Shown: in pieces, positions 1 to 64,000 of the stretch
How positions within the stretch are numbered: position 1 is the first letter of the stretch
Layout of the letters: each line of letters begins with the position of its first letter
Made by a program: the position numbers and the translations under genes
Sequence record: PV287714.1
Origin: Escherichia phage HMD-9
Length of the DNA: 64,000 nucleotides
Direction: 5' to 3' (one strand)
The notes under the pieces: model-generated
Told to the model about the DNA's origin: nothing
Seen by the model: only the letters and a program-made list of their open reading frames with translations
The model's database searches: none

Positions 1-2
1 AT

Positions 3-392
<390 letters not shown>

Positions 393-420
393 TATTAAAG
401 CATATTAAAGAGGATTAAAA

Positions 421-2400
421 ATGACTTTATTATCTCCGGGCATTGAGCTCAAAGAAACCACGGTTCAAAGCACCGTGGTTAATAACTCTACTGGTACAGC
501 CGCTCTGGCCGGTAAATTCCAGTGGGGTCCTGCTTTTCAAATTAAACAGGTTACAAATGAAGTAGATTTAGTTAATACTTTTGGTCAACCTACAGCTGAA
601 ACTGCTGACTATTTTATGTCTGCAATGAATTTCTTGCAATACGGAAATGATTTGCGAGTTGTGCGTGCTGTCGATAGAGATACCGCTAAAAACTCATCTC
701 CAATTGCTGGTAATATTGAATACACTATTTCTACCCCAGGTAGTAACTACGCGGTTGGAGATAAAATCACGGTCAAATATGTTTCAGATGCTATTGAAAC
801 TGAAGGTAAAATTACTGAAGTAGACACAGATGGAAAAATTAAGAAAATTAATATTCCTACTGCAAAAATTATCGCTAAAGCTAAAGAAGTCGGTGAATAT
901 CCAGAATTAGGTTCTAACTGGACCGCGGAAATTTCTTCATCTTCCTCTGGTTTAGCTGCAGTAATAACTCTTGGAAAAATTATTACTGATTCTGGTATTT
1001 TATTAGCTGAAATTGAAAATGCTGAAGCTGCTATGACAGAGGTTGGCTTTCAAGCAAATCTCGAAAAATATGGAATTCCAGGAGTAGTAGCTCTTTATCC
1101 AGGCGAATTAGGCGATAAAATTGAAATTGAAATCGTATCTAAAGCTGACTACGCAAAAGGGGCTTCTGCATTACTGCCAATTTATCCAGGCGGTGGTACT
1201 CGTGCATCTACTGCTAAAGCTGTGTTTGGATATGGACCACAAACTGATTCACAGTACGCTATTATAGTTCGTCGCAATGATGCTATTGTTCAAAGCGTTG
1301 TTCTTTCAACTAAGCGTGGTGAAAAAGATATTTACGATAGTAACATCTATATCGATGACTTTTTCGCAAAAGGTGGTTCAGAATATATTTTCGCAACTGC
1401 ACAAAACTGGCCAGAAGGTTTCTCTGGAATTTTAACTTTGTCTGGCGGATTATCATCAAATGCTGAAGTAACAGCAGGAGATTTGATGGAAGCTTGGGAC
1501 TTCTTTGCTGACCGCGAATCTGTTGATGTTCAGTTGTTTATTGCGGGTTCTTGCGCCGGCGAATCTTTAGAAACAGCATCTACTGTCCAAAAACACGTCG
1601 TTTCAATTGGTGATGCTCGCCAAGATTGCTTAGTATTGTGCTCACCGCCGCGCGAAACTGTAGTTGGAATTCCTGTAACTCGTGCTGTCGATAACTTAGT
1701 CAATTGGAGAACTGCGACAGGTTCATATACTGATAATAACTTTAATATCAGTTCAACCTACGCAGCAATTGATGGTAACTACAAGTATCAGTATGACAAA
1801 TATAATGATGTGAATCGTTGGGTTCCATTAGCAGCTGATATTGCTGGTTTATGCGCGAGAACAGATAACGTTTCTCAGACTTGGATGTCTCCGGCTGGTT
1901 ATAATCGTGGCCAGATTCTTAATGTTATTAAACTTGCTATTGAAACTCGCCAGGCTCAGCGCGACCGTTTATACCAAGAAGCTATCAACCCGGTAACCGG
2001 TACAGGTGGTGATGGTTACGTATTGTATGGTGATAAAACAGCTACTTCTGTTCCTTCTCCATTTGATCGTATTAACGTTCGTCGTCTGTTTAATATGTTG
2101 AAAACGAATATCGGACGTAGTTCAAAATATCGTTTGTTCGAATTAAACAACGCGTTTACCCGTTCATCATTCCGCACAGAAACTGCCCAGTACTTACAGG
2201 GAATTAAAGCTCTCGGTGGAATTTATGAATATCGTGTAGTTTGCGATACAACAAATAACACTCCGTCAGTAATTGATAGAAATGAGTTTGTTGCAACATT
2301 CTACATCCAACCGGCTAGAAGCATTAACTACATTACCTTGAACTTCGTAGCAACTGCTACTGGTGCAGATTTCGATGAGTTAACTGGTCTTGCAGGTTAA
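421..2400 (+). CDS. 18: contractile tail sheath protein
   Basis: 659-aa ORF, ATG preceded by GAGGA; length and position match T4 gp18 as recalled. Confidence 0.93.
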   Translation: MTLLSPGIELKETTVQSTVVNNSTGTAALAGKFQWGPAFQIKQVTNEVDLVNTFGQPTAETADYFMSAMNFLQYGNDLRVVRAVDRDTAKNSSPIAGNIEYTISTPGSNYAVGDKITVKYVSDAIETEGKITEVDTDGKIKKINIPTAKIIAKAKEVGEYPELGSNWTAEISSSSSGLAAVITLGKIITDSGILLAEIENAEAAMTEVGFQANLEKYGIPGVVALYPGELGDKIEIEIVSKADYAKGASALLPIYPGGGTRASTAKAVFGYGPQTDSQYAIIVRRNDAIVQSVVLSTKRGEKDIYDSNIYIDDFFAKGGSEYIFATAQNWPEGFSGILTLSGGLSSNAEVTAGDLMEAWDFFADRESVDVQLFIAGSCAGESLETASTVQKHVVSIGDARQDCLVLCSPPRETVVGIPVTRAVDNLVNWRTATGSYTDNNFNISSTYAAIDGNYKYQYDKYNDVNRWVPLAADIAGLCARTDNVSQTWMSPAGYNRGQILNVIKLAIETRQAQRDRLYQEAINPVTGTGGDGYVLYGDKTATSVPSPFDRINVRRLFNMLKTNIGRSSKYRLFELNNAFTRSSFRTETAQYLQGIKALGGIYEYRVVCDTTNNTPSVIDRNEFVATFYIQPARSINYITLNFVATATGADFDELTGLAG

Positions 2401-2435
2401 TACAGTGCATTCTAAAGGCCTGTTTCGACAGGCCA

Positions 2436-2443
2436 TATAAATA
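2436..2443 (+). promoter_or_regulatory. late promoter TATAAATA (gene 19, distal copy)
   Basis: Exact TATAAATA in 18-19 intergenic region, just after a GGCCTG/CAGGCC hairpin. Confidence 0.55.
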
Positions 2444-2496
2444 CACTATATCCTTAATTCTTTAATTCTATATGCCCTAGGTTAAACATAGGGATA

Positions 2497-2504
2497 TATA
2501 AATA
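2497..2504 (+). promoter_or_regulatory. late promoter TATAAATA (gene 19, proximal copy)
   Basis: Exact TATAAATA 15 nt upstream of gene 19 ATG. Confidence 0.65.
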
Positions 2505-2518
2505 CTACAGAGGCTAAT

Positions 2519-3010
2519 ATGTTTGTAGATGATGTAACACGAGCGTTTGAATCTGGTGATTTTGCTCGACCTAACTTATTCCAAGTAGAAATTTCTTATC
2601 TTGGACAAAATTTTACGTTTCAATGTAAAGCCACTGCTTTACCAGCTGGTATTGTAGAAAAAATTCCAGTCGGATTCATGAACCGTAAAATTAACGTAGC
2701 AGGCGATCGTACATTCGATGACTGGACTGTTACAGTAATGAACGATGAGGCACATGATGCTCGCCAGAAGTTTGTTGATTGGCAAAGCATTGCTGCTGGG
2801 CAAGGGAACGAAATTACTGGTGGAAAACCAGCAGAGTATAAAAAGAGCGCTGTTGTTCGTCAATATGCTCGTGACGCTAAAACTGTAACAAAAGAAGTCG
2901 AAATTAAAGGCCTGTGGCCTACTAACGTGGGTGAACTTCAATTAGATTGGGATTCAAACAATGAAATCCAAACCTTTGAAGTAACTCTCGCTCTCGATTA
3001 TTGGGAATAA
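2519..3010 (+). CDS. 19: tail tube protein
   Basis: 163-aa ORF following sheath gene; size/position as T4 gp19. Confidence 0.92.
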   Translation: MFVDDVTRAFESGDFARPNLFQVEISYLGQNFTFQCKATALPAGIVEKIPVGFMNRKINVAGDRTFDDWTVTVMNDEAHDARQKFVDWQSIAAGQGNEITGGKPAEYKKSAVVRQYARDAKTVTKEVEIKGLWPTNVGELQLDWDSNNEIQTFEVTLALDYWE

Positions 3011-3042
3011 AATGAATGGGGAGAAATCCCCATCCTGCTTAA

Positions 3043-4667
<1,625 letters not shown>

Positions 4668-4668
<1 letters not shown>

Positions 4669-4865
4669 TGGAAGGTTTAATTGAAGCTATTAAATCAAAC
4701 GACCTCGTAGCCGCTCGTAAATTATTTGCTGAAGCCATGGCTACAAGAACGATTGATTTAATTAAAGAAGAAAAAATCGCTATCGCTCGTAATTTCTTAA
4801 TCGAAGGTGAAGAACCTGAAGACGACGAAGACGAGGATGATGACGAAGACGAGGATGATGAATAA
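4668..4865 (+). CDS. 67: prohead core protein with poly-acidic C-terminal tail
   Basis: 65-aa ORF overlapping gene 20 stop (TAATG); C-terminus [15 protein letters not shown]; position of T4 gene 67. Confidence 0.7.
4824..4859 (+). repeat. perfect tandem duplication of an 18-bp unit (gacgaagacgaggatgat x2) inside the gene 67 acidic tail
   Basis: Read directly: 4824-4841 equals 4842-4859. Confidence 0.85.
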
Positions 4866-5290
4866 TGCTTCTGATCCCTGAAACTCATGAATTAGTTCTC
4901 GAGCATGTCGAAGCACTTATTCCTGAAGCACAGGGTCGCTTTGACGAATTGTCTTCTGCTTTAAATAAAGACGATATAAATACAATTGTCGAGAATATGC
5001 TTGATGATGAAACTGATTTAGCAGTTGCATTAGCTTCTATTAATGAAAATATGCCGTTAAATGAATTCATTGTTAAGCATGTTTCAGCTCGTGGTGAAAT
5101 TACACGTACTAAAGACCGCAAAACACGCGAACGTAATGCATTTCAAACCACTGGGCTGTCTAAAGCAAAACGTAGACAAATTGCTCGCAAAGCTACCAAA
5201 ACGAAGATTGCCAATCCAGCAGGTCAATCTCGTGCTCAGCGTAAGCGTAAAAAAGCTCTTAAACGCCGTAAAGCATTAGGATTAAGCTAA
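4865..5290 (+). CDS. 68: prohead core protein
   Basis: 141-aa ORF, start overlaps gene 67 stop; size/position as T4 gp68. Confidence 0.75.
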
Positions 5291-5928
5291 TGAATGAACC
5301 CCAATTACTAATTGAAACTTGGGGTCAACCTGGCGAAATTATTGATGGTGTGCCAATGCTTGAATCCCACGATGGAAAAGACTTAGGTTTAAAGCCGGGT
5401 TTATACATCGAAGGAATATTCATGCAAGCAGAAGTCGTCAATAGAAATAAACGTCTTTATCCAAAACGCATATTAGAAAAAGCGGTAAAAGACTATATCA
5501 ATGAGCAAGTTTTAACTAAACAAGCTCTCGGAGAATTAAATCATCCTCCACGCGCTAATGTTGACCCGATGCAAGCCGCTATCATTATAGAAGATATGTG
5601 GTGGAAAGGAAATGACGTATACGGACGAGCTCGTGTTATTGAAGGTGACCACGGTCCTGGAGATAAATTAGCAGCTAATATTCGTGCCGGATGGATTCCA
5701 GGAGTTTCTTCTCGTGGATTAGGTTCATTGACTGACACAAATAAAGGTTATCGTATCGTAAACGAAGGATTCAAATTAACTGTAGGTGTTGATGCAGTAT
5801 GGGGTCCAAGTGCTCCAGATGCATGGGTAACTCCTAAGGAAATTACCGAATCACAGACGGCGGAAGCCGATACAAGTGCCGATGACGCCTATATGGCTCT
5901 CGCAGAGGCCATGAAAAAAGCGTTATAA
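5290..5928 (+). CDS. 21: prohead core protease
   Basis: 212-aa ORF; size/position as T4 gp21. Confidence 0.9.
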   Translation: MNEPQLLIETWGQPGEIIDGVPMLESHDGKDLGLKPGLYIEGIFMQAEVVNRNKRLYPKRILEKAVKDYINEQVLTKQALGELNHPPRANVDPMQAAIIIEDMWWKGNDVYGRARVIEGDHGPGDKLAANIRAGWIPGVSSRGLGSLTDTNKGYRIVNEGFKLTVGVDAVWGPSAPDAWVTPKEITESQTAEADTSADDAYMALAEAMKKAL

Positions 5929-5931
5929 ATA
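5924..5931 (+). promoter_or_regulatory. late promoter TATAAATA (gene 22)
   Basis: Exact TATAAATA overlapping gene 21 stop, 28 nt before gene 22 ATG. Confidence 0.65.
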
Positions 5932-5958
5932 TTATTATCTAAACAATAGGACTACAAA

Positions 5959-6768
5959 ATGCTTAAAGAACAACTGATTGCTGAAGCGCAAAAAATTGAT
6001 GCTTCCGTTGCTCTTGATAGTATTTTCGAATCAGTTAGTATTTCTCCGGAAGCAAAAGAAACTTTCGGCACTGTATTCGAAGCTACCGTCAAGCAGCACG
6101 CCGTTAAATTAGCTGAATCCCATATCGCTAAAATTGCTGAAAAAGCAGAAGAAGAAGTAGAAAAAAATAAAGAAGAAGCCGAAGAAAAAGCTGAGAAGAA
6201 AATCGCTGAGCAAGCTTCTAAATTCATTGACCATCTTGCGAAAGAATGGCTCGCTGAAAATAAATTAGCAGTTGATAAAGGCATCAAAGCCGAATTGTTT
6301 GAATCCATGCTTGGTGGATTAAAAGAGCTCTTTGTTGAACACAACGTTGTTGTTCCAGAAGAATCAGTTGATATTGTAGCTGAAATGGAAGAAGAGCTGC
6401 AAGAACATAAAGAAGAATCAGCTCGTCTGTTCGAAGAACTCAATATGCGCGACGCATATATCAATTATGTGCAGCGTGAAGTGGCATTGAGCGAAAGTAC
6501 TAAAGATCTGACTGAGTCTCAAAAAGAAAAAGTCTCTGCTCTGGTCGAAGGTATGGATTATTCAGATGAATTCTCAAATAAATTGAGTGCCATCGTAGAA
6601 ATGGTGAAGAAGTCTAATAAAGATGAAAGCACTATTACTGAGGGTATAAATACTCCTGATACTGAAGCAGCCGGACTGAATTTCGTCACTGAAGCTGTAG
6701 AAGATAAAGCTGCACCTGGTGCAGAAGATATTGTAAGTGTATATGCGAAAGTCGCATCTCGTTTCTAA
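5959..6768 (+). CDS. 22: prohead core scaffold protein
   Basis: 269-aa acidic, coiled-coil-rich ORF; size/position as T4 gp22. Confidence 0.9.
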   Translation: MLKEQLIAEAQKIDASVALDSIFESVSISPEAKETFGTVFEATVKQHAVKLAESHIAKIAEKAEEEVEKNKEEAEEKAEKKIAEQASKFIDHLAKEWLAENKLAVDKGIKAELFESMLGGLKELFVEHNVVVPEESVDIVAEMEEELQEHKEESARLFEELNMRDAYINYVQREVALSESTKDLTESQKEKVSALVEGMDYSDEFSNKLSAIVEMVKKSNKDESTITEGINTPDTEAAGLNFVTEAVEDKAAPGAEDIVSVYAKVASRF

Positions 6769-6786
6769 TTTTAAAGGTTAACACAA

Positions 6787-8352
6787 ATGACTATCAAAAC
6801 TAAAGCTGAACTTTTGAACAAATGGAAGCCATTACTGGAAGGTGAAGGTTTACCGGAAATTGCTAATAGCAAACAAGCGATTATCGCTAAAATCTTTGAA
6901 AACCAGGAAAAAGATTTCCAGACAGCTCCAGAGTACAAAGACGAAAAAATCGCTCAGGCGTTCGGTTCTTTCTTAACAGAAGCTGAAATCGGTGGTGACC
7001 ACGGTTACAATGCTACTAACATCGCTGCAGGTCAGACTTCTGGCGCAGTAACTCAGATTGGCCCAGCTGTTATGGGTATGGTACGTCGTGCTATTCCTAA
7101 CCTGATTGCTTTCGACATTTGCGGTGTTCAGCCGATGAACAGCCCGACTGGCCAGGTATTCGCACTGCGCGCAGTATACGGTAAAGACCCGGTCGCTTCC
7201 GGTGCTAAAGAAGCATTCCACCCAATGTATGGTCCAGATGCAATGTTCTCTGGTCAGGGTGCTGCTAAGAAATTCGCTGCTTTGAAAGCAAGTGATACTC
7301 TTGAAGTTGGAACTATTTACACCCACTTCTTCCAGGACACTGGTACTGTGTATCTGCAAGCTACAGAAGTTAAGCAAATTGATACTAGTGCAACTGACGC
7401 AGCTAAATTAGATGCTGAAATTAAGAAACAAATGGAAGCTGGTGTACTGGTAGAAATCGCTGAAGGTATGGCTACTTCTGTCGCTGAACTTCAGGAAAGT
7501 TTCAACGGTTCTACCGATAACCCATGGAATGAAATGGGCTTCCGTATCGATAAACAAGTTATCGAAGCTAAATCTCGCCAGCTGAAAGCTGCTTACTCTA
7601 TCGAATTAGCACAAGACCTCCGCGCTGTTCACGGTATGGATGCTGATGCTGAACTGTCTGGTATTCTGGCTACAGAAATCATGCTGGAAATTAACCGTGA
7701 AGTTGTTGATTGGATTAACTACTCAGCTCAGGTTGGTAAATCTGGTATGACCCTGACTCCGGGTTCTAAAGCTGGTGTATTTGACTTCCAGGATCCGATT
7801 GATATTCGTGGTGCTCGCTGGGCGGGTGAATCCTTTAAAGCTCTGTTGTTCCAGATTGACAAAGAAGCAGTTGAAATTGCTCGTCAGACTGGTCGTGGTG
7901 AAGGTAACTTCATTATCGCTTCCCGTAACGTAGTTAACGTTCTGGCTTCAGTTGATACCGGCATTTCTTATGCTGCACAGGGTCTGGCTACCGGCTTTAA
8001 CACTGATACTACCAAGTCAGTATTTGCTGGTGTTCTGGGTGGTAAATACCGTGTATATATCGACCAGTATGCTAAACAGGATTATTTCACTGTAGGTTAT
8101 AAAGGTCCGAACGAAATGGATGCTGGTATTTACTATGCTCCATATGTAGCTCTGACTCCGCTGCGTGGTTCCGATCCGAAGAACTTCCAACCAGTAATGG
8201 GATTCAAAACTCGTTACGGTATCGGTATCAACCCATTTGCAGAATCCGCTGCTCAGGCTCCGGCTTCTCGCATCCAGAGCGGTATGCCTTCTATTCTGAA
8301 TAGCCTTGGTAAAAACGCTTACTTCCGCCGTGTATATGTTAAAGGTATCTAA
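6787..8352 (+). CDS. 23: major capsid protein
   Basis: 521-aa ORF; length and position as T4 gp23. Confidence 0.96.
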   Translation: MTIKTKAELLNKWKPLLEGEGLPEIANSKQAIIAKIFENQEKDFQTAPEYKDEKIAQAFGSFLTEAEIGGDHGYNATNIAAGQTSGAVTQIGPAVMGMVRRAIPNLIAFDICGVQPMNSPTGQVFALRAVYGKDPVASGAKEAFHPMYGPDAMFSGQGAAKKFAALKASDTLEVGTIYTHFFQDTGTVYLQATEVKQIDTSATDAAKLDAEIKKQMEAGVLVEIAEGMATSVAELQESFNGSTDNPWNEMGFRIDKQVIEAKSRQLKAAYSIELAQDLRAVHGMDADAELSGILATEIMLEINREVVDWINYSAQVGKSGMTLTPGSKAGVFDFQDPIDIRGARWAGESFKALLFQIDKEAVEIARQTGRGEGNFIIASRNVVNVLASVDTGISYAAQGLATGFNTDTTKSVFAGVLGGKYRVYIDQYAKQDYFTVGYKGPNEMDAGIYYAPYVALTPLRGSDPKNFQPVMGFKTRYGIGINPFAESAAQAPASRIQSGMPSILNSLGKNAYFRRVYVKGI

Positions 8353-8367
8353 TCTTTGACGATTTAA

Positions 8368-8395
8368 GGGACCTTCGGGTCCCTTTAGTTGTTTT
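8368..8395 (+). terminator. rho-independent terminator after gene 23
   Basis: GGGACC-TTCG-GGTCCC hairpin followed by T-rich tract. Confidence 0.7.
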
Positions 8396-8400
8396 TATGG

Positions 8401-8408
8401 TATAAATA
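8401..8408 (+). promoter_or_regulatory. late promoter TATAAATA (gene 24)
   Basis: Exact TATAAATA 27 nt upstream of gene 24 ATG. Confidence 0.65.
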
Positions 8409-8435
8409 AATCATATAAACTGAAAGGAAAGCGCA

Positions 8436-9719
8436 ATGGCTAAAATCAACGAACTTTTGCGCGAATCAACCACAACGAATAGCAACTCAATCGGTCGCCC
8501 AAATCTCGTTGCTTTGACTCGCGCTACCACTAAATTAATATATTCTGACATTGTAGCAACGCAAAGAACTAATCAACCTGTTGCTGCTTTTTATGGTATC
8601 AAATACCTTAACCCAGATAATGAATTTACATTTAAAACTGGTGCTACTTACGCTGGCGAAGCTGGGTACGTAGATCGAGAACAAATCACAGAATTAACAG
8701 AAGAGTCTAAATTAACTCTCAATAAAGGCGATTTATTCAAATATAATAATATCGTTTATAAAGTATTAGAAGATACACCATTTGCTACCATTGAAGAAAG
8801 CGATTTAGAATTAGCTCTTCAGATTGCAATTGTTCTTTTAAAGGTTCGTCTATTTTCTGATGCTGCAGTAACAAGCAAATTTGAAAACTCTGATAGCGAA
8901 ATTGCGGATGCTAGATTCCAGATTAATAAATGGCAAACCGCAGTTAAATCTCGTAAACTTAAAACTGGCATTACGGTTGAATTAGCACAAGATTTAGAAG
9001 CAAATGGATTCGATGCTCCTAATTTCTTAGAAGATTTGCTTGCAACTGAAATGGCGGATGAAATCAATAAAGATATTCTGCAGTCTTTGATTACAGTGTC
9101 AAAACGCTATAAAGTTACAGGAATTACTGATACTGGATTCATCGATTTGAGTTATGCATCTGCTCCTGAAGCTGGTCGTTCATTATACCGAATGGTATGT
9201 GAAATGGTTTCGCATATCCAAAAAGAATCAACTTATACAGCAACGTTCTGTGTTGCTTCTGCTCGTGCCGCTGCGATTCTTGCTGCATCAGGTTGGTTAA
9301 AACATAAACCAGAAGATGACAAATATCTTTCACAAAATGCCTACGGGTTATTAGCTAATGGTTTACCGCTTTATTGCGATACCAACAGCCCATTAGATTA
9401 TGTAATCGTTGGCGTAGTAGAAAATATCGGTGAAAAAGAAATTGTTGGATCAATTTTCTATGCTCCGTATACAGAAGGTCTTGACTTAGATGACCCTGAA
9501 CATGTAGGTGCATTTAAAGTTGTAGTTGATCCAGAAAGCTTACAACCATCTATCGGTTTATTGGTTAGATATGCTTTATCTGCAAATCCTTACACTGTAG
9601 CAAAAGATGAAAAAGAAGCAAGAGTAATTGATGGTGGAGACATGGATAAAATGGCGGGTCGTTCAGATTTGTCTGTTTTATTAGGTGTTAAACTACCAAA
9701 AATTATCGTTGATGAATAA
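8436..9719 (+). CDS. 24: capsid vertex protein
   Basis: 427-aa ORF; size/position as T4 gp24. Confidence 0.93.
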   Translation: MAKINELLRESTTTNSNSIGRPNLVALTRATTKLIYSDIVATQRTNQPVAAFYGIKYLNPDNEFTFKTGATYAGEAGYVDREQITELTEESKLTLNKGDLFKYNNIVYKVLEDTPFATIEESDLELALQIAIVLLKVRLFSDAAVTSKFENSDSEIADARFQINKWQTAVKSRKLKTGITVELAQDLEANGFDAPNFLEDLLATEMADEINKDILQSLITVSKRYKVTGITDTGFIDLSYASAPEAGRSLYRMVCEMVSHIQKESTYTATFCVASARAAAILAASGWLKHKPEDDKYLSQNAYGLLANGLPLYCDTNSPLDYVIVGVVENIGEKEIVGSIFYAPYTEGLDLDDPEHVGAFKVVVDPESLQPSIGLLVRYALSANPYTVAKDEKEARVIDGGDMDKMAGRSDLSVLLGVKLPKIIVDE

Positions 9720-9725
9720 AACAAA

Positions 9726-9750
9726 GGGACCAAAAGGTCCCTTTTTATTT
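9726..9750. terminator. bidirectional terminator between gene 24 and rnlB
   Basis: GGGACC-AAAA-GGTCCC hairpin with T-rich flanks on both strands. Confidence 0.65.
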
Positions 9751-10753
9751 AACTTACCAATTCAATCCAAGTCGGACGAAGTACATCTTGTACCATTTTA
9801 ACTAATTCCTTTTTAATCAAAGAAGGATTATCCGCTTGAGTTAGAGTAATACCTTCACGAGAAGTTTCTTCCAAAATATCTTGAACAGTTAGCCCCATCA
9901 CCTTTCCAAAATCTTTTGGACCAATTTCGCCAATTTTAGAAATAACATTATTTACTCGGTTCAGTGTAACGTAGCAAGCTAAAATTCCCAGCAATTTATT
10001 ATCAGCTTCTGACAACTCAACTTTAGCTTTAATAGGCTTATCAGACTTTTTCTTTTCGCTAAATTTAGAGTTCTTGCATTTAATAGCGACACGATTGCCA
10101 TTAGGCATCCAAGAAGGATAACAAGGTTTCAATACATATCCTTCAGCAGTAAATACTTCGCCTTTTGCTTCGGCATTCCAAACGCATTTATTTGCATCAA
10201 CTAATCCAGCATGGTCTACTGTAAAATTATAATCCTGGACGACAGAATCTAAATCATTTGGCAATTTAATAAGTTCTTCAAATTTACCGCGACCTAAAAG
10301 TGGAGCCATTTTAAATTTAAATGTATTACAGAATGATTCCATCATATAATCATCGACATAAGTCACATCACCACTTTCCGTAGTAACAATAATGTCAAAT
10401 ACATAAAAATCTTTATCGCCATAATCGACATTCTTCTGAATGCCAGGTCCAGCGAATTCGCCAAAAACTTGATAAGATACAACTGCTGAAGTTTCCATAA
10501 TATCTTGCACTGCTTTAATGGAATCAGCGTAATTCTTTAAAATAATTTCATACCCAAAGAAATCTTCAGCAGGAAGAATCGGTCCAGTACGTTTAGCACA
10601 AGTTGCTTTATCGCGTTCAATAATCAGTGAGAAATTTGTGCCATGAATCTTTTCACGAGCTACCCATTCGCCGCCAGTCAATCCTAAACTGTAAAGTTTT
10701 TCAATGAATTTAGAATTGTAATGATTTTCAAGACTGCTATACTTTTTAAACAT
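9749..10753 (-). CDS. rnlB: RNA ligase 2
   Basis: 334-aa ORF with nucleotidyltransferase KxHG motif (EKIHGTN); size/position as T4 Rnl2. Confidence 0.85.
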
Positions 10754-10762
10754 AATTAATCC

Positions 10763-11041
10763 TCAAAATGTAATTTCTAACCAATCACCATCACGCTGAT
10801 CACTATTGACTTTAAAGCTAAATCCTTCTTTTCTCAGCCAATCACCAATTTCTTCAGTAATCAATTTATCGCGAGCGATACAATAATAACTAAAATATGT
10901 TTTACCTTGTTCAGCTGCTTTATTGGCAAGTTCCGAAAAATCTTTAATAAAACACTCTAGCTTAAACTGTTTACTTTTTAATGCTTTTTCGCGTAGTTGA
11001 TTAGCAAAAGATTCATTTTCATAAAGATCATACTGTTCCAT
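10763..11041 (-). CDS. hypothetical small protein (position of T4 24.2)
   Basis: 92-aa ORF with ATG and AGGTG RBS. Confidence 0.55.
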   Translation of the reverse strand: MEQYDLYENESFANQLREKALKSKQFKLECFIKDFSELANKAAEQGKTYFSYYCIARDKLITEEIGDWLRKEGFSFKVNSDQRDGDWLEITF

Positions 11042-11231
11042 TTTTCACCTTTTTATTGATATGTCTTTTTCTATAGACAACTTTTTCTCGAGTTTCAAAT
11101 TTATTCTTAGCAGTCATAGCTCGAGCCCATAATACAGCCACTTCTTTTGCCTGTAAGTTTAATTCACGAGCAATTTCAATGAATGACTTTCCAGACTCAT
11201 GAAGAGTAAACACCACAACCTCAGTTCTCAT
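11028..11231 (-). CDS. hypothetical HTH-like small protein (position of T4 24.3)
   Basis: ORF-track start is TTG; first ATG gives 67 aa; helix-turn-helix-like segment SFIEIARELNLQAKEVAVLWARA. Confidence 0.5.
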   Translation of the reverse strand: MRTEVVVFTLHESGKSFIEIARELNLQAKEVAVLWARAMTAKNKFETREKVVYRKRHINKKVKNGTV

Positions 11232-11302
11232 AATCAATCCCGTATTATTTGGTTTGTGCCATTATATACATCAATCTCAAGATGTGTTTTGTATGCTTTA
11301 AA

Positions 11303-11330
11303 ACGAAGAAAGGGGCCGAAGCCCCTTACG
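11303..11330 (-). terminator. terminator after hoc
   Basis: GGGGCTTCGGCCCC hairpin followed on minus strand by TTTCTTCGTTTT. Confidence 0.6.
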
Positions 11331-11331
11331 A

Positions 11332-12462
11332 TTATGGATAAGTATAGATGATACCAGTTTCTAAAGCAGTTTTATGAATGATGTATCCATTACGTGATTC
11401 TTGAACATCAACTTCTGGATAATCTTGAATCATCTTCTGAAGAGTGTAACGATGCAGGTAATATTTACTATCTGGGTCGTCAGTTTTCCAATCTTTACCT
11501 TCTTCGGTCATTTTTTGGATTTCATCCATAACCCACCAACCGCACCAGATGTAAGCTGAAGTACGATGTGGAAGAGGATGAACATAAGGTAATTCACCTT
11601 CTGGTTCTGGAGCAACTTTATCAGTTACCTGAACTTGACCTGTTGCTGTAATAGTTTTGCTATCATAATCAGCAGCAGTAACAGTTGCAGTAACTTCAAT
11701 AGTTTGACTTCCAACAGATGAAGTATCAACTGTATATACATTAGTTGACTCTTCTACAGTAGAAGAATCTTTCTTCCACGAGTAAGTAATTTGTGCTTCT
11801 TCTGGAGCATCAGTAACATTAGCAGTAAATGTAGCCGAAGCATCTTGTTGAACGTTAATAGAAGGAGGAGTCAATGTAACCTGTGGATTCATTGTCTTCT
11901 TATTAACCGTTAATGACACTTCATTAGAAGTAACGCTTAGTGCATCATAATCTGTCGCGGTTACTTGAGCTACACACTTGATTTTTTTAACTCCGCTTGT
12001 GGTAGGAGTGTAATTGAATGTAGCGCTAGTTGCTTCGTCCACAGGAGAATCATCTACATACCACTGATACGTAGCAGATGCTCCATCAGGTTGAGAAGCT
12101 AAGGCAGCAGTAAATTGAACTGGGGTTCCGATTACTCCAGCGTCAGGGTTATCAGGAGTTACAGCCAATGTAGTTGACTGAGTTTTATTTTTAACTGTGA
12201 TAGTTGTTGTCGCTTCAGCCGTTTCCGGGCCTCCTTCAGAAAGTGTATTTGTTGCAACAACTTTAATTGTTTTTGTTCCAGCAGGTCCTTTTAGTACATA
12301 ACTAAAAGTTGCTTCAGCCCCATCTTGTAGAACATCATCTACGCTCCAAGCATATGTAATAGTTCCACCTTCAGTTTGACCACTGGGTGCAGCAGTAAAC
12401 TGCTCGGTTTCATCAATAACCCCCGTTGGTGTTTTAGGAGTTATATCAACTGTAAAAGTCAT
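11332..12462 (-). CDS. hoc: head outer capsid protein Hoc (Ig-like repeats)
   Basis: 376-aa ORF with repeated ~90-aa Thr/Val-rich segments; size/position as T4 Hoc. Confidence 0.85.
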   Translation of the reverse strand: MTFTVDITPKTPTGVIDETEQFTAAPSGQTEGGTITYAWSVDDVLQDGAEATFSYVLKGPAGTKTIKVVATNTLSEGGPETAEATTTITVKNKTQSTTLAVTPDNPDAGVIGTPVQFTAALASQPDGASATYQWYVDDSPVDEATSATFNYTPTTSGVKKIKCVAQVTATDYDALSVTSNEVSLTVNKKTMNPQVTLTPPSINVQQDASATFTANVTDAPEEAQITYSWKKDSSTVEESTNVYTVDTSSVGSQTIEVTATVTAADYDSKTITATGQVQVTDKVAPEPEGELPYVHPLPHRTSAYIWCGWWVMDEIQKMTEEGKDWKTDDPDSKYYLHRYTLQKMIQDYPEVDVQESRNGYIIHKTALETGIIYTYP

Positions 12463-12471
12463 AAGTTATCC

Positions 12472-13152
12472 TTATTTTAATGTTACGAAAGAAGAATTGC
12501 GTGTTTCACGAATTAAAACTGATCCGTCACGGTTAATGTAATAAATTAAGCTAAATAAAGTTTGGTGTGCTGACGCATGCTCAAAACTTGTTGGGTGAGA
12601 TTTCCAATCCGGAGTTTCAGCAATCCATTGATAAATCCACCAAGGAACAGTACAGAATCCTGGATTTTTTCCAATCAGCTGAAGATTCGGGCTAAAGTTT
12701 TCCGGAAGAGTAAATACAGACGGCTTTTCAGATTCAATAATCTCAGCTACAGCTTGCTCGAATTTTTCTTCAACAAAAGGAGTATCTTCAATCAAAACAT
12801 CGGTATTTTCGGGAATTTTATCCGTTTCGACTACTTCAATTTTAATGTCAGATTTAACCGGAGAATCAATCAGAAGTGCTGCCTCTGGATTGACTTCTTC
12901 ATCGTCATATTTTAATCCGTCTGCGGCATCAGCAGCATCAATTAAGTCTTTAATAGATAACCCATCAGTCTCTGGCATAGGTTCACTAGCGAGCTTCTGG
13001 AGGGCTTCTTCAATATCATTAACGATATTATCAAAAGATTTATTCTTTTTGACCTTTATACCAAACTGTTCAGCATATTCAGCTAATTTAGCTTTAGCTT
13101 CTTTATTATCATCAAGAGCCTTCAGCTCTGCAATATAATCTTTATCTATCAT
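12472..13152 (-). CDS. inh: inhibitor of prohead protease (Inh)
   Basis: 226-aa ORF; size and position (between hoc and uvsW) as T4 inh. Confidence 0.7.
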   Translation of the reverse strand: MIDKDYIAELKALDDNKEAKAKLAEYAEQFGIKVKKNKSFDNIVNDIEEALQKLASEPMPETDGLSIKDLIDAADAADGLKYDDEEVNPEAALLIDSPVKSDIKIEVVETDKIPENTDVLIEDTPFVEEKFEQAVAEIIESEKPSVFTLPENFSPNLQLIGKNPGFCTVPWWIYQWIAETPDWKSHPTSFEHASAHQTLFSLIYYINRDGSVLIRETRNSSFVTLK

Positions 13153-13165
13153 AATATTTCCTCAG

Positions 13166-13173
13166 TATAAATA
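13166..13173 (+). promoter_or_regulatory. late promoter TATAAATA upstream of seg endonuclease gene
   Basis: Exact TATAAATA 28 nt upstream of ATG 13202. Confidence 0.55.
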
Positions 13174-13201
13174 TAGATATATTTATTACTCGGAAAATAG
13201 T

Positions 13202-13819
13202 ATGTACCACTTTGTATATGAAACGACAAATCTAATAAATGGTAAAAAGTATATAGGAAAACACTCTACTGATGACTTGAATGATGGCTACCTTGGTTCC
13301 GGTAAAGCAATTCAGCAGGCTATAAAGAAATATGGTGAAAAGAATTTCTCTAGAACAATACTAAAAGAGTTTAAAACTTCCGAAGAAGCGTACATGTATG
13401 AAGAAGAAATTATAACTCCTGAACTAATAAAAAGCAAAAATTATTATAATATGAAACCTGGTGGAATTGGTGGAATTGTTATGACTGCAGAGGTTATAGC
13501 AAAGATGAAAGAATCTTCCGCTAAGAGATTTGAAAACTCACCGGGCACGGTATTAGGTACAACTTGTTACACCAATGGAACTAAAAATATTTTTATTAAA
13601 CCTGGAGAACTTGTTCCAGAAGGATTTGTAAAAGGGATGGTTCATCTTAATAGAAAGTCCAGAAAAGGATGTAAAGTCAAACCGACTACCACAGGAACTT
13701 TTTGGGTCAATAATGGAGCAATAAATAAATTAATACAACCAGACGGTATTATTCCCGACGGATTTATTAAAGGTCGTCTCATGAAAAGAGACTCTAAAGG
13801 CAAATTTAGTAAGGCATAA
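13202..13819 (+). mobile_element. segE: free-standing GIY-YIG homing endonuclease gene (seg family, probably segE by position)
   Basis: 205-aa ORF; N-terminal GIY-YIG module (KYIGKHS ... GYLGSG ... YN); inserted between inh and uvsW on the strand opposite its early neighbours. Confidence 0.75.
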
Positions 13820-13821
13820 TT

Positions 13822-15330
13822 ATGGATATTAAAGTACATTTTCACGACTTCAGTCATGTACGCATCGATTGTGAAGAGAGCACGTTCCACGAATTAAGAG
13901 ATTTCTTTTCGTTTGAGGCCGATGGATATAGGTTTAATCCTCGCTTCAGATATGGCAACTGGGATGGACGAATCCGTCTTTTAGATTATAATCGCCTTCT
14001 TCCATTCGGCTTAGTCGGGCAAATTAAAAAGTTCTGTGATAACTTTGGCTATAAAGCTTGGATTGACCCACAGATTAACGAAAAAGAAGAATTATCAAGA
14101 AAAGATTTTGATGAATGGCTTTCTAAATTAGAAATCTATTCAGGAAATAAAAGAATTGAACCGCATTGGTATCAAAAAGATGCAGTGTTCGAAGGATTAG
14201 TTAATCGTCGTAGAATTCTTAATCTTCCAACATCCGCAGGTAAATCCTTAATTCAAGCTTTGCTTGCTCGTTATTATTTGGAAAATTATGAAGGTAAAAT
14301 TCTTATCATTGTTCCAACAACTGCTCTGACAACTCAGATGGCTGATGACTTTGTTGACTATCGTTTATTCAGTCATGCAATGATAAAGAAAATTGGCGGT
14401 GGAGCATCAAAAGATGATAAATATAAAAATGATGCACCAGTCGTTGTTGGTACATGGCAAACTGTAGTAAAACAGCCAAAAGAATGGTTCTCACAGTTTG
14501 GAATGATGATGAATGATGAATGCCATCTTGCTACAGGAAAAAGTATTTCATCTATCATATCAGGTTTAAATAACTGCATGTTTAAATTTGGTTTGTCCGG
14601 TTCATTGCGTGATGGCAAAGCTAATATCATGCAGTATGTTGGAATGTTTGGTGAAATATTTAAGCCAGTAACGACTTCTAAATTAATGGAAGATGGACAA
14701 GTAACTGAGTTAAAAATTAATAGTATTTTTCTTCGCTATCCCGATGAGTTCACTACTAAATTAAAGGGAAAAACTTACCAAGAAGAAATAAAAATTATTA
14801 CTGGACTCAGTAAAAGAAATAAATGGATCGCTAAATTAGCTATTAAGCTTGCGCAAAAAGATGAAAACGCTTTTGTCATGTTTAAACACGTATCACACGG
14901 TAAAGCTATTTTCGATTTAATTAAAAATGAATACGATAAAGTTTATTACGTATCAGGGGAAGTTGATACCGAAACACGCAACGTAATGAAAACCTTAGCT
15001 GAAAACGGTAAAGGAATAATTATAGTAGCTAGTTATGGTGTATTTTCTACTGGTATTTCAGTTAAAAATCTGCATCACGTTGTTTTAGCACACGGTGTTA
15101 AATCTAAAATTATTGTATTGCAAACAATAGGTCGCGTATTACGTAAGCATGGTTCTAAAACAATCGCAACGGTCTGGGACCTCATAGATGATTGCGGTGT
15201 TAAGCCAAAATCTGCTAATACGAAAAAGAAATATGTTCATTTGAACTATCTTTTAAAACACGGCATTGATCGTATTCAGCGCTACGCAGATGAAAAATTT
15301 AATTACGTAATGAAAACAGTTAATTTATAA
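13822..15330 (+). CDS. uvsW: UvsW RNA-DNA/DNA-DNA helicase
   Basis: 502-aa ORF with Walker A (PTSAGKS) and DECH box (MMMNDECH); size/position as T4 UvsW. Confidence 0.9.
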   Translation: MDIKVHFHDFSHVRIDCEESTFHELRDFFSFEADGYRFNPRFRYGNWDGRIRLLDYNRLLPFGLVGQIKKFCDNFGYKAWIDPQINEKEELSRKDFDEWLSKLEIYSGNKRIEPHWYQKDAVFEGLVNRRRILNLPTSAGKSLIQALLARYYLENYEGKILIIVPTTALTTQMADDFVDYRLFSHAMIKKIGGGASKDDKYKNDAPVVVGTWQTVVKQPKEWFSQFGMMMNDECHLATGKSISSIISGLNNCMFKFGLSGSLRDGKANIMQYVGMFGEIFKPVTTSKLMEDGQVTELKINSIFLRYPDEFTTKLKGKTYQEEIKIITGLSKRNKWIAKLAIKLAQKDENAFVMFKHVSHGKAIFDLIKNEYDKVYYVSGEVDTETRNVMKTLAENGKGIIIVASYGVFSTGISVKNLHHVVLAHGVKSKIIVLQTIGRVLRKHGSKTIATVWDLIDDCGVKPKSANTKKKYVHLNYLLKHGIDRIQRYADEKFNYVMKTVNL

Positions 15331-15350
15331 GGGCTTCGGCCCTTTGGAGA
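15331..15350 (+). terminator. hairpin after uvsW
   Basis: GGGC-TTCG-GCCC hairpin then TTTGG. Confidence 0.45.
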
Positions 15351-15355
15351 AAAAG

Positions 15356-15586
15356 ATGTTACTAGAATTTAAACAATTTCTTTATGAAGCTTCTATTGAT
15401 GAATTTATGGGTAAAATTGCCTCTTGCCAAACATTAGAAGGTCTAGAAGAACTCGAAGCTTATTATAAGAAAAGAGTTAAAGAAACTGAATTAAAAGATA
15501 CTGATGACATCTCTGTGAGAGATGCTTTGGCAGGAAAAAGAGCTGAATTAGAAGATTCAGACGATGAAGTAGAAGAAAGCTTTTAA
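15356..15586 (+). CDS. small acidic protein (uvsW.1-like)
   Basis: ORF-track start is TTG; ATG at 15356 has GGAG RBS; 76 aa. Confidence 0.55.
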   Translation: MLLEFKQFLYEASIDEFMGKIASCQTLEGLEELEAYYKKRVKETELKDTDDISVRDALAGKRAELEDSDDEVEESF

Positions 15587-15643
15587 ATTAAAAAAGGCCC
15601 AACCAAAAAAAGGAAGGGCCAAAACTATAGACTAAAGGTCACA

Positions 15644-15811
15644 CTATAGCAAAAGTTGTGTTTCATTTAATTGTTCTTCCGAACTTTCTGAAACTGGTAG
15701 TTCTTTAATGTAATTATAGCAAGGCCCAGGATGTACAGGACCTTTGTCTGTTTCAACAACCAATGCAGAATCGATTGGAGTTTTACAGACAACACAAATC
15801 TTATCTGACAT
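15644..15811 (-). CDS. 55-aa Cys-containing small protein (uvsY.-2 position)
   Basis: Translated by hand from minus strand: MSDKICVVCKTPIDSALVVETDKGPVHPGPCYNYIKELPVSESSEEQLNETQLLL; below the 60-aa cutoff of the ORF track. Confidence 0.5.
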   Translation of the reverse strand: MSDKICVVCKTPIDSALVVETDKGPVHPGPCYNYIKELPVSESSEEQLNETQLLL

Positions 15812-15836
15812 GATTGTCTCCTCTAAATTATATATC

Positions 15837-15844
15837 TATTTATA
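15837..15844 (-). promoter_or_regulatory. late promoter TATAAATA (minus strand) upstream of the 55-aa ORF
   Basis: Plus-strand tatttata = minus-strand TATAAATA, 26 nt upstream of ATG 15811. Confidence 0.5.
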
Positions 15845-16064
15845 TAACTCTCATATGCATATCAATGCCCATATCTTTAGAATAAAAATATTCATCAAGA
15901 TATCCGGCAAATTTTCCTTTAATATAAAGTACATCTTCACCACATGGGTGGTCGGCCAGGATACGAATATCCTGGCGCTTGAGATTATACTTTTTCATTA
16001 AGAATTGAATTTCCGTTTCGAATTCTTCTTCATAATTAAAAGCATCATCAATGCTATATTTCAT
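15840..16064 (-). CDS. hypothetical small protein (uvsY.-1 position)
   Basis: 74-aa ORF; start overlaps uvsY stop. Confidence 0.6.
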   Translation of the reverse strand: MKYSIDDAFNYEEEFETEIQFLMKKYNLKRQDIRILADHPCGEDVLYIKGKFAGYLDEYFYSKDMGIDMHMRVI

Positions 16065-16477
16065 TATTTTCCAGCCTCAAATGCTCGCATGTCTTGAATA
16101 TGCTTAATAGCAAATCCACGTGATTTAATAGCATCAAGAGCTCCACTACAGAAATCCAATAAAATTCCCCAATATTGTAATGAAGTATCAACTTTTAAAA
16201 CATCCTTATCAGCTGATAGAACTGTCTTCATTTCTGATTTCTCATAACGATCCATACTAAATTCATCACCATCTCCTCGTCCCGAGTAGTAGTCTAATTT
16301 AGCTTTAAGAGCAACTTTTTTCTGTGCTTCAATTCTAAGCATTTCCTTTTTAATACTTGAATGCTTATTAAGCCATTTACTATATAACATCACATTATTA
16401 GCTGCTTCATACTGTAATTTAGTCGAATCTATAAACACATCTTTCTTCAATTCTTCTTGAAGATCTTCTAATTTCAT
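16064..16477 (-). CDS. uvsY: UvsY recombination mediator
   Basis: 137-aa ORF; size/position as T4 UvsY. Confidence 0.9.
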   Translation of the reverse strand: MKLEDLQEELKKDVFIDSTKLQYEAANNVMLYSKWLNKHSSIKKEMLRIEAQKKVALKAKLDYYSGRGDGDEFSMDRYEKSEMKTVLSADKDVLKVDTSLQYWGILLDFCSGALDAIKSRGFAIKHIQDMRAFEAGK

Positions 16478-16543
16478 ATTGTTCTCTATTCAATTGTTAT
16501 TGGATGGACTTAGATTCATTATACCACGTTTATACGTGAAGCA

Positions 16544-16942
16544 TTATACTCTGTTACTGGAAGCCAGTTGTAGTTTTATCTGTTCAATATCATCAGGGTT
16601 ATCGATGACCGAAAAGCGTATTTCTACTATCAGAGTATAATCATCATAAACCGGTATTACATTAACTGCTAATTTATCAATACGTGGCTCGTAGTTTCTT
16701 ACTGCGCTTTCAATGTTACGCTCAACAGTATCAGCAGTAAGAGGAGTCATATTCTCAAAAAGCTGGTCAGATAAATCGCATCCAAATTCTGGGTCAAATG
16801 GTCTCGACCCTTTTCTGGTTGTAATAATTCCTAAAAGACTATTTTTAATTGACCTTAATCCAAGGGATCTAGAAACATCTTTGTCCCAATCCATTTTCAT
16901 TTCTGGGTCAATGTCAGAATAAAGCTTATTAATATTTGCCAT
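16544..16942 (-). CDS. 25: baseplate wedge protein gp25
   Basis: 132-aa ORF; size/position as T4 gp25. Confidence 0.9.
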   Translation of the reverse strand: MANINKLYSDIDPEMKMDWDKDVSRSLGLRSIKNSLLGIITTRKGSRPFDPEFGCDLSDQLFENMTPLTADTVERNIESAVRNYEPRIDKLAVNVIPVYDDYTLIVEIRFSVIDNPDDIEQIKLQLASSNRV

Positions 16943-17568
16943 TACAATAGCTCAAAGAATTCTTTGAGTCCTCTTATTACATGAGCGTGAGATTTTCCAC
17001 ACTCTGGACATTTAATTGGAACAGCCAAATAAACAGTAGGCTTTAAAAGCATATCTTTTATAGCTACAATATCTGACTCTGTGATGATAGAATATAAATC
17101 TTCCAACTCTTTTTCATTCAAGTCTTCAATTGGAATGCTTTCACCGTTAGCATGAATTGTTTCTATACATGATACTATCATGTGGGCTATATTTTTATCA
17201 TCAAAAATTTTAGGGTAATGGAACTTAATTTTAATGTCGCCCAGTGTATACCAGAGGTCTTCTGGTGCATCTATTTGTGTATGTAATAGATTTATATGGG
17301 TTGGTATTTCAGTTCCACAAGTGCACTTCCAGGAGTTTTCGTGATTAACTTCTCCAAGAGAATGCGCCCATAAATGAATCAACAGTAGTTCTGATTCTTG
17401 GCGGTTTAAATCTTTTGCATTTGTGCATTCTTTGATTAGCTTTTTAACGTTCTCTTCTACTGAACCGTTCTTTTTAGCAGTAATAAGTTCTAGATATTCT
17501 TTAAGAGTAAATGCGCGACAGTTGATTATTTTAGAACCAACTCTCACATCAAATTTGTATTCATACAT
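16942..17568 (-). CDS. 26: baseplate hub protein gp26
   Basis: 208-aa ORF; size/position as T4 gp26. Confidence 0.85.
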
Positions 17569-17589
17569 ATTTAGCTCCTTTATTTATCA

Positions 17590-17601
17590 TATTTATAAAT
17601 A
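17590..17601. promoter_or_regulatory. overlapping divergent late promoters (TATAAATA on both strands) for genes 26 and 51
   Basis: Plus-strand tatttataaata contains TATAAATA at 17594-17601 (+) and its complement at 17590-17597 (-). Confidence 0.65.
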
Positions 17602-17618
17602 GAATAAAAGGAGCATCT

Positions 17619-18368
17619 ATGGCAAACATTATTCGTTGTAAATTACCAGATGGTGTTCATCGTTTTAAACCATTTACGGTAGAAGATTATCGAGATTTTT
17701 TGTTAGTTCGAAACGATATAGAACATCGGTCACCACAAGAACAAAAAGAAATAATTGCTGATTTAATTGCTGATTATTTTGGAGACTATCCGAAGACTTG
17801 GCAACCATTTATATTTTTGCAGGTATTTGTAGGGTCGATAGGTAAAACTAAAGTACCGGTCACATTTGTATGTCCAAAATGTAAAAAAGAAAAGACAGTT
17901 CCATTTGAAATATATCAAAAAGAATTAAAGGAACCTGTTTTTGATGTAGCTAATGTTAAAATTAAATTAAAGTTTCCTTCTGAGTTTTATGAAAATAAAG
18001 CAAAGATGATTACTGAAAATATTCATTCTGTTCAAGTAGATGAAACTTGGTATGATTGGAAGGAAATTAGCGAATCAAGTCAAATAGAACTCGTTGACGC
18101 CATCGAGATAGAAACATTAGAAAAAATTCTCGATGCAATGAATCCTATTAATTTAACTCTACATATGTCATGCTGTAATAAGTACATTAAAAAATACACT
18201 GATATAGTAGACGTGTTTAAGCTATTAGTTAACCCAGATGAGATATTTACTTTTTATCAAATTAATCACACACTTGTAAAAAGTAATTATAGCTTAAATT
18301 CAATAATGAAAATGATTCCTGCCGAGCGCGGATTCGTATTAAAACTGATTGAGAAGGATAAACAATAA
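17619..18368 (+). CDS. 51: baseplate hub assembly protein gp51
   Basis: 249-aa ORF; size/position as T4 gp51. Confidence 0.85.
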
Positions 18369-19543
18369 TGAGTATGTTGCAACGCCCCGGATATCCAAAT
18401 CTCAGCGTTAAATTATTTGATAGCTACGACGCTTGGAGTAATAATAGATTTGTTGAATTAGCTGCTACTATTACCACATTAACTATGCGGGATTCTCTTT
18501 ATGGACGAAATGAAGGAATGCTGCAGTTTTATGATTCTAAAAACATCCATACAAAAATGGATGGAAATGAAATAATTCAGATTTCTGTAGCTAATGCAAA
18601 TGATATTAATAATGTTAAAACACGAATTTATGGATGTAAGCATTTTTCCGTGTCAGTAGATTCAAAAGGTGATAACATCATTGCTATTGAATTGGGAACT
18701 ATTCATTCTATAGAAAATCTTAAATTTGGTAGACCATTTTTCCCTGATGCAGGTGAATCTATAAAAGAAATGCTTGGCGTCATTTATCAAGATCGCACAT
18801 TATTAACTCCAGCAATAAATGCTATAAATGCTTATGTTCCTGATATTCCGTGGACTAGTACATTTGAAAACTATTTGTCATATGTCAGAGAAGTTGCTCT
18901 AGCTGTAGGAAGTGACAAATTTGTATTTGTGTGGCAAGACATCATGGGAGTTAACATGATGGACTATGATATGATGATAAATCAAGAACCATATCCAATG
19001 ATTGTCGGTGAGCCATCTTTAATAGGTCAATTCATCCAAGAATTAAAATATCCATTAGCATATGATTTCGTTTGGTTGACTAAATCGAATCCTCACAAAC
19101 GTGACCCAATGAAAAACGCTACTATCTATGCGCATTCATTTTTAGATTCTTCATTGCCAATGATTACTACAGGAAAGGGCGAAAACTCTATTGTAGTGTC
19201 AAGATCAGGTGCTTATTCTGAAATGACTTATAGGAATGGGTATGAAGAAGCTATTCGTCTTCAAACTATGGCACAATACGATGGCTATGCTAAATGTTCT
19301 ACTGTCGGTAATTTTAACTTGACACCTGGCGTTAAAATTATTTTTAACGATAGTAAAAACCAATTTAAAACAGAATTTTACGTTGATGAAGTCATCCATG
19401 AATTATCAAATAATAATTCAGTAACTCATCTATATATGTTCACTAATGCAACGAAACTGGAAACAATAGACCCAGTTAAGGTTAAAAATGAATTTAAATC
19501 TGATACTACCACTGAAGAAAGTAGTTCTTCCAATAAGCAATAA
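18368..19543 (+). CDS. 27: baseplate hub protein gp27
   Basis: 391-aa ORF; size/position as T4 gp27. Confidence 0.9.
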
Positions 19544-20021
19544 AGAAGTTTCTATTCCTAAAATGGGTCTTAAACATTATAACATTTTAAAAGATGTTAA
19601 AGGTCCTGATGAAAATTTAAAACTTCTTATTGATTCTATTTGTCCGAATTTATCACCAGCAGAAGTTGATTTCGTTTCCATTCATTTATTGGAATTTAAT
19701 GGAAAGATTAAATCTCGTAAAGAAATAGATGGTTATACTTATGACATTAATGATGTTTATGTATGCCAAAGATTAGAATTTCAATACCAAGGAAATACAT
19801 TTTATTTTAGACCGCCTGGAAAATTTGAACAATTTTTAACTGTGAGCGATATGTTATCCAAATGCTTGCTTAAGGTCAATGATGAAGTTAAAGAAATTAA
19901 TTTTCTTGAGATGCCAGCATTCGTTTTAAAATGGGCAAATGATATTTTTACAACTTTAGCAATTCCTGGCCCTAATGGTCCAATAACCGGAATTGGCAAT
20001 ATTATTGGATTATTTGAATGA
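19488..20021 (+). CDS. 28: baseplate hub distal protein gp28
   Basis: 177-aa ORF overlapping 3' end of gene 27 in another frame; size as T4 gp28. Confidence 0.85.
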
Positions 20022-21790
20022 AAAAGCCACAAGAAATGCAAACGATGCGTAGAAAAGTTATTTCAGATAATAAACCAACACAGGAAGCGGCTAAATCCGC
20101 TTCTAACACTTTATCTGGACTTAACGATATATCTACGAAATTGGATGATGCTCAAGCTGCTTCTGAGTTAATTGCTCAAACTGTCGAAGAAAAATCGAAT
20201 GAAATAATTGGAGCAATTGACAACGTAGAAAGCGCAGTGAGTGATACTACTGCTGGTTCTGAGTTAATTGCTGAAACCGTTGAAATTGGCAATAATATTA
20301 ATAAAGAAATCGGTGAATCACTCGGGAGCAAATTAGATAAATTAACAAGTTTACTAGAGCAAAAAATTCAGACAGCTGGAATTCAACAAACAGGAACTAG
20401 TTTAGCCACGGTTGAAAGCGCTATTCCTGTTAAAGTTGTTGAGGACGATACAGCTGAATCTGTGGGTCCTTTATTACCGGCTCCTGAAGCAGTTAATAAT
20501 GATCCTGATGCTGATTTTTTCCCTACCCCTCAGCCAGTCGAACCTAAACAAGAATCGCCAGAAGAAAAACAGAAAAAAGACGCATTTAACTTAAAATTAT
20601 CTCAAGCTTTAGATAAATTAACAAAGACTGTTGATTTCGGATTTAAGAAATCTATTTCAATTACTGATAAAATATCAAGCATGCTATTTAAGTATACCGT
20701 CAGTGCTGCTATTGAAGCTGCTAAAATGACTGCAATGATATTGGCTGTTGTTGTTGGAATAGATCTACTGATGGTTCACTTTAAATATTGGTCAGATAAA
20801 TTTTCGCAGGCTTGGGATTTGTTTAGTTCAAACTTTACTAAATTCTCTAGCGAAACCGGAACATGGGGTCCTTTATTACAGAGCATCTTTAGTTCTATTG
20901 ATGAAATTAAAAAATTCTGGGAAGAGGGAGATTGGGGTGGTTTGACAACAGCTATCATAGAAGGACTTGGAAGTGTTCTTTTTAATTTAGGAGAGCTTAT
21001 TCAATTAGGTATGGCTAAATTATCTGCAGCAATTCTTCGAGTCATTCCTGGTATGAAGGATACTGCTGATGAAGTAGAAGGAAGAGCATTGGAAAATTTC
21101 CAAAATTCTACTGGAGCATCTCTCAATAAAGAAGACCAAGAAAAAGTTGCAAATTATCAAGATAAACGAATGAACGGAGACCTTGGTCCGATAGCAAAAG
21201 GATTAGATAAAATTGCTAATTGGAAAACTCGTGCATCTAATTGGATTCGCGGTGTTGATAATAAAGAAGCACTAACTACCGACGAAGAACGTGCAGCAGA
21301 AGAAGAAAAATTAAAGCAGCTTTCACCTGAAGAAAGAAAAAATGCTTTAATGAAGGCTAATGAAGCACGTGCCGCGATGATTCGTTTTGAAAAATATGCT
21401 GATTCAGCTGATATGAGTAAAGACTCAACGGTTAAATCTGTTGAATCTGCCTATGAAGACCTTAAAAAACGGATGGATGACCCGGATTTAAACAATTCAC
21501 CGGCAGTTAAAAAAGAACTTGCTGCTAGATTTTCTAAAATTGATGCTACTTATCAAGAGCTCAAGAAAAATCAGCCTAATGCCAAACCTGAAACTTCTGC
21601 TAAATCGCCAGAAGCGAAACAGGTCCAGGTTATTGAAAAGAACAAAGCACAGCAAGCTCCTGTTCAGCAAGCATCTCCTTCAATCAATAATACTAATAAT
21701 GTTGTTAAGAAAAATACTGTCGTTCATAATATGACACCTGTAACAAGCACAACTGCTCCTGGTGTATTTGATGCGACTGGAGTTAATTAA
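20018..21790 (+). CDS. 29: tail tube length determinant (tape measure) gp29
   Basis: 590-aa ORF; size/position as T4 gp29. Confidence 0.9.
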   Translation: MKKPQEMQTMRRKVISDNKPTQEAAKSASNTLSGLNDISTKLDDAQAASELIAQTVEEKSNEIIGAIDNVESAVSDTTAGSELIAETVEIGNNINKEIGESLGSKLDKLTSLLEQKIQTAGIQQTGTSLATVESAIPVKVVEDDTAESVGPLLPAPEAVNNDPDADFFPTPQPVEPKQESPEEKQKKDAFNLKLSQALDKLTKTVDFGFKKSISITDKISSMLFKYTVSAAIEAAKMTAMILAVVVGIDLLMVHFKYWSDKFSQAWDLFSSNFTKFSSETGTWGPLLQSIFSSIDEIKKFWEEGDWGGLTTAIIEGLGSVLFNLGELIQLGMAKLSAAILRVIPGMKDTADEVEGRALENFQNSTGASLNKEDQEKVANYQDKRMNGDLGPIAKGLDKIANWKTRASNWIRGVDNKEALTTDEERAAEEEKLKQLSPEERKNALMKANEARAAMIRFEKYADSADMSKDSTVKSVESAYEDLKKRMDDPDLNNSPAVKKELAARFSKIDATYQELKKNQPNAKPETSAKSPEAKQVQVIEKNKAQQAPVQQASPSINNTNNVVKKNTVVHNMTPVTSTTAPGVFDATGVN

Positions 21791-21798
21791 GGAATAAT

Positions 21799-22893
21799 AT
21801 GGCAATTGTTAAAGAAATAACTACTGATTTAATTAAAAAGTCCGGTGAGAAAATTTCAGCCGGACAGAGCACTAAATCAGAAGTAGTAACTAAAACATAC
21901 ACTGCCCAGTTTCCAACTGGGCGTGCTAGTGGTAATGACACTACAGGGGACTTCCAGGTAACAGATCTATATAAGAATGGATTATTATTTACTGCATACA
22001 ATATGTCATCTAGGGATTCTGGAAGTCTTAGATCGATGAGATCTAACTACTCTTCTTCATCTTCGAGTATTTTAAGTACAGCTAGAAACACTATTAGTAG
22101 TACAGTATCAAAACTATCAAATGGATTAATATCAAATAATAATTCAGGAACAATAAGTAAAGCTCCTGTGGCAAATATTCTTTTGCCGAGATCTAAATCT
22201 GACGTTGATACATCATCACATAGATTTAATGATGTTCAAGAAAGTCTTATCAGCAGAGGCGGAGGTACTGCTACTGGTGTGCTAAGTAATATTGCTTCAA
22301 CTGCAGTGTTTGGGGCACTGGAAAGTATAACGCAAGGTATAATGGCTGATAATAATGAACAGATTTATACAACAGCCAGAAGTATGTATGGTGGTGCTGA
22401 GAATAGAACTAAAGTGTTTACATGGGATTTGACTCCACGTTCAACAGAAGATTTAATGGCTATTATTAATATCTATCAATATTTTAACTATTTTTCTTAT
22501 GGTGAAACGGGCAAATCTCAATATGCTGCTGAAATAAAGGGGTATTTAGATGATTGGTATCGTTCTACGTTAATTGAACCTTTATCTCCGGAAGACGCGG
22601 CTAAAAATAAAACACTATTTGAGAAAATGACAGCAAGTTTAACGAACGTTCTAGTAGTTTCAAACCCGACAGTTTGGATGGTGAAAAACTTTGGTGCAAC
22701 ATCTAAGTTTGATGGAAAAACGGAAATATTTGGCCCATGTCAAATACAGAGCATTAGATTTGATAAAACGCCTAACGGTAACTTTAATGGATTAGCTATT
22801 GCTCCAAACCTCTCTAGTACATTTACTCTTGAGATTACTATGAGAGAAATTATCACGTTAAACCGTGCTTCTTTATATGCGGGGACTTTTTAA
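21799..22893 (+). CDS. 48: baseplate-tail tube junction protein gp48
   Basis: 364-aa ORF; size/position as T4 gp48. Confidence 0.9.
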   Translation: MAIVKEITTDLIKKSGEKISAGQSTKSEVVTKTYTAQFPTGRASGNDTTGDFQVTDLYKNGLLFTAYNMSSRDSGSLRSMRSNYSSSSSSILSTARNTISSTVSKLSNGLISNNNSGTISKAPVANILLPRSKSDVDTSSHRFNDVQESLISRGGGTATGVLSNIASTAVFGALESITQGIMADNNEQIYTTARSMYGGAENRTKVFTWDLTPRSTEDLMAIINIYQYFNYFSYGETGKSQYAAEIKGYLDDWYRSTLIEPLSPEDAAKNKTLFEKMTASLTNVLVVSNPTVWMVKNFGATSKFDGKTEIFGPCQIQSIRFDKTPNGNFNGLAIAPNLSSTFTLEITMREIITLNRASLYAGTF

Positions 22894-23858
22894 TGTATTC
22901 TTTAGAGGAATTTAATAATCAAGCAATAAACGCAGATTTCCAACGTAATAATATGTTTAGCTGCGTTTTTGCGACAACTCCATCAACTAAAAGCTCTTCG
23001 TTGATAAGTTCAATTAGCAACTTTTCTTATAATAACTTGGGCCTAAATTCAAATTGGTTAGGATTAACTCAAGGTGATATTAATCAGGGAATTACCACGC
23101 TAATTACAGCTGGCACACAAAAACTAATAAGAAAATCAGGAGTCAGTAAATATCTTATTGGTGCCATGAGTCAACGTACTGTCCAGAGTTTATTAGGCTC
23201 ATTTACGGTTGGTACATATTTAATTGACTTCTTTAACATGGCATATAACTCATCTGGATTGATGATATATTCTGTAAAAATGCCAGAGAATAGATTATCC
23301 TATGAAACTGACTGGAACTATAATTCTCCTAATATTCGTATAACTGGGAGAGAATTAGACCCTTTGGTTATTTCATTTAGAATGGATTCAGAAGCTTGTA
23401 ACTATCGTGCAATGCAAGACTGGGTTAACTCCGTTCAAGACCCAGTAACTGGATTACGTGCTTTGCCACAAGATGTCGAGGCAGATATTCAGGTTAATCT
23501 TCATTCTCGCAATGGATTGCCTCATACTGCGGTGATGTTCACCGGATGCATTCCAATATCAGTGAGCGCTCCTGAGCTATCATATGATGGAGATAACCAA
23601 ATAACTACATTTGATGTTACTTTTGCGTACAGAGTGATGCAGGCTGGAGCAGTTGATAGGCAAGCTGCGCTTGAATGGCTTGAATCTGCTGCTATAAATG
23701 GTATTCAAAGCGTTCTCGGAAATAGTGGAGGTGTTACTGGACTATCTAATTCGCTTTCACGACTTAGTAGATTAGGAGGAACTGCGGGAAGCATTTCAAA
23801 CATTAATACTATGACGGGAATTGTCAACTCGCAAAGTAAAATATTAGGAGCAATATAA
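22893..23858 (+). CDS. 54: baseplate-tail tube initiator gp54
   Basis: 321-aa ORF; size/position as T4 gp54. Confidence 0.9.
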   Translation: MYSLEEFNNQAINADFQRNNMFSCVFATTPSTKSSSLISSISNFSYNNLGLNSNWLGLTQGDINQGITTLITAGTQKLIRKSGVSKYLIGAMSQRTVQSLLGSFTVGTYLIDFFNMAYNSSGLMIYSVKMPENRLSYETDWNYNSPNIRITGRELDPLVISFRMDSEACNYRAMQDWVNSVQDPVTGLRALPQDVEADIQVNLHSRNGLPHTAVMFTGCIPISVSAPELSYDGDNQITTFDVTFAYRVMQAGAVDRQAALEWLESAAINGIQSVLGNSGGVTGLSNSLSRLSRLGGTAGSISNINTMTGIVNSQSKILGAI

Positions 23859-23863
23859 CAATG

Positions 23864-23894
23864 GGGACCTTTCGGTCCCCATATTTTTATTTAC
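23864..23894 (+). terminator. rho-independent terminator after gene 54
   Basis: GGGGACC-TTTC-GGTCCCC hairpin then ATATTTTTATTT. Confidence 0.7.
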
Positions 23895-24177
23895 GGAATG
23901 AAATAAAAGCAGCAACTGAAGCAACTAAACTGTCTTCAATATAAACTTCAATTTTTACCGGAGCTTCTGACTCAAATTTACCTGTTACTACACCTTGGAA
24001 AATACTTTCAGTCTGTTCTGGCTTTGAAAAATTTTCAGAAGGAAAAATTCCGAACTTTTTATCTGTTCCAAAAATTTTGATAAATTCATCATAAACTGCT
24101 TCATTAAAAGCATTATCAGCAGGAATAACGCCTTCAACTACAAGTTCTTGACCTAAAAAGCGCAAAGAAGATTTCAT
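23887..24177 (-). CDS. hypothetical early protein (alt.-3 position)
   Basis: 96-aa ORF with GAGGAA RBS, immediately downstream of a GTTTAC-type early promoter. Confidence 0.6.
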   Translation of the reverse strand: MKSSLRFLGQELVVEGVIPADNAFNEAVYDEFIKIFGTDKKFGIFPSENFSKPEQTESIFQGVVTGKFESEAPVKIEVYIEDSLVASVAAFISFRK

Positions 24178-24208
24178 TTTGTGTTCCTCATGTTATGTCA
24201 GTAAGATT

Positions 24209-24238
24209 ACTATAACACAACATGAGGGACTTGTAAAC
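24209..24238 (-). promoter_or_regulatory. sigma70-type early promoter (GTTTAC -35, TATAGT -10)
   Basis: Minus strand GTTTAC-N18-TATAGT; near-identical copy at 37737-37766. Confidence 0.6.
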
Positions 24239-24595
24239 TACATTTTGAACTTTTTAGTACGCGTAATAGGCATGCGTCGATTTTATACTGTTTCATTGTT
24301 TGAAGAGCAGTATCAAAAACAGCATTAATGACACCAATTGGATTTCCACCCATGTTTTTAAGCTTAACTAATGATAGTTTCTCATTAACACCTATCATTA
24401 CGATATGCATCATTTTATCGCCCGGCTTAACGTTTTATTCGTATCACCGCCAGAGGTGTATGTACAAAATCTAAATCCAGGAAGCACACTTTCTTCACCG
24501 GCTTGAATAGCAAAAATTTGAGGTATTTTATGCTTAGGATTTAAGTTAACAACCGGCGCCGAAGCGCCGTCAAATAATTCTGTAATAAGTTCCAT
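24210..24595 (-). pseudogene. decayed partial duplicate of the alt 5' region (two frame-shifted ORFs of 61 and 67 codons)
   Basis: Fragment products MELITELFD...CTYTSGGDTN and MMHIV...QYKIDACLLRVLKS align to Alt residues 1-55 and 64-120; frame breaks in an A-run; nucleotide identity also visible (aattctgtaataagttccat at both 5' ends). Confidence 0.6.
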
Positions 24596-24598
24596 GAT

Positions 24599-26647
24599 TT
24601 ATCCTTGAACAAACTTGTAAGGCATGTTTGCAATATCTATGCAAGACGCAATAATTCCAAGAGATGATTCTGCTTTCTGTTTAACATTTGATGAAACAAA
24701 CGATGCAAAGTCAACTCTATCTTCTATATCACCTGTCATTGTAACCAATTCACCAGTTTCCATTAAACGGTCACCGTCATAAATTACCGATTCGGTGAGT
24801 TCTTCTGTGGTCATAACTTCAGCTTGAATAAGCTTGTTGTTAGTTCTAATTGTTCCATCGTTGTAAGATGCATCAGTTATTTTATTAACTTTGACCATTA
24901 ATCCACGTGGCAAAATGACTTCCATTTCATTTGAAGGCGCTAAACTTCCACCGGGTAAAACAACATTGACCTTATCAGCCCCAGTAATAACCCATCCAAT
25001 TCCAACTAAATTATCGCTAGAATTTACAAGTCCTTCATCAGTTTTATCAATAGAAACACTTAAACGCTTTTCGTCTGGTAAAACACCCACAGATGAATCA
25101 GTCATCCAAGTACCAAAAATATTTGGATATAATGATGTTGACACAAAGTTTCTAAAATAAAAAACTCGATTTTTTACCATTGCTTCGTATATTGAAGGTA
25201 ACATTCGTTGTGAACGATACAAAGTAATACCTTTTGGTAATCGTTCACCATTTTTAAAGGCTGAATCTAAATTATCAATGGCTTGTTCTATTTCAGGTGC
25301 TGTTAAAATACTTGTACGCTCATCTGGATTATATAATCCCAAAAGAGCATTATTCATGTCTACATATCCTGAACCTACATATTCACGAATTCCGCGTTTT
25401 TGCGCTGGTGTGTATTTAGATGAATCTTTATTTTCGACTATAGGATGTAATGACCATCCAGCGGTAAGAGCATATCCACGTAATTCTCTTCGAATAATCT
25501 TTGTTTTTATTGCATTCCAAGAATTTTGTACTAACTCATTTGCAGCATCTTGGTTTAAATGCGAATGTCTGTTAATATTTCTTTCAAACCAAGCACCTTT
25601 ATATTTTTCTAAAGTATCATCGACGATAGAAGCAATAGTTTCTAAAGTTTTTATTGAAGTAATAGATTCTTTTCGTAATTTTTCTAAAGCTTTATTTTTT
25701 ATTTCTGCATTAATAATGGATTCTTTATCTTCAGGAATTATAGAAGCTTCTCTGAATGCCATCCCAGCTGTAACACTGCTAAGAGCATTCTCTAATGCAA
25801 ATCCTGAAGTAGAAATAACAGTTAATTCGTTAGCATCAGAAATTAAAGGCGCGTCGGCGGGTTTATTTAATTCTGCTGCTGAAGCCTCAAATTTTTGAAA
25901 CATTGGTGTTTCAAATCTAGAAGATTCCAATGACTGACTTTGTGCAATTGCTCTACGGGAAATTTTAACTTTAACAATAACAGCTTGGTCAGAACGCTTA
26001 TCATTTTCTTGCGCAATAGATGCAGCAATTGCCTCATTTTTAGTTACTTGAGCTCCAGTATCTTTATTGATATAAACATCACCGACCTTCGATTCAACTT
26101 TAGTAAAGAGCTCGGTGCTAATTTCCGGAACTCCTGGAATGTCTTCTAGTGATACATTTTTGCGATGTATAAGAATATATGCATACTTTTTATCGTAATC
26201 CCAGAGTTCCTTAAGAAGGACGTATCTGCCGCCTGAACGACTGCGGATAAGTCTATCAGCAATAACTTGAATTTGTCGAGCTTGACCAGCAGTTTTAGAC
26301 TTAAGAATACGAAGCATGCAGGCATCAATTTTATACTGACGCATCGTTTGCATCGCAACAGTAAAAACTGAATTGATGTAATTAATTGGGCTTGGACCGA
26401 GACCTTTTAATTTAGCAATTGAACCTTTAGCAGTTAATGTAAAAGGAACGATGTGCATCATTTTATCGCCCATCTTTAAATCACGGTTAGTATCACCTCC
26501 AGATGTATAAGTACATAAACGAAAGCCTGGTTGTTCTATTGCGTCATCAACATGAACTGAAAAAATTTGTGGTATTTTCTTCTTTGGATACAAATTTGTA
26601 ATCGGAAGAGTAGTATTTTCGTCAAATAATTCTGTAATAAGTTCCAT
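24599..26647 (-). CDS. alt: Alt ADP-ribosyltransferase (packaged, modifies host RNA polymerase)
   Basis: 683-codon ORF beginning ATGATG; second ATG gives 682 aa, the T4 Alt length as recalled; position between gene 54 side and gene 30. Confidence 0.88.
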   Translation of the reverse strand: MELITELFDENTTLPITNLYPKKKIPQIFSVHVDDAIEQPGFRLCTYTSGGDTNRDLKMGDKMMHIVPFTLTAKGSIAKLKGLGPSPINYINSVFTVAMQTMRQYKIDACMLRILKSKTAGQARQIQVIADRLIRSRSGGRYVLLKELWDYDKKYAYILIHRKNVSLEDIPGVPEISTELFTKVESKVGDVYINKDTGAQVTKNEAIAASIAQENDKRSDQAVIVKVKISRRAIAQSQSLESSRFETPMFQKFEASAAELNKPADAPLISDANELTVISTSGFALENALSSVTAGMAFREASIIPEDKESIINAEIKNKALEKLRKESITSIKTLETIASIVDDTLEKYKGAWFERNINRHSHLNQDAANELVQNSWNAIKTKIIRRELRGYALTAGWSLHPIVENKDSSKYTPAQKRGIREYVGSGYVDMNNALLGLYNPDERTSILTAPEIEQAIDNLDSAFKNGERLPKGITLYRSQRMLPSIYEAMVKNRVFYFRNFVSTSLYPNIFGTWMTDSSVGVLPDEKRLSVSIDKTDEGLVNSSDNLVGIGWVITGADKVNVVLPGGSLAPSNEMEVILPRGLMVKVNKITDASYNDGTIRTNNKLIQAEVMTTEELTESVIYDGDRLMETGELVTMTGDIEDRVDFASFVSSNVKQKAESSLGIIASCIDIANMPYKFVQG

Positions 26648-26679
26648 CATATCCTCTCTAGTGTTTATTCTATTTATAA

Positions 26680-26701
26680 AATTAAAGGCCCGAAGGCCTT
26701 T
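26680..26701 (-). terminator. terminator between gene 30 cluster and alt
   Basis: GGCC-TTCG-GGCC hairpin then TTTAATTTTAT on minus strand. Confidence 0.5.
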
Positions 26702-26888
26702 AATAATCTAATGGTAAGAGAGTACGATATATTTCAAACTTTGGCCCTTTTTCATAGGCATCAAATGTTTCTGAAAATTTATTATAAGCATATGCATCTA
26801 CAAATTCGAGAATGATTTGTGATACAGAAGTAGAAACATCTCCACCTTCTTTTTGAGCAACGACAATTGTTTCTAAGTAAGCTTTCAT
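26700..26888 (-). CDS. hypothetical small protein
   Basis: 62-aa ORF; start overlaps gene 30 stop (ATGA). Confidence 0.5.
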   Translation of the reverse strand: MKAYLETIVVAQKEGGDVSTSVSQIILEFVDAYAYNKFSETFDAYEKGPKFEIYRTLLPLDY

Positions 26889-28348
26889 AGACCAGTTACC
26901 TCATGAAAATCACCAAATACATCCTCGAATGTATTAGCTTTAGTTTTATCTTCACGTAAACGAATCGCAATCGGAAGAAATAATTTAACGTAATCAGTGC
27001 GGCCATCAGATTTTAACCAACCATTGCATTCGCACTCTAGAATTTTTCCAATATAATAATTTTGGTTTTCCATAATGCGAGTACGGTCAAGTTCATGCGA
27101 TTTTACACCGGCTTTATCTTTTAAGCCTGAACCAGCATTTACTTTAATTTTTCCACACTCTGACTCAAGAATAAATCCACCTGCTTTAGTAGGGTCTTTA
27201 CGGTGAGGATAAATTCCTACAATTTTTAAATCAACATCAATTACTTCTTTAAATTTATAGAGATTTTTTGAACGAGCATTTTCCCATAATCCATCGATAT
27301 TTTTGAGAATAATACCTTCAAGACCTTGGTCAATATACTTTTTATAAATTACCTTAGCTTCATCTAGGTTATTTACTACCTGGTTTTCAATTAAAATTAC
27401 TTTATCATAGCCTGATGTCATTTGTTCTAGTTTAGAAAAACGTACATCATATTTCAAACGAAATGCAGGAAGACCGTATATTTCTACCAACGGGACATAA
27501 TCCCAGACCTGAAACTTCATGCATTGAGCTTCTTTTTCAGAAATGGTTCCCTTTAAAGATTTATTGGCGATGCCATTAGATGCAGTACGTGATTCAGCTA
27601 CTTCTGTGAAGTCTTTAACTTTGCTGTTTCCAGGATGAGCATCAAAAAGAAAATCTAGGCCTTCTGGCTCCTTTTTAACTTGCTCGTGGTATACCAATTC
27701 GCCATCAATTAACACACCTTCTGGATGAATCTGGCGGGCTTCAGCAGTCATTTTGATTAACTCTTCCTTAAGAAGATCTAATCCTAGATATTCATTACCA
27801 GCTCGTGATAAAAGACGAACATCATCTAATTCATCACCTCGGACTTCAGCAAAACACCGAGCTCCATCTGCTTTTAACTGTGCAAAGGCTGGAAACTTAA
27901 TATTCTTATTAATGCCTTTTTCATCATAAGAACTTGCCAGCATTTGAGGTTGTTCAGGAATTAAACCTGGCCAAACTTTGTTTGCAATAGATACTGAAGC
28001 ACCGCATTCAAGGTCTCGCATCATAACTCGACGCAAAACTTCAACATCATCCTTTTTACCATCAGTGATATATCCAGTCAATTCCTCAATTGCAGCATTT
28101 CCAGTCAATTTCCGAGTAGCTAATGTGAATTCAATGAAGTCAAGCATATCGGTAAGAGTCAACATTCCAAAACTCTGGGTAGTAATACCAGGTTTAGGCC
28201 ATTTCTTGATATAATACTGCAACCCACGAGAATAAGTCAGACGATATACTCGTTTAAGCAATTCATTATCTTTATTCTTTTCAAGAATTGCTTGCTTCTG
28301 CTTAGTTGAACCAATAGATGCTATTTCGTTCAGAATTTTAAGAATCAT
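26885..28348 (-). CDS. 30: ATP-dependent DNA ligase
   Basis: 487-aa ORF with adenylation motif KADG (AQLKADGARC); size as T4 gp30. Confidence 0.95.
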   Translation of the reverse strand: MILKILNEIASIGSTKQKQAILEKNKDNELLKRVYRLTYSRGLQYYIKKWPKPGITTQSFGMLTLTDMLDFIEFTLATRKLTGNAAIEELTGYITDGKKDDVEVLRRVMMRDLECGASVSIANKVWPGLIPEQPQMLASSYDEKGINKNIKFPAFAQLKADGARCFAEVRGDELDDVRLLSRAGNEYLGLDLLKEELIKMTAEARQIHPEGVLIDGELVYHEQVKKEPEGLDFLFDAHPGNSKVKDFTEVAESRTASNGIANKSLKGTISEKEAQCMKFQVWDYVPLVEIYGLPAFRLKYDVRFSKLEQMTSGYDKVILIENQVVNNLDEAKVIYKKYIDQGLEGIILKNIDGLWENARSKNLYKFKEVIDVDLKIVGIYPHRKDPTKAGGFILESECGKIKVNAGSGLKDKAGVKSHELDRTRIMENQNYYIGKILECECNGWLKSDGRTDYVKLFLPIAIRLREDKTKANTFEDVFGDFHEVTGL

Positions 28349-28614
28349 TATTCATCCTTCAGAGTTTGGTTTACAGCTCTATTATAAATCAATTCATCAT
28401 TAAGCTCAGTCAAAGACTTATGATATGTGGTTCTAACTTTATTTCCTTGCATCCAGTGCTTGATATAAATGAAACCTTGCTCTACACATTTTTTAAAAAT
28501 TCGTTCGTCTTTTTGAGCTCGGAACTCTGGATTGCATCTAAAAAATTGATTTACGTGACCGTAATCACGTGTAGTATTACCTTCATTTTCATAAATAGTG
28601 TGAACAACAAACAT
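28348..28614 (-). CDS. hypothetical protein (30.1 position)
   Basis: 88-aa ORF, translationally coupled to neighbours. Confidence 0.55.
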   Translation of the reverse strand: MFVVHTIYENEGNTTRDYGHVNQFFRCNPEFRAQKDERIFKKCVEQGFIYIKHWMQGNKVRTTYHKSLTELNDELIYNRAVNQTLKDE

Positions 28615-29477
28615 TAGAATGCTCCTTGAAAAATATTATCACCACTAGTAAGTCTATTAAAATACCCTGCGTCGCCAGGCTTAATATAACTCCACGTGTG
28701 GAATGGATTCATATGATACGGGTGTGTATAATATGGATTATATGGATGTGTATAATATGGATGATATGGATTTAATCCAGGCGTTCTCCAAGTAGTGTTC
28801 CAAGGAAAAGAATCGTTTTTAACCATCTTCTCAATTACATCTTTTATAGCTTTTTCACTATCAAAACTTTCTTTATTTTCCTTTGGTGAAAAAAGCTTAT
28901 TCTCTACATCGTTCCATGTATAAACTCGCTGTGCAGTTTTTGGAATACTGTCACGCTCTCCTCGAGCCATCCAATAAACTGGAACATTTAATATTTCACT
29001 CGCGTGATCGCAGTGGTGAGCGAGATCATCAATATAACAAATTACGTTATATTTCTCTTTTGCCTTTTTGAACAACTCTTCTTTTGAAGAATCATGACCA
29101 CACATCAGTACTTCTGAAAAGGCACCAGGAAAAAGAGCATTCAAATTAAATTGACGATTCAGCAGAGCGTCAATAGAATCACCCAGTGCTGTAACAGCTA
29201 CAAAATTATAATCTTCTTTTAATTTGTTAATTACACACAGAGCATCTTTATATGGAGACAAATAACGAATAAAATCTGATCGATTATATTTTTCAATTAA
29301 CTTGACACCAAGTTCTTCATCACAATTAAAGAGTTTACCCGGAGAAATAAATTTCTCATCTTGGATCATTTTTAAAATATGTTCTAACGGAAGATTATAT
29401 TTCTGAGCAAAATAAGGAAGGCCTGATTGCCAGCTTAAACATACTCCATCAATATCAGTCAAAATAGTTGGCTTCAT
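28614..29477 (-). CDS. HAD-superfamily phosphatase-like protein (possible 5'-deoxynucleotidase) with His/Tyr/Pro-rich repeat tail
   Basis: 287-aa ORF; N-terminal DxDGV motif (ILTDIDGVCL); C-terminal NPYHPYYTHPYNPYYTHPYH encoded by a tandem DNA repeat. Confidence 0.6.
   Translation of the reverse strand: MKPTILTDIDGVCLSWQSGLPYFAQKYNLPLEHILKMIQDEKFISPGKLFNCDEELGVKLIEKYNRSDFIRYLSPYKDALCVINKLKEDYNFVAVTALGDSIDALLNRQFNLNALFPGAFSEVLMCGHDSSKEELFKKAKEKYNVICYIDDLAHHCDHASEILNVPVYWMARGERDSIPKTAQRVYTWNDVENKLFSPKENKESFDSEKAIKDVIEKMVKNDSFPWNTTWRTPGLNPYHPYYTHPYNPYYTHPYHMNPFHTWSYIKPGDAGYFNRLTSGDNIFQGAF
28722..28771 (-). repeat. imperfect tandem repeat (~24-26 bp x2) encoding the PYYTHPY repeats
   Basis: gtgtgtataatatggattatatggat followed by gtgtataatatggatgatatggat. 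Confidence 0.7.
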
Positions 29478-29932
29478 AGAGAGTCTCTTAATAGGTTTAA
29501 CACATCAATAAATTCAGCTTCGGTTAGTATTGTATCATCTTTTGTTAGACCACTAGCCATGCTGTGCTTCAAAACTTTTCCTTTCGAGGCTTGTAATGCA
29601 TCACGAAAGCCCCTGTTTTGGATCGCTGCTTCAAAATATGCATTTGTATATAATTCTTTCCACGCCGGGGAGTATCTTGAAAACGGAACTCCAAGCCAAA
29701 AGAGGGTCCCACGGTCCTGAGCTCTAGCATAAGATCGTCCAGCTTGTCGGGCGGCAAGCCCGGATAACCCAAATATGCGTCTTTGCTGTTCAACATTTTT
29801 CACCTTACACCCTTGGAGGAATCCTTCGAGACCTCCAAATTGAATACCATCCATAACGAAAGGCCATTGGGCGAAATTACTTAATGCACATGATGGCCAT
29901 TTAAAATTGCTTCTTATCTCTAGCTCAGACAT
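29474..29932 (-). CDS. NADAR/YbiA-like (DUF1768-type) protein
   Basis: ORF-track start is TTG; ATG gives 152 aa; N-terminal LSNFAQWPFVMDGIQFGGLEGFLQGCK resembles the E. coli YbiA / NADAR signature FSNFAAWP..DG....EHYFQAQK (from memory). Confidence 0.5.
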   Translation of the reverse strand: MSELEIRSNFKWPSCALSNFAQWPFVMDGIQFGGLEGFLQGCKVKNVEQQRRIFGLSGLAARQAGRSYARAQDRGTLFWLGVPFSRYSPAWKELYTNAYFEAAIQNRGFRDALQASKGKVLKHSMASGLTKDDTILTEAEFIDVLNLLRDSL

Positions 29933-30131
29933 TTTCAATACTTATAATTTCAACATCAGCCCAATGACCATAGCAAGGAAGACGAAATTCAACTGGCCAG
30001 TTAGGGTCCTTTTCTAATATAATAGACTGAACTTGTGGCTCTTCATGTTCATCGGTATACGGACCTTTATACGTTACTTTATATGTGACCTTAATGTACT
30101 GAATTCCAAAAATCTTATTAATTATATTCAT
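29925..30131 (-). CDS. hypothetical small protein
   Basis: 68-aa ORF with ATG and GGA RBS. Confidence 0.5.
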   Translation of the reverse strand: MNIINKIFGIQYIKVTYKVTYKGPYTDEHEEPQVQSIILEKDPNWPVEFRLPCYGHWADVEIISIENV

Positions 30132-30325
30132 ATTAATTCCTTTAATCCATAGATAGGAGATAATTCATCACCCATACGAAGGTCTTCATTTCCATCTACC
30201 CAGGAAACAATATAAGCCTCTTTTATTTGAATACCACTCCATTTAAATGGAGGTAGAACCTTAGAAATTAATCCAGGTATACCAACTCCCTTTAATTCAA
30301 CAGTTTGACCCGAAAAGAATTTCAT
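30128..30325 (-). CDS. hypothetical small protein
   Basis: 65-aa ORF, ATGA-coupled to upstream ORF. Confidence 0.5.
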   Translation of the reverse strand: MKFFSGQTVELKGVGIPGLISKVLPPFKWSGIQIKEAYIVSWVDGNEDLRMGDELSPIYGLKELI

Positions 30326-30612
30326 TAGAACCTCATCTGAAAACCATGCGATTTAACATTACCGCCGCCAATATCAGAAATGTTAATTTCGCGCGCAATT
30401 GAAGGGTCAATGTCAATTTCACGATTGAGTTTAGTGATAGCTAAAGTATCACGTCCATTTACAGTACGGAACTCTAAAGGGCAGACTACATTAACGTAGT
30501 TTTTAATCGATTCACTGGTAGGTTGCAAATGAGCAGGAAGGTCTTTAGGTGCCTTAGAGAAAACCACTTCACAGAAATTTTTGCGGGTATCAAAATAAGT
30601 AGTCATAAACAT
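30325..30612 (-). CDS. hypothetical protein
   Basis: 95-aa ORF with GAGGAAAA RBS. Confidence 0.55.
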   Translation of the reverse strand: MFMTTYFDTRKNFCEVVFSKAPKDLPAHLQPTSESIKNYVNVVCPLEFRTVNGRDTLAITKLNREIDIDPSIAREINISDIGGGNVKSHGFQMRF

Positions 30613-30633
30613 AGTATTTTCCTCAGTAAGGGG

Positions 30634-30662
30634 CCGAAGCCCCTCATTTTATTTTAAATATC
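30634..30662 (+). terminator. plus-strand-oriented terminator inside the minus-strand early region
   Basis: GGGGC-CGAA-GCCCC hairpin followed by CATTTTATTTT on the plus strand only. Confidence 0.4.
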
Positions 30663-31019
30663 AAATTCGTTAAGAACTACATCAAAGATCGCTTCAAGAT
30701 GCTCAGGTTTAGCTCTGTTACTCAGAATATGACGAATCCAAGTTTTAACCAGAAGCTTACGATTGACGCCATTCCAGCAAGGATGAGTACCTAAATCGCG
30801 TTGACGAAAATCATCATCTAATGCGATTTTAAAAGAAGAACCTTCTTTCGTGATTGAAACCGTGATGCCATTTTCAAATCGCATATAAACGTAGTTAGGA
30901 GTCATATACTGTTCAATTTCGCATATTGATCCATTTTGGTGTTTCCAAAGGCAGATAGTATCAATAGAACCTGCAATACCGTTAGAAACATATTTACGTT
31001 CAAAGTTGATGTAGTTCAT
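30654..31019 (-). CDS. hypothetical protein
   Basis: 121-aa ORF with GGAGAA RBS. Confidence 0.55.
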   Translation of the reverse strand: MNYINFERKYVSNGIAGSIDTICLWKHQNGSICEIEQYMTPNYVYMRFENGITVSITKEGSSFKIALDDDFRQRDLGTHPCWNGVNRKLLVKTWIRHILSNRAKPEHLEAIFDVVLNEFDI

Positions 31020-31087
31020 TTTTATTCTCCGAGATGTTTAATTGCGGTACAGGTATATAATATCATATCCTGTACCAAAGTAAACAA

Positions 31088-31420
31088 TTATTTTACTACT
31101 TTCCAGTGCTGCATGTCAAGTTTACCAACTTTTTTCATCTTCTCAATTAAGCGTTCGGCACGTTGGCGAGCTGTAACATAATACCATTCACCCAATTCAT
31201 TTTGTTCAATTTTTCCAACGATTACTGTATTCAATTCATAAATCCAACCAGTAAAGAAATTATGAACTTGGATTGTAAAGGTGAAATCTGTTCCCATACC
31301 TTCTGTTGTTTCTACTTCAATAATATCACCTTCAACTGCCATTAAGAACCACATAGTTTCATCATATTTACCATTGAAGCATTTAGTTTTAACTGTGGCG
31401 TTCAGATTAATCGTTTTCAT
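31088..31420 (-). CDS. hypothetical protein
   Basis: 110-aa ORF with AAGGAGAA RBS downstream of a GTTTAC early promoter. Confidence 0.55.
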   Translation of the reverse strand: MKTINLNATVKTKCFNGKYDETMWFLMAVEGDIIEVETTEGMGTDFTFTIQVHNFFTGWIYELNTVIVGKIEQNELGEWYYVTARQRAERLIEKMKKVGKLDMQHWKVVK

Positions 31421-31447
31421 TTTATTCTCCTTTGTTTGTGTAAGATA

Positions 31448-31477
31448 ATACTATCACAAAGGAACTATACTGTAAAC
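31448..31477 (-). promoter_or_regulatory. early promoter (GTTTAC -35)
   Basis: Minus strand GTTTAC-N17/18-TAGTAT upstream of ORF 31088-31420. Confidence 0.45.
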
Positions 31478-31500
31478 AACTTTATGCAATCTTTGGAAAA

Positions 31501-31525
31501 TAAAAAAGGACTCCCGAAGGAGTCC
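31501..31525 (-). terminator. rho-independent terminator
   Basis: GGACTCC-TTCG-GGAGTCC hairpin followed by TTTTTTA on minus strand. Confidence 0.65.
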
Positions 31526-31530
31526 TCAAC

Positions 31531-31707
31531 TTATGCTTTCTGCTTACCAAAACGAGAAGCATCATCTCGAAGAACCGCACGTGCTCGGCGCATGATCTTC
31601 TCAACAGTTTGATTGATACGAGAGTTCGACCCACGCTTGTAACCAGCGCGTTTAGAATCACCAACTTTCTTTTCAACTGCTTTCTTTGCTTTAGCTTGTT
31701 TTGCCAT
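31531..31707 (-). CDS. small basic protein (58 aa)
   Basis: ORF-track ORF trimmed to the ATG with AAGAGAA RBS; Lys/Arg-rich MAKQAKAKKAVEKK... Confidence 0.45.
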   Translation of the reverse strand: MAKQAKAKKAVEKKVGDSKRAGYKRGSNSRINQTVEKIMRRARAVLRDDASRFGKQKA

Positions 31708-31901
31708 TATAAATTCTCTTTTAAATGAAAATGCAGGACTTATTGGCATTGCCTGCGCAGGCCCTCAAGGGGAACATAGGTTTTGAGTATTTACCGACAG
31801 GATAACCATAAACCTCGTCAACATTCAAGAGGTACACCGTAAAACAAAGTTCGACGGCTCCTCGATTTTAGCTCACACTAAGGCAGTGACTCTCCAATAA
31901 A

Positions 31902-32150
31902 TTACTTCAGTGTTACCACAAAGTGACGAACTGCTTTTCGTGCGGCAGAAGCCAGAGGCTTAGCATACTTAAGTTCATCTTTTTCCTGGAGCTCAGCGGC
32001 TAATGCAGTTTGAGCAGGATTCAGATGTTTGAAATAACGCAGGATTTCAAGAGCTTCGGCTTCAACATCAATAGATGCGCCATAGTTTTCGTGACCATTA
32101 TTCCATGCGTTTCGTTGCAGTTCAAGAGCGTGTTGTAATTGTTTAATCAT
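31902..32150 (-). CDS. rIII: rIII lysis-inhibition accessory protein
   Basis: 82-aa ORF directly downstream of gene 31; size/position as T4 rIII. Confidence 0.7.
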   Translation of the reverse strand: MIKQLQHALELQRNAWNNGHENYGASIDVEAEALEILRYFKHLNPAQTALAAELQEKDELKYAKPLASAARKAVRHFVVTLK

Positions 32151-32297
32151 TTAAAAATTCTCGTTAGAGATTAAAACTCGGTAGTCACGTTCTTCTGAAT
32201 TTCATCTTCTTTCGACAGATCTCTCAGTTGTAGACTACCACGTAGAATTGTTCGGTTAACTTATTATTCCGACACCCAATTCATATTATTATTTATA

Positions 32298-32633
32298 TCA
32301 CTTATAAAGACACGGAATAGCTTTATAGTGACAAGTAACGAATTTTTGTTTAATTTCTTTTGGCTGCTTAAGACCCAGAGCTACAAAAGGATGCGGAACG
32401 TTTCGAATTTGACCAACTGGAAGAGAAGTCAAATCACCAACTTCGCAGAAACCTTCAGGAACATCAGGACCAACAGAGTGAACTACACACAGTTCAGGAA
32501 CTTCACCTTGGACACGTTTACCGATAATAAGTCCTGATTCTGTAACTTCTTCATCGCCGGCTTGTGCAGGTTCAGAAACTAAAATAACATATTCACCGAC
32601 AGCACGAATTGGTAGCTGTTGTACTTCAGACAT
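32298..32633 (-). CDS. 31: co-chaperonin for GroEL (GroES analogue)
   Basis: 111-aa ORF; size/position as T4 gp31. Confidence 0.88.
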
Positions 32634-32689
32634 CGTTTTTCCTTTTTGTTAACAGATGAATTAATAATAACAAATAATTCTTAAAGCAT

Positions 32690-32998
32690 TTATTTACCAA
32701 TAAATTGAAGCAAATGCTCAACTTTCATACCATTAACAGAAATCAATTTGTCAATAGAAAAACCTCGCCATGCACCTAGTTCAACATCAAATACTGGAAT
32801 CATATCAGTAGATTCTTTCCGAGTAGATTCAGTCAATTTACCGGTTTGCATGGTTGGCATAAAGTCAGCATCACGAGTGCCTTTCATAGTACGAATAGTA
32901 CCATCAGACTTTTCAAAAACCACGTTTGAAATACCCATGGACAATTTAGTTTTCAAAATTTCACGAATTGCTACTTTCTGTTCAGTTGTCAGTTTCAT
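32690..32998 (-). CDS. hypothetical protein (31.1 position)
   Basis: 102-aa ORF. Confidence 0.55.
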   Translation of the reverse strand: MKLTTEQKVAIREILKTKLSMGISNVVFEKSDGTIRTMKGTRDADFMPTMQTGKLTESTRKESTDMIPVFDVELGAWRGFSIDKLISVNGMKVEHLLQFIGK

Positions 32999-33235
32999 TT
33001 ATTTACCTATCACAGTTTTAATATGAGTTGTTCCACGTTCTTTAAGAGTGGAAAGCAATTTTTGGCATTTTTCTAGATCAGATTTCCAACTATACGGTTT
33101 ATCAATACAAACCCAGTTTGACTTATAATACTGCTTCCATTTAGAGAAAAAATACTTCTTATACTCTACAGCAAATGAAATATTCTCGTTAGAATAAGAA
33201 CTAATTGCTGTGAGCTGTACCAAACGAAATTTCAT
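32999..33235 (-). CDS. hypothetical protein (31.2 position)
   Basis: 78-aa ORF. Confidence 0.5.
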   Translation of the reverse strand: MKFRLVQLTAISSYSNENISFAVEYKKYFFSKWKQYYKSNWVCIDKPYSWKSDLEKCQKLLSTLKERGTTHIKTVIGK

Positions 33236-33816
33236 TATTCACCACAGAATTCGTTGATATTTTCCCAATTTAACTTATTCAAGTTTTTCTTAGGAACATT
33301 AAACACTTCAATACCTGCATTTCGCAGAATATCATCCCAGCCAGGTTTATTCTTATCGTATGTTTCGCAATAAACCAGCTTTTTAATTCCAGATTGAGCT
33401 ATCGCTTTTGCACAATCTGGGCAAGGAGAAAGTGTTACATACATAGTAGCACCTTCAATTGAAGAACCGTTTCGTGCAGCAAACAAAATCGCATTTAGTT
33501 CAGCATGAATTTCATTTTTAGACGACCATTCAGAGTGAGCGCTACGGTGTTCTTTCGCCAAGACAAAGCGATCAATTGAACCAAACGATACACATTCAGG
33601 CTTATGACCTTGAATGATAGTATGTTTAGGCTTATTCAGCAACCAGCCTTGTTCAGCAGCATAATCACAGCAATTCACACCACCCGCTGGAGAACCGTTA
33701 TATCCGGTAGAAATAATACGTCCATTCTTTTCAATTACTGCTCCTACCTTCCAGGAGCAACATTTGGATTCTTGTGATACTAAATATGCAATTTGAAGTA
33801 CTGTACTCGCTTTCAT
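33235..33816 (-). CDS. cd: dCMP deaminase
   Basis: 193-aa ORF with zinc-deaminase motifs HAELNAI and PCPDCAKAI; size as T4 Cd. Confidence 0.92.
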   Translation of the reverse strand: MKASTVLQIAYLVSQESKCCSWKVGAVIEKNGRIISTGYNGSPAGGVNCCDYAAEQGWLLNKPKHTIIQGHKPECVSFGSIDRFVLAKEHRSAHSEWSSKNEIHAELNAILFAARNGSSIEGATMYVTLSPCPDCAKAIAQSGIKKLVYCETYDKNKPGWDDILRNAGIEVFNVPKKNLNKLNWENINEFCGE

Positions 33817-34151
33817 TTCATAATCACCAGATAAGCAGATTTAGCAGTTTCAACACGATAAATTTCGTGACGAAGTTTAGTTATACTTTTAATAACAGAA
33901 CTAATTATATTCTGCCCATCTTTAAAGCGGTTTTTCTTATCAATAAAAATTGCACCAGCCATCTTTTTGTGAAGCTCAACTGGATACTTCGTCACAATAA
34001 TAGCATCATACACAGAAGGATGAATACTATTCACTAGAGTATCATTCATTAAAGTTATTCTAATGAACTGTGCTGTTTCAGAATCAAGCGCTCTATGATC
34101 GCCAGTATCATTTTCAAGACAATTATCAATTATATCAGTTAAATTCATCAT
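33813..34151 (-). CDS. hypothetical protein (cd.1 position)
   Basis: 112-aa ORF coupled to cd. Confidence 0.5.
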   Translation of the reverse strand: MMNLTDIIDNCLENDTGDHRALDSETAQFIRITLMNDTLVNSIHPSVYDAIIVTKYPVELHKKMAGAIFIDKKNRFKDGQNIISSVIKSITKLRHEIYRVETAKSAYLVIMK

Positions 34152-34384
34152 AGTACGCCATACACCCTTTGTGCTTCAACTAATCCATCAAAATCCAGTT
34201 TGAGATGTGTTATTTGGTCACCATCACCTGGATTCACAGTTACTAATACTGAACGAGGAGTTTCGGTAATAACACGAACCGATGTTTCTGGAAATCGTTC
34301 AGAAACCTTATTTACCAATTCTTGAGCAAATAGTTTAACTTTTTCTTGGAATTCTTTAACAGTAATTGGTTTTTCACTTAGCAT
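34148..34384 (-). CDS. hypothetical small protein
   Basis: 78-aa ORF with GAGGAAA RBS. Confidence 0.5.
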   Translation of the reverse strand: MLSEKPITVKEFQEKVKLFAQELVNKVSERFPETSVRVITETPRSVLVTVNPGDGDQITHLKLDFDGLVEAQRVYGVL

Positions 34385-34414
34385 TTCAATTTCCTCATTT
34401 GTTTTGGTAAAGCT

Positions 34415-34444
34415 ATAATATCACAACTCTACCGTAAAGTAAAC
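34415..34444 (-). promoter_or_regulatory. early promoter (GTTTAC -35, TATTAT -10)
   Basis: Minus strand GTTTAC-N18-TATTAT upstream of ORF 34148-34384. Confidence 0.45.
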
Positions 34445-34446
34445 TG

Positions 34447-34722
34447 TTAAATTGCCTTGAATTCTGATGTCTGTGATTCAAAGCGAATATCGCCTTTGAT
34501 GACTAGCTCAGCATCAAGACCAAATACGACAATGATATGCGCAGAACCTGGATACAGCGTAATGGCAATAGAATCCACCTGGTCTGGAAGCAAAGTGTTC
34601 AATACATGAGTCACTTGAGCATGAATTCGAAGCTCAGCTGCATTATCAAGCTTTTCAAACATGTTATTAGCGATAATTTGGCTAAACACTACTTCTACGA
34701 TTTTAGAGTAAGTCGGAAACAT
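34447..34722 (-). CDS. hypothetical protein
   Basis: 91-aa ORF. Confidence 0.5.
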   Translation of the reverse strand: MFPTYSKIVEVVFSQIIANNMFEKLDNAAELRIHAQVTHVLNTLLPDQVDSIAITLYPGSAHIIVVFGLDAELVIKGDIRFESQTSEFKAI

Positions 34723-34724
34723 AT

Positions 34725-34925
34725 TTACCTCACATAATTTTCTTCAAGCCAATCAATAACATCCAAAGCGTTATCAAAAATTGAACCATCTACTTTGTCT
34801 TCTGTTTCATAATCAAGAACATCTAAGCCTACTCTTCCATCAACAATAGGCCATAAACAAAATAGATATTTCTTTTCTTTTTCAATTTTATCACAAAGAC
34901 GATAAATCTTTTCTATATTATTCAT
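34725..34925 (-). CDS. hypothetical small protein
   Basis: 66-aa ORF. Confidence 0.45.
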   Translation of the reverse strand: MNNIEKIYRLCDKIEKEKKYLFCLWPIVDGRVGLDVLDYETEDKVDGSIFDNALDVIDWLEENYVR

Positions 34926-35114
34926 AAGTTTTCCATGGTAAAGGTAGTTTAGTTTTCTTTACTGTTAGTTCAATATCAGGATTCTTTTCTCTTAATTTAA
35001 GGCATTCCTCCCAAGCTCTTATTTCACTAGTGAATACACAAAATTGCCCATTACTAGTACCAACTAAACCGCTATTTACAATAACAATAGACCAAGTTTC
35101 ATGATGCCAAGCCA

Positions 35115-35115
<1 letters not shown>
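34918..35115 (-). CDS. hypothetical small protein
   Basis: 65-aa ORF. Confidence 0.45.
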
Positions 35116-36333
<1,218 letters not shown>

Positions 36334-36337
<4 letters not shown>

Positions 36338-36564
36338 TTATTTTCCTCAACCAGTGATTGAATATAATCATGCAGGTCTTTAGATGCTTTGCCCCACTTA
36401 TTTTGATATTCATTTTTAAGATTAGCACGTGATTGAGCTAATAAAACATCATTAGTTGGAGGTAAAGATTCTAACCGCTGAATCTGGCGTCCATAAATCA
36501 TTGCAGCCATCTCGGATTCATAAATCAATCCTTTGAGATGTTCAAATTGATGCCATGAAATCAT
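36334..36564 (-). CDS. hypothetical small protein
   Basis: 76-aa ORF. Confidence 0.5.
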
Positions 36565-36860
36565 TTACATTTATCCTCTTTTAGCTCTTGACGATAATAA
36601 CATATCATGGTTTTTTGGTCATGTACATATCGTTTTACATCATTAAGCCAAATACGAAATTCCTGGGAATCTTCGAATGGCATACCGACCCAAGCTTTAC
36701 CATCAATAACTTTAACTTGCCAGGATAGTTTAGCTTCATCATATGACTTTATCTGCACAGGCCAATTAGGATGAACTGTTTCTTTCTTTACTTCTAGAGG
36801 CTTTGTCGAACAACCAACTAGAAGACCAATAGATAATATTACTGCTGATAGTTTAATCAT
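36561..36860 (-). CDS. o-spanin (outer-membrane lipoprotein; T4 pseT.2-like)
   Basis: 99-aa ORF with signal peptide and lipobox LLVGC. Confidence 0.7.
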   Translation of the reverse strand: MIKLSAVILSIGLLVGCSTKPLEVKKETVHPNWPVQIKSYDEAKLSWQVKVIDGKAWVGMPFEDSQEFRIWLNDVKRYVHDQKTMICYYRQELKEDKCK

Positions 36861-37210
36861 TTAGAAAGTTCCTGGATGTCTTCTGCGAACTTGTTGAAGG
36901 AGTTGTTGATTTGTTTTTCAACCAATCCTGGCTTATGAGCCACCACATCCGCCTTCTTTGCGTCTTTGCGCAGTTTTTCATTTTCACGCTCAATAGCAGC
37001 AATTGCCTCACGATTTTTATTATTCATCGCATCAATATAATTATACTGAATTCGCAAATTATCTAATGCTAAAGCGTTTTCATTGGCCGTTTTTGTAATT
37101 TCAGTAACCGATGTTTCTAATCTTTCTACCTTATTTTTTAAAATAATAGATGTTCCGCCAAATGCTATTACAAGTAATAGCAATCCAGCTGTAAAATTAC
37201 TTACATGCAT
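36857..37210 (-). CDS. i-spanin (T4 pseT.3-like)
   Basis: 117-aa ORF: N-terminal transmembrane helix followed by coiled-coil periplasmic domain; directly upstream of o-spanin. Confidence 0.7.
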   Translation of the reverse strand: MHVSNFTAGLLLLVIAFGGTSIILKNKVERLETSVTEITKTANENALALDNLRIQYNYIDAMNNKNREAIAAIERENEKLRKDAKKADVVAHKPGLVEKQINNSFNKFAEDIQELSK

Positions 37211-37707
37211 AAAGTTTTAATAACCTCTATAATATCGTCTTGAGAAAGACCGTTAATTAAAATATGATGTTCAGCCGGAGATTTAGAAATTTTAAAGCAT
37301 GCCTCAACATCTTCTGCCATATCCGATGCGCTACGATTTGGATTACTAATTCCAAGACGATGTTTTCCCGTTAAAGGATTAACGATGATATAGCATTTAC
37401 AATTGTTAATATGAACATTAGGTTGAGTCTGATTAATGAACACATCACAATCATATTTCGCAAGCTGATTTTCTAAAAAGACTTTCATCTCCTCAACCGC
37501 ATCAGGAAGCATATCACGGGCTTGCTCAAGACGACGATTTCGATATTCTTTAATGGTCGTTTTCCGCTTGACTTGCTTAGCTAAATCTTTCTTAAGATCG
37601 GTGATATATCCAACTCGACGATTTCCTTTAAATACAGAAATCCCATCTGTAGTATCACCGTATGCTTCAACGACCATTTCAGTAGTAATAAGCTGTAAAT
37701 CCATCAT
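37201..37707 (-). CDS. alc: Alc, inhibitor of host transcription on cytosine-containing DNA
   Basis: 168-codon ORF beginning ATGATG (second ATG gives 167 aa as T4 Alc). Confidence 0.8.
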   Translation of the reverse strand: MMDLQLITTEMVVEAYGDTTDGISVFKGNRRVGYITDLKKDLAKQVKRKTTIKEYRNRRLEQARDMLPDAVEEMKVFLENQLAKYDCDVFINQTQPNVHINNCKCYIIVNPLTGKHRLGISNPNRSASDMAEDVEACFKISKSPAEHHILINGLSQDDIIEVIKTLCM

Positions 37708-37736
37708 AAAGTCCTCATGTTATGTCAGTAAGACTA

Positions 37737-37766
37737 CTGTAACACAACACGAGGGACTTGTAAACA
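37737..37766 (-). promoter_or_regulatory. early promoter (GTTTAC -35, TACAGT -10), near-identical copy of the 24209-24238 promoter
   Basis: 53-nt block 37713-37766 differs from 24186-24238 at only 3 positions. Confidence 0.6.
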
Positions 37767-37768
37767 GC

Positions 37769-39356
<1,588 letters not shown>

Positions 39357-39383
39357 AATAAAATGGGCCTTGCGGCCCACTCC

Positions 39384-40562
39384 TTAAAAGTATTTTTTAA
39401 AACTCATCATAACTTTATCATCAACATCATTATCAATCTGTGCTACAAGATAAGATGACAGTTCTACTTCTTGCGGTGCAGATTGAACATTATCAGAATT
39501 AAGATATTCACGAATCCAAGGATACGGATGTTTAACCGGAGCATCGGTAATTGGACATGGAAGACCACACTGTTTCATACGAGATACAGTTAAGTAATCA
39601 ATAAAGCTCCACATGCTATTTGTATTTAATCCAGGAACATCGCCATCTTTAAATAAATGAACTGCCCAATCTTTTTCTTGGCGGTTAACTTCCATGAAAA
39701 TATCAACTGCTTCTTGTTCACACTCTTGAGCAATTTTAACCCATTCATCGCCATCAGTACCGGATTGAAGTTGACGAATAATATATTGAGTGCCTTTAAG
39801 GTGAAGCTGCTCATCACGAGCAATGAACTTCATAATCTTGGCATTACCTTCCATGATTTCCATGTTTTTGTGGAAGTTAAATGTACAGGCGAAAGATACA
39901 TAAAAACGAATAGCTTCCAATGCGTTGATTACATGAAGGCAGAGGTAAAGAGATTTCATTAGCGCTCGTTTAGCTTCGGCTTCTTGTTTAATAGCTCGAT
40001 TTAAACGAAAATCAGCATCAGGAGATTCTTTAGCTAGTTCTACGAATTCTTTAGCATTTTCCCATTCACGGGTCTTCTTAAGAACATCATCGTAGTAGCG
40101 ACCAATGGACTCGGCACGTTTCATAATATCTTCATCTAATACAATCTCATCAAATACCTTTGACGGATCAGTATAAAGATTTCGCATAATATGAGTGTAT
40201 GAACGACTGTGAATAGTTTCGCTAAAAGTCCATGTAGCAACCCATGTATCAAGACTTGGGTCTGAAATTAACGACATAAGTACAGCAGACGGTGCACGAC
40301 CCTGAATGCTATCTAGAAGTGATTGATACTTCAGGTTATTAGTAAAAATATCTTGCTGATACTGAGGAAGCTTGTTAAATTGTGCAGCATCCATCATCAA
40401 GTTTACTTCTTCCGGACGCCAGAAAAATGACAAAGACTTCTCAATAAGTTCTTCAAATACTCGATGCCGTTGAATATCATATCGAGCTAAACCCAATCCA
40501 GAACCAAAAAACATCGGCTCAGTCAAAATATTAACAGGTGATGTATTAAAAACAGTACTCAT
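39384..40562 (-). CDS. nrdB: ribonucleotide reductase small (R2) subunit, uninterrupted
   Basis: 392-aa continuous ORF with no intron-like interruption. Confidence 0.93.
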   Translation of the reverse strand: MSTVFNTSPVNILTEPMFFGSGLGLARYDIQRHRVFEELIEKSLSFFWRPEEVNLMMDAAQFNKLPQYQQDIFTNNLKYQSLLDSIQGRAPSAVLMSLISDPSLDTWVATWTFSETIHSRSYTHIMRNLYTDPSKVFDEIVLDEDIMKRAESIGRYYDDVLKKTREWENAKEFVELAKESPDADFRLNRAIKQEAEAKRALMKSLYLCLHVINALEAIRFYVSFACTFNFHKNMEIMEGNAKIMKFIARDEQLHLKGTQYIIRQLQSGTDGDEWVKIAQECEQEAVDIFMEVNRQEKDWAVHLFKDGDVPGLNTNSMWSFIDYLTVSRMKQCGLPCPITDAPVKHPYPWIREYLNSDNVQSAPQEVELSSYLVAQIDNDVDDKVMMSFKKYF

Positions 40563-41200
40563 TTAGAATCCTTAAATTTACATTTATCATAATGCCATCT
40601 TAAAGCATTACCTTTATTAACTTTCTTTCCACAATGCGGACACGGCGGATACTCTGCACCTTGTTTAGTTCTCAAAGAAATCAAATCGCGGGTTTCTTTA
40701 GTATGAGGAACATCTCTCGTTGGAGAGATTGTACCATACATTGGATTAAGCACGCCGACTTTAGCAGCAGCTATATTCTTTTTAGCTTCTTCAGTTTTAG
40801 GTTTTCTCATGCGAGCTAAATGCTCTTTAGTAAATTTCCTTCCTTTAAGAGCTCTACTTATCTTTTCTCTGGTTTCTATAGAAACTTCACGTCCTATAGC
40901 AGCTCCAGACAAACGTCGTCTACCTAATTCGTATAGTTGAGAAGAAATTTTATATGAGCGATTTTTACCAGTCAAGCACATTAAACCAAAAGCTTTCTTT
41001 AATCCCGGGGTGTCATATATTTTACATAAAAGCCAATGCGCTATAAAATGCTCTCTACCTGTTAATTCAACTAAATTTTCTTTATCATCAGAACCTCCCA
41101 TACATCTAGGGATTATATGATGAGTCTCTTTATATCCTAATAAAGGTTCCCGGGTTTGTGCCCGGGAAATTAAACTGTTATATACGTTTTGATAATTCAT
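40559..41200 (-). mobile_element. mobE: free-standing HNH homing endonuclease (MobE-like) between nrdA and nrdB
   Basis: 213-aa ORF with HNH motif HHIIPRCMGGSDDKENLVELTGREHFIAH and C-terminal CxxC pair; overlaps nrdA stop (TAATG) and nrdB start (ATGA). Confidence 0.75.
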
Positions 41201-43464
41201 TACAATTTACACGCTGCGCAATCTTCAGCTTTTGGAGTTTCTATTTCATAATCATCAGTACCGGAACCATCACGAGTATTATGATAATAGAAGTTTTTAA
41301 TGCCATAATACCATCCGTATAGCATGTCATCAATCATTACAGACATTGGAACCTTTCCTTTTGGAAAAATCTGCGGGTCATAATATGTATTCGCTGAAGC
41401 TGATTGACATACCCATTTAAGCATAATAGCTACCTGCGTAAGATAAGGTTTATTACCTTTCTTAGCTAATTTCCATGTATAATCATATAGGTCTATGTTA
41501 TGTTCAATATTGGGCACGACTTGATTAAAGGAACCCTCTTTTGATTCTTTAACAGAGACTGGTCCGCGTGGAGGCTCGATACCGTTTGTACTGTTGGAAA
41601 CTTGGGAAGATGACTCACATGGCATAAGTGCTGATAATGTGCTATTACGGATGCCAAAGAGCTTAAGGTCTTCCCGCAGCGACGACCAGTCACAAACGTA
41701 TTTTGGAGCTGCGATTTGGTCAATCTTTTTATTGTACCAGTCGATAGGTAATTCGCCTCGAGACCAACGAGTGTCTGAATAATATTCGCAAGGTCCTTTT
41801 TCTTTGGCGAGCTTAATGGATGCTTTAATGAGTCCATACTGTAGTCTCTCAAATAGTTCATGTGTTAAATCGTTAGCATCTTCATAAGAAGCAAAGTTAC
41901 TTGCCAGCCAAGCTGCATAGTTAGTAACACCTACACCAAGATTTCGACGCTTTTTAGCTTTTTCTGCTTCAGGAACTGGATATCCTTGGTAATCCAAAAG
42001 ATTATCAAGAGCGCGAACTTGAACTTCTGCCAATTCATTAATTTTATCTTGGTCTTGCCAATCGAAGTTATCTAACACAAATGCAGATAACGTACACAAT
42101 CCAATTTCGGCATCAGGACTATTCACATCATTTGTTGGAATAGCAATTTCACAACACAAGTTACTCTGACGAATAGGTGCCTTTTCACGAATAAACGGAG
42201 TATAGTTATTCGTATTATCAATGAACTGTACATAAATCCTTGCTGTTCCTGATCGTTCAGTCATGAGCAATTCAAACAGTTCACGGGCTTTAATACGCTT
42301 TTTACGAATATTAGGGTCTTTTTCTGCGGCTTCGTATAATTCACGGAAACGGTCTTGGTCTTTAAAATAAGAATAATAAAGCTCACCACCCATTTCATGT
42401 GGACTGAACAAAGTAATGTAGTCGTTCTTTCCAAAACGTTCCATCATTAGGTCATTCAGCTGGACGCCATAATCCATATGACGGATACGGTTTTCTTCTA
42501 CGCCTTTGTTATTTTTCAAAACGAGAAGATTTTCAACTTCCAAATGCCAAATAGGATAATAAGCAGTAGCAGCGCCGCCACGAATTCCACCCTGTGAGCA
42601 TGATTTAACAGCAGTCTGAAAATGTTTCCAAAAAGGAATAACACCAGTATGACGTACTTCACCTGTACCAATCTTAGAACCTTCGGCACGAATCATACCA
42701 ACGTTAATACCAATTCCAGCGCGTTTGGAGATATATTCAACAATTGAAGCGGAAGCCTTGTTGATAGACTTCAGCGAATCACCCGCCTCAATAACAACGC
42801 ATGAACTAAACTGCCGAGTTGGAGTACGGCAACCAGCCATAATAGGAGTTGGTAATGAAATCTGTCGAGTAGATACTGCTTCATAAAAACGAATAACGTG
42901 TTTTAGTCTATCAACAGGTTCATCTTGATGCAATGCCATTCCAATAGTCATAAATGCAAACTGTGGAGTTTCATAAATTTGACCAGTGGTTTTATCTTTA
43001 ACTAGATATTTTTCTTTTAATTGCATCGCCCCGGAATAAGTAAATTCCATATCCCGCTCATGCTTAATTTTTGATTCTAAAAATGTAATTTCTTCTGCTG
43101 AATATTTTGACAGCAGTTCAGGGTCATATTTACCTTCATTTACACAGTAAGAAATATGGTCAATAAATGAACGGGGCTCATACTGCCCGTAAACATGCTT
43201 ACGAAGAGCGAACATTAAACAGCGTGCAGCTACATATTGATAATCAGGCTCTTCAACTGAAATAGAATTCGCAGCAGCCTTAATTACAATGGTTTGAATG
43301 TCATCAGTGGTCATTCCATCACGGAGATATGATTTAATATTTTCATATAATTCATAAGGATCTACAGATGTTCCTTCAGCTGCCCAAGATAAAACTTTAA
43401 TAATTTTTTGCGGGTCAAAGCTCTGAGAAACACCACTACTTTTGATAACATTAATTAATTGCAT
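41200..43464 (-). CDS. nrdA: ribonucleotide reductase large (R1) subunit
   Basis: 754-aa ORF; size as T4 NrdA. Confidence 0.95.
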   Translation of the reverse strand: MQLINVIKSSGVSQSFDPQKIIKVLSWAAEGTSVDPYELYENIKSYLRDGMTTDDIQTIVIKAAANSISVEEPDYQYVAARCLMFALRKHVYGQYEPRSFIDHISYCVNEGKYDPELLSKYSAEEITFLESKIKHERDMEFTYSGAMQLKEKYLVKDKTTGQIYETPQFAFMTIGMALHQDEPVDRLKHVIRFYEAVSTRQISLPTPIMAGCRTPTRQFSSCVVIEAGDSLKSINKASASIVEYISKRAGIGINVGMIRAEGSKIGTGEVRHTGVIPFWKHFQTAVKSCSQGGIRGGAATAYYPIWHLEVENLLVLKNNKGVEENRIRHMDYGVQLNDLMMERFGKNDYITLFSPHEMGGELYYSYFKDQDRFRELYEAAEKDPNIRKKRIKARELFELLMTERSGTARIYVQFIDNTNNYTPFIREKAPIRQSNLCCEIAIPTNDVNSPDAEIGLCTLSAFVLDNFDWQDQDKINELAEVQVRALDNLLDYQGYPVPEAEKAKKRRNLGVGVTNYAAWLASNFASYEDANDLTHELFERLQYGLIKASIKLAKEKGPCEYYSDTRWSRGELPIDWYNKKIDQIAAPKYVCDWSSLREDLKLFGIRNSTLSALMPCESSSQVSNSTNGIEPPRGPVSVKESKEGSFNQVVPNIEHNIDLYDYTWKLAKKGNKPYLTQVAIMLKWVCQSASANTYYDPQIFPKGKVPMSVMIDDMLYGWYYGIKNFYYHNTRDGSGTDDYEIETPKAEDCAACKL

Positions 43465-43781
43465 AAGTCCTCAACTTGAAAATCGTCTTTAAACAATCGG
43501 TTAACTATATGAGCTATTATATCACCATGACACGGCTTTGGTTTACATGTGCATCCTAGCCTCATTCCACGTAAAGGCTCTAAATGTGCTTTAGTTATTT
43601 CTCCGGATTTAATTCGACGTATAAAATCTTTTTTGAATAATTCAATGGCAGCCTCCCGGCTGCCAGCATCTTTACCGACGTAATTTCCCCAAAATGTACC
43701 ACGGTGAATATTAACATCAAAGTCGGATTTATATTTATTCACTACCTGGCATAGACGGCCCGCGCGGTGATAATTCGTCAT
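43455..43781 (-). CDS. hypothetical protein (start uncertain)
   Basis: 108-aa ORF; its first 47 nt overlap the upstream ORF, so the true start may be the internal GTG. Confidence 0.5.
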
Positions 43782-43998
43782 ATTGTTTTTCCGTTAAAAC
43801 AGTAATATCATAGTAACAATCTGAAGAAGTTTTAACTGTAGAAATTTTATTATCAAAATACTCACGAGTCATTTTATGAGTATAATATTTTTTGCCGTAA
43901 ATGATAATAGGCTGATTTGGTCCTGGAACTTCTAACTCGCTTGGGTTAGGAAGTGTAAAAAGAACTACACCAGAAGTATCTTTAAATCGTAAAATCAT
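43735..43998 (-). CDS. hypothetical protein
   Basis: 87-aa ORF with GTGAGGA RBS. Confidence 0.5.
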
Positions 43999-44021
43999 AT
44001 ATCCTCACAATTAATAATTAA

Positions 44022-44333
44022 TTACACCGCCATTTTTCCTTTAATAGGAGGGTGTGATTCGTAACCTTTAAGAACGAAATCTTTAGGCCTGAGTTTAAGA
44101 ATGTATTCCAATTGTTCTTTAGTAGAAAGATAACGGAATTTATAAGGCAATCCGCCTATTACCAGTTCACAAAGCTCTTTAGGTTCACGACGCAAAATTT
44201 CTTTACATTGTTCTACGTGATTCATATAGATATGAGTATTACCGCCAGAAAATATCAAATCTCCTGGAATAAGATTACACATCTTAGCTACAATATGAAC
44301 CAACGCAGCATATGATGCAATGTTGAATGGAAG
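44022..44333 (-). CDS. td: thymidylate synthase, exon 2 (103 codons + stop)
   Basis: Begins CTT CCA TTC (LPF...) immediately after intron 3' end ...CATAATG; exon1+exon2 = 286 aa, the T4 TS length. Confidence 0.9.
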   Translation of the reverse strand, partial: LPFNIASYAALVHIVAKMCNLIPGDLIFSGGNTHIYMNHVEQCKEILRREPKELCELVIGGLPYKFRYLSTKEQLEYILKLRPKDFVLKGYESHPPIKGKMAV

Positions 44334-44587
44334 CATTATGTTCAGATAAGGTCGTTAATCTTATCCCGGAATTATATCCAGCTGCATGTCACCATACAGA
44401 TCAGACTATATCTCCATCTTGATGAAGCAAGATGTCTATCGTTTCGAGTCACTTGACCCTACTCCCCAAAGGGATAGTCGTTAGGCATTTAGTTCAAAAG
44501 AACATTTAGCACGGGATTGTCTACTAGAGAGGTTCCCCGTTTAGATAGATTACAAGTATAAGTCACCTTATACTCAGGCCTCAATTA
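44334..44587 (-). ncRNA. group I self-splicing intron in td, 254 nt, without a homing-endonuclease ORF
   Basis: Minus-strand sequence TAATTGAGGCCTGAGTATAAGGTGACTTATAC...GGATATAATTCCGGGATAAGATTAACGACCTTATCTGAACATAATG matches the T4 td intron ends as recalled; where T4 carries the I-TevI loop there is only GTTCTTTTGAAC. Confidence 0.8.
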
Positions 44588-45136
44588 ACCCAAGAAAACA
44601 TCTACACTTCTTTGGTACCATTGTAAATCAAGATAACCATTACGCACATTAAACTGATAGAACATATGACAGGGCGGTAATGCCATTTGATTGATTTCAG
44701 CTGGATTCCATGCTGAAACGATTTGACGTCGATCAGTTGGTAATTTTTTAATACGATCAATAGTTTCAACTAATTGATCCACACCACCGAAATCACGCCA
44801 TTGTTTACCGTATATAGGACCAAGTTCACCACTATGATATCCTAGGTCTTTAGCCTGGTTTTCATAGTTATCGTCCCAAATAGTTTTACCTTGAATAAGA
44901 CTACCATGAGTGCGAAGACGTAAATCATTAACATTGGTAGAACCGGAAATAAACCATAGAAGCTCAGCAATGCAAGCTTTCCAAGCGAGCTTCTTAGTCG
45001 TTACTGCAGGAAAACCTTTAGTTAAATCCCAGCGTAATTTAGTACCGAACAAAGCAATTGTTCCTGTGCCTGTTCGGTCATCGGTTTCATAGCCATTTTC
45101 AAAAATGTCTTTAATTAAATCTTGGTATTGTTTCAT
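44588..45136 (-). CDS. td: thymidylate synthase, exon 1 (183 codons)
   Basis: MKQYQDLIKDIFENGYE... ending ...VDVFLG at the 5' splice site; in-frame TAA lies in the intron. Confidence 0.9.
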
Positions 45137-45180
45137 TTAGTACCTTATATAAATTATAATACATTTTATGAAGCTAATAA

Positions 45181-45528
45181 TCAATACGGTTTAGCATCAA
45201 ATTTTCTTTCAATTTCAGGCGTAAAATACAATTCTTTACCACGCTTGGAAAAGCGACCAATAATATGATAATTATTCTCATCAAACGTGATATTGCCGAT
45301 ATCCATAGCTTTCAACCAAATATCGATATTTCTGTCAAGCTTTATATCAAAATTCCAATACGGAGAATTATTACCAAAAATACTACAAGCGGATTCAGTG
45401 AAACAACTGCTATAAATCTTGTCTTTAGGAACTACTAATTGATAGACGCCTTTAATAAACTGAGGACCCTGCCATTTTGGTTGTTTCGCGTCTTTTTCTA
45501 ATAGAATAGGGTAATAATTAAAGTTCAT
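45181..45528 (-). CDS. orphan 115-aa protein encoded by an insertion between frd and td
   Basis: ORF-track start is GTG; ATG at 45528 gives MNFNYYPILLEKDAKQPKWQGPQF...; no motif recognised. Confidence 0.5.
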   Translation of the reverse strand: MNFNYYPILLEKDAKQPKWQGPQFIKGVYQLVVPKDKIYSSCFTESACSIFGNNSPYWNFDIKLDRNIDIWLKAMDIGNITFDENNYHIIGRFSKRGKELYFTPEIERKFDAKPY

Positions 45529-45548
45529 ATTTTCCGCCACGTGTTATT

Positions 45549-46375
<827 letters not shown>

Positions 46376-46385
46376 ATTATTTTCC

Positions 46386-46628
46386 TTAAACAGACTTTTT
46401 CACAATTTTCCAATCAGCTTTAAACTGTTCAACGTCAGAATGGTAAATCCAGAATCCTGCGCTTTCTCCATCCTCATAAAGAGGGCATCCATCGCATTCA
46501 TCTTCCCATCCCATATCACGCAAAAGACGTTCAGCTTTTTCAACAAGTTCAGAATCTTTACCGATGATATTAAAATACCATTTACCCCTAACTTCTGAAT
46601 CTTTAATGCTCTGACGTTGTAATCTCAT
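46386..46628 (-). CDS. hypothetical small protein
   Basis: 80-aa ORF with AAGGAGAA RBS downstream of an early promoter. Confidence 0.5.
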   Translation of the reverse strand: MRLQRQSIKDSEVRGKWYFNIIGKDSELVEKAERLLRDMGWEDECDGCPLYEDGESAGFWIYHSDVEQFKADWKIVKKSV

Positions 46629-46653
46629 TTTATTCTCCTTAGTTGATAGGGTA

Positions 46654-46683
46654 ATAATATCACACTACTACCCTTCTGTAAAC
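46654..46683 (-). promoter_or_regulatory. early promoter (GTTTAC -35, TATTAT -10)
   Basis: Minus strand GTTTAC-N18-TATTAT. Confidence 0.45.
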
Positions 46684-47063
46684 TACTTTTTGAAAGTTTT
46701 TCGCAAAAGTTCAATGATTTCATCTACATTGTTTTCGTCAACAATGCAGTGAATTTTTGTTACGCCAGAAACCTTGTCTTCGACTTCGTCTTCTTCAGAA
46801 GTCGGTTCTTTATACTCACGAAAACAATGAAATTCGTCTTCGCAAATTTCTAAAAGTCTATCTTTGAGATAAAAATGCTTTCCATTTGCGCATTCAATGT
46901 GTTTTACTGCTTTATATCCATTAGCGAAGGAAACTTCTTTAACTTCAAACCATCCGCCATTATCTCGAATAGCTTTAACTATTGATGAATTAGAACGTGG
47001 ACTATAATTAATAAATGTATCAATAAGTCTTGGAACAAGTTCATACTTTCTACCAGTATACAT
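46683..47063 (-). CDS. hypothetical protein
   Basis: 126-aa ORF with GAGGAAAA RBS. Confidence 0.5.
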   Translation of the reverse strand: MYTGRKYELVPRLIDTFINYSPRSNSSIVKAIRDNGGWFEVKEVSFANGYKAVKHIECANGKHFYLKDRLLEICEDEFHCFREYKEPTSEEDEVEDKVSGVTKIHCIVDENNVDEIIELLRKTFKK

Positions 47064-47107
47064 TGCGTTTTCCTCATTTTAATAGGGGCTTGATAGCCCC
47101 TTGATAA

Positions 47108-47335
47108 TTACTGCTCAATAAATCCAGTGTAAAATTCTACATCTTCAGCATCCATACCGTCACAATATTCATTAACCATAAATTGTTTAAGACGATTTAA
47201 AGGACCTTCAATAGCAACTGAAACATTGCAGTTAGGATCATTTAGTGCGCTTGTAATACGGAGTTCAGGATAACGATTACGAATAATTTCTTCAATATAT
47301 TCAAAATCAACAACATCAATATCAATTTTAGCCAT
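47108..47335 (-). CDS. hypothetical small acidic protein
   Basis: ORF-track ORF (83 aa) trimmed to the ATG with AAAGAGGAAAA RBS (75 aa). Confidence 0.45.
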
Positions 47336-47378
47336 GTTATTTTCCTCTTTAATCATCATCAGTATTGCCGATAGTTGT

Positions 47379-47408
47379 ATAGTACCATAGTCCTTGTTGT
47401 ATGTAAAC
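47379..47408 (-). promoter_or_regulatory. early promoter (GTTTAC -35, TACTAT -10)
   Basis: Minus strand GTTTAC-N18-TACTAT. Confidence 0.45.
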
Positions 47409-47432
47409 TGTTATGTGAAAAAATTTTTGAAA

Positions 47433-47460
47433 TAAAAAAGGGGACCTCTAGGGTCCCCAA
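47433..47460 (-). terminator. rho-independent terminator after gene 32
   Basis: GGGGACC-loop-GGTCCCC hairpin followed by TTTTTTATTT on minus strand. Confidence 0.75.
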
Positions 47461-47480
47461 TTAATTAGTAATATAATCTA

Positions 47481-48389
47481 TTAAAGGTCATTCAAAAGGT
47501 CATCCAGGTCCGTGTCATCAGCACTAGATGAACTGCCAGAGCTTGAGCTCATAAAATCATCTTCAGTTTTTGTTTTGAAGTCATCAACATTGAATGCATC
47601 CAAATCATCAGCAACTTTATCGGCTTTCTTGGCAGCAGTTGCTGCGGCACCACCCATAGCAGCAGTTCCCATAACTTGACTGAACTTAGTGCTCAGTTCT
47701 TCAAACGATTTGAATTTATCTTTAGAAGTCATTTCAGAAAGGTCAACCATTTGTTCGAACAGTTCTTTCTGGAAAGATTCATCATCAATGTTTGGAATCG
47801 CAGATTGATTCAGGAATTTAGATTCGTCGTAGTTACTAAAACCAGAAACTTGTTTAACTTTCAGTACAAAGTTAGCACCTTCCCACGGACAAGTTACATC
47901 AACCGGAGTTTCACCCATTTCAACATCAACTGCAATCATTGCATTGATTTTATCCCAGATTTTCTTACCGAAACGGTATTTAAATACTTTACCTTCATTT
48001 TCTGGAGCAGCTGGGTCTTTTACTACAAGAATGTTAGCCCAGTAAGAAATTTTACGTTTAACAAGACCGTACTCTTTATTGTCAGTATTATACAAATCAT
48101 TTTTACTGATGTACTGACATACTGGACAAGAATCGTAATCACCGTGGGTAGATGAACATGTTTCAATATACCATTTACCATTTTTCTTGAAACCGTGATT
48201 TACAAGAATTGCGAACGGTGCTTGTTCATCATTTTTAGACGGAAGAAAACGAATTACTGCTTGACCGTTACCCGCATTGTCGAGTTTCAGTTTCCACTCG
48301 CCTTTATCTTCAGAAGAAAAACCACCTTTATTTCCAGCCAGTTTAGCCATTTGTGCAGCGAGTTCAGCAGTAGATTTACGTTTAAACAT
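47481..48389 (-). CDS. 32: single-stranded DNA-binding protein
   Basis: 302-aa ORF with acidic Ser/Asp-rich C-terminal tail; size as T4 gp32. Confidence 0.95.
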
Positions 48390-48458
48390 TTTTATTTCCT
48401 TTTTAATTTAATTAACAGTTGGTGCTATGACGATGTATGACCTCATAGCTGGTCAGTG
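48390..48458 (-). promoter_or_regulatory. gene 32 translational operator (pseudoknot plus AU-rich unstructured leader)
   Basis: Minus strand CACTGACCAGCTATGAGGTCATACATCGTCATAGCACC (TGACC/GGTCA and GCTATGA/TCATAGC pairings) followed by AACTGTTAATTAAATTAAAAAGGAAATAAAAATG; matches the T4 gp32 autoregulatory leader as recalled. Confidence 0.7.
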
Positions 48459-48488
48459 AGATAATTATAATCTATTTATAATAAGCAA

Positions 48489-49142
48489 TTAATACTTACA
48501 AGATTTCACAGTTTCAATAAAAACACTTTTAGCTTTCTGTGAATCAATATTTAAAATTTTTCTATAAGCCTTTAACTTTATAGAATAATTATTCCAGACT
48601 AAATTATCAGTCTGTTCATCATGTTTATCAATTATATTTAAAAACGAATCAAGCAAGATAAACGTCTCAAACGAAATTATATTCGATTGAAGTAGTTTAA
48701 AAATATAACTTGATTGAACTTTTGGATTATACTCAAAGATTTCTTTAAAAGCAGAAACTTCAACTTTTTTACTAAAATAATAAATGTTGCGAATATCTTC
48801 TTCAAACTTAAATTTAATTTGCTTTAAGCGTCCGATATATTCACGATAAAACACAAGTGCATCAGCGTCAGAGATGTCACCAATCCAAGCATCTTGGTTA
48901 GCAACAAGATTGCTTATAAAGATTAAAGCAAGTTCCTTTAATTTATATTTTTCTGATAACTTCTGGAAAAAATACTTATCCCTTCGCTTTTGATAAGCGG
49001 CATCAGACACCCGCATGCACCAATTATACTTAATTACATCATACTTTCCATTCATATGTTGTTTTATCATTAAGTATAATTTATAAACTGATTTACCATC
49101 AATGTATCTTTCACCACCAGCAGGCATGCGGAGTTTAATCAT
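48489..49142 (-). CDS. 59: helicase loader
   Basis: 217-aa ORF; size/position as T4 gp59. Confidence 0.9.
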   Translation of the reverse strand: MIKLRMPAGGERYIDGKSVYKLYLMIKQHMNGKYDVIKYNWCMRVSDAAYQKRRDKYFFQKLSEKYKLKELALIFISNLVANQDAWIGDISDADALVFYREYIGRLKQIKFKFEEDIRNIYYFSKKVEVSAFKEIFEYNPKVQSSYIFKLLQSNIISFETFILLDSFLNIIDKHDEQTDNLVWNNYSIKLKAYRKILNIDSQKAKSVFIETVKSCKY

Positions 49143-49477
49143 AGTAGAAAATCTAATGTATTAGTTTTTTCACAACGAACAACAGAAGGACGTAAAAGAT
49201 TTTCGTCAATAGCTTCTGATTGAATTTTTTCAATTATTCCCGAAGGAATAAATTTAGCAAATTGAGTTTCAGGAATAGAATTTTCTTCCAAGAATGCTGT
49301 TGTAGCTTCAAGATAACTCATTCCAAACTCTTCTACCATTTTTTCAATAATAAATCCATTTTCTTGGCGGTCAAGAAGTTTTGCTATTTCATCCTTTTCT
49401 TTCTTAATTGAAAGTTCTTTTTCTGAAAGACCGGTCTCATCGACCGGACGAATATCATTTAGAGAAAACTGTGTCAT
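49139..49477 (-). CDS. 33: late transcription co-activator
   Basis: ORF-track start is TTG; ATG gives 112 aa (T4 gp33 length). Confidence 0.85.
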   Translation of the reverse strand: MTQFSLNDIRPVDETGLSEKELSIKKEKDEIAKLLDRQENGFIIEKMVEEFGMSYLEATTAFLEENSIPETQFAKFIPSGIIEKIQSEAIDENLLRPSVVRCEKTNTLDFLL

Positions 49478-49724
49478 AAAGTTCAACTACCTCTTCAGTT
49501 TCAGCTTCAAACACATCACGGTTATCTTTATGATACAAAGCTAATAGACGATTAAACATCTTACCATCAACGCCAAGTTCATCTTTGGCACGAATTCGAA
49601 TATCTTTAATCAATTCATTATAACCAGAAATTTTCAGTTTATGGTCAGATGCTTCTTTGATAAATTTAGCTAAGTCTTCGCCATGGATAGCTTCATCAAA
49701 TTCAACCATTTCTTTTTTAGCCAT
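49455..49724 (-). CDS. dsbA: double-stranded DNA-binding protein
   Basis: 89-aa ORF; size/position as T4 DsbA. Confidence 0.8.
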   Translation of the reverse strand: MAKKEMVEFDEAIHGEDLAKFIKEASDHKLKISGYNELIKDIRIRAKDELGVDGKMFNRLLALYHKDNRDVFEAETEEVVELYDTVFSK

Positions 49725-49732
49725 TATTCACC

Positions 49733-50650
49733 TCAAAATTCATTAATGCTATTAGTTAATTTAGAAAGACCCGCTTTTACAAAATATGAATAAATTTTGC
49801 CACGCGGTGGTAATTTATATGAATTATAGTAATTCACAATGTTTGAAGCAATATTATCAGGAATATAATCAAAATCAATTAGAACTAAATTTTCTTTGTA
49901 TCGATTATATTCAGATTCGGTGAGAAGCACCTTAGCTTGCTCACGGTCATTAGCAATAGCTTCAACAATAGAGGTTTTCATTGAAGGAGTTCGTTCACCT
50001 TCAACTCTGGTAAACCAAAAGTCAGATCGTACTTTAACTGAAGCAACGTTATCCTTTTTGTCGCCTTTAAGGATTTTAGTCATACAGTCAATTTCAGCAG
50101 AACCGCTTTTAATTTTAACCCATTTCTTGTGCATCGGTGACCATTGCTTAACATTTGGATACTTATGAAGTTGAGTAAAGTCGCTATCCGATGAAATGAT
50201 TAAAATCTTATGTCCTTCTAAAGAGAACTTTTTAACAAGAACAGCAATATGGTCATCTGCTTCATACTTATCAATATCCATAACGATGTATGGCATATAA
50301 GCTTTCAATTCATCTATAACTTTATGGCTGGATTCAAAATAACCTTCCCAGTCCCAAGTAGATTCTTCTCGTGCTTTTCCACGGTTTTTCTTATAATAAT
50401 AAGCAAAATCACGACGCCAGTATCCAGATTTCGCGTTATCAATACACAACACAATTTTAGTGTATCCAAGAGTTTTTGCTTTTTTGACATTAAACTTAAT
50501 TGAGTTCAATATCAAATGACGAACCATTGATAAATTAATTTTTTCTTTATCTGGGAAGTTTACCAAAGCAGTTGAAAGCGCAATTTGACTAAAGTCAATT
50601 AAGCAGATTCCTTCTTTGTAATCTTCATCCAGCATCATTTCTAAATCCAT
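49733..50650 (-). CDS. rnh: RNase H / 5'-3' flap exonuclease
   Basis: ORF-track start is TTG; ATG with GAGG RBS gives 305 aa (T4 Rnh length). Confidence 0.9.
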   Translation of the reverse strand: MDLEMMLDEDYKEGICLIDFSQIALSTALVNFPDKEKINLSMVRHLILNSIKFNVKKAKTLGYTKIVLCIDNAKSGYWRRDFAYYYKKNRGKAREESTWDWEGYFESSHKVIDELKAYMPYIVMDIDKYEADDHIAVLVKKFSLEGHKILIISSDSDFTQLHKYPNVKQWSPMHKKWVKIKSGSAEIDCMTKILKGDKKDNVASVKVRSDFWFTRVEGERTPSMKTSIVEAIANDREQAKVLLTESEYNRYKENLVLIDFDYIPDNIASNIVNYYNSYKLPPRGKIYSYFVKAGLSKLTNSINEF

Positions 50651-50712
50651 ATGAACCTCGTTCAATTAGTGAGATTTCTATTATATACCATCCAAATCTT
50701 AAAGTAAACAAG

Positions 50713-50720
50713 TATAAATA
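50713..50720 (+). promoter_or_regulatory. late promoter TATAAATA (gene 34)
   Basis: Exact TATAAATA 34 nt upstream of gene 34 ATG. Confidence 0.65.
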
Positions 50721-50754
50721 CTTATTATTGAAAACACAATAGGAGCCCGGGAGA

Positions 50755-53700
50755 ATGGCCGAGATTAAAAGAAAGTTCAGAGCAGAAGATGGTCTGGACG
50801 CAGGTGGCGATAAAATAATCAACGTAGCTTTAGCTGATCGTACCGTAGGAACTGACGGTGTCAACGTTGATTACTTAATTCAAGAAAACACAGTTCAACA
50901 ATACGATCCAACTCGTGGATATTTAAAAGATTTTGTAATCATTTATGATAACCGCTTTTGGGCTGCTATAAATGATATTCCAAAACCAGCAGGAGCTTTT
51001 AATAGCGTACGCTGGAGAGCATTACGTACTGATGCTAATTGGACAACTGTTTCATCAGGACCTTATCAATTAAAGTCAGGCGAATCAATTTCAGTTGATA
51101 CTGCAGCCGGTAATGACATTACATTTACTTTACCATCTTCCCCAATTGATGGAGATACTATCGTTCTCCAAGACATTGGAGGAAAACCTGGAGTTAACCA
51201 AGTTTTAATTGTAGCTCCAGTACAAAGTATTGTAAACTTTAGAGGCGAACAAGTACGTTCAGTACTAATGACTCATCCAAAATCGCAGATAGTTTTAATT
51301 TTTAGTAATCGTCTGTGGCAAATGTATGTAGCTGATTATAGCAGAGAAGCTGCAGTTGTAACACCGGCAAGTCTTTATCAGGCGCAATCTAACGATTTTA
51401 TCGTGCGTAGATTTACTTCCGCTGCGCCGATTAATATTAAACTTCCGAGATTTGCTAATCATGGCGATATTATTAATTTCGTCGATTTAGATAAACTAAA
51501 TCCGCTTTATCATACAATTGTTACTACATACGATGAAACGACTTCAATACAAGAAGTTGGAACTCATTCCATTGAAGGCCGTACAACGATTGACGGTTTC
51601 TTGATGTATGATGATAATGAAAAATTATGGAGACTGTTTGACGGGGATAGTAAAGCACGTTTACGTATTATAACGACTAATTCAAACATTCGCCCAAATG
51701 AAGAAGTTATGGTATTTGGAGCGAATAACGGAACAACCCAAACAATTGAACTTCAGCTTCCAACTGATATTTCTATTGGTGATACTGTTAAAATTTCCAT
51801 GAATTACATGAGAAAAGGCCAAACAGTTAAAATCAAAGCTGCTGGTGAAGATAAAATTGCTTCTTCAGTTCAATTGCTGCAATTCCCAAAACGTTCAGAG
51901 TATCCGCCTGAAACTAAATGGGTGACTGTTCAAGAATTAGTTTTTAACGGCGAAACTAATTATGTTCCAGTTTTACAGCTTGCTTATATAGAAGATTCTG
52001 ATGGAAAATACTGGGTTGTACAACAAAACGTTCCAACTGTAGAAAGAGTTGATTCTTTAAATGATTCTACTAGAGCAAGATTAGGCGTAATAGCTTTAGC
52101 TACACAAGCTCAAGCAAATGCTGATTTAGAAAATTCTCCGCAAAAAGAATTAGCAATTACACCAGAAACATTAGCTAACCGTACTGCTACAGAAACTCGT
52201 AGAGGTATCGCAAGAATAGCAACTACTGCTCAAGTGAATCAGAACACCACATTCTCTTTTGCTGATGATATTATCATCACTCCTAAAAAGCTGAATGAAA
52301 GAACTGCCACAGAAACTCGTAGAGGCGTTGCTGAAATTGCTACGCAGCAGGAAACTAATGCAGGTACTGATGATACTACAATCATCACTCCTAAAAAGCT
52401 TCAAGCTAGACAAGGTTCTGAATCATTATCTGGTATTGTAACCTTTGTATCTACCGCAGGAGCTACTCCAGCTTCTAGTCGTGAATTAAATGGTACAAAC
52501 GTTTATAATAAAAACACTAATAATTTAGTTGTTTCGCCTAAAGCTTTGGATCAGTATAAAGCTACTCCAACCCAACAAGGTGCAGTAATTTTAGCAGTTG
52601 AAAGTGAAGTAATTGCTGGACAAAGCCAAGAAGGATGGGCAAATGCGGTTGTAACGCCAGAAACGTTACATAAAAAGACATCAACTGATGGAAGAATTGG
52701 TTTAATTGAAATTGCTACGCAAAGTGAAGTTAATACTGGAACTGATTATACTCGTGCAGTCACTCCTAAAACTTTAAATGATCGTAAAGCAACTGAAAGT
52801 TTAAGTGGTATAGCTGAAATTGCTACACAAGTTGAATTCGACGCAGGCGTCGACGATACTCGTATCTCTACACCATTAAAAATTAAAACTAGATTTAATA
52901 GTACTGATCGTACTTCTGTTGTTGCTCTATCTGGATTAGTTGAATCAGGAACTCTCTGGGACCATTATACCCTTAATATTCTTGAAGCAAATGAGACACA
53001 GCGTGGTACACTTCGCGTAGCTACACAAGTTGAAGCTGCTGCAGGAAAATTAGATAATGTTTTAATAACTCCTAAAAAGCTTTTAGGTACTAAATCTACT
53101 GAAGCACAGGAAGGTGTTATTAAAGTTGCAACCCAGTCTGAAACTGTGACTGGAACATCAGCAAATACTGCTGTATCTCCAAAAAATTTAAAGTGGATTG
53201 TGCAGAGTGAACCTACCTGGGCAGCTACTACTGCGGTAAGAGGTTTTGTTAAAACTTCATCTGGTTCAATTACGTTCGTTGGTAATGATACGGTAGGTTC
53301 AACACAGCCATTAGAATCATATGAGAAAAATAGCTATGCGGTATCACCATATGAATTAAACCGTGTATTAGCAAATTATTTGCCGTTAAAAGCAAAAGCT
53401 GCTGATACAAATTTATTGGATGGTCTAGATTCATCTCAGTTCATTCGTAGGGATATTGCACAGACGGTTAATGGTTCACTAACCTTAACCCAGCAAACGA
53501 ATCTGAGTGCCCCTCTTGTATCATCTAGTACTGGTGAATTTGGTGGTTCTTTAGCTGCTAATAGAACATTTACCATCCGTAATACCGGACTCCCGACCAA
53601 TATCATTTTCGAAAAAGGTCCTGCAACCGGTTCAAACCCGGTTCAGTCAATGAGCATCCGTGTATGGGGTAACCAGTATGGCGGCGGCTCGGATACGACT

Positions 53701-54624
53701 CGTTCTACCGTATTTGAAGTTGGTGATGAAACGTCTAATCACTTTTATTCTCAACGTAATAAAGACGGGAATATAACGTTTAGCATTAATGGTACTGTGA
53801 TGCCAAAAAATGTAACTGCTTCGGGTATGTTGAATGTGAATGGCGCTGCAGCATTCGGTAGTTCAGTTAATGTAACCGGCGAAATTATTTCCAGAAATAC
53901 AAACGCTTTCCGCGCTATCAGTAGCCAATACGGGTTCTTTATTCGTAATGATAGCTCTAATGTCTATTTTATGCTGACCGATCAAGGCGATCAGACTGGT
54001 GGATATAATGCATTACGTCCTTTAACCATTAATAATGCATCTGGTCAAGTAACGATTGGTGAAAGCTTAATTATTGCCAAAGGTGCAACTATTAACTCAG
54101 GTGGTTTAACTGTTAACTCGAGAATTCGTTCTCAAGGCACTAAAACATCTAATTTATATACTCGTGCACCAACATCTGATACTGTAGGATTCTGGTCAAT
54201 CGATGTTAATGATTCAGCTACTTATAACCAGTTCCCAGGTTATTTTAAAATGGTTGAAAAAACTAATGAAGTGACTGGGCTTCCATACTTAGAACGTGGC
54301 GAAGAAGTTAAATCTCCTGGTACACTGACTCAGTTTGGTAATACACTTGATTCGCTTTACCAAGATTGGATTACTTATCCAACGACGCCAGAAGCGCGTA
54401 CCACTCGCTGGACCCGTACATGGCAGAAAACCAAAAACTCTTGGTCAAGTTTTGTTCAGGTATTTGATGGAGGTAACCCTCCTCAGCCATCTGATATCGG
54501 TGCTTTACCATCTGATAATGCTATAATGGGGAATCTTACTATTCGTGATTTCTTACGAATTGGTAATGTTCGCATTGTTCCTGACCCAGTGAATAAATCT
54601 GTTAAATTTGAATGGATTGAATAA
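50755..54624 (+). CDS. 34: long tail fibre proximal subunit
   Basis: 1289-aa ORF; size as T4 gp34. Confidence 0.95.
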   Translation: MAEIKRKFRAEDGLDAGGDKIINVALADRTVGTDGVNVDYLIQENTVQQYDPTRGYLKDFVIIYDNRFWAAINDIPKPAGAFNSVRWRALRTDANWTTVSSGPYQLKSGESISVDTAAGNDITFTLPSSPIDGDTIVLQDIGGKPGVNQVLIVAPVQSIVNFRGEQVRSVLMTHPKSQIVLIFSNRLWQMYVADYSREAAVVTPASLYQAQSNDFIVRRFTSAAPINIKLPRFANHGDIINFVDLDKLNPLYHTIVTTYDETTSIQEVGTHSIEGRTTIDGFLMYDDNEKLWRLFDGDSKARLRIITTNSNIRPNEEVMVFGANNGTTQTIELQLPTDISIGDTVKISMNYMRKGQTVKIKAAGEDKIASSVQLLQFPKRSEYPPETKWVTVQELVFNGETNYVPVLQLAYIEDSDGKYWVVQQNVPTVERVDSLNDSTRARLGVIALATQAQANADLENSPQKELAITPETLANRTATETRRGIARIATTAQVNQNTTFSFADDIIITPKKLNERTATETRRGVAEIATQQETNAGTDDTTIITPKKLQARQGSESLSGIVTFVSTAGATPASSRELNGTNVYNKNTNNLVVSPKALDQYKATPTQQGAVILAVESEVIAGQSQEGWANAVVTPETLHKKTSTDGRIGLIEIATQSEVNTGTDYTRAVTPKTLNDRKATESLSGIAEIATQVEFDAGVDDTRISTPLKIKTRFNSTDRTSVVALSGLVESGTLWDHYTLNILEANETQRGTLRVATQVEAAAGKLDNVLITPKKLLGTKSTEAQEGVIKVATQSETVTGTSANTAVSPKNLKWIVQSEPTWAATTAVRGFVKTSSGSITFVGNDTVGSTQPLESYEKNSYAVSPYELNRVLANYLPLKAKAADTNLLDGLDSSQFIRRDIAQTVNGSLTLTQQTNLSAPLVSSSTGEFGGSLAANRTFTIRNTGLPTNIIFEKGPATGSNPVQSMSIRVWGNQYGGGSDTTRSTVFEVGDETSNHFYSQRNKDGNITFSINGTVMPKNVTASGMLNVNGAAAFGSSVNVTGEIISRNTNAFRAISSQYGFFIRNDSSNVYFMLTDQGDQTGGYNALRPLTINNASGQVTIGESLIIAKGATINSGGLTVNSRIRSQGTKTSNLYTRAPTSDTVGFWSIDVNDSATYNQFPGYFKMVEKTNEVTGLPYLERGEEVKSPGTLTQFGNTLDSLYQDWITYPTTPEARTTRWTRTWQKTKNSWSSFVQVFDGGNPPQPSDIGALPSDNAIMGNLTIRDFLRIGNVRIVPDPVNKSVKFEWIE

Positions 54625-54632
54625 GAGGTATT

Positions 54633-55748
54633 ATGGAAAAATTTATGGCAGAGTTTGGACAAGGATATGTCCAAACGCCATTTTTATCGGAAAGTAATTC
54701 AGTAAGATACAAAATAAGCATAGCGGGTTCTTGCCCGCTTTCTACAGCAGGACCATACGTTAAATTTCAGGATAATCCTATCGGAAATCAAACATTTAGC
54801 GCAGGCCTTCATTTAAGAGTTTTTGACCCTTCAACAGGAGCATTAGTTGATAGTAAGTCATATGCTTTTTCGACTTCAAATGATACTACATCAGCTGCTT
54901 TTGTCAGTTTCATGAATTCTTTTTCAAACAACAGACTTGTTGCTATATTAACCAGTGGAAAGGTTAATTTTCCTCCTGAAGTGGTATCTTGGTTAAGGGG
55001 AGCAGGAACGTCTGCTTTTCCATCAGATTCAGTATTGTCAAGATTTGACGTATCATATGCTGCTTTTTACACTTCTTCTAAAAGAGCTATTGCATTAGAA
55101 CATGTTAAACTGAGTAATAGAAAAAGCACAGATGACTATCAAACTATTTTAGATGTTGTATTTGACAGTTTAGAAGACGTTGGAGCTACGGGATTTCCTA
55201 AAAGAACATATGAAAGCGTTGAGCAATTTATGTCAGCGGTTGGCGGAACCAATAACGAAATTGCGCGATTGCCAACTTCAGCTGCTATAAGTAAACTCTC
55301 TGATTATAATTTAATTCCTGGCGATGTTCTTTATCTTAAAGCTCAGTTATATGCCGATGCAGATTTACTTGCGCTTGGAACTACAAATATATCTATCCGT
55401 TTTTATAATGCATCGAATGGATATATTTCCTCTACCCAAGCTGAGTTTACTGGACAAGCTGGGTCTTGGGAATTAAAGGAAGATTATGTAGTTGTTCCTG
55501 AAAATGCAGTCGGATTTACTATATATGCGCAGAGAACTGCTCAAGCTGGTCAAGGCGGAATGAGGAATTTAAGCTTTTCTGAAGTATCAAGAAATGGCGG
55601 CATTTCAAAACCTGCCGAATTTGGCGTCAACGGTATTCGCGTTAATTATGTCTGTGAATCGGCTTCACCTCCAGATATAATGGTACTTCCTACACAAGCC
55701 TCTTCTAAAACTGGCAAAGTGTTTGGGCAAGAATTTAGAGAAGTTTAA
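54633..55748 (+). CDS. 35: long tail fibre hinge (knee) protein
   Basis: 371-aa ORF; size/position as T4 gp35. Confidence 0.9.
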   Translation: MEKFMAEFGQGYVQTPFLSESNSVRYKISIAGSCPLSTAGPYVKFQDNPIGNQTFSAGLHLRVFDPSTGALVDSKSYAFSTSNDTTSAAFVSFMNSFSNNRLVAILTSGKVNFPPEVVSWLRGAGTSAFPSDSVLSRFDVSYAAFYTSSKRAIALEHVKLSNRKSTDDYQTILDVVFDSLEDVGATGFPKRTYESVEQFMSAVGGTNNEIARLPTSAAISKLSDYNLIPGDVLYLKAQLYADADLLALGTTNISIRFYNASNGYISSTQAEFTGQAGSWELKEDYVVVPENAVGFTIYAQRTAQAGQGGMRNLSFSEVSRNGGISKPAEFGVNGIRVNYVCESASPPDIMVLPTQASSKTGKVFGQEFREV

Positions 55749-55753
55749 ACTGA

Positions 55754-55780
55754 GGGAGCCTTCGGGTTCCCTTTTTCTTT
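55754..55780 (+). terminator. rho-independent terminator after gene 35
   Basis: GGGAGCC-TTCG-GGTTCCC hairpin followed by TTTTTCTTT. Confidence 0.7.
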
Positions 55781-55787
55781 ATAAATA
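55780..55787 (+). promoter_or_regulatory. late promoter TATAAATA (gene 36)
   Basis: Exact TATAAATA 23 nt upstream of gene 36 ATG. Confidence 0.65.
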
Positions 55788-55810
55788 ATATTAAAATAAA
55801 GGGGCATATA

Positions 55811-56500
55811 ATGGCTGATTTAAAAGTAGGTTCAACTGTGGGTGGATCTGTCATTTGGCATCAAGGAAATTTTCCATTGAATTCAGCCGGTGACGATGTA
55901 CTCTATAAATCATTTAAAATATATTCAGAATATAATAAACCGCAGGCAGCTGATAACGATTTCGTTTCTAAAGCTAATGGTGGCACAAAGTCTCAAGGTT
56001 TCCAAAAAGAAGTAGAATTTAAAGAAGGCGTTAAGATTTCTGCAACGTTTTCTGGAGGTTCAGACCTGAATGGGTTATATTCTGGCAATGGAGATGGAGC
56101 TTCCAGAGAAAAAGCTAACATGGATTTACGTTCATGGTACGGCATTGGTATTTGGAACACATGCACAAGTGATGGGATACAGGGACGCACAATCTGGTTT
56201 AATGCCAGGAGTGGTAAAGTTGAAACAGTTGGCAATATTGTTTCTGGCCAACAAGTTATTTCTAATGCTTCAGGACCGACCGCCCCGGCACACTTAACTC
56301 GCAAAGATTATGTTGATGGAGCAATAAATATTGTTACAGCAAACGCAAACTCTAGGGTATTACGCTCTGGAGATACTATGACAGGAAATTTAACTGCGCC
56401 AAACCTTTTTTCACAGAATCCTGCATCTCAACCCTCACATGTTCCACGATTTGATCAAATTGTTATTAAGGATTCTGTTCAAGATTTCGGCTATTATTAA
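55811..56500 (+). CDS. 36: long tail fibre distal connector
   Basis: 229-aa ORF; position as T4 gp36. Confidence 0.9.
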   Translation: MADLKVGSTVGGSVIWHQGNFPLNSAGDDVLYKSFKIYSEYNKPQAADNDFVSKANGGTKSQGFQKEVEFKEGVKISATFSGGSDLNGLYSGNGDGASREKANMDLRSWYGIGIWNTCTSDGIQGRTIWFNARSGKVETVGNIVSGQQVISNASGPTAPAHLTRKDYVDGAINIVTANANSRVLRSGDTMTGNLTAPNLFSQNPASQPSHVPRFDQIVIKDSVQDFGYY

Positions 56501-56508
56501 GAGGACTT

Positions 56509-59500
56509 ATGGCTACTTTAAAACAAATACAATTTAAAAGAAGCAAAACTGCAGGAGCACGTCCTGCCGCTTCAGTATTAGCCGAAGGTGAATTGGCTAT
56601 AAACTTAAAAGACCGTGTACTTTTTACTAAAGACGATCAAGGGAATATCATTGATCTGGGTTTTGCTAAGGGCGGTAGTATTGACGGGAATGTTATTCAT
56701 AACGGTAACTACAACCAGACTGGCGATTACACTATAACCGGAGCTATTTCACAAAAGTCTGGACATTTTACTACTACCGGTAGTATAACAGCAACCGGTG
56801 ATGTCACAGCAAAATCTCGCCTAATGACTGATATAGGCGAAGTTTTGGTACGTAGTAATGGTACCGCACATGTTCGATTCCAGGATTTGGCTGATGGACG
56901 CGAAAGAGCTATAATTTATTCTCAAAACCGTACTGGGAATACCAAGCAAATATTGAACGTTCGTGTTCAGGATTACACTAATTCAACATCTAATACTTTT
57001 GCATTCAACGGTGACGGTTTATTTTATGCCCCATCTATTTCCGGCGGAACATCAGTAAAATCTCCAGTAATTTATACCAATACTGTTAATACAGACAGTA
57101 AGAATATTGGCGATTACGATATATCTTCATTAGCAAATAACACTCCATTGGCAGAAAGCGAAACGGCTATTAACCACCTCCGTGTTATGCGAAATGCTGT
57201 AGGATCTGGTATATTCCATGAAGTTAAAGATAATGATGGAATAACTTGGTATACCGGAGATGGCTTAGACACTTATCTTTGGTCGTTTACCTGGTCTGGT
57301 GGATTGAAAGCGGGTCATTCTATTTCTGTTGGTACTCCTGGTGGCAATAAAGGATACTCTGAATTAGGGACTGCTTCAATTTCTCTTGGTGATAATGATA
57401 CCGGGCTAAAATGGCATCAGGATGGATATTTCCAAACAGTAAACAACGGGACAAGAACTTTCACCTATGGCCCTACCGAAACACAAAGCCTTAGAAAAAT
57501 GGTTATGGGTTATTCTCCGGACGGGATTCTTATGACAACGCCGCCGACAGAAAACTATGCATTAGCCACTGTTGTTACTTATCATGATAATAACGCGTAT
57601 GGTGACGGTCAGACTCTTTTAGGATATTATCAAGGCGGTAATTATCATCACTATTTCCGCGGTAAGGGTACCACAAACATTAATACTCATGGCGGTTTGT
57701 TAGTTACTCCAGGTGATATTAATGTTATCGGTGGTTCGGTTAATATCGATGGTATAAATAATTCTTCTACCCTGCTATTTAGAGGCAACACGACCGGAGC
57801 TAGTTCAGTTGATAATATGACAATTTCCGTTTGGGGCAATACGTTTACTAATCCTAGTGTAGGTAATCGTAAAAACGTCATGGAAATTTCTGATGCAACT
57901 AGCTGGATGAGCTATATTCAAAGACTTACAACTGGTGAAGTAGAAATGAACGTTAACGGTTCATTTGAATCATCTGGTGTTACTGCTGGACATAGAGGAG
58001 TTCACACAACAGGCGAAATTTCATCCGGAGCAGTGAATGCGCTTCGCATTTGGAATGCAGATTATGGAGTCATTTTCCGTCGTTCAGAAAACAGTCTTCA
58101 TATTATTCCGACTGCTTACGGTGAAGGTAAAAATGGAAATATCGGTCCACTTCGCCCGTTCCGTATGGACCTTGATACAGGTAAAGTAAGTATTCCTAAT
58201 ATGGATACTACTAATTTGATTATGAACCCAAATGGTTCTATTAAATTTACTGGTCATGGTAATGGTACCGAGCTGTATGGTAATCAGTATGGGCAAGCGG
58301 CACCGATTTATCAAGAAATTAATAATGATTCCGCTTCTGCTTATATTCCAATTATAAAACAGAAATACTTAAATGGCGGTATAATGTGGTCTATGGGAAC
58401 AGAACTTAATTCCGGTGATTTTGTAATCCATAGAATTAATGCCGCCGGTGATGAAAACCGAATTATTAAATTTGATAGTAACTGCGTTCCGCATTTCCCG
58501 GATAACGTGCTGGTTGGCGGTGATATTAACATGAAAGGCGCGATGACTTTTGACGCCGGACGTTTAGGATCACGAGATTATTTTAAATTTAACCATTGGG
58601 GTGATAGTAATAATGCTCGTGATAACATCATCCAGTTAGAAGATAGTCAAGGCGCTCATTTTTCCACTGAACGTACTTTAGCGACTGGTGCAATTAAAAC
58701 TCGTTTCTTTGGCGAAACATTTACTGATGGTACATTATACCTAAATCAGATGAATAATAGCTCTGAACGATTCTCTATCAGAAATTGGGGAAATTCAGAA
58801 GTTGGTCGCGCGGCAGTGATGGAAGTCGGTGATTCCAAAGGTTATCACTTCTATACGGAACGCAGGACAGATAATAGTTTGGCGTTTGATGTTGCTGGCG
58901 TTTTTACCGTGCATGGACCTACCGGGATCACTATCAAAAACTCTGCTGGTGCACGACATATCTGGTTTAGAGATGATAGCGATGCAGAAAAGTCTGTTAT
59001 CTGGGCTACAGATGAGGGTATTTTACATATTCGCAATAACTATGGTGGAGCAGTTGCACATCGCTTCCAGGGCGCGATGTTTAAACTTAACGGACGTGTT
59101 CCTTATGCCGCAGATCAAGGAATTATTCGTGGTGAGGTTTCTGGCGGTGCTTATGTGGATTGGAGAAATCGCCCTGCTGGTTTGTTGCTTGACTGTCAAC
59201 AAAGCGTTGATAGTGCTCATGCCATTTGGAAAGCGGTTGATTGGGGGCGTAACTACATCGCTGCTTTGGATGTTCATATGCCAGGTAATAGTAATAATAC
59301 TGCAGCAGCGATTCTCCATGTTCAAGATGCTAATTATCAATTCCATGCAAGTGGAGAATTTCATGCCACTGGTAACGGAAGCTTTAACGATGTTTATATT
59401 CGATCAGACCGTCGCCTCAAAGAAAACATCGAAGATTATATAGGAAATGCAACTGATTTAATCGGTAAACTGAAAGTTAAAACCTACGATAAAGTTAAAT

Positions 59501-59757
59501 CATTATCCGACCGTGAAATTATCGGTCATGAGATTGGCATTATCGCACAGGATTTACAAGAAATATTACCAGAAGCGATTAATATTTCGAAAATTGGCAA
59601 TCTTGATAAACCAGACGAAGTTCTGACAATTTCTAACTCTGCTGTGAATGCTCTTTTAATTAAGGCCATTCAGGAAATGAGTGAAGAAATTAAAGAATTG
59701 AAAACGCCTTTCTTCACTAAAATTGCTCGCAAAATTGGTAAATACTTTAAATTCTAA
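56509..59757 (+). CDS. 37: long tail fibre distal subunit with C-terminal intramolecular-chaperone (S74-like) domain
   Basis: 1082-aa ORF; last ~120 aa contain the [14 protein letters not shown] autoprocessing-type motif. Confidence 0.93.
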
Positions 59758-59761
59758 TAAC

Positions 59762-59780
59762 AAGGGGCATTGCCCCTTTG
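59762..59780 (+). terminator. hairpin after gene 37
   Basis: GGGGC-ATT-GCCCC then TTTGG. Confidence 0.45.
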
Positions 59781-59789
59781 GAGATAATT

Positions 59790-60569
59790 ATGTCAGTAGT
59801 TGGTGTTCCTGGTTGGATTGGTAGTTCATCCGTAAATGAAACAGGACAACGATGGATGAGTCAAGCGGCTGGTCAATTAAGATTAGGTGTTCCTTGCTGG
59901 ATGAGTCAATTTGCAGGTCGCTCAAGAGAAATTATTCACACACTTGGAGCAGACCATAACTTCAATGGTCAATGGTTCCGAGATAGATGTTTTGAGGCAG
60001 GTAGTACACCTATAGTGTTTAATATCACTGGAGATTTAGTATCATATTCTAAAGATGTTCCTTTATTCTTCATGTACGGAGATACACCGAATGAATATGT
60101 TCAGTTGAATATACATGGCGTAACGATGTATGGTCGTGGCGGGAATGGCGGTAGCAATAGTCCCGGATCGGCTGGGGGTCATTGTATTCAAAATGATATT
60201 GGTGGAAGACTAAGAATTAATAATGGCGGAGCTATTGCAGGCGGCGGTGGCGGTGGCGGCGGCGGTAACTACGGTAGACTATCATTTGGTGGTGGTGGTG
60301 GTCGCCCATTCGGTGCTGGCGGGTCTTCCTCTCATATGGGTGCTGGTGCAACCGCTGGCACCATTTCCGCTCCGGGTGCAGGATCTGTCGGTGAGGGGTC
60401 TCTTTGGGTATATACAGGCGGGAATGGCGGTGAAGTTGGCTCAGCAGGAGGTAGATGTAATATTCATGGGAACGGTACAGAATATAACGGTGGTGCTGCT
60501 GGTTATGCCGTCATAGGGTCTACACCGACATGGCAAAACGTTGGAGCAATATATGGTCCAAGAGTATAA
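59790..60569 (+). CDS. 38: T2-type receptor-recognising adhesin with glycine-rich motifs
   Basis: ORF-track start is TTG; ATG with GGAG RBS gives 259 aa; runs such as GGGGGGGGGN, GGGGG and GGNGG separated by short variable segments. Confidence 0.88.
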
Positions 60570-60599
60570 TTTGAATAAATATCCTTAAAAGGAGGGTCT

Positions 60600-61256
60600 A
60601 TGGCAGCACCTAGAATATCATTTTCGCCCTCTGATATTCTATTTGGTGTTCTAGATCGCTTGTTCAAAGATAACGCTACCGGGAAGGTTCTTGCTTCCCG
60701 AGTAGCTGTCGTAATTCTTTTGTTTATAATGGCGATTGTTTGGTATAGGGGAGATAGTTTCTTTGAGTACTATAAGCAATCAAAGTATGAAACATACAGT
60801 GAAATTATTGAAAAGGAAAGAAATGCACGCTTTGAATCTGTCGCCCTGGAACAACTCCAGATAGTTCATATATCATCTGAGGCAGACTTTAGTGCGGTGT
60901 ATTCTTTCCGCCCTAAAAACTTAAACTATTTTGTTGATATTATAGCATATGAAGGAAAATTACCTTCAACAATAAGCGAAAAATCACTTGGAGGATATCC
61001 TGTTGATAAAACTATGGATGAATATACAGTTCATTTAAATGGACGTCATTATTATTCCGACTCAAAATTTGCTTTTTTACCAACTAAAAAGCCTACTCCC
61101 GAAATAAATTACATGTACAGTTGTCCATATTTCAATTTGGATAATATCTATGCTGGAACAATAACCATGTACTGGTATAGAAATGATCATATAAGTAATG
61201 ACCGCCTTGAATCAATATGTTCCCAGGCGGCCAGAATATTAGGAAGGGCTAAATAA
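60600..61256 (+). CDS. t: holin and lysis-inhibition sensor
   Basis: 218-aa ORF with one N-terminal TM helix and large periplasmic domain; size as T4 T. Confidence 0.92.
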   Translation: MAAPRISFSPSDILFGVLDRLFKDNATGKVLASRVAVVILLFIMAIVWYRGDSFFEYYKQSKYETYSEIIEKERNARFESVALEQLQIVHISSEADFSAVYSFRPKNLNYFVDIIAYEGKLPSTISEKSLGGYPVDKTMDEYTVHLNGRHYYSDSKFAFLPTKKPTPEINYMYSCPYFNLDNIYAGTITMYWYRNDHISNDRLESICSQAARILGRAK

Positions 61257-61529
61257 TTATTTGTTTGTATACATCTCTAGATATCGATATACACCCTCAA
61301 AACCCTCGTTGAATTCGTCGATGAGGGTTTTCTTATTTTCTTGGGTTAATTCAGAAACAATTTTACGGAATGAATTCTGATTCAATTTTCTACCTTCATG
61401 CGTTACTCCAATCTCATTCAGAAATGCGATAAAATTAACACGATTCTCAACAATATCTTCTCTGGAAAATTTAATCAAAATAGATGCAACAGTAATAATT
61501 TCACGAACTGTATCAATGTTTTTATTCAT
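61257..61529 (-). CDS. asiA: anti-sigma-70 factor AsiA
   Basis: 90-aa ORF MNKNIDTVREIITVASILIKFSRED...; matches T4 AsiA as recalled. Confidence 0.9.
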   Translation of the reverse strand: MNKNIDTVREIITVASILIKFSREDIVENRVNFIAFLNEIGVTHEGRKLNQNSFRKIVSELTQENKKTLIDEFNEGFEGVYRYLEMYTNK

Positions 61530-61541
61530 TAACTACACCAC

Positions 61542-61694
61542 TCAATTAGTTGACTTTATTATAATATCATCAGACGCTTGATTTGTAAACTGGTCTGTGT
61601 TATTTTCTTCAAAAATTTTTTCTACGAATTCCTTGAACGACTCACGTTCCTGAGCTACATTATGCTCGATTACCTTTTCAAGATTATGACTCAT
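61542..61694 (-). CDS. 50-aa hypothetical protein (asiA.5 position)
   Basis: Hand-translated MSHNLEKVIEHNVAQERESFKEFVEKIFEENNTDQFTNQASDDIIIKSTN; start overlaps arn stop (ATGA); below ORF-track cutoff. Confidence 0.45.
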   Translation of the reverse strand: MSHNLEKVIEHNVAQERESFKEFVEKIFEENNTDQFTNQASDDIIIKSTN

Positions 61695-61969
61695 TCGAAA
61701 TAATCTTCAATTTCGTAATCATGGACATAAATCATTATAGTTTTTAATACATCATCAATACTTTTTCCTGGAGCTGGAATTACGTAAAAATATCCTGCTT
61801 TTGAGAGGTCTTTATAAGTTCCAACCAAGAAATCATTATTCTCAAGATGTAGTTCTTCAACTAATTCATCGACAATTGAGTGGTATAAATTTGGTAGAAA
61901 CTTATATAGCTTTTCTAGAATGTCAATTTTGATTGTATATTGAACCACAGATTGAGAATCAATAATCAT
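61691..61969 (-). CDS. arn: Arn, DNA-mimic anti-restriction protein (McrBC inhibitor)
   Basis: 92-aa acidic ORF; size/position as T4 Arn. Confidence 0.6.
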   Translation of the reverse strand: MIIDSQSVVQYTIKIDILEKLYKFLPNLYHSIVDELVEELHLENNDFLVGTYKDLSKAGYFYVIPAPGKSIDDVLKTIMIYVHDYEIEDYFE

Positions 61970-62052
61970 AGACCTTCCCCTTATGTTTTTGTTTGCGATT
62001 AGATTCTTTAAACGCTTTCTTCTTATCTTTATGAACAGAAGCTTTATTAAAA

Positions 62053-62271
62053 TTATGTTTTGCGACTAAATTGTTCATAGTGCTGAATTACCTCTCTTAA
62101 ACATTTGCATGTGAATGAAAACTTTTTAGCTACACCACATTCAAATATATGTTCTCTTAAATCACTTGTATCAGTATATCCCATCTCAACGATAAAATGC
62201 CGTATTAGATTTTTATCTTTATCATTGAGAGAATTAAAATAATCGGATTTTGAATTAATTTCCCTGGCCAA
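62053..62271 (-). CDS. hypothetical small protein
   Basis: 72-aa ORF. Confidence 0.45.
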   Translation of the reverse strand: MAREINSKSDYFNSLNDKDKNLIRHFIVEMGYTDTSDLREHIFECGVAKKFSFTCKCLREVIQHYEQFSRKT

Positions 62272-62551
62272 ATTGAATCACCTTCAGTTGACGTTTTAGC
62301 TCTTTTATCATCTCTTCGTTCATCGCAATATAAAGATCGCGTAAAGCAGGCTTTAGCATTCCATTTATTGGGGAACTAAATGGACATACATAATCTTTTC
62401 CTACGAGCTTTTTAGTGAATTCCATATTACAGAACTGAAATGCCGGTTCATTGGCATAAATTCCCCATTTAGTTGACATCATTTTATTGGCATATTCCAA
62501 TGCCTGGATTTGATTCATAATTCCATCAATTTGAAACTTTTTAATATTCAT
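62255..62551 (-). CDS. hypothetical protein
   Basis: 98-aa ORF. Confidence 0.5.
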   Translation of the reverse strand: MNIKKFQIDGIMNQIQALEYANKMMSTKWGIYANEPAFQFCNMEFTKKLVGKDYVCPFSSPINGMLKPALRDLYIAMNEEMIKELKRQLKVIQFGQGN

Positions 62552-63012
62552 TAGTAAAGGTCCTCAGAGTAAAGTTCTTTTTCACTACCACCACGTTCAA
62601 TACGCACTTGTCCAGCGTAAGTTGCAATAATCATTGCTTCTTCACGTGTCCAATAATTACTATATTGGTCAATAAACCCTTGGTCATCATCACAAACTTG
62701 CTGAGTAACTAATTGAGGTTTAACTACATCTAAAACTTCTGCCATATCTTTAGAATAATGACGAGCACCTGGAATAACAAGAGTTCGTCCATCTTTTAAT
62801 TTAAAACGGTTGGCTGCGCAAACAATTCGTCGTTGATACTTTTGGTTTTCATCCCAGTATGCGGTCTGCCAACAGATTTCAGGAACTTCTGTAAGAATAT
62901 CTTCTTCTGCGCATTTATAACCATGTGCTTTAAATTTTTCAACAAGACTTTCTGGAGTTTCACGAGATAAAGGAACATTCAGCATTTTTAAACGATTAAT
63001 AAATGGGTTCAT
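62551..63012 (-). CDS. hypothetical protein
   Basis: 153-aa ORF. Confidence 0.5.
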
Positions 63013-63338
63013 TTAAACCATCCTTTAATACGTTGCCACAAAGTTTTCTGTTGAGCTTTGTTAACACCAATTGAGCGAATAACTGGTTGAGATTCCTGAA
63101 ATTCTTTATAATCAGCAAGGTAAATTTCGTAAGCTGAATCTGTAAAAGAACTTATCGCTGCCATGAAATTATTGCGAATACCTACTGGAGCATCTTTACT
63201 TTCACGAATAATCATGTATTTGCCAATCTTAATCTTTACGATGGTTCCAAGATAAGCTCCATGGTACCAGATATCCCATCCCTCTTGAGTGGGTTCTGCA
63301 CAACGACGAAGTTCATTGATAATTTCTAACTTGTTCAT
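63009..63338 (-). CDS. hypothetical protein (motA.1 position)
   Basis: 109-aa ORF. Confidence 0.5.
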
Positions 63339-63348
63339 TATTTATTCC

Positions 63349-63984
63349 TCACAGTTCAGATGCTACGGTGATTACAGCTTCAATGTTTTCTGCCGAGCGT
63401 TTAATGTCAAGATACACATTGCCATTTTTAGCGATTTTACATGACATTCCGATATCAGTAAATTTCTGAATATGATGTTCCATCATTTTGTATCCAAAAA
63501 TTCGCATATTTCCATTGTTGTTAATTTCAAAATTACGAATTCCGTGAGTGCGTTTTTCTAAAATAGCGAGATAGTTACTGCGATAAATTTCAATCTTTTT
63601 AACAACAAATCTGGTTTCATTTAAAAGTTTTATCATGAAATCTTTATCTTCTTCCATATCAGAAGTAATTTCACGAGCTTTACGAGTTGCTCGTTTTTTC
63701 AGTAGTTCCGGAGCATTTTCTTGTGCGTATAAAGTTGCTGCATTTGAAATAATATCCTGAGCTTCACCCGTAATGATTAATCCATCGCCAGATTTCTCCA
63801 CCAGGCCTTTTTTAATCAATACCCCAATATTACTATTAACTACTGCGTTACCTAAATCTGGATGCACCTCACGAACTTCTGCAGCTGTAATGAAATCTTT
63901 CTTAGCAATGGTAATTAAAATCGCAGCAGTTTTTTCATTCAGAACATCGTTAGAAGCTTTGATGATGTAAGTTACTTTAGACAT
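63349..63984 (-). CDS. motA: MotA activator of middle transcription
   Basis: 211-aa ORF; size and N-terminus as T4 MotA. Confidence 0.88.
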   Translation of the reverse strand: MSKVTYIIKASNDVLNEKTAAILITIAKKDFITAAEVREVHPDLGNAVVNSNIGVLIKKGLVEKSGDGLIITGEAQDIISNAATLYAQENAPELLKKRATRKAREITSDMEEDKDFMIKLLNETRFVVKKIEIYRSNYLAILEKRTHGIRNFEINNNGNMRIFGYKMMEHHIQKFTDIGMSCKIAKNGNVYLDIKRSAENIEAVITVASEL

Positions 63985-64000
63985 TTTCTAATCTCCGTAA

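Follow-up and report, generated by a model that had tools for sequence, protein, structure and literature searches.

Between alt and alt.-3 of Escherichia phage HMD-9, two short reading frames resemble pieces of the beginning of alt, and we were interested in where they come from and whether they still have a function. The window analysed here is a stretch of 64,000 nt from this phage (PV287714.1). The 3 kb around the two frames showed 99.8% identity to Escherichia phages Pu-Krd-SF4 and 236Ecol005PP and 96.8% nucleotide identity to T4, indicating that the window belongs to Tequatrovirus. On the minus strand, gene 30 (ligase) is followed by alt.1, alt, the two small ORFs and alt.-3, with gene 54 on the plus strand. 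The genes concerned are listed below, where 'second copy' denotes a full-length second alt-type gene found at this position in related phages.

24599..26647, minus strand: alt, encoding the packaged Alt ADP-ribosyltransferase, 682 aa (ORF list; 96.8% nucleotide identity to the T4 alt region; annotated as alt)
24410..24595, minus strand: ORF alt.-1, 61 aa, second-copy codons 1-54 plus 7 out-of-frame codons (ORF list, T4 annotation)
24210..24413, minus strand: ORF alt.-2, 67 aa, second-copy codons 62-116 plus 12 out-of-frame codons (ORF list, T4 annotation)
23887..24177, minus strand: alt.-3, 96 aa, DUF5498, an intact neighbour outside the pseudogene (Pfam PF17602, E = 1.4e-64; T4 annotation)

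Both short ORFs, which a preliminary description of this DNA had placed directly downstream of alt on the minus strand, are present. The ORF alt.-1 starts 3 nt past the alt stop and has kept MELITE, the N-terminus typical of Alt; the start of alt.-2 overlaps the alt.-1 stop (ATGA), and its last 12 codons run through an old gene end and the promoter of alt.-3. Local nucleotide alignment of the region with the 5' end of alt gave a score of 122, compared to 20.8 ± 2.5 for shuffled sequences (n = 200, maximum score 32), confirming the proposed relationship. Codon-guided alignment over 116 codons led to identities of 61% for amino acids (to Alt residues 1-117) and 65.5% for nucleotides; split by codon position, nucleotide identity was 69% (first), 78% (second) and 50% (third). 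As third positions are near saturation, the divergence must be old and does not reflect the decay of a recent partial copy; the nucleotide divergence of about 35% from alt is that of an old paralogue that evolved under protein-level selection. The shared 27-mer reported before was recovered at 24569-24595 and 26621-26647, a few bases away from its first placement, and is part of the longest perfect repeat between the two regions; the next longest measures 18 nt.

24568..24595, minus strand: 28-nt run identical to the start of alt (26620-26647) (longest-common-substring scan)

The alt product itself matches Pfam PF03496 (ADPrib_exo_Tox, E = 2.4e-33), and alt is the functional paralogue that the region resembles. 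A Pfam search of the two short ORFs gave no match.

The origin of the region became apparent from its counterparts in RB14, T2 and G10400, where the same position, between the same flanking genes, is occupied by a full-length second alt-type gene of 2058 nt encoding 685 aa. This second paralogue shares 42% identity with Alt over its whole length and only 8-24% in its middle region; it begins with MELITELFD, the same N-terminus as Alt. As its homology to Alt extends over the full length, it is implausible that the intact gene of T2, T6 and RB14 was formed by inserting sequence at a later time into a short ancestral ORF. The intact copy carries PF03496 at aa 416-620 with the Arg, S-T-S and E-x-E motifs kept. 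By tblastn, about 403 phage records, T2 and T6 among them, were found to contain a full-length second copy with at least 90% identity; about 80% of Tequatrovirus records have the gene intact, as do T2, T6 and RB14. Identity of the region in the window to the two ends of the intact gene from RB14, T2 and G10400 amounts to 96-98.7%. It is thus, with a probability of about 0.9, the stump of a once full-length second alt paralogue, lost by a deletion and then a frameshift. It is the orthologue of the gene named 'alt.-2' in RB14 (ACP30838, 685 aa), which is annotated as 'Alt-like RNA polymerase ADP-ribosyltransferase' and, unlike the stump, keeps the PF03496 ART domain. Four elements of the stump could be assigned:

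24249..24595, minus strand: 5' portion kept from the second paralogue, codons 1-116 after frame repair; pseudogene (identity to intact copies)
24433..24436, minus strand: frameshift site, A4 compared to A5 in intact copies, -1 slippage (alignment to RB14, T2 and G10400)
24249..24257, minus strand: deletion junction, the single kept copy of the 9-bp repeat CTAAAAAGT (overlapping BLAST alignments, repeat positions)
24238..24248, minus strand: last 11 nt of the second copy including the original TAG stop (24238-24240), now out of frame (alignment)

The retained 5' part corresponds to T4 alt.-1 and most of alt.-2 and shows 96-97.4% identity to nt 1-348 of the RB14, T2 and G10400 genes. Alignment to these genes splits into two blocks, the first covering the 3' end of alt and nt 1-348 of the second copy (95-97% identity) and the second comprising its final 20 nt with the stop codon, as well as the alt.-3 region (97-99% identity). 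Exactly 9 nt, CTAAAAAGT, are common to both blocks, and the intact 2058-nt gene contains this 9-mer twice, at nt 340 and at nt 2039. As only one copy is left, 1,699 bp were lost between direct repeats, and nt 349-2047 of the second copy are absent from the window. The deletion may be explained by slipped mispairing or illegitimate recombination at this microhomology. Since aa 416-620 of the intact protein lie in the deleted segment, the catalytic ART domain is absent. The only gap within the first block is one A missing from the A5 run, so that the frame break suspected earlier in an A-run could be located in AATAAAACG (24431-24439). Re-insertion of one A led to a continuous ORF of 128 codons, the first 115 residues of which correspond to residues 1-115 of the intact second-copy protein (about 98% identity). 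With the deletion and the frameshift combined, no catalytic function is possible for the stump. The fold of the frameshift region (24410-24470) was no more stable than shuffled sequences (z = +0.6) and thus gave no sign of a programmed-frameshift structure.

The same arrangement is found in T4, where alt.-1 and alt.-2 (T4T HM137666, T4Tp203 and T4Tp202; UniProt P39495 and P39494) lie at the same position between alt and alt.-3, with the same lengths of 61 and 67 aa, the same A4 frameshift and the same deletion junction. Over 251 nt spanning both lesions the window is 97.6% identical to T4, and T4T is identical to the window at both lesion sites, although with 96.8% identity over 3 kb the window is not T4 itself. 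The pseudogene origin of the two ORFs is already known: the T4T GenBank note describes alt.-1 plus alt.-2 as a deletion plus a further frame shift in a second alt copy, and they were listed as a paralogous duplication of alt by Nolan et al. 2006 (PMC1524935). No published statement was found on the exact junction, the order of events, independent second hits, a chimera in ECML-134 (see below) or functional edges, and these additions are incremental.

To compare the lesions, the window and ten further deletion carriers were aligned with eight intact copies. All 11 carriers share the same junction. A linked TTC>TTA substitution 6 nt from the junction was present in all ten carriers of one alignment and in none of the eight intact copies, which together with the common junction argues for a single origin of the deletion. 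The deletion therefore probably arose once, with the reservation that this rests on one linked SNP and leaves some room for recurrence at the same microhomology. The second hits differ between the carriers. The window and T4 show the A4 frameshift as their only second hit, SG1 only a GAA>TAA stop at codon 6, and JEP6, FJ1, CE1, F26 and ACG-C40 both lesions, while N2 and SYGD1 have neither and keep the A5 run and a 128-aa ORF. Additionally, a further -1 breaks alt.-2 in CE1, and F1 has a 9-nt deletion (3 codons). The codon-6 stop was detected in 7 of the 11 sampled carriers. The existence of all four combinations of the two commonest lesions indicates that the deletion preceded the frameshift, and also points either to recombination events inside the stump or to repeated slippage of the A-run. 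Among codons 1-116, variant codons of the intact copies comprised 33 synonymous, 2 non-synonymous and 0 disabling changes, compared to 3 synonymous, 5 non-synonymous and 1 nonsense change plus 3 indels private to the carriers (Fisher p = 0.0003). Judged from these alignments, the second hits of the carriers together indicate relaxed constraint. Substitutions private to the window are few, e.g. Leu82>Met. With an intact orthologue, disabling lesions and independent further lesions, the stump represents a truncated (non-processed) pseudogene. Of the reading given in the preliminary description, the alt-type origin, the decay and the frame break in the A-run were therefore retained, but not the partial tandem duplication.

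The following course of events would account for these observations. A T4-like (Tequatrovirus) ancestor would have carried two tandem, anciently diverged alt-family genes, each encoding an ADP-ribosyltransferase of about 685 aa with the N-terminus MELITELFD. In the lineage of T4 and the window, the 1,699-bp deletion between the CTAAAAAGT repeats would have removed codons 117-680 of the downstream copy and with them the whole catalytic domain, while the alt.-3 promoter, located immediately beyond the former stop, would have been spared. Later loss of one A from the A5 run would then have split the leftover 128-codon ORF into alt.-1 and alt.-2. Since that time the interior of the stump (about 24258-24553) has probably drifted neutrally, transcribed only as a passenger on read-through RNA from alt.

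The two edges of the stump may be different. A complementary explanation, which would not replace the pseudogene reading and to which we give somewhat less than an even chance, is that the stump persists via cis elements at its edges only. At the 5' edge this would be a UUCG hairpin acting as 3' stabiliser or partial terminator of the alt mRNA, and at the 3' edge the alt.-3 promoter with a hairpin masking the Shine-Dalgarno (SD) sequence of alt.-3. At the 5' edge, the GC-rich hairpin seen previously was confirmed as CGGCGC-UUCG-GCGCCG.

24554..24569, minus strand: C(UUCG)G hairpin with a 6-bp G+C stem, 30 nt past the alt stop (fold; identical in intact copies)

A count of UUCG-loop hairpins with stems of 5 bp or more gave 11 for the whole window compared to 0.58 expected from shuffles, an enrichment of about 19-fold; the majority follow a stop codon at a distance of 0-20 nt. 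Examples are found at 2417-2434(+), 8366-8385(+), 11310-11327(-), 26681-26704(-), 30629-30644(-) and 31507-31526(-); several are followed immediately by the late-promoter motif TATAAATA. C(UUCG)G hairpins in T4 intercistronic regions were reportedly described by Tuerk et al. in 1988. The stump hairpin resembles these in having a UUCG loop closed by C-G, a G+C stem and a position shortly past a stop codon, but differs in that, in two-copy phages, it lies inside a coding region, at second-copy codons 10-15. It is possibly a 3'-end element of the alt message. On the other hand, it has no U-tract and was not called in a scan for intrinsic terminators, and its z-score in the local context is a modest -2.1. 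A scan of 23800-24800 against Rfam (E <= 1) gave only IRES_APC and MicX as chance-level matches far below gathering scores.

The sequence around this hairpin is unusually uniform. Across 19 phages, the first 72 nt of the stump (24524-24595, minus strand) showed 1 polymorphic column in 72, compared to 49 in 276 downstream. Regarding third positions, 0 of 24 were polymorphic in these 72 nt and 32 of 92 downstream (p = 2e-4). The low diversity persists in lineages with a dead ORF, and the 3' end of alt immediately upstream is polymorphic. Not all of the stump therefore drifts freely, and the near-invariant stretch hints at a putative cis role for the alt message. An RNA element could underlie the low diversity, but so could a sweep in the recent past or gene conversion involving alt.

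At the 3' edge, the best promoter-like site in 23800-26900 (10/12 matches plus TG) begins right at the old TAG stop, and the deletion ended 11 nt short of it.

24209..24237, minus strand: predicted sigma-70/T4-early-type promoter for alt.-3, (G)TTTACA-17-TG-TATAGT (promoter scan)
24186..24228, minus strand: stable hairpin pairing the alt.-3 Shine-Dalgarno sequence (GAGG) (RNA fold, -23.7 kcal/mol, z = -4.0)

An independent annotation in the record of phage Lutter likewise places a promoter here. Both the RNA and the protein of T4 alt.-3 belong to the early class (PMC9697503), in agreement with such a promoter. The hairpin pairs the SD region of alt.-3 (24186-24196) with a left arm at 24212-24228. 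As this arm lies upstream of the predicted early transcription start (near 24202), only the long read-through RNA from alt, and not the short early RNA, would mask the SD, which would make masking of alt.-3 dependent on read-through. SD masking in a long but not in a short early RNA is a known regulatory theme in T4. Transcripts from the following motif would continue into the stump:

26671..26678, minus strand: T4 late-promoter motif TATAAATA upstream of alt (pattern search)

In T4, alt is late in both RNA and protein (PMC9697503). The control region of alt.-3 (24186-24237) sits within the tail of the alt.-2 ORF. The hairpin at the 5' edge and the promoter with the SD hairpin at the 3' edge are probably the only functional parts of the stump, which leaves the retention of the interior of about 300 nt unexplained. 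Concerning alt.-3 itself, T4 mutants escaping the CmdTAC defence map to this gene, the escape mutations being C-terminal extensions of the 96-aa Alt.-3 (PMC11618068); the alt.-3 ORF in the window has the normal 96 aa.

The distribution of the deletion raises the question whether loss of the second gene was neutral. A 118-nt probe spanning the junction was fully covered in 90 of 499 matching records (about 18%), these 90 including many re-sequenced T4 strains, and was split in the remainder. The stump adjoins both 2049-nt and 2094-nt alleles of alt, indicating that it was moved between backgrounds by recombination. At about 18% of the records it has been spread by recombination rather than purged, and this counts against a simple pseudogene reading. 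The loss of a second packaged Alt-type ADP-ribosyltransferase might have been adaptive, with one allele spread by recombination, although we regard this as unlikely. If true, the driver would be evasion of a defence sensing or triggered by the injected enzyme or the regaining of headful packaging space, and the stump would mark a selective sweep. Deletion-carrying genomes were longer, with a median of 169.1 kb compared to 167.1 kb for genomes with an intact second copy (Mann-Whitney p = 0.0015, in a test that ignores relatedness); this difference of about 2 kb could reflect headful-packaging pressure.

A gene length was lost at the same locus in a second way. ECML-134 (JX128259, 120741-122801) and the near-identical SCS4 carry a single alt-type gene of 2061 nt, the product of which corresponds to Alt for the first ~150 residues (100%) and to the second copy for the rest (96-100%). 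The switch occurs within 24 nt over which the two paralogues do not differ, TACGATAAAAAGTATGCATATATT, and the gene is a natural product of unequal crossover between them, found in this one lineage only. Like the stump, ECML-134 lost one alt gene-length via short identical repeats, but by a homologous crossover that led to an in-frame, full-length hybrid enzyme, whereas the microhomology deletion left a dead gene. The 28-nt and 18-nt runs shared by alt and the stump are comparable to these 24 nt, so that a 2,052-bp deletion of alt is plausible as a mechanism. Alt is dispensable (PMC9026906). Synthetic probes were designed for the two products expected from the 28-nt repeat, the deletion and the duplication, and detected neither among about 500 Tequatrovirus records; the suggestion that alt could be deleted or amplified through the repeats is thus sound in principle, as illustrated by ECML-134, with no product seen at the 28-nt repeat.

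Much less probable is that the stump encodes functional micro-proteins, Alt.-1 using its MELITE propeptide for entry into the prohead or competing with Alt for packaging; equally improbable is the related proposal that Alt.-2 is produced by termination-reinitiation at the ATGA overlap. Translation of both ORFs is possible given a good RBS with a start 3 nt after the alt stop and the ATGA overlap: the RBS described earlier as overlapping the alt stop is kept in AAGGATAAATCATG at 24593-24606, with AAGGA 7 nt before the ATG. An uninterrupted 128-aa ORF is available in N2 and SYGD1. A short N-terminal propeptide of Alt is removed by gp21, which cuts after Glu, and 10-residue N-terminal capsid targeting sequences as in IPIII suffice for packaging (PMC9026906). 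Time-resolved omics of T4 detected RNA of alt.-1 and alt.-2 ('middle' class) but not the proteins, even though Alt.-3 with 96 aa was detected early, and Alt late, in the same data (PMC9697503 Table S2). Proteomics, however, readily overlooks small proteins. The codon-6 stop in 7 of 11 carriers, the broken alt.-2 of CE1, the three codons missing in F1 and the non-synonymous excess among carrier-private changes nevertheless speak against such products, as does the out-of-frame or promoter-derived sequence that makes up the C-terminal 7 residues of Alt.-1 and 12 residues of Alt.-2. The truncated peptide that might be made from the kept RBS and start thus finds no counterpart in T4 proteomics and would be stopped at codon 6 in other lineages. 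A search for a MotA-type middle promoter that might explain the 'middle' RNA class led to one weak candidate only, inside alt. This MotA-box-like site at 25611-25636 (minus strand; ATTGCTTCT, 11-nt spacer, TACTTT) lies about 1 kb upstream of the stump and is a possible but unconvincing source of the alt.-1/alt.-2 RNA.

A tandem duplication of only the 5' ~390 bp of alt, followed by decay to about 65% identity and a frameshift, would fit the position directly downstream of alt and the alignment to Alt residues 1-116 only, but is refuted by the 96-99% identity to a 685-aa paralogue of about 400 genomes including its 3' terminus and flank, and also contradicted by a divergence concentrated at third positions that reflects long evolution as a functional gene and not neutral decay, and by a junction carrying a 9-bp microhomology deletion.

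As alt.-1 and alt.-2 derive from one second alt paralogue, these 'hypothetical proteins' should be flagged as one pseudogene in annotations. For phage engineering, insertions into the interior (about 24258-24553) would probably be neutral, provided that both edges are left intact. A second full-length ADP-ribosyltransferase of the Alt type is encoded by most Tequatroviruses, T2 and T6 among them, but not by the model phage T4. We found no functional study of this apparently uncharacterised enzyme, which T2, T6 and most relatives inject as a second one of the Alt type. Regarding alt itself, an in-frame ATG at 26648-26650 (minus strand) directly precedes the annotated start and would give an alternative product of 683 aa beginning with MMELITE, while the T4 annotation begins Alt at MELITE.

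Follow-up and report, generated by a model that had tools for sequence, protein, structure and literature searches.

The 152-residue protein encoded on the minus strand at 29474..29932 of the window (the whole stretch of DNA analyzed here, 64,000 nt of a T4-like, Tequatrovirus genome) is the ortholog of phage T4 gp30.3 and, within the NADAR superfamily, belongs to the phage clade (AdfN/PF08010). We consider it very likely to be an active AdfN, an enzyme that would remove DarT1-installed ADP-ribose from guanines of phage DNA, with the activity carried over from T4. This conclusion combines the orthology, NADAR fold, catalytic residues, and full length documented below with the published activity of the T4 protein. 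What adfN does has already been established, by experiments on the 97%-identical T4 ortholog, so there is no new biology in the assignment itself.

Gene 30.3 in the window and in T4

The region from 28600 to 30700 matches 701 phage records by megablast, the top match having 98% identity. The window carries the gene series alt, alt.1, 30 (ligase), 30.1-30.9, rIII, 31, and cd, which is the same as in T4, and adfN lies between 30.2 and 30.4, again as in T4, with both gene overlaps the same. The original prediction placed an ORF at 29474-29932. It is present at exactly these coordinates, on the minus strand and encoding 152 aa, and the two peptides quoted from it (KWPSCALSNFAQWPFVMDGIQFGGLEGFLQGCKV and LSGLAARQAGR) are both found in its translation. 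The coding sequence extends from an ATG (29930..29932) to a TGA (29474..29476); a TTG in the same frame, two codons 5' of the ATG, would give an alternative product of 154 aa. The features of the locus are as follows.

29474..29932, minus strand: coding sequence of adfN (ortholog of T4 gene 30.3), 152 aa plus stop; phage-clade NADAR with the core fold only
29474..29477, minus strand: ATGA overlap of the adfN stop and the gene 30.2 start, from the junction CTCTATGAAGCC and the ORF coordinates; translational coupling
29925..29932, minus strand: 8-nt overlap of the gene 30.4 end and the adfN start, from the ORF coordinates; likewise in the T4 annotation

The GC content of adfN is 42.7%, compared with 36.4% for the window, which places it at the 95th percentile of segments of the same size (z 1.7). 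This deviation is mild, and we rejected it as an argument for recent acquisition of adfN, which it does not prove.

The translated ORF matches PF08010 (Phage_30_3) with an E value of 1.4e-69 and 232.7 bits (cut-off 36), and the match covers the profile in full (positions 1-138 of 138). It is identical to T4 gp30.3 at 148 of 152 residues (~97%), with no gaps. The four substitutions (R11K, Q62R, K107R, and I125M) are conservative and at variable positions; none falls in an invariant or nearly invariant column of the family. At the nucleotide level there are 16 differences between the two adfN genes, 11 of them synonymous in the adfN frame. Features common to T4 AdfN and the window protein include E36, K43, H123, G37, the C-terminal helix, the neighboring genes, and the overlaps. 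No functional difference between the two alleles is expected, and from the 97%-identical protein we infer that the window allele, with its four substitutions, would behave like T4 AdfN.

T4 annotation also includes an internal ORF, 30.3', that overlaps adfN (29569..29796 in the window, minus strand, 75 aa), and it could be proposed that this is the functional product of the locus. The frame is open both in T4 and in the window, and the two versions have 87% identity. However, each of the 10 nucleotides that differ from T4 in the overlap alters an amino acid when read in the 30.3' frame, but 8 of them are silent when read as 30.3. Furthermore, a relative with 58% identity has a different, unrelated-looking ORF in the 30.3' frame, and the point mutants that alter the T4 phenotype, E36A and K43A, are in the main frame (PMC11825919). 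Given this substitution pattern, with no sign of selection on 30.3' as a protein, we rejected it as a real product and regard such a reading as vanishingly improbable.

NADAR fold and active site

Resemblance of the N terminus to the signature of NADAR proteins was the starting point for the original prediction, and the YbiA motifs given there (FSNFAAWP..DG....EHYFQAQK...AARMGR) are accurate: E. coli YbiA reads FSNFAAWPIKVDGKTWPTSEHYFQAQKF...MVAARMGRDR. As a single-sequence comparison, the likeness does not rise above chance. A phmmer search of the PDB with the window ORF aligns residues 17-68 to YbiA 29-81 with an E value of only 1.4, the Pfam search gave no match to PF08719 at E ≤ 1, and there was no match in NCBIfam or PADLOC. 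Because single-sequence searches for NADAR similarity were not significant, profiles and structure were needed.

At the profile level the likeness holds. We gathered 97 homologs, with an aligned subset of 59-60 sequences, and compared the gp30.3 family with an alignment of 38 YbiA family sequences using hhalign; the two families align over 125 columns with 97.3% probability and an E value of 2.3e-11. When the gp30.3 family profile was searched against the PDB, YbiA was the sole match (E 0.0012). Although the window protein itself has no direct match to PF08719, 8 of 60 family members match that profile individually (best E value 1.5e-7). The AlphaFold2 model of the window protein, for which the T4 sequence from the GenBank locus was left out of the alignment, has a pLDDT of 93.1 and a pTM of 0.88. 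It has the YbiA fold (a helical core between two small sheets), and the top three Foldseek matches are all NADAR proteins, namely YbiA (2b3w), the Phytophthora NADAR (8bau), and the Geobacter NADAR (8bat), with noise below them. The fold is that of a NADAR, and the profile match is significant; the original prediction thereby withstood the two outcomes named as refuting it, absence of a significant NADAR profile match and a fold unlike that of YbiA.

The columns that are invariant in the aligned 59-60 sequences are P13, L17, S18, N19, F20, F25, E36, G37, F38, Q40, K43, Q50, G58, A61, G65, A112, H123, T134, L136, T137, and R149. Among them are E36 and K43, which correspond in the alignment to YbiA E48 and K55, the active-site Glu and Lys of the NADAR motif E..xxQxxK. 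The positions that bear on activity are as follows.

29825..29827, minus strand: codon of Glu36, catalytic, contacts the distal ribose; invariant; equivalent to PnNADAR E43 and YbiA E48 by hhalign
29822..29824, minus strand: codon of Gly37, at the position of the YbiA-type His (EHYFQ vs. EGFLQ); invariant Gly in the gp30.3 family
29804..29806, minus strand: codon of Lys43, catalytic/ADP-ribose-binding; invariant; equivalent to PnNADAR K50 and YbiA K55
29564..29566, minus strand: codon of His123, last beta-strand, signature of the phage NADAR clade; invariant in the 59-60 sequences
29480..29521, minus strand: C-terminal alpha-helix, residues 138-151, intact; from the AlphaFold2 model, and identical to T4 there; missing from the frameshifted RB69 allele

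In the model, H123 lies in the strand formed by residues 120-123. The residue in this last strand differs among NADAR groups, being Glu in the YbiA family, Asp in the DarG1 family, and His in phage NADARs (PMC11543638, PMC11125620, PMC12945103). By hhalign and in the model there is no obvious counterpart of the pyrophosphate-binding NDxYWG of YbiA in residues 124-137 of the window protein, a segment where the model confidence falls to about 80.

It was noted in the original prediction that the His of EHxFQ is replaced by Gly (EGFLQ) and that activity was uncertain for this reason. The substitution is real: G37 stands where the YbiA family has a nearly invariant His49. One could read it as the mark of a catalytically dead NADAR relic. 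However, Gly occupies this position in 59 of 59 gp30.3-family sequences, an invariance that implies selection rather than decay, and the T4 protein with the same EGFLQ is active both in vitro and in vivo (PMC11825919, PMC11125620, PMC12945103). The mostly synonymous substitutions between the window gene and T4 adfN also count against a relic. G37 therefore does not represent a defect, and loss of catalysis has, in our view, a negligible chance of being the correct explanation.

E. coli YbiA (PF08719, 2b3w) has ~20% identity to the window protein and differs in its NDxYWGxGG, which AdfN is without, and in its context, a LexA-controlled host operon with an N-glycosidase role on riboflavin intermediates. 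The window protein falls outside the YbiA family proper: it has His in place of Glu125 and Gly in place of His49, and it lacks NDxYWG. These differences matter for the suggestion that it is a housekeeping N-glycosidase of the YbiA type, acting on riboflavin-pathway intermediates or other small-molecule N-glycosides with no part in defense evasion. Such a role would fit the common fold and Glu/Lys pair, the annotation of E. coli YbiA as an N-glycosidase, and the description of its riboflavin-intermediate role (PMC11543638). On the other hand, YbiA-family signatures are replaced in the window protein (E125 by His123, H49 by Gly, with D130 and W133 absent), the gene is found in 1510 phage records, and T4 adfN shows a phenotype specific to DarTG1 and is not needed on K-12 (PMC11825919, 10.1101/2025.11.20.689424). 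Overall, we judge a housekeeping role to be extremely unlikely.

DarG1 (the BC4488-family antitoxin, represented by the Geobacter lovleyi NADAR, 8bat) works by the same chemistry as AdfN, which differs from it in being an orphan. There is no DarT beside adfN; its neighbors are 30.2 (HAD-like) and 30.4, and the sole nearby ART domain is that of Alt (PF03496), four genes off. DarG1 (219 aa) has an N-terminal beta-beta-alpha extension that makes up a proposed, basic DNA groove, whereas AdfN (152 aa) has no extension, and the model of the window protein begins directly at the core strand. Where DarG1 has Asp in the last strand, AdfN has His123. Given the lack of an adjacent DarT, of the N-terminal extension, and of a PADLOC match, together with His for Asp, the window protein is not a DarG1 antitoxin. 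In addition, T4 AdfN does not replace DarG1 in uninfected cells (PMC11125620, PMC11825919). The NADAR of Phytophthora nicotianae (8bau, an ADP-ribose complex) is a eukaryotic stand-alone protein with extra N-terminal and inserted elements and with Glu125 where AdfN has His (PMC11543638).

Anti-DarTG1 activity of AdfN

The T4 protein gp30.3 was named AdfN, for "anti-DarT factor NADAR" (Johannesman et al. 2025, Nat Commun; PMC11825919). T4 or T2 deleted for adfN forms no plaques on DarTG1 cells, and supplying adfN ectopically rescues RB69 on such cells (PMC11825919). [quoted passage not shown] The RB69 allele is itself frameshifted, with loss of the last 15 residues and reduced activity, and the phage is DarTG1-sensitive (PMC11825919). 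Rescue is impaired by E36A and by K43A, and the truncation likewise impairs function (PMC11825919). Purified T4 AdfN strips ADP-ribose from DarT1-modified DNA, with E36A as the inactive control, and no binding of T4 AdfN to DarT1 was seen (PMC11825919). Consistent with the genetics, transposon-insertion mutants of adfN drop out on DarTG1 hosts specifically, making the gene conditionally essential (preprint 10.1101/2025.11.20.689424).

NADARs hydrolyze the ADP-ribose that DarT1 attaches to guanine (Schuller et al. 2023; PMC11543638), and T4 gp30.3 cleaves guanosine-ADPr but not thymidine-ADPr in vitro (Toxins 2024; PMC11125620). It has no action on cytidine-ADPr, and the phage NADAR has been described as a bare core domain (Toxins 2026; PMC12945103). 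It should be noted that the methods of the 2024 study give the T4 construct as "residues 1-208", which is at odds with a protein of 152 aa (PMC11125620). We treated this as an error because the supplement states that the construct is full-length and that the T4 phage NADAR is NP_049816.1 (PMC11125620).

For the window phage, the expected sequence of events would begin when a host DarT1 toxin ADP-ribosylates guanines of the infecting phage DNA and so blocks replication. AdfN would then cut the N-glycosidic bond between guanine N2 and ADP-ribose, acting enzymatically, as the cognate antitoxin DarG1 does, rather than through binding of DarT1. With unmodified DNA restored, the phage could replicate in DarTG1-carrying E. 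coli. The role put forward in the original prediction, that of an ADP-ribosylation eraser or anti-DarTG factor, is in line with this, the T4 ortholog having already been characterized as the anti-DarTG1 factor AdfN.

Other phage anti-DarT factors (AdfA, AdfB, and AdfM) have a purpose in common with AdfN, that of DarTG escape, and none of them is encoded at the adfN locus. AdfM (tk.4) is a macrodomain protein that shields T4 from DarTG2, and its predicted activity is the removal of ADP-ribose linked to thymidine (PMC11825919, 10.1101/2025.11.20.689424).

Gene neighborhood, partners, and distribution

The other part of the original prediction was the location of the ORF about 3 kb from an Alt ADP-ribosyltransferase gene. 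Such a gene is indeed present at 24599..26650 (minus strand), 2.8 kb from adfN, and its product has 98% identity to T4 Alt and matches PF03496 with an E value of 2.4e-33. Downstream from it, alt.-1 and alt.-2 (24210..24595, minus strand) are short ORFs that repeat the Alt N terminus (MELITELFD...); in the T4 annotation they are considered an old partial duplication of alt.

Could AdfN be an eraser that is paired with the phage's own Alt or ModA/ModB, reversing or proof-reading a modification of protein, RNA, or DNA? The presence of Alt near adfN is compatible with this idea, as is the preservation of the 30.3-to-alt order in a T4-like contig that carries a 58%-identical gp30.3 homolog. A further point in its favor is that T4 AdfN reaches full activity only when the infecting phage is T-even and performs poorly for non-T-even phages (PMC11825919). 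Against the idea, four genes, DNA ligase among them, separate alt from adfN, and no ART domain occurs within 8 kb of the gp30.3 homologs on two distant phage contigs. Alt modifies arginine in proteins, whereas the NADAR activities reported in the studies cited here are on nucleobase-linked ADP-ribose, with none on protein (PMC11125620, PMC11543638, PMC12945103). No phenotype has been reported for the loss of adfN when the host is without DarTG1 (PMC11825919, 10.1101/2025.11.20.689424). We therefore find pairing with the phage's own transferases very unlikely, and favor removal of DarT1-made ADP-ribose from phage DNA.

The two distant contigs encode gp30.3-family NADARs (L003, 8001..8468; L007, 8001..8456) with 37-42% identity, in unrelated early-gene neighborhoods; one has genes for PRPP synthetase, a GGDEF protein, and SprT-like proteins in its surroundings, and the other has DNA ligase ~4 kb off. 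In neither is there an ART gene or a 30.2-like HAD gene beside the NADAR. We rejected a functional link between adfN and alt from gene context as unsupported because the synteny occurs only in T4-like phages and is absent from these two contigs. The closeness of the two genes is conserved Tevenvirinae gene order.

Immediately downstream from adfN is gene 30.2, the product of which is considered hypothetical in T4.

28614..29477, minus strand: gene 30.2, directly downstream from adfN
28614..28800, minus strand: C-terminal tail of gp30.2, residues ~225-287, a disordered Pro/Tyr/His-rich repeat (NPYHPYYTHPYNPYYTHPYHMNPF)

There was no significant match for gp30.2 in Pfam, NCBIfam, or PADLOC, and PHROGs gives a family of unknown function alone. 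The AlphaFold2 model has a pLDDT above 90 for residues 1-190, and Foldseek finds HAD enzymes, the most compact matches being 5'(3')-deoxyribonucleotidases (TMt 0.63-0.70). Invariant residues of the family are D8, D10, K132, D150, and D151. From these features we predict that gp30.2 is a HAD-superfamily phosphatase resembling 5'(3')-deoxyribonucleotidases. An insertion of 10 residues distinguishes the tail from that of T4, and the tail diverges far more than the remainder of the protein; it is missing altogether in many homologs (about 200-220 aa).

As T4 AdfN does not save uninfected cells from DarT1 (PMC11825919, PMC11125620) and is tied to a T-even context, it is conceivable, if improbable, that this context is supplied by a phage partner, either the coupled gene 30.2 or, less likely, the virion protein Alt. 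Its role might be to act on ADP-ribose once this has been released, or to bring AdfN to DNA that is being replicated.

By tblastn, adfN is present in 1510 phage records, with coverage of 80% or more in 1503, and the hosts of these phages include Escherichia, Klebsiella, Shigella, Aeromonas, Acinetobacter, and Vibrio. In several close T4-like phages (proteins P0007, P0016, P0017, and P0042, as well as hit H43, Shigella phage SP21535) gp30.3 is truncated or fused. The fragments are 86-109 aa long, or have just 38% coverage, and they resemble the frameshifted allele of DarTG1-sensitive RB69. Such fragmentary proteins in relatives suggest recurrent loss of adfN.

In a sample of 30 GenBank records out of these 1510, none names the function and most read "hypothetical protein"; the annotation could accordingly be updated. 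Here a counter-defense function was recovered from sequence alone, and the initial guess agrees with work published from 2023 to 2026. Because the window phage carries an intact adfN allele, the phage would be expected to resist defense of the DarTG1 type, and this information should be useful for host-range prediction.

Follow-up and report, generated by a model that had tools for sequence, protein, structure and literature searches.

The 213-aa reading frame located between nrdA and nrdB in the window (the whole 64,000-nt stretch of Escherichia phage HMD-9, PV287714.1, that was analysed) is very probably the mobE gene of a T4-like Tequatrovirus in its T6/LZ7-type form, and regulation, nicking and homing like those of T4 would be expected of it. 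The locus is already known: the gene, its arrangement and its regulatory elements have counterparts on record, and nearly identical entries have been present in GenBank from 2005 on. The identity and position of MobE, its intact motifs and the regulatory sequence features of the gene were all observed directly. The locus was resolved into the following features:

41200..43464, minus strand: nrdA, 754 aa, with ATP-cone and ribonucleotide reductase large-subunit domains.
41198..41202, minus strand: TAATG, where the nrdA stop codon runs into the mobE start codon (RNA: UAAUGA).
40559..41200, minus strand: mobE, predicted free-standing HNH homing (nicking) endonuclease gene, T6/LZ7-type allele, 213 aa.
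39384..40562, minus strand: nrdB, uninterrupted, 392 codons, Ribonuc_red_sm, with an empty T4 intron insertion site.
38946..39380, minus strand: denA, GIY-YIG, PHROG 1111, fourth gene of the row nrdA-mobE-nrdB-denA.

Both gene junctions reported in the first-pass annotation (TAATG with nrdA and ATGA with nrdB) can be read directly in the sequence. Base 41200 is common to the TAA of nrdA and the ATG of mobE, and bases 40562..40559 form the ATGA in which the nrdB ATG overlaps the mobE TGA. The two motifs that had been noted in the HNH product, HHIIPRCMGGSDDKENLVELTGREHFIAH and CPHCGKK, are likewise present in its translation. The arrangement had been likened to that of T4 mobE, and this likeness was borne out by the records of T4 (T4T) and T6, which annotate mobE at identical junctions, likewise with overlaps of one and four bases. 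We found no Shine-Dalgarno or ribosome-binding site in the 30 nt 5' of the mobE start (AGCTGAAGATTGCGCAGCGTGTAAATTGTA). Because this site is lacking at the TAATG overlap, the translation of mobE is likely coupled to that of nrdA. In T4, mobE also overlaps nrdA through UAAUGA and has no translation initiation region, which is suggestive of translational coupling (PMC2988022).

The reading frame matched PHROG 655 ('homing endonuclease', E=5e-64), Pfam NUMOD3 (E=2e-08) and Pfam HNH, the last over residues 24-44 and just over the gathering score (23.0 bits relative to a cut-off of 21.4). These matches rule out a chance reading frame. The comparison with MobE that had been suggested as a check was conducted with BLASTP and returned T4 MobE with 69% identity end to end (E=8e-116) and T6 MobE with 95% identity. 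The MobE of LZ7 (DQ178119) was identical at 210 of 213 residues, the three substitutions being G99 for E, R130 for H and A182 for T. The genes of LZ7 and T6 (MH550421, AY262134) also encode 213 aa and present the TAATG and ATGA junctions. Three motif regions were located in the protein:

41036..41128, minus strand: HNH catalytic motif region, residues 25-55, ETHHIIPRCMGGSDDKENLVELTGREHFIAH, Pfam HNH.
40673..40882, minus strand: four NUMOD3-like DNA-binding repeats, starting at residues 107, 124, 136 and 167.
40580..40642, minus strand: C-terminal C2HC zinc-finger-like motif CPHC-x12-H-x3-C, residues 187-207.

The conservation of these regions was assessed on an alignment of 35 homologous sequences, with identities down to about 35% and 18 invariant columns, all of which are retained in the window MobE (18/18). 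The HNH residues H27, H28, N42, H51 and H55 are present and invariant across the 35 homologues, as are C187, C190, H203 and C207 of the zinc-finger-like motif. The HNH stretch is the same as that of T4 MobE save G48 for A48, and the zinc-finger part is 100% identical to it. A mutated HNH motif, which would have spoken against the original reading of the gene, was looked for in the alignments with T4 MobE and the 35 homologues and rejected, since the residues are intact in both. The corresponding region matters in T4 MobE, where deletion of residues 33-62 abolishes the nick and causes mobE and the intron with the defunct I-TevIII to be inherited less often (PMC2790892).

The identity between the window and T4 proteins is distributed as a mosaic and amounts to 83% over residues 1-60, about 34% with a 17-aa gap over residues 61-133 and 100% over residues 134-213. 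Thus, T4 MobE resembles the window protein in its position, its overlaps, its HNH motif save one residue and its C-terminal 80 aa, but it differs from it in length (232 aa rather than 213 aa), in the sequence of its central ~73 residues (~34% identical) and in its number of NUMOD3-like repeats. Based on a regular-expression count, T4 MobE has five such repeats and the window MobE four, and the 17-aa alignment gap lies there. A sequence search of the PDB with the window MobE yielded marginal matches only (best E=0.22), and whole-chain structure searches for a fold likeness to solved HNH homing endonucleases of the I-HmuI-like class gave no significant match. When the entire window was scanned coarsely for motifs, no other reading frame with HNH, NUMOD3 or zinc-finger motifs was detected, although a scan this coarse may miss further homing endonuclease genes.

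Two regulatory features lie inside mobE, one at each end of the gene:

41147..41168, minus strand: intrinsic-terminator-like hairpin at the mobE 5' end, TTCCCGGG-CACAAA-CCCGGGAA followed by CCTTTATT, detected by a terminator scan.
40568..40608, minus strand: nrdB middle promoter and RBS, with MotA-box-like AATGCTT, TATGAT and AGGA, within the last mobE codons.

The first of these has an RNA fold of -16.5 kcal/mol (z = -3.3), relative to -16.7 kcal/mol for its T4 counterpart, which occupies the same codons. In T4, mobE lacks a dedicated promoter and is transcribed jointly with nrdA, and 30-50% of transcripts are terminated at a hairpin that lies 27 nt past the mobE AUG (PMC2790892). The window hairpin, with its 8-bp stem and 6-nt loop, matches the variant of the T4 mobE internal terminator found in LZ7 and RB15, in which the stem is shorter and the loop longer (PMC2790892). 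A hairpin was found at the same position in T4, T6, RB7, LF82-1, Boboto and a Proteus-phage-like locus (L008), with compensatory changes. Indeed, the stems read CCCGAGC/GCTCGGG in T4, T6 and RB7, CCCGGGC/GCCCGGG in Boboto and CCCGGG/CCCGGG in LZ7 and the window. The L008 locus, retrieved from IMG/VR and similar to Proteus phage phiP4-3, encodes at 3001..3624 a MobE relative with 52% identity and has kept both the nrdA-mobE-nrdB order and the TAATG overlap. Its hairpin forms a 9-bp stem (ATAGGGCGA/TCGCCCTAT) at codons 12-18 with a sequence wholly unlike that of the T-even hairpin, so that the stem has in effect covaried in its entirety. Because the stem has been kept across alleles by compensatory changes, these comparisons support a conserved role for the mobE hairpin, with termination itself demonstrated for the T4 allele alone. 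At the other end of the gene, a middle promoter located in the 3' end of T4 mobE drives nrdB (PMC2790892). The AATGCTT, TATGAT and AGGA elements found 5' of the nrdB ATG in the window are the features annotated in the T4 record X04140, and the middle promoter and RBS are identical between the two phages.

The first-pass annotation had also described nrdB as a continuous gene of 392 codons that, unlike its T4 homologue, contains no group I intron. The alignment with T4, T6 and GRNsp7 confirmed this description: the site of the 598-nt T4 intron, between TTCGCCT and GTACATTT, is unoccupied in the window, and the sequence is contiguous across the insertion point after TATGTATCTTT(T/C)GC(G/C)T. No group I intron was identified by Rfam in nrdB (39384..40562) at gathering thresholds. 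A small or degenerate intron, the finding that had been named as contrary to this view, was sought at the DNA level and rejected, as the gene is colinear with T2, T6 and the T4 exons and Rfam has no match there. Independently of the intron, nrdB contains a mosaic block at 39960..40085 on the minus strand (nt ~480-600 of the gene, aa ~160-200). The window and GRNsp7 carry one version of this block (392-aa protein), T4 and T6 carry another (388 aa) and T2 carries a third, so that the window differs here from T6, as it also does from LZ7. Relative to T2, the block presents 26-34 identical bases out of 60, compared with 53-60 out of 60 for most of the remaining gene.

The third mobile element that had been reported, a td intron that is present but devoid of a reading frame, was also recovered:

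44337..44590, minus strand: td group I intron, 254 nt, within td (44022..45136).

Its ribozyme core was matched by RF00028 (72.7 bits, 44382..44597 on the minus strand), the sole Rfam group I intron in the window. Aligned with the td genes of T4 and T2, the intron is missing the 762-nt segment in which T4 carries I-TevI, and a short hairpin (GTTCTTTTGAAC) is found instead. About nine deposited phages have a td intron of equal length, the best match being 236Ecol005PP (99.3%), and other forms are longer by 66 or 191 nt. The td intron lengths suggest a possible series of states of ORF loss.

We then considered how these elements are distributed across phages. The nrd region (39000..43600) matched 970 phage records by megablast, mostly T4-like phages of Escherichia, Shigella and Klebsiella, and the best match was Salmonella phage GRNsp7 (97.0%). 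Over the next 20 kb (43500..64000), the closest deposited genome is Escherichia phage 132 (94.6%), and the nearest relatives vary by segment. The window thus stems from a Tequatrovirus that has no identical counterpart among the deposited genomes. DNA resembling mobE of any kind was found in 125 records, and the allele of the window was found over at least 80% of its length in 48, with RefSeq duplicates and also ten LF82 isolates at 73% counted among them. Because the T4 nrdB intron was detected at a coverage of at least 80% in 118 records relative to the 970 records that match the nrd region, two counts that rest on different criteria, the intron-less nrdB is by these sequence counts the majority state in T4-like phages, and it is not unusual beside mobE. 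For most carriers of the window mobE allele, among them T6, the alignment to the window is not broken by an intron. A query with the td intron (window 44200..44740) was covered at 80% or more in 45 of 646 records, some of which are longer, ORF-containing forms. When the records listed for the mobE allele were set against those listed for the short td intron, GRNsp7 was the only one common to the two lists, and it is annotated with the layout seen in the window. The idea that the three-part profile is unique to the window was rejected, since GRNsp7 shares the HNH gene, the intron-less nrdB and the short td intron. The profile had been called distinctive, and this stands in the sense that it is uncommon and usable as a typing marker; it is not unique, however, given at least one other carrier, and the intron-less nrdB is itself common. 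The combination reflects the known mosaic assortment of mobile elements and is no new biological arrangement.

The region of nrdB in which MobE would be expected to act was compared between the window, T2, T6, GRNsp7 and T4:

40432..40449, minus strand: nrdB nt 114-131, counterpart of the T2 MobE nick region.

The nick made by T4 MobE has been mapped in T2 nrdB to nt 122-126, and nt 114-131 have been assigned to the catalytic domain of MobE (PMC2790892). Over these 18 bases, the window differs from the sensitive T2 at nine, and the corresponding sequences are GAGAAGTCTTTGTCA in the window, GAGAAATCTTTATCA in T6 and GAGCGGCAGATCAGT in T4. The downstream block TTGTCATTTTTCTGGCGTCC, which codes for LSFFWRP, is the same in the window and T2, and the presumed binding block is conserved in all phages compared. 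It has been proposed that the carrier genome is immune via polymorphisms at the nick region (PMC2790892), and the divergence of the window from T2 fits such self-immunity. At positions 40437 (nrdB codon 42), 40431 and 40422, beside the mapped nick site, the window has the synonymous codons AAG, TTG and TTC, which match the mobE-less T2. The same three positions read AAA, TTA and TTT or TTC in T6 and GRNsp7, and LZ7 differs at two of them. The T2-like AAG at codon 42 is a point against a T4-like mode of action; AAG occurs in some mobE carriers too (PMC2790892).

Extrapolating from the T4 experiments, expression, nicking and homing of the window MobE may be pictured as follows. The gene would be transcribed from the nrdA promoters, without a promoter of its own, and ribosomes terminating on nrdA would also drive its expression. 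The weak intrinsic terminator, some 30 nt past the mobE start, and the restart at an RBS-less UAAUG would hold this expression low, and the middle promoter and RBS in the 3' end of mobE would restore that of nrdB. During mixed infection with a mobE-less phage, MobE would bind the conserved FFWRPEE-coding part of nrdB and introduce a nick into the non-coding strand, a few bases to the upstream side, around nrdB nt 122-126. Through repair off the mobE-carrying genome, the recipient would acquire a copy of mobE together with its flanks, and the carrier nrdB would be guarded by synonymous and conservative substitutions in its nick region. The evidence for nicking and homing comes from crosses of T4 with T2 only, and the endonuclease activity of T4 MobE was never shown with purified protein; its authors concede that it may act via another nuclease (PMC2790892). 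It is conceivable that the target site or the nick spacing of the window MobE differs from that of T4, given an identity of only ~34% across its central 73 residues and its four NUMOD3 repeats as opposed to five.

This last point leads to an alternative in which the T6/LZ7-type MobE is active with a specificity unlike that of T4, in its nick position or its target, and would constitute a functionally distinct endonuclease at the same locus. The replaced linker and the missing NUMOD3 repeat are the grounds for this reading. The carriers of the two alleles also have different nrdB nick-region sequences (GAGAAGTCTTTGTCA and GAGAAATCTTTATCA as opposed to GAGCGGCAGATCAGT), and the 'MobE' of RB3 and RB7 illustrates that entire C-terminal halves have been swapped at the nrdA-nrdB site. 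However, the C-terminal 80 residues, which comprise two repeats and the zinc finger, do not differ from those of T4 MobE, and the presumed binding block of nrdB is conserved in every phage compared. We consider a changed specificity unlikely on these sequence comparisons. In a more specific form of this proposal, the T6/LZ7-type MobE and the nrdB 5' haplotype that accompanies it would have evolved together, and this MobE would nick at a position or sequence other than that of T4 MobE. We regard this form as quite unlikely; if true, the T4 and T6/LZ7 alleles could home against each other and would not be mutually immune.

Alternatively, mobE could be a decaying remnant that has been fixed in the lineage, drifts toward loss of function and is kept only for the nrdB promoter embedded in it. 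Homing endonuclease genes are known to degenerate, as exemplified by I-TevIII of T4, and it has been argued that the embedded middle promoter selects against the deletion of mobE (PMC2790892). Such selection would concern the DNA sequence rather than the encoded protein. Against this view, the reading frame extends over the full length, uninterrupted by frameshifts or stops, its invariant columns are all intact and close alleles from many phages share the same 213-aa length with 89-97% identity, which makes such decay very improbable. We retain the reading of the gene as a T6/LZ7-type mobE that probably acts as its T4 counterpart does.

Other systems place this locus in a broader context. LZ7 shares with the window its terminator variant, and T6 shares its intron-less nrdB. 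The T4 nrdB contains the intron with the defunct I-TevIII that is mobilised in trans by MobE, and the nrdB of the window offers no such intron. In RB3 and RB7, the annotated 'MobE' (243 aa) occupies the same nrdA-nrdB site with a near-identical HNH domain (the first ~60 aa) and the same hairpin, but its C-terminal half is unrelated and does not align past about residue 100. The RB7 gene annotated mobE (locus L090, 2001..2732) has just this N-terminal HNH part of about 100 aa in common with T4, T6 and the window. Since the C-terminal half is unrelated, the whole DNA-binding module appears to have been exchanged at the same insertion site. This form agrees with the description of Mob proteins as sharing an HNH head and differing in their C-terminal domain (PMC2790892). 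By description (PMC2988022), two further systems also target the aerobic ribonucleotide reductase genes of T4-like phages: the mobE of Aeromonas phage Aeh1, which differs from that of the window in being inserted within nrdA and splitting it, and Hef of phage U5, which takes the place of mobE and is an endonuclease of another kind. Finally, a scan of IMG/VR yielded 80 distant MobE relatives with at most 52% identity. Because only three of these are near nrd genes, two of them with the nrdA-HNH-nrdB order, they are unfit for a survey of nick-site haplotypes.

These results indicate that mobE (T6/LZ7-type), with an internal terminator and an embedded nrdB promoter, is the appropriate label for the locus, and that Tequatrovirus isolates can be typed by whether or not they carry mobE, the nrdB intron and I-TevI, which serve as mosaic markers. 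At least three protein forms (T4-type, T6/LZ7-type and RB3-type) occupy this site with one common HNH head. The nrdA-nrdB site is thus a natural series in which to study the exchange of DNA-binding modules in HNH homing endonucleases and a possible accompanying change of specificity, which makes it a modestly useful lead.

Follow-up and report, generated by a model that had tools for sequence, protein, structure and literature searches.

Introduction

The td intron of phage T4 with its endonuclease gene I-TevI is the textbook example of a mobile group I intron. Splicing of td tolerates the loss of the P6a loop, as known from ORF-deleted td constructs and from the deletion analysis of P6-L6a. 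Bryk and Belfort are said to have described in 1990, under the title 'Spontaneous shuffling of domains between introns of phage T4', that homologous T4 intron cores recombine to functional hybrids in the laboratory. Furthermore, the introns of T-even phages were reportedly found by Sandegren and Sjoberg in 2004 to be conserved beyond their host genes.

For homing endonucleases a life cycle has been modelled which leads from invasion and fixation over the decay of the endonuclease gene to its loss and to re-invasion (PMC5009752). The recognition of its target by I-TevI is established and has been reviewed (PMC2988022). The tight regulation of I-TevI has been explained by the necessity that ribosomes do not enter the intron core (PMC2988022). 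In the T4 nrdB intron the own endonuclease, I-TevIII, is defunct, and the intron is mobilised in trans by MobE (PMC2790892, PMC1865063).

The td locus of phage HMD-9

From Escherichia phage HMD-9 (PV287714.1) a stretch of 64,000 nucleotides was analysed, which as a whole is called the window in the following. The whole window is Tequatrovirus DNA and shows 94-96 % identity to several coliphages across 24 kb. The parts of the td gene are:

44588-45136, minus strand: td exon 1, 549 nt, 183 codons; the boundary agrees with the T4 td join annotation
44588-44593, minus strand: exon strand of P1 (UUGGGU), the final 6 nt of td exon 1, with a U.G wobble at the 5' splice site
44334-44587, minus strand: td group I intron of the T4 td type without endonuclease ORF, 254 nt, with TAA at 44585-44587 and the terminal G at 44334
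44022-44333, minus strand: td exon 2, 312 nt, 103 codons and the stop codon at 44022-44024

A preceding sequence-only reading of this DNA had described td as split into exons of 183 and 103 codons by 254 nt, and its coordinates proved to be exact, with all parts on the minus strand. The strand of the intron had been absent from that reading. The intron is flanked by two ORFs, one at 44585-45136 that ends with the TAA of the intron start and one at 44022-44336 that encodes the C-terminal part of Td. The intron ends are, as the earlier reading had stated, those of T4, namely TAATTGAGGCCTGAG on the 5' side, with the TAA in the frame of exon 1, and GAACATAATG on the 3' side. About 3 kb away from the intron, at 40559-41200, the window also contains a free-standing ORF with HNH and NUMOD3 in the position of MobE.

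Excision of 44334-44587 at the T4 td boundaries joins 549 and 312 nt to the coding sequence of a Td protein of 286 aa, which is 92 % identical to T4 Td. This joined product matches the Pfam family Thymidylat_synt (PF00303) in one single stretch over positions 1-266 (E = 7.9e-96). The td exons share 86 % nucleotide identity with those of T4, and the codon differences comprise 70 synonymous and 22 non-synonymous ones. Because of this mostly synonymous divergence the td gene of HMD-9 comes from a natural relative of T4 and not from T4 itself; the earlier remark that the exons differ from T4 at synonymous sites is right in the main.

Compared with the T4 td intron (1016-1017 nt), the HMD-9 intron sits in the same gene and at the same insertion site, between TTGGGT and CT, and has the same architecture from P1 to P9.2, the in-frame TAA at its start and the terminal G. 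It differs in the absence of the I-TevI gene together with its promoter, operator and regulatory hairpin.

Structure of the ribozyme

The earlier reading had proposed a search with the group I intron covariance model and an alignment to the T4 td intron. The minus strand of 44382-44597 matches RF00028 with 72.7 bits (E = 1.6e-16; gathering score 50 bits) over model positions 1-253/253 without truncation, and this is the sole Rfam family match at gathering score in the entire 64 kb. In the alignment to T4 td the first 84 nt agree completely (84/84), and of the last 158 nt all but seven do (151/158). With the T4 td architecture as template the helices P1, P2, P3, P4, P5, P6, P6a, P7, P7.1, P7.2, P8, P9, P9.1 and P9.2 could be placed with standard pairs throughout. 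This includes all core pairings from P3 to P9, on which the sequence-only reading had staked its assignment. P1 is formed by the exon sequence UUGGGU and the intron sequence GCCUGA; its wobble pair U(-1).G marks the 5' splice site, and AAUG are the last letters of the intron. The helix model places the elements 3' of P6 as follows:

44404-44479, minus strand: catalytic core 3' of P6, comprising P7, P7.1, P7.2, the 3' strand of P3 and P8
44474-44479 with 44404-44409, minus strand: P7
44435-44440, minus strand: 3' strand of P3
44428-44434 with 44415-44421, minus strand: P8
44344-44399, minus strand: 3' peripheral domain with P9, P9.1 and P9.2
44393-44399 with 44382-44388, minus strand: P9
44360-44366 with 44344-44350, minus strand: P9.2

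An unconstrained minimum free energy fold recovers 60 of the 66 nested pairs of this model, and its stability lies at z = -2.7 relative to shuffled sequences. Differences from T4 in the 3' half retain pairing, with A-U changed to U-A in P8, C-G to U.G in P9 and G.U to A-U in P9.2. Covariation was followed over 39 core pairs in 14 homologues, a set of td variants, two nrdD intron types, gene-43 introns and three introns from IMG/VR. Pairing is possible in 96.3 % of the cells, and 17 of the 39 pairs show changes on both sides. None of 500 shuffles (0/500) equalled these values, and slid partners pair in only 30-39 %. Compensatory changes are located in P3, P7.2 and P8, and five of the six pairs of P7 are invariant among the homologues.

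Judged by its sequence, the element is a group I intron (RF00028) of the T4 td lineage, and every testable feature of the family was found; its subgroup we take to be IA2. The conclusion that HMD-9 possesses a working ORF-less td intron is nearly certain, with splicing activity predicted from the features above. The RNA would fold into P1-P9.2, guanosine would attack at the U.G pair of P1, and the exons would be ligated after the terminal G, whereby the 183 and 103 codons would be joined to give the normal Td protein. Ribosomes that enter the unspliced RNA would be stopped by the TAA with which the intron begins, in the frame of exon 1.

The P6a hairpin and the missing endonuclease ORF

In T4, P6a consists of an 8-bp stem (UGUAGGAC/GUUCUACA) with I-TevI in the loop, whereas HMD-9 has a 4-bp stem, GUUC/GAAC, with the loop UUUU. 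Between GCUAAAU and UAAAUGCC the following element is found:

44492-44503, minus strand: mini P6a hairpin GUUC-UUUU-GAAC (GTTCTTTTGAAC), intron nt 85-96, in the place of T4 P6a and I-TevI

The palindrome which had been noticed earlier at the position of I-TevI is this hairpin. No homing-endonuclease ORF was found in 44334-44587, where the 775-nt segment of T4 with P6a and I-TevI has given way to 12 nt. Within the intron, taking both strands, the longest ORFs reach 31-32 aa and are regarded as mechanical, in line with the earlier statement that the 254-nt intron lacks such an ORF. A scan of 43900-45700 for promoters and terminators gave counts at chance level, and the sole terminator-like site in the intron is the complement of P8.

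Identity with the nrdD intron

A probe of 58 nt over the hairpin junction detected four td loci and, in addition, about 44 further records at the nrdD (sunY) intron. The hairpin GTTCTTTTGAAC is P6a of a type of nrdD intron, here called B-type (CE1, pSe_SNUABM_01, N2, 236Ecol005PP), which deviates in many places from its counterpart in T4. The identity extends beyond the hairpin:

44475-44545, minus strand: tract of 71 nt, TCTAAACGGGG...CGACTA, 100 % identical to the B-type nrdD intron, intron nt 43-113

This tract is the longest common substring of the td and the B-type nrdD intron and reaches from J3/4 through P4, P5, P6, P6a and J6/7 into the 5' strand of P7; outside of it the identity falls to about 0.56. 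The two introns are homologous overall and share the P4-P5-P6-P6a-J6/7 portion and the 12-nt architecture of the P6 hairpin. However, the B-type nrdD intron resides in another host gene, differs in P1, P2, P3, P7.1, P7.2 and P8 and carries an I-TevII-like ORF near its 3' end. Since only the 71-nt P4-P6 tract matches and the insertion lies in td, the element of HMD-9 is a td intron with an nrdD-type P6a and not an nrdD intron. T4-type td introns also contain the initial 42 nt and the terminal 17 nt of the tract, which could therefore serve as homology arms for a conversion. The nrdD gene of HMD-9 lies outside the 64-kb window, and the possible donor types of nrdD come from the records of other phages; in N2 and 236Ecol005PP the genome contains a B-type nrdD intron beside the td intron of 254 nt.

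All nrdD introns seen here contain a 12-nt hairpin between GCTAAAT and TAAATGCC. As the endonuclease ORF of nrdD is situated near the 3' end of the intron, a 12-nt P6a hairpin is the normal nrdD architecture. Exactly this architecture is present in all three mini-hairpin td introns, those of HMD-9, GRNsp7 and SEA1. Both nrdD hairpin types are common, with about 44 records of the B type (Tequatrovirus, Mosigvirus) and 24-25 records of the T4 type, and the matching td forms are rare, with 4 records for GTTCTTTTGAAC and 1 record for the T4-nrdD-type hairpin.

The latter is the td intron of Salmonella phage GRNsp7, which has 254 nt and the backbone of HMD-9 with one difference outside P6a. Its hairpin CAGCAGTAGCTG agrees exactly with P6a of the nrdD intron of T4 type; the two introns share a substring of 28 nt, and the flanks are of the td type. 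Two td hairpins which are each identical to one type of nrdD hairpin do not result from convergence and require an exchange between introns. A third pair of this kind was sought for the SEA1 hairpin GTTCGAAAGAAC and none was found; the extra high-identity matches were the td introns of STP4-a and CGG4-1.

The closest ORF-containing relative is the td intron of WL-3, 1016 nt long and with an intact I-TevI of 245 aa, 236/245 of which are identical to that of T4. Outside P6a the introns of WL-3 and HMD-9 are identical at 242/242 positions (84/84 on the 5' side and 158/158 on the 3' side). Compared with T4, WL-3 differs at 34/775 positions in the segment of P6a and ORF and at 7/158 positions 3' of it, a divergence of 4.4 % each. 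Because of this equal divergence WL-3 looks like a coherent ORF-containing lineage and not like a recent recombinant or patchwork.

Distribution of td intron forms

The same 254-nt intron occurs with 100 % identity in N2 and 236Ecol005PP, and SP21535 has it as well in a record that begins inside the intron; CJY920 possesses a 254-nt td intron which is 97.6 % identical. In all four records two 'thymidylate synthase' CDSs are annotated and no intron. The classes with loss of I-TevI (445, 320, 315, 262/263 and 250 nt) add about 35 further records. The forms of the td intron in public genomes are:

about 1016 nt: intact I-TevI; T4, WL-3, roughly 200 records
445 nt: e11/2, G28, F1, FN, FL18; 55-aa in-frame remnant of I-TevI; insert of e11/2 203 nt
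320 nt: HP3 group, about 15 records; last roughly 70 nt of the ORF retained; insert of HP3 78 nt
315 nt: Klebsiella phage EI
262-263 nt: CE1, PD112, 215Ecol030PP, BYEP01; P6a stem retained and loop cut to UUUG; insert of CE1/BYEP01 20-21 nt
254 nt: HMD-9 form and Salmonella phage GRNsp7
250 nt: Gelderlandvirus SEA1

The natural I-TevI-deleted introns of e11/2, HP3 and CE1/PD112/BYEP01 resemble that of HMD-9 in that the td intron is retained in a form that is splicing-competent by sequence, with the endonuclease degraded or lost. They are, however, plain deletions which retain the T4 P6a stem and/or codons of I-TevI, whereas HMD-9 has neither and contains a foreign hairpin instead. In the genus Gelderlandvirus the phages STP4-a and CGG4-1 have ORF-containing td introns; together with the ORF-less SEA1 this means that both states of the intron coexist in two genera. 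The intron is better conserved than its host gene, as can be seen in N2 (intron 100 %, exon 1 86 %) and in SEA1 (intron 89 %, exons 64-70 %). A scan of IMG/VR with the P6 flanks and a variable hairpin led solely to introns which belong to the same subfamily but are unrelated and lie in other genes (L013-L018), with different P6a hairpins, and a scan of JGI metagenomes revealed no more copies.

Origin of the ORF-less intron

The sequence-only reading had left a choice between an intron that was never invaded by the endonuclease and a clean loss of the ORF. The clean loss is favoured, by the nrdD-identical hairpin and by the 242/242 match to WL-3, and an intron that was never invaded is disfavoured. 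We infer the direction and the mechanism of the exchange between td and nrdD from sequence comparison. The ancestor would have been an I-TevI-containing td intron of the WL-3 lineage, in which the ~775-nt segment of P6a and I-TevI was overwritten by the 12-nt P6a hairpin of a B-type nrdD intron. Ectopic gene conversion or template switching via the shared arms of 42 and 17 nt may have been the route, and as a result the ORF would be cleanly removed and a P4-P6 domain already proven in another intron would remain. The intron of GRNsp7 could have arisen by the same route from a T4-type nrdD intron, with short arms of perfect identity only. The statement as a whole, a functional td intron which lost I-TevI on an nrdD template from a WL-3-type ancestor, is probably correct.

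Some observations speak against an nrdD-templated loss. In GRNsp7 the arms for a conversion would have had perfect identity over only 8 nt, and today this phage contains a B-type and not a T4-type nrdD intron, so that donor and recipient are not always co-resident. CJY920 combines the hairpin of HMD-9 with a 3' backbone like that of T4, and an nrdD intron with GTTCTTTTGAAC was not detected there. The case of CJY920 would also fit an old or never-invaded ORF-less td lineage with a native 12-nt P6a. Such a lineage would have been the donor of P4-P6 (the tract of 71 nt) for the B-type nrdD intron, and forms with I-TevI on this backbone, such as WL-3, would have emerged by allelic recombination with td introns that contain the ORF. 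In its P4-P5 part the B-type nrdD intron has the td sequence without any difference, and about 9/42 positions deviate from the T4-type nrdD intron, so the whole P4-P6 could have come from an ORF-less td intron. In another genus the ORF-less intron of SEA1, about 10 % diverged from that of HMD-9, has the same GUUC/GAAC stem with a GAAA loop, which means that the mini-P6a form of td may be old, and group I introns are generally viewed as ancestrally ORF-less (PMC3073962). However, for the hairpin of GRNsp7, which equals that of T4 nrdD, where P4-P6 is not of the td type, a second exchange between introns would still be needed. The complete identity of the backbone with WL-3, whose ORF and 3' half are equally distant from T4, the rarity of the td mini-hairpins beside their nrdD counterparts and the exact 12-nt nrdD architecture in every one of them are likewise at odds with an old ORF-less lineage, which we regard as rather unlikely, though it is the most serious competitor of the nrdD-templated loss.

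Much less probable is a simple internal deletion of I-TevI, as in CE1, HP3 and e11/2, followed by point mutations to GTTCTTTTGAAC, with the identity to nrdD as convergence. Independent deletions of I-TevI are indeed frequent (445, 320, 315 and 262/263 nt), some of them with microhomology at the junction. But parts of UGUAGGAC or GUUCUACA would be expected to remain, and none are left; intermediate forms are missing among the matches listed that cover most of the intron; and the hairpins of HMD-9 and GRNsp7 agree at 12/12 positions with one nrdD type each, which is impossible by chance for both. A simple deletion from a T4-type intron was rejected, as neither the T4 P6a stem nor an ORF remnant is present, unlike in CE1, BYEP01, HP3 and e11/2. 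It is hardly conceivable that the 254 nt do not splice at all and that td is a split pseudogene or encodes two separate peptides, although this is how public records present it (N2, 236Ecol005PP, HP3 and CE1 are annotated with two 'thymidylate synthase' CDSs and no intron). Against it stand the full match to the covariance model, a core that is intact, substitutions relative to T4 which are compensatory, and splice sites that are exactly those of T4. Furthermore, the exons evolve mostly by synonymous changes (70 codons against 22), the intron is 100 % conserved between phages whose exons differ by 14 %, and about 44 records have an nrdD intron that works with this P4-P6 domain.

Mobility

The td intron of HMD-9 lacks the defining trait of a mobile homing intron, the endonuclease. 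As it has no I-TevI it cannot home by itself, and it is presumably immobile unless an endonuclease is supplied in trans. The allele should be immune to I-TevI, because the intron occupies and splits the I-TevI homing site. Spread of the ORF-less intron would rely on general recombination or on neighbouring free-standing endonucleases. In relying on other means to spread it resembles the T4 nrdB intron, but the latter retains a truncated ORF and the td intron of HMD-9 has none.

A pseudo homing site has reportedly been described for I-TevII by Loizos et al. For I-TevI the P6a region and the ORF flanks were considered as a pseudo homing site and rejected: the best match, TTGGGTCTAC against TTGGTTCTAC, was equalled by 47 of 200 shuffles, and the form in the window had none.

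Significance

Group I introns with a degraded ORF or none are well known, and public genomes contain the identical sequence, so the feature itself is ordinary. The mildly new part is the apparent overwriting of I-TevI by a hairpin of 12 bases that was copied from the sister intron of nrdD. In the searchable literature no description of a natural and recurrent borrowing of the nrdD hairpin by td was found. The intron hybrids of T4 from the laboratory are similar in that homologous cores recombine; they were selected or engineered, whereas the td hybrids here are natural and recurrent, with two hairpin types and with the endonuclease gene precisely removed. If confirmed, they would be a natural counterpart to the domain shuffling of introns in the laboratory. 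The sister introns of td, nrdD and perhaps gene 43 may, at about even chances, act as mutual repair templates, where recurrent natural conversion between conserved cores leads to the precise excision of endonuclease genes and to the shuffling of ribozyme modules, with HMD-9 and GRNsp7 as two independent products.

On the practical side, public annotations split td into two CDSs and overlook the intron. For the biology of these introns it matters that an imprecise deletion in P6a puts the ribozyme of an important gene at risk, whereas a copied compact nrdD P6a would leave a hairpin that is proven in the same P4-P6 context. With the loss of the ORF the need to exclude ribosomes from the intron core would also end. 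The public T4-like genomes together with HMD-9 form a natural series of decay stages at one locus, from intact I-TevI over in-frame remnants and partial deletions to complete loss of the ORF, and the td intron of HMD-9 adds a specific route to this last stage. If confirmed, it would provide a testable account of how 'clean' ORF-less introns arise secondarily, which is relevant wherever ORF-less introns are taken as ancestral, and it would be a modestly interesting addition to the life cycle of homing endonucleases.

The td intron and its exon 1 target

The td intron of T4 measures 1017 nt by the join coordinates of record NC_000866.4; the length in the literature is 1016 nt, which is also that of the I-TevI-containing td intron of phage WL-3. 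In exon 1 of the window the last 18 positions before the intron (−1 to −18) show no difference from T4. The stretch that follows upstream is the cleavage region of the endonuclease:

44606-44615, (−) strand, I-TevI cleavage region, exon 1 positions −19 to −28

Here window and T4 differ solely by synonymous switches of codon family: AGA replaces CGC for Arg, and AGT replaces TCA for Ser. In place of the T4 cleavage motif CAACG the window has CAAAG, which retains the fit to CNNNG.

Variation of the P6a hairpin

The P6a hairpin, which lies between the invariant elements GCTAAAT and TAAATGCC, is a hot spot of variation. In the nrdD intron of FL44 (L012, about 1220-1235) it reads GTTTTTAGAAAAAC, and in three unrelated introns of the same subfamily from IMG/VR (L013, L014 and L018) it comprises 14, 19 and 25 nt. 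The hairpin of the Gelderlandvirus SEA1, GTTCGAAAGAAC (L011, about 1226-1237), is one base off the reverse complement of the window hairpin (GTTCAAAAGAAC); speculatively, the two may be linked by an inversion of the loop together with one substitution.

Endonuclease genes and other insertions around td

Whereas frd and td overlap directly in T4, they are separated in the window by an additional reading frame:

45181-45540, (−) strand, ORF of 119 aa between frd and td, phrog_1928 (function unknown)

A Pfam search with this ORF gave no match; a similar ORF is annotated at the corresponding place in HP3, N2 and 236Ecol005PP. On the other side of td, about 3 kb from the intron, a free-standing endonuclease ORF is flanked by nrdA (41200-43464) and nrdB, the latter being followed directly by a further ORF which lies upstream of the RNA ligase 1 gene (37769-38929):

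40559-41200, (−) strand, free-standing ORF of 213 aa with HNH and NUMOD3 motifs
39384-40562, (−) strand, nrdB, uninterrupted, 392 aa
38946-39380, (−) strand, short seg-like ORF of 144 aa with a GIY-YIG catalytic domain

Other T-even phages have mobE or hef at the site of the HNH/NUMOD3 ORF, whose product could mobilise the td region in trans. The GIY-YIG ORF is possibly a truncated form. Since the intron in td is the single group I intron that Rfam detects across the 64 kb and nrdB is uninterrupted, HMD-9 is a phage without an nrdB intron, in contrast to T4.

Two insertions annotated in relatives are missing in the window. In 236Ecol005PP (L001, 4336-6400) the annotation gives nrdA as a fragment of 478 aa, with a 'putative mobile endonuclease' after it, and N2 (L002, 3035-3766) carries an 'endonuclease I-TevI' gene on the opposite strand between the ORF downstream of td and nrdA. 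Furthermore, the I-TevII-like ORF in the B-type nrdD intron of 236Ecol005PP (L010, 1476-2247) is annotated as two fragments, which suggests that this gene is decaying as well.

Apparent module sharing beyond td and nrdD

ORF-less group I introns are also present in the DNA polymerase gene 43 of the Mosigvirus G2285 (L025) and the Dhakavirus PSD2002 (L026), in each case at about 590-810. Both resemble the td intron almost exactly in P5 and in the 3′ terminal ~75 nt forming P9-P9.2, but not in P3, P4, P6, P7.x and P8. The sharing of modules among T-even introns therefore seems to be general and to extend beyond td and nrdD.

Follow-up and report, generated by a model that had tools for sequence, protein, structure and literature searches.

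Genes 37 and 38 of Escherichia phage HMD-9 very probably encode the receptor-recognition module at the distal end of the long tail fibre of a Tequatrovirus (T2/T6 type), with an OmpA-type gp38 adhesin and a recombinant origin. This reading rests on the domains and motifs identified, on the fold of gp38 and its near-identity to an adhesin already characterised, and on the mosaic make-up of the locus, as assessed in a window of 64,000 nucleotides (PV287714.1). The T2-type tip architecture is by now textbook knowledge (Henning 1986-87; Trojet 2011; Dunne 2018): it is established that gp37 is processed, that gp38 acts as the adhesin and follows a GRM/HVS plan with a polyglycine sandwich, and that adhesins are exchanged by recombination. 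The value of the present analysis is one of annotation only: the host-range determinant of HMD-9 is identified and its primary receptor, OmpA, becomes predictable, which is of practical use for phage cocktail design or for foreseeing resistance. Apart from that, the locus is one further case of modular shuffling in T-even tail-fibre tips and opens no new question.

The ORF list and Pfam searches gave the gene order 34-35-36-37-38-t-asiA...motA, of which the part from gene 34 to gene t is common to T2, T6, and their relatives; gene 38 occupies the T2-type position between the end of gene 37 (59757) and the start of gene t (60600) (Table 1). A pattern search for late promoters returned 19 matches in the window vs 8.8 expected, including, on the plus strand, one ahead of gene 34 (50713), one ahead of gene 36 (55780), and one within gene 37 (57753); the one at 55780 is the probable promoter of a late 36-37-38 transcript. 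No terminator-like sites were found in a scan of 59300-60569 in genes 37 and 38. The most likely start of gene 38 is ATG 59790, since this codon lies 6 nt behind a GGAG ribosome-binding site (59780-59783) and fits both residue 1 of Gp38_N and the annotated starts in relatives, whereas the listed ORF with a TTG start (59778-60569, 263 aa) overlaps the GGAG and was discarded. The hairpin at 59762-59778 was also considered as a regulatory RNA and set aside: its folding energy of -12.9 kcal/mol corresponds to a z-score of only -1.5 relative to shuffled sequences, and it is therefore without statistical support, nor was a terminator-like site called there.

Table 1. Features of the gene 37-38 locus of HMD-9. 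GRM and HVS boundaries were set by alignment and are approximate.
Feature	Position	Strand	Residues	Remarks
T4-type late-promoter motif	55780..55787	+		TATAAATA; upstream of gene 36; pattern search
Gene 37, distal half-fibre subunit	56509..59757	+	1082 aa	ORF list
gp37 distal tip	59014..59403	+	gp37 aa 836-965	beta-helical; ends in conserved strand DVYIR
Predicted autocleavage site	59401..59406	+	Arg965 / Ser966	motif NDVYIR^SDRRLK
Intramolecular chaperone/autocleavage domain (Peptidase_S74)	59404..59757	+	gp37 aa 966-1082 (117 aa)	stop codon included
37-38 intergenic region	59762..59783	+		small hairpin AAGGGGC-ATT-GCCCCTT, then GGAG
Gene 38, T2-type receptor-recognising adhesin	59790..60569	+	259 aa	Pfam, PDB, AlphaFold2
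gp38 N-terminal attachment domain	59790..59915	+	gp38 aa 1-42	Gp38_N positions 1-40
Specificity region (polyglycine sandwich)	60132..60503	+		alignments A1, A2
GRM1			gp38 aa 115-121	
HVS1			gp38 aa 122-150	
GRM2			gp38 aa 151-159	
HVS2			gp38 aa 160-166	NYGRLSF
GRM3			gp38 aa 167-178	
HVS3			gp38 aa 179-209	
GRM4			gp38 aa 210-221	
HVS4			gp38 aa 222-233	
GRM5			gp38 from aa 234	
Gene t (holin)	60600..61256			directly downstream of gene 38; Phage_holin_T, E 6e-118

The gp37 protein is a patchwork, in which the closest relative changes segment by segment. Residues 1-60 are 100% identical to all five relatives compared and residues 61-330 are at most 71% identical to the same five, the top nucleotide match for the latter segment in the phage collection being MX01 (87.5%). 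Further downstream, residues 421-690 are 98% identical to phage 132 and residues 836-1082 are 98-100% identical to RPN226. For the distal tip, identity is 98% to RPN226 and only 51% to IME340; for the chaperone domain it is 100% to RPN226, 98% to phage 132, and 81% to IME340. The DVYIR strand at the end of the tip is unchanged in the 10 T2-type gp37 proteins aligned, and the S16 gp37 chain from the gp37-gp38 complex (6F45_A) was aligned by phmmer to residues 944-1066. A role of this tip in docking is ascribed to Dunne 2018 in the accounts of that work given in PMC6851490 and PMC7917993.

It had been noted earlier that the gp37 C-terminus resembles the self-cleaving intramolecular chaperone of endosialidase and T5-type fibres. 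This is borne out by a Pfam match to Peptidase_S74 (PF13884; residues 966-1023, 51.1 bits, E 1.6e-13, cut-off 22 bits) at the extreme C-terminus of the 1082-aa fibre protein and by an intact Ser-Lys dyad. The protein strings quoted in the earlier note were all found in the gp37 and gp38 translations; the start that it gave for the block, 59100, corresponds to gp37 residue 864 and lies in the gp38-docking tip, whereas the chaperone domain starts at 59404 and comprises 117 aa. The dyad consists of Ser966 and Lys971, five residues apart in SDRRLK, which is the spacing of S911/K916 in endoNF (PMC8326128). The surrounding motif aligns to the S16 cleavage site DLNVS^SDRRIKK and to the site predicted for fPS phages, DVYIR^SDGRLKI (PMC7917993), and in the alignment of 10 T2-type gp37 proteins (D/N)VYIR^SD.RLK is invariant, including Ser966 and Lys971. 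By analogy, gp37 would be cleaved between Arg965 and Ser966, with the release of a predicted fragment of 117 aa (59404-59754). As cleavage is deduced here from homology, it may be argued that the chaperone domain is retained or inactive in the HMD-9 allele and that gp38 docks in a manner unlike S16. This is very improbable given the invariance of the dyad and the whole cleavage motif across T2-type gp37 proteins, the 100% identity of the domain to that of RPN226, an isolated phage, and the statement by Trojet et al. that T2 and T6 gp37 are processed proteolytically at the C-terminus (PMC3157838).

In the T4-type arrangement, gp38 is a 183-aa chaperone and the needle domain of gp37 binds the receptor. 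Were HMD-9 to have such a tip, gp38 would be an assembly chaperone outside the virion and gp37 would bind the receptor, a proposal in line with the name and position of the gene only and with some records in which homologues carry the name 'distal long tail fiber assembly catalyst'. It is hardly credible, however, for a gp38 of 259 aa with adhesin domains and an adhesin fold. Pfam matches were obtained for GP38 (PF05268; 232.9 bits, E 4.9e-69) and Gp38_N (PF21721; 67.2 bits, E 1.2e-18), each with a cut-off of 25 bits, and the PDB sequences matched were 9V85 (E 5e-78) and 6F45_D (E 4e-53). An AlphaFold2 model of gp38 reached a mean pLDDT of 84.4, with most 10-residue blocks from residue 51 to the end averaging about 87 or more. 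A Foldseek search of this model against the PDB returned 9V85 (TM 0.72-0.84, rmsd 2.0) and 6F45_D (TM 0.77), and beyond these two gp38 structures no significant fold match; the model suggests a beta-helix with a polyglycine-II sandwich. On the gp37 side, PDB sequence matches were limited to domains of gp34 and the gp37 tip of S16, with no T4 gp37 tip entry; that is, the S16 tip and chaperone were matched in place of the T4 needle domain among solved structures, and T2/S16-type tips are characterised by an intramolecular chaperone (IMC) domain whose dyad is intact. The earlier identification of gp38 as a T2-type adhesin, not a T4-type chaperone, is upheld by the Pfam domains, the PDB matches, and the fold.

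[quoted passage not shown] Its N-terminal domain carries the tryptophan prongs W9, W22, and W37, whose role in attachment is known from the S16 structure (PMC6851490). Across 34 diverse gp38 homologues W9 and W22 do not vary, while W37 is invariant in alignment A2, nearly so in A1, and not retained in the most distant homologues. The pLDDT of this domain is low (35-57), as expected because gp38 was modelled without its gp37 partner.

The remainder of gp38 follows the GRM/HVS plan, with blocks of variable sequence between invariant glycine columns in both alignments, A1 and A2. Glycine runs include nine glycines followed by NYG (residues 151-162), GGGGG (167-171), and GGNGG (210-214), and glycine makes up 39% of residues 115-240. 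That the segments between the glycine runs determine specificity, as had been proposed for this protein, agrees with their being the hypervariable columns in both family alignments and with the literature, in which their role in porin specificity was demonstrated experimentally (PMC3157838; bioRxiv 10.64898/2026.04.02.716166). The GC content rises to 0.50-0.52 at 60000-60600, vs 0.35-0.40 in the flanks, with a strongly positive GC skew, probably because this part of the gene is rich in glycine (GGN) codons. The same figures could be taken to mean that a GC-rich gene 38 was recently imported from beyond the T-even gene pool, but this can practically be dismissed: the rise coincides with the GGN-codon part, such composition is intrinsic to the gp38 family, and the close homologues named by organism come from T-even-type enterobacterial phages or enterobacterial records, bar one cluster labelled Bacillus cereus.

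An exact-sequence look-up of gp38 in the assembly collection gave no record; the closest gp38 cluster is 99% identical, and the specificity half is common to IME340, SP1, LYE-01, and JE01. HVS2-4 are 100% identical to those of IME340, SP1, and JE01, and the class with a short HVS2 and a long HVS3 is also found in FL12, FL18, FL20, EV240, Ac3, and BF15. Compared with IME340, 257 of the 259 gp38 residues are identical, including all GRMs and all four HVSs, and the two differences (A2S, A14S) are both in the N-terminal domain. The dependence of IME340 on OmpA was established by sequencing resistant mutants and by deletion, complementation, and adsorption assays (PMC6499177). Given the identity of the HVSs, E. 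coli OmpA is predicted as the receptor of HMD-9 gp38. Several members of the same HVS class point in this direction as well: FL12, FL18, and FL20 depend on OmpA (PMC12032242), and the gp38 of EV240, 95% identical to that of HMD-9, is OmpA-specific, and this specificity was transferred when gp38 was exchanged from HVS2 on. One substitution in an HVS can switch the porin (e.g., Q206L in RB68/RB51), and a receptor call therefore needs near-identity.

A rival to OmpA is Tsx, the receptor of T6 and the commonest predicted gp38 receptor (PMC12032242). Overall, gp38 is 84-87% identical to T6 and 85-88% to the Tsx-dependent FL04, and it has the same HVS1 as T6. Nevertheless, Tsx is a very unlikely target, and the call suggested by whole-protein identity to T6 was dropped after an HVS-by-HVS comparison. 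HVS2 is the short NYGRLSF, vs YYSPF(P/S)QMRLTF in T6 and FL04; HVS3 contains a GEGS(L) insertion that is missing from both; HVS2-4 match OmpA-dependent IME340 exactly, as stated above; and the region from HVS3 to the C-terminus shows 81% identity with T6-like adhesins such as that of RB5 (tblastn with the C-terminal 107 aa as query, of which residues 39-107 aligned). OmpA is thus retained as the predicted receptor, while host range could be modulated by gp37, given its divergence from IME340 in the tip, or by secondary receptors.

A 50-nt mismatch profile, together with per-segment identities, indicated that the closest relative differs between segments of the module. The gp37 tip and chaperone are RPN226-like (98-100%), the gp38 specificity half is IME340/SP1/JE01-like (100%), and over 58600-60700 the best record in the phage collection reaches about 95% identity at most. 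On these similarities, the module appears to be a natural recombinant, in which an RPN226-type gp37 tip and chaperone were joined to the specificity half of an IME340-type gp38. The crossover would have taken place in a conserved stretch, from the 37-38 junction to the N-terminal half of gp38 (about 59750-60250). Of the earlier suggestion that nowhere in the window is horizontal exchange likelier than in this block, the mosaic part is supported and the top rank is not: in a comparison across the window with phage 132 as the one relative, at least six other places were as divergent or more so, and the block is therefore an exchange hot spot but not demonstrably the top one. Tentatively, the module may even be a natural 'plug-and-play' chimera, with an IME340-like OmpA adhesin placed on a gp37 tip that, over the 130 residues preceding the cleavage point, is only 51% identical to the IME340 tip, the two gp37 proteins having in common only the DVYIR strand and the chaperone motif. 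If the phage is viable and OmpA-dependent, this would mean that almost any sequence upstream of the last strand of the tip is compatible with gp38 docking, and that the conserved N-terminal half of gp38 is a natural crossover site for adhesin exchange.

Taken together, the following route of assembly may be envisaged. The gp37 protein would be made as a 1082-aa precursor, whose 117-aa C-terminal chaperone may make the beta-helical tip trimerise and fold, after which the chaperone would cut itself off between Arg965 and Ser966 via the Ser966-Lys971 dyad. Cleavage would expose a tip ending in DVYIR, which presumably carries the gp38 docking surface. One gp38 monomer would then dock on this tip via W9, W22, and W37 of its N-terminal helical bundle, in a predicted 3:1 arrangement, and its beta-helix would bear the polyglycine-II sandwich, the distal loops of which (HVSs) would bind the outer-membrane porin, i.e., OmpA in the case of HMD-9.

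The chaperones of endoNF and T5 pb1 belong to the Peptidase_S74 family and, as here, begin with a Ser-x4-Lys dyad and lie at the C-terminus of a trimeric fibre. Their upstream passenger domains are unrelated to gp37, and processing simply matures the enzyme or fibre, whereas removal of the gp37 domain is thought to uncover the adhesin docking site. The S16 tip (PDB 6F45; Dunne et al. 2018) likewise has a gp37 with a cleavable IMC (S^SDRRIKK vs R^SDRRLKE here) and a gp38 in which a Trp-prong N-domain is combined with a beta-helix and a polyglycine sandwich. However, sequence identity of the gp38 chain is 44% by Foldseek, the HVS loops are unlike those of HMD-9, the gp37 tip has no sequence kinship upstream of the last strand, and the receptor is Salmonella OmpC. 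The best structural match is the receptor-binding domain of PP01 gp38 (PDB 9V85; PMC12892980; rmsd 2.0 A, 61-65% identity), in which the beta-helix and GRMs are conserved but HVS2-4 differ; its receptor is OmpC of E. coli O157. T2 (AP018813) shares the gene order, the IMC motif (NVYIR^SDIRLK), and the GRM/HVS plan, yet its gp38 is only 52% identical, its gp37 has 1341 aa and is about 35% identical beyond the first 60 aa, and its receptor is FadL (PMC3157838). T2 itself is further from the HMD-9 gp38 than the T6/Ac3 lineage is: T6 gp38 hardly differs in its N-terminal domain, beta-helix, and HVS1, although HVS2 is longer, HVS3 is shorter, and the receptor class (Tsx) is another. Lastly, vB_EcoM_IME340 (MH051916) has gene 38 in the same position and nearly the same gp38, and differs in gp37, which is 70% identical overall, with 51% in the tip and 81% in the chaperone domain.

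Pfam assigned the product of gene 38 to GP38 (E 4.9e-69) and Gp38_N (E 1.2e-18), and two solved adhesins were matched, namely 9V85 (E 5e-78), the receptor-binding domain of PP01 gp38 (PMC12892980), and S16 gp38 6F45_D (E 4e-53). TTG 59778, the listed ORF start, was rejected because it overlaps the GGAG at 59780-59783. ATG 59790, the probable start, is located 6 nt downstream of this GGAG, coincides with the first position of the Gp38_N profile, and agrees with the starts annotated in the fetched relatives, giving a gp38 of 259 aa. In alignments with 13-33 homologues, conservation was seen in the central part and in the N-terminal domain, where W9 and W22 are invariant and W37 is mostly conserved; variable blocks alternated with invariant glycine blocks. 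Among PDB structures, an AlphaFold2 model built from a 34-sequence alignment (mean pLDDT 84.4; most 10-residue blocks at about 87 or more from residue 51 onwards) matched only 9V85 (TM 0.72-0.84, rmsd 2.0 Å) and 6F45_D (TM 0.77), all further fold matches having E > 2. As modelled, the fold is of the S16 type, i.e., a β-helix plus polyglycine-sandwich (PMC6851490). The earlier note had read the locus as a T2-type gp37/gp38 module, and this reading is correct, as Pfam, the PDB matches, and the gp38 fold agree. A T4-type arrangement was rejected: gp38 is not a small chaperone, and gp37 gave no match to any T4 gp37 tip structure. One cluster of gp38 proteins (155 members, 89% identity to the window protein) carries the NCBI label 'receptor-recognizing protein [Bacillus cereus]', which almost certainly reflects T-even phage DNA contaminating a bacterial assembly, or a mislabelled record.

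The protein strings that had been quoted from gp37 and gp38 were all found in the translations. In gp37, Pfam Peptidase_S74 ('chaperone of endosialidase') covers aa 966-1023 (E 1.6e-13, 51 bits vs a cut-off of 22), and phmmer aligned aa 944-1066 with the fragment of S16 gp37 that was crystallised in complex with gp38 (6F45). The proposed pairing of a chaperone-ended gp37 with a glycine-rich gp38 is thereby confirmed, but the chaperone domain begins at 59404, not at 59100. When ten T2-type gp37 proteins (window, RPN226, 132, IME340, SP1, JE01, FL12, T2, T6, and FL04) were aligned over their C-terminal 250 aa, the motif (D/N)VYIR-SD.RLK was invariant in all ten and the surrounding tips were very variable. 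The S16 chaperone is autocleaved between both serines of DLNVS^SDRRIKK, and the homologous site in fPS phages is DVYIR^SDGRLKI (PMC7917993). Matching the window motif, NDVYIR|SDRRLKE, to these sites predicts a cut between Arg965 and Ser966, which would release 117 aa (59404-59754). The five-residue spacing of Ser966 and Lys971 equals that of the endoNF catalytic dyad, S911/K916 (PMC8326128); the conserved motif and this spacing together suggest that gp37 is cleaved in the window phage.

At its 3' end, the window covers the junction of the long-tail-fibre and early genes of a T-even phage (ORF list), and megablast placed the window in Tequatrovirus. The phage collection held no record identical to the window; the top match to 40000-64000 showed ~94-95% identity across 93-94% of the length, and that to 58600-60700 was vB_EcoM-RPN226 (95.2%). 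Between the arn and arn.2 homologues, a 72-aa ORF (62053-62271, minus strand) is present; phage 132 and JE01 have an equal-sized ORF (219 nt) there, and T6, T2, SP1, and others small ORFs of other sizes, which makes this position a small variable slot among the early genes. In gp35, the hinge connector of the phage fibre, aa 58-113 (54804-54971) match Pfam ILEI (PF15711; 32.1 bits vs a cut-off of 27, E 1.7e-07), i.e., interleukin-like EMT inducer, a surprising family name for such a protein.

Features of the fibre locus and of the tip proteins (glycine-rich motif, GRM; hypervariable segment, HVS; GRM/HVS limits are approximate)
Feature	Position	Basis or remark
gp34	50755-54624	ORF list
gp35	54633-55748	ORF list
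gp36	55811-56500	Pfam Phage_T4_gp36
gp37	56509-59757	ORF list
gp38	59778/59790-60569	ORF list
holin t	60600-61256	Pfam Phage_holin_T, E 6e-118
asiA to motA	beyond holin t	minus strand
gp37 segment	aa 61-330	<=71% protein identity to any of five relatives compared
gp37 segment	aa 421-690	98% protein identity to phage 132
gp37 segment	aa 836-965	98% protein identity to RPN226, 51% to IME340
gp37 segment	aa 966-1082	100% protein identity to RPN226, 81% to IME340
gp38 GRM1	aa 115-121	
gp38 HVS1	aa 122-150	
gp38 GRM2	aa 151-159	nine Gly
gp38 HVS2	aa 160-166	NYGRLSF
gp38 GRM3	aa 167-178	
gp38 HVS3	aa 179-209	
gp38 GRM4	aa 210-221	
gp38 HVS4	aa 222-233	
gp38 GRM5	from aa 234	

On the + strand, genes 34 and 36 are each closely preceded by a T4-type late-promoter motif (TATAAATA; at 50713 and 55780, respectively). 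Over the whole window, this motif is enriched (19 matches observed vs 8.8 expected). A perfect copy inside gene 37 (57753-57760, + strand) could act as an internal late promoter or have arisen by chance. Given these motifs and no terminator-like site in 59300-60569, the scanned part of genes 37-38, gene 38 probably belongs to a late transcript together with genes 36 and 37. A small 37-38 intergenic hairpin was without statistical support.

Mosaicism was assessed by sliding identity against eight relatives and by a 50-nt mismatch profile. The gp37 tip and chaperone (59000-59750) differ from RPN226 by 0-1 mismatches per 50 nt, vs 11-24 from SP1 (59050-59600). From HVS2 to the end of gp38 (60250-60600), the window is identical to SP1 and JE01 and shows 2-9 mismatches per 50 nt to RPN226, whose place in this comparison phage 132 cannot take, as it gives no alignment here. 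Beyond 60600, identity to every relative compared is 96-100%. Since its segments have differing closest relatives, the tip module is a patchwork, and these profiles place the RPN226-like/IME340-like join inside a conserved region (~59750-60250), consistent with the exchange mechanisms of Trojet et al. (PMC3157838) and with an experimental gp38 swap boundary (bioRxiv 10.64898/2026.04.02.716166). In FL12 (locus 1861-6210), a T2-like gp37 tip, chaperone, and gp38 N-terminus (aa 1-47) occur with an OmpA-type HVS set like that of the window; there, the gp38 attachment domain co-varies with the gp37 tip and the specificity half is exchanged independently. Conservation of gp37 is lowest in its proximal part (aa 61-330; 56689-57498), to which nothing in the phage collection was closely related; the top nucleotide match of this part was MX01 (87.5%), followed by JS98-like phages (~85%), which suggests exchange between genera. 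These JS98-like (Mosigvirus) matches include IME281. Furthermore, gp37 aa 420-563 (57766-58197) match the gp34 C-terminal trimerisation domain (Pfam Gp34_trimer, E 4.5e-08; PDB 4UXE/5NXF, E about 1e-12), indicating a module common to gp34 and gp37 that could be a recombination substrate between tail-fibre genes.

The earlier note had also ranked this block as the most likely exchange site in the window. The locus is indeed mosaic, but other 500-nt bins are as divergent or more so vs phage 132, namely ~13000-14000, 25000-26000, 35000-35500, 40500-41500, 44000-45000, and 53500-54000. These bins, poorly conserved or absent vs phage 132 (window median 96.8% identical positions), are further variable or indel loci. 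On the phage 132 map, they are close to the outer capsid protein gene, the genes for ADP-ribosyltransferases, the nrd region, and the C-terminus of gp34.

Window and IME340 gp38 are identical at 257 of 259 positions, including all GRMs and HVSs; both differences (S2/A, S14/A) are in the attachment domain. The IME340 receptor is OmpA: resistant mutants carry ompA mutations, and on ΔompA cells infection is absent and adsorption reduced, with complementation restoring them (PMC6499177). EV240, whose gp38 is 95% identical to that of the window, is OmpA/HepI-specific by RB-TnSeq, and its gp38 from HVS2 onwards converted a Tsx phage into an OmpA phage (bioRxiv 10.64898/2026.04.02.716166). The short HVS2 and GEGSL-containing HVS3 are common to the window and FL12, FL18, and FL20 (gp38 alignment), which are OmpA-dependent (PMC12032242). 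In contrast, although the Tsx adhesins of T6 and FL04 have the same HVS1 as the window, their HVS2 is longer and their HVS3 shorter. On these grounds, OmpA is predicted with high confidence as receptor of the window phage. This prediction should be read with the caveats that gp12 determines secondary (LPS) receptors and that one HVS substitution can switch the porin (bioRxiv 10.64898/2026.04.02.716166).

Taken together, the tip module is real, correctly interpreted, and a textbook feature of an already known kind of system, and its gp38 allele is already characterised via a 99%-identical protein. New here are only the OmpA prediction, the exact list of parts, and the pairing of this gp38 adhesin with a gp37 tip very unlike that of IME340.
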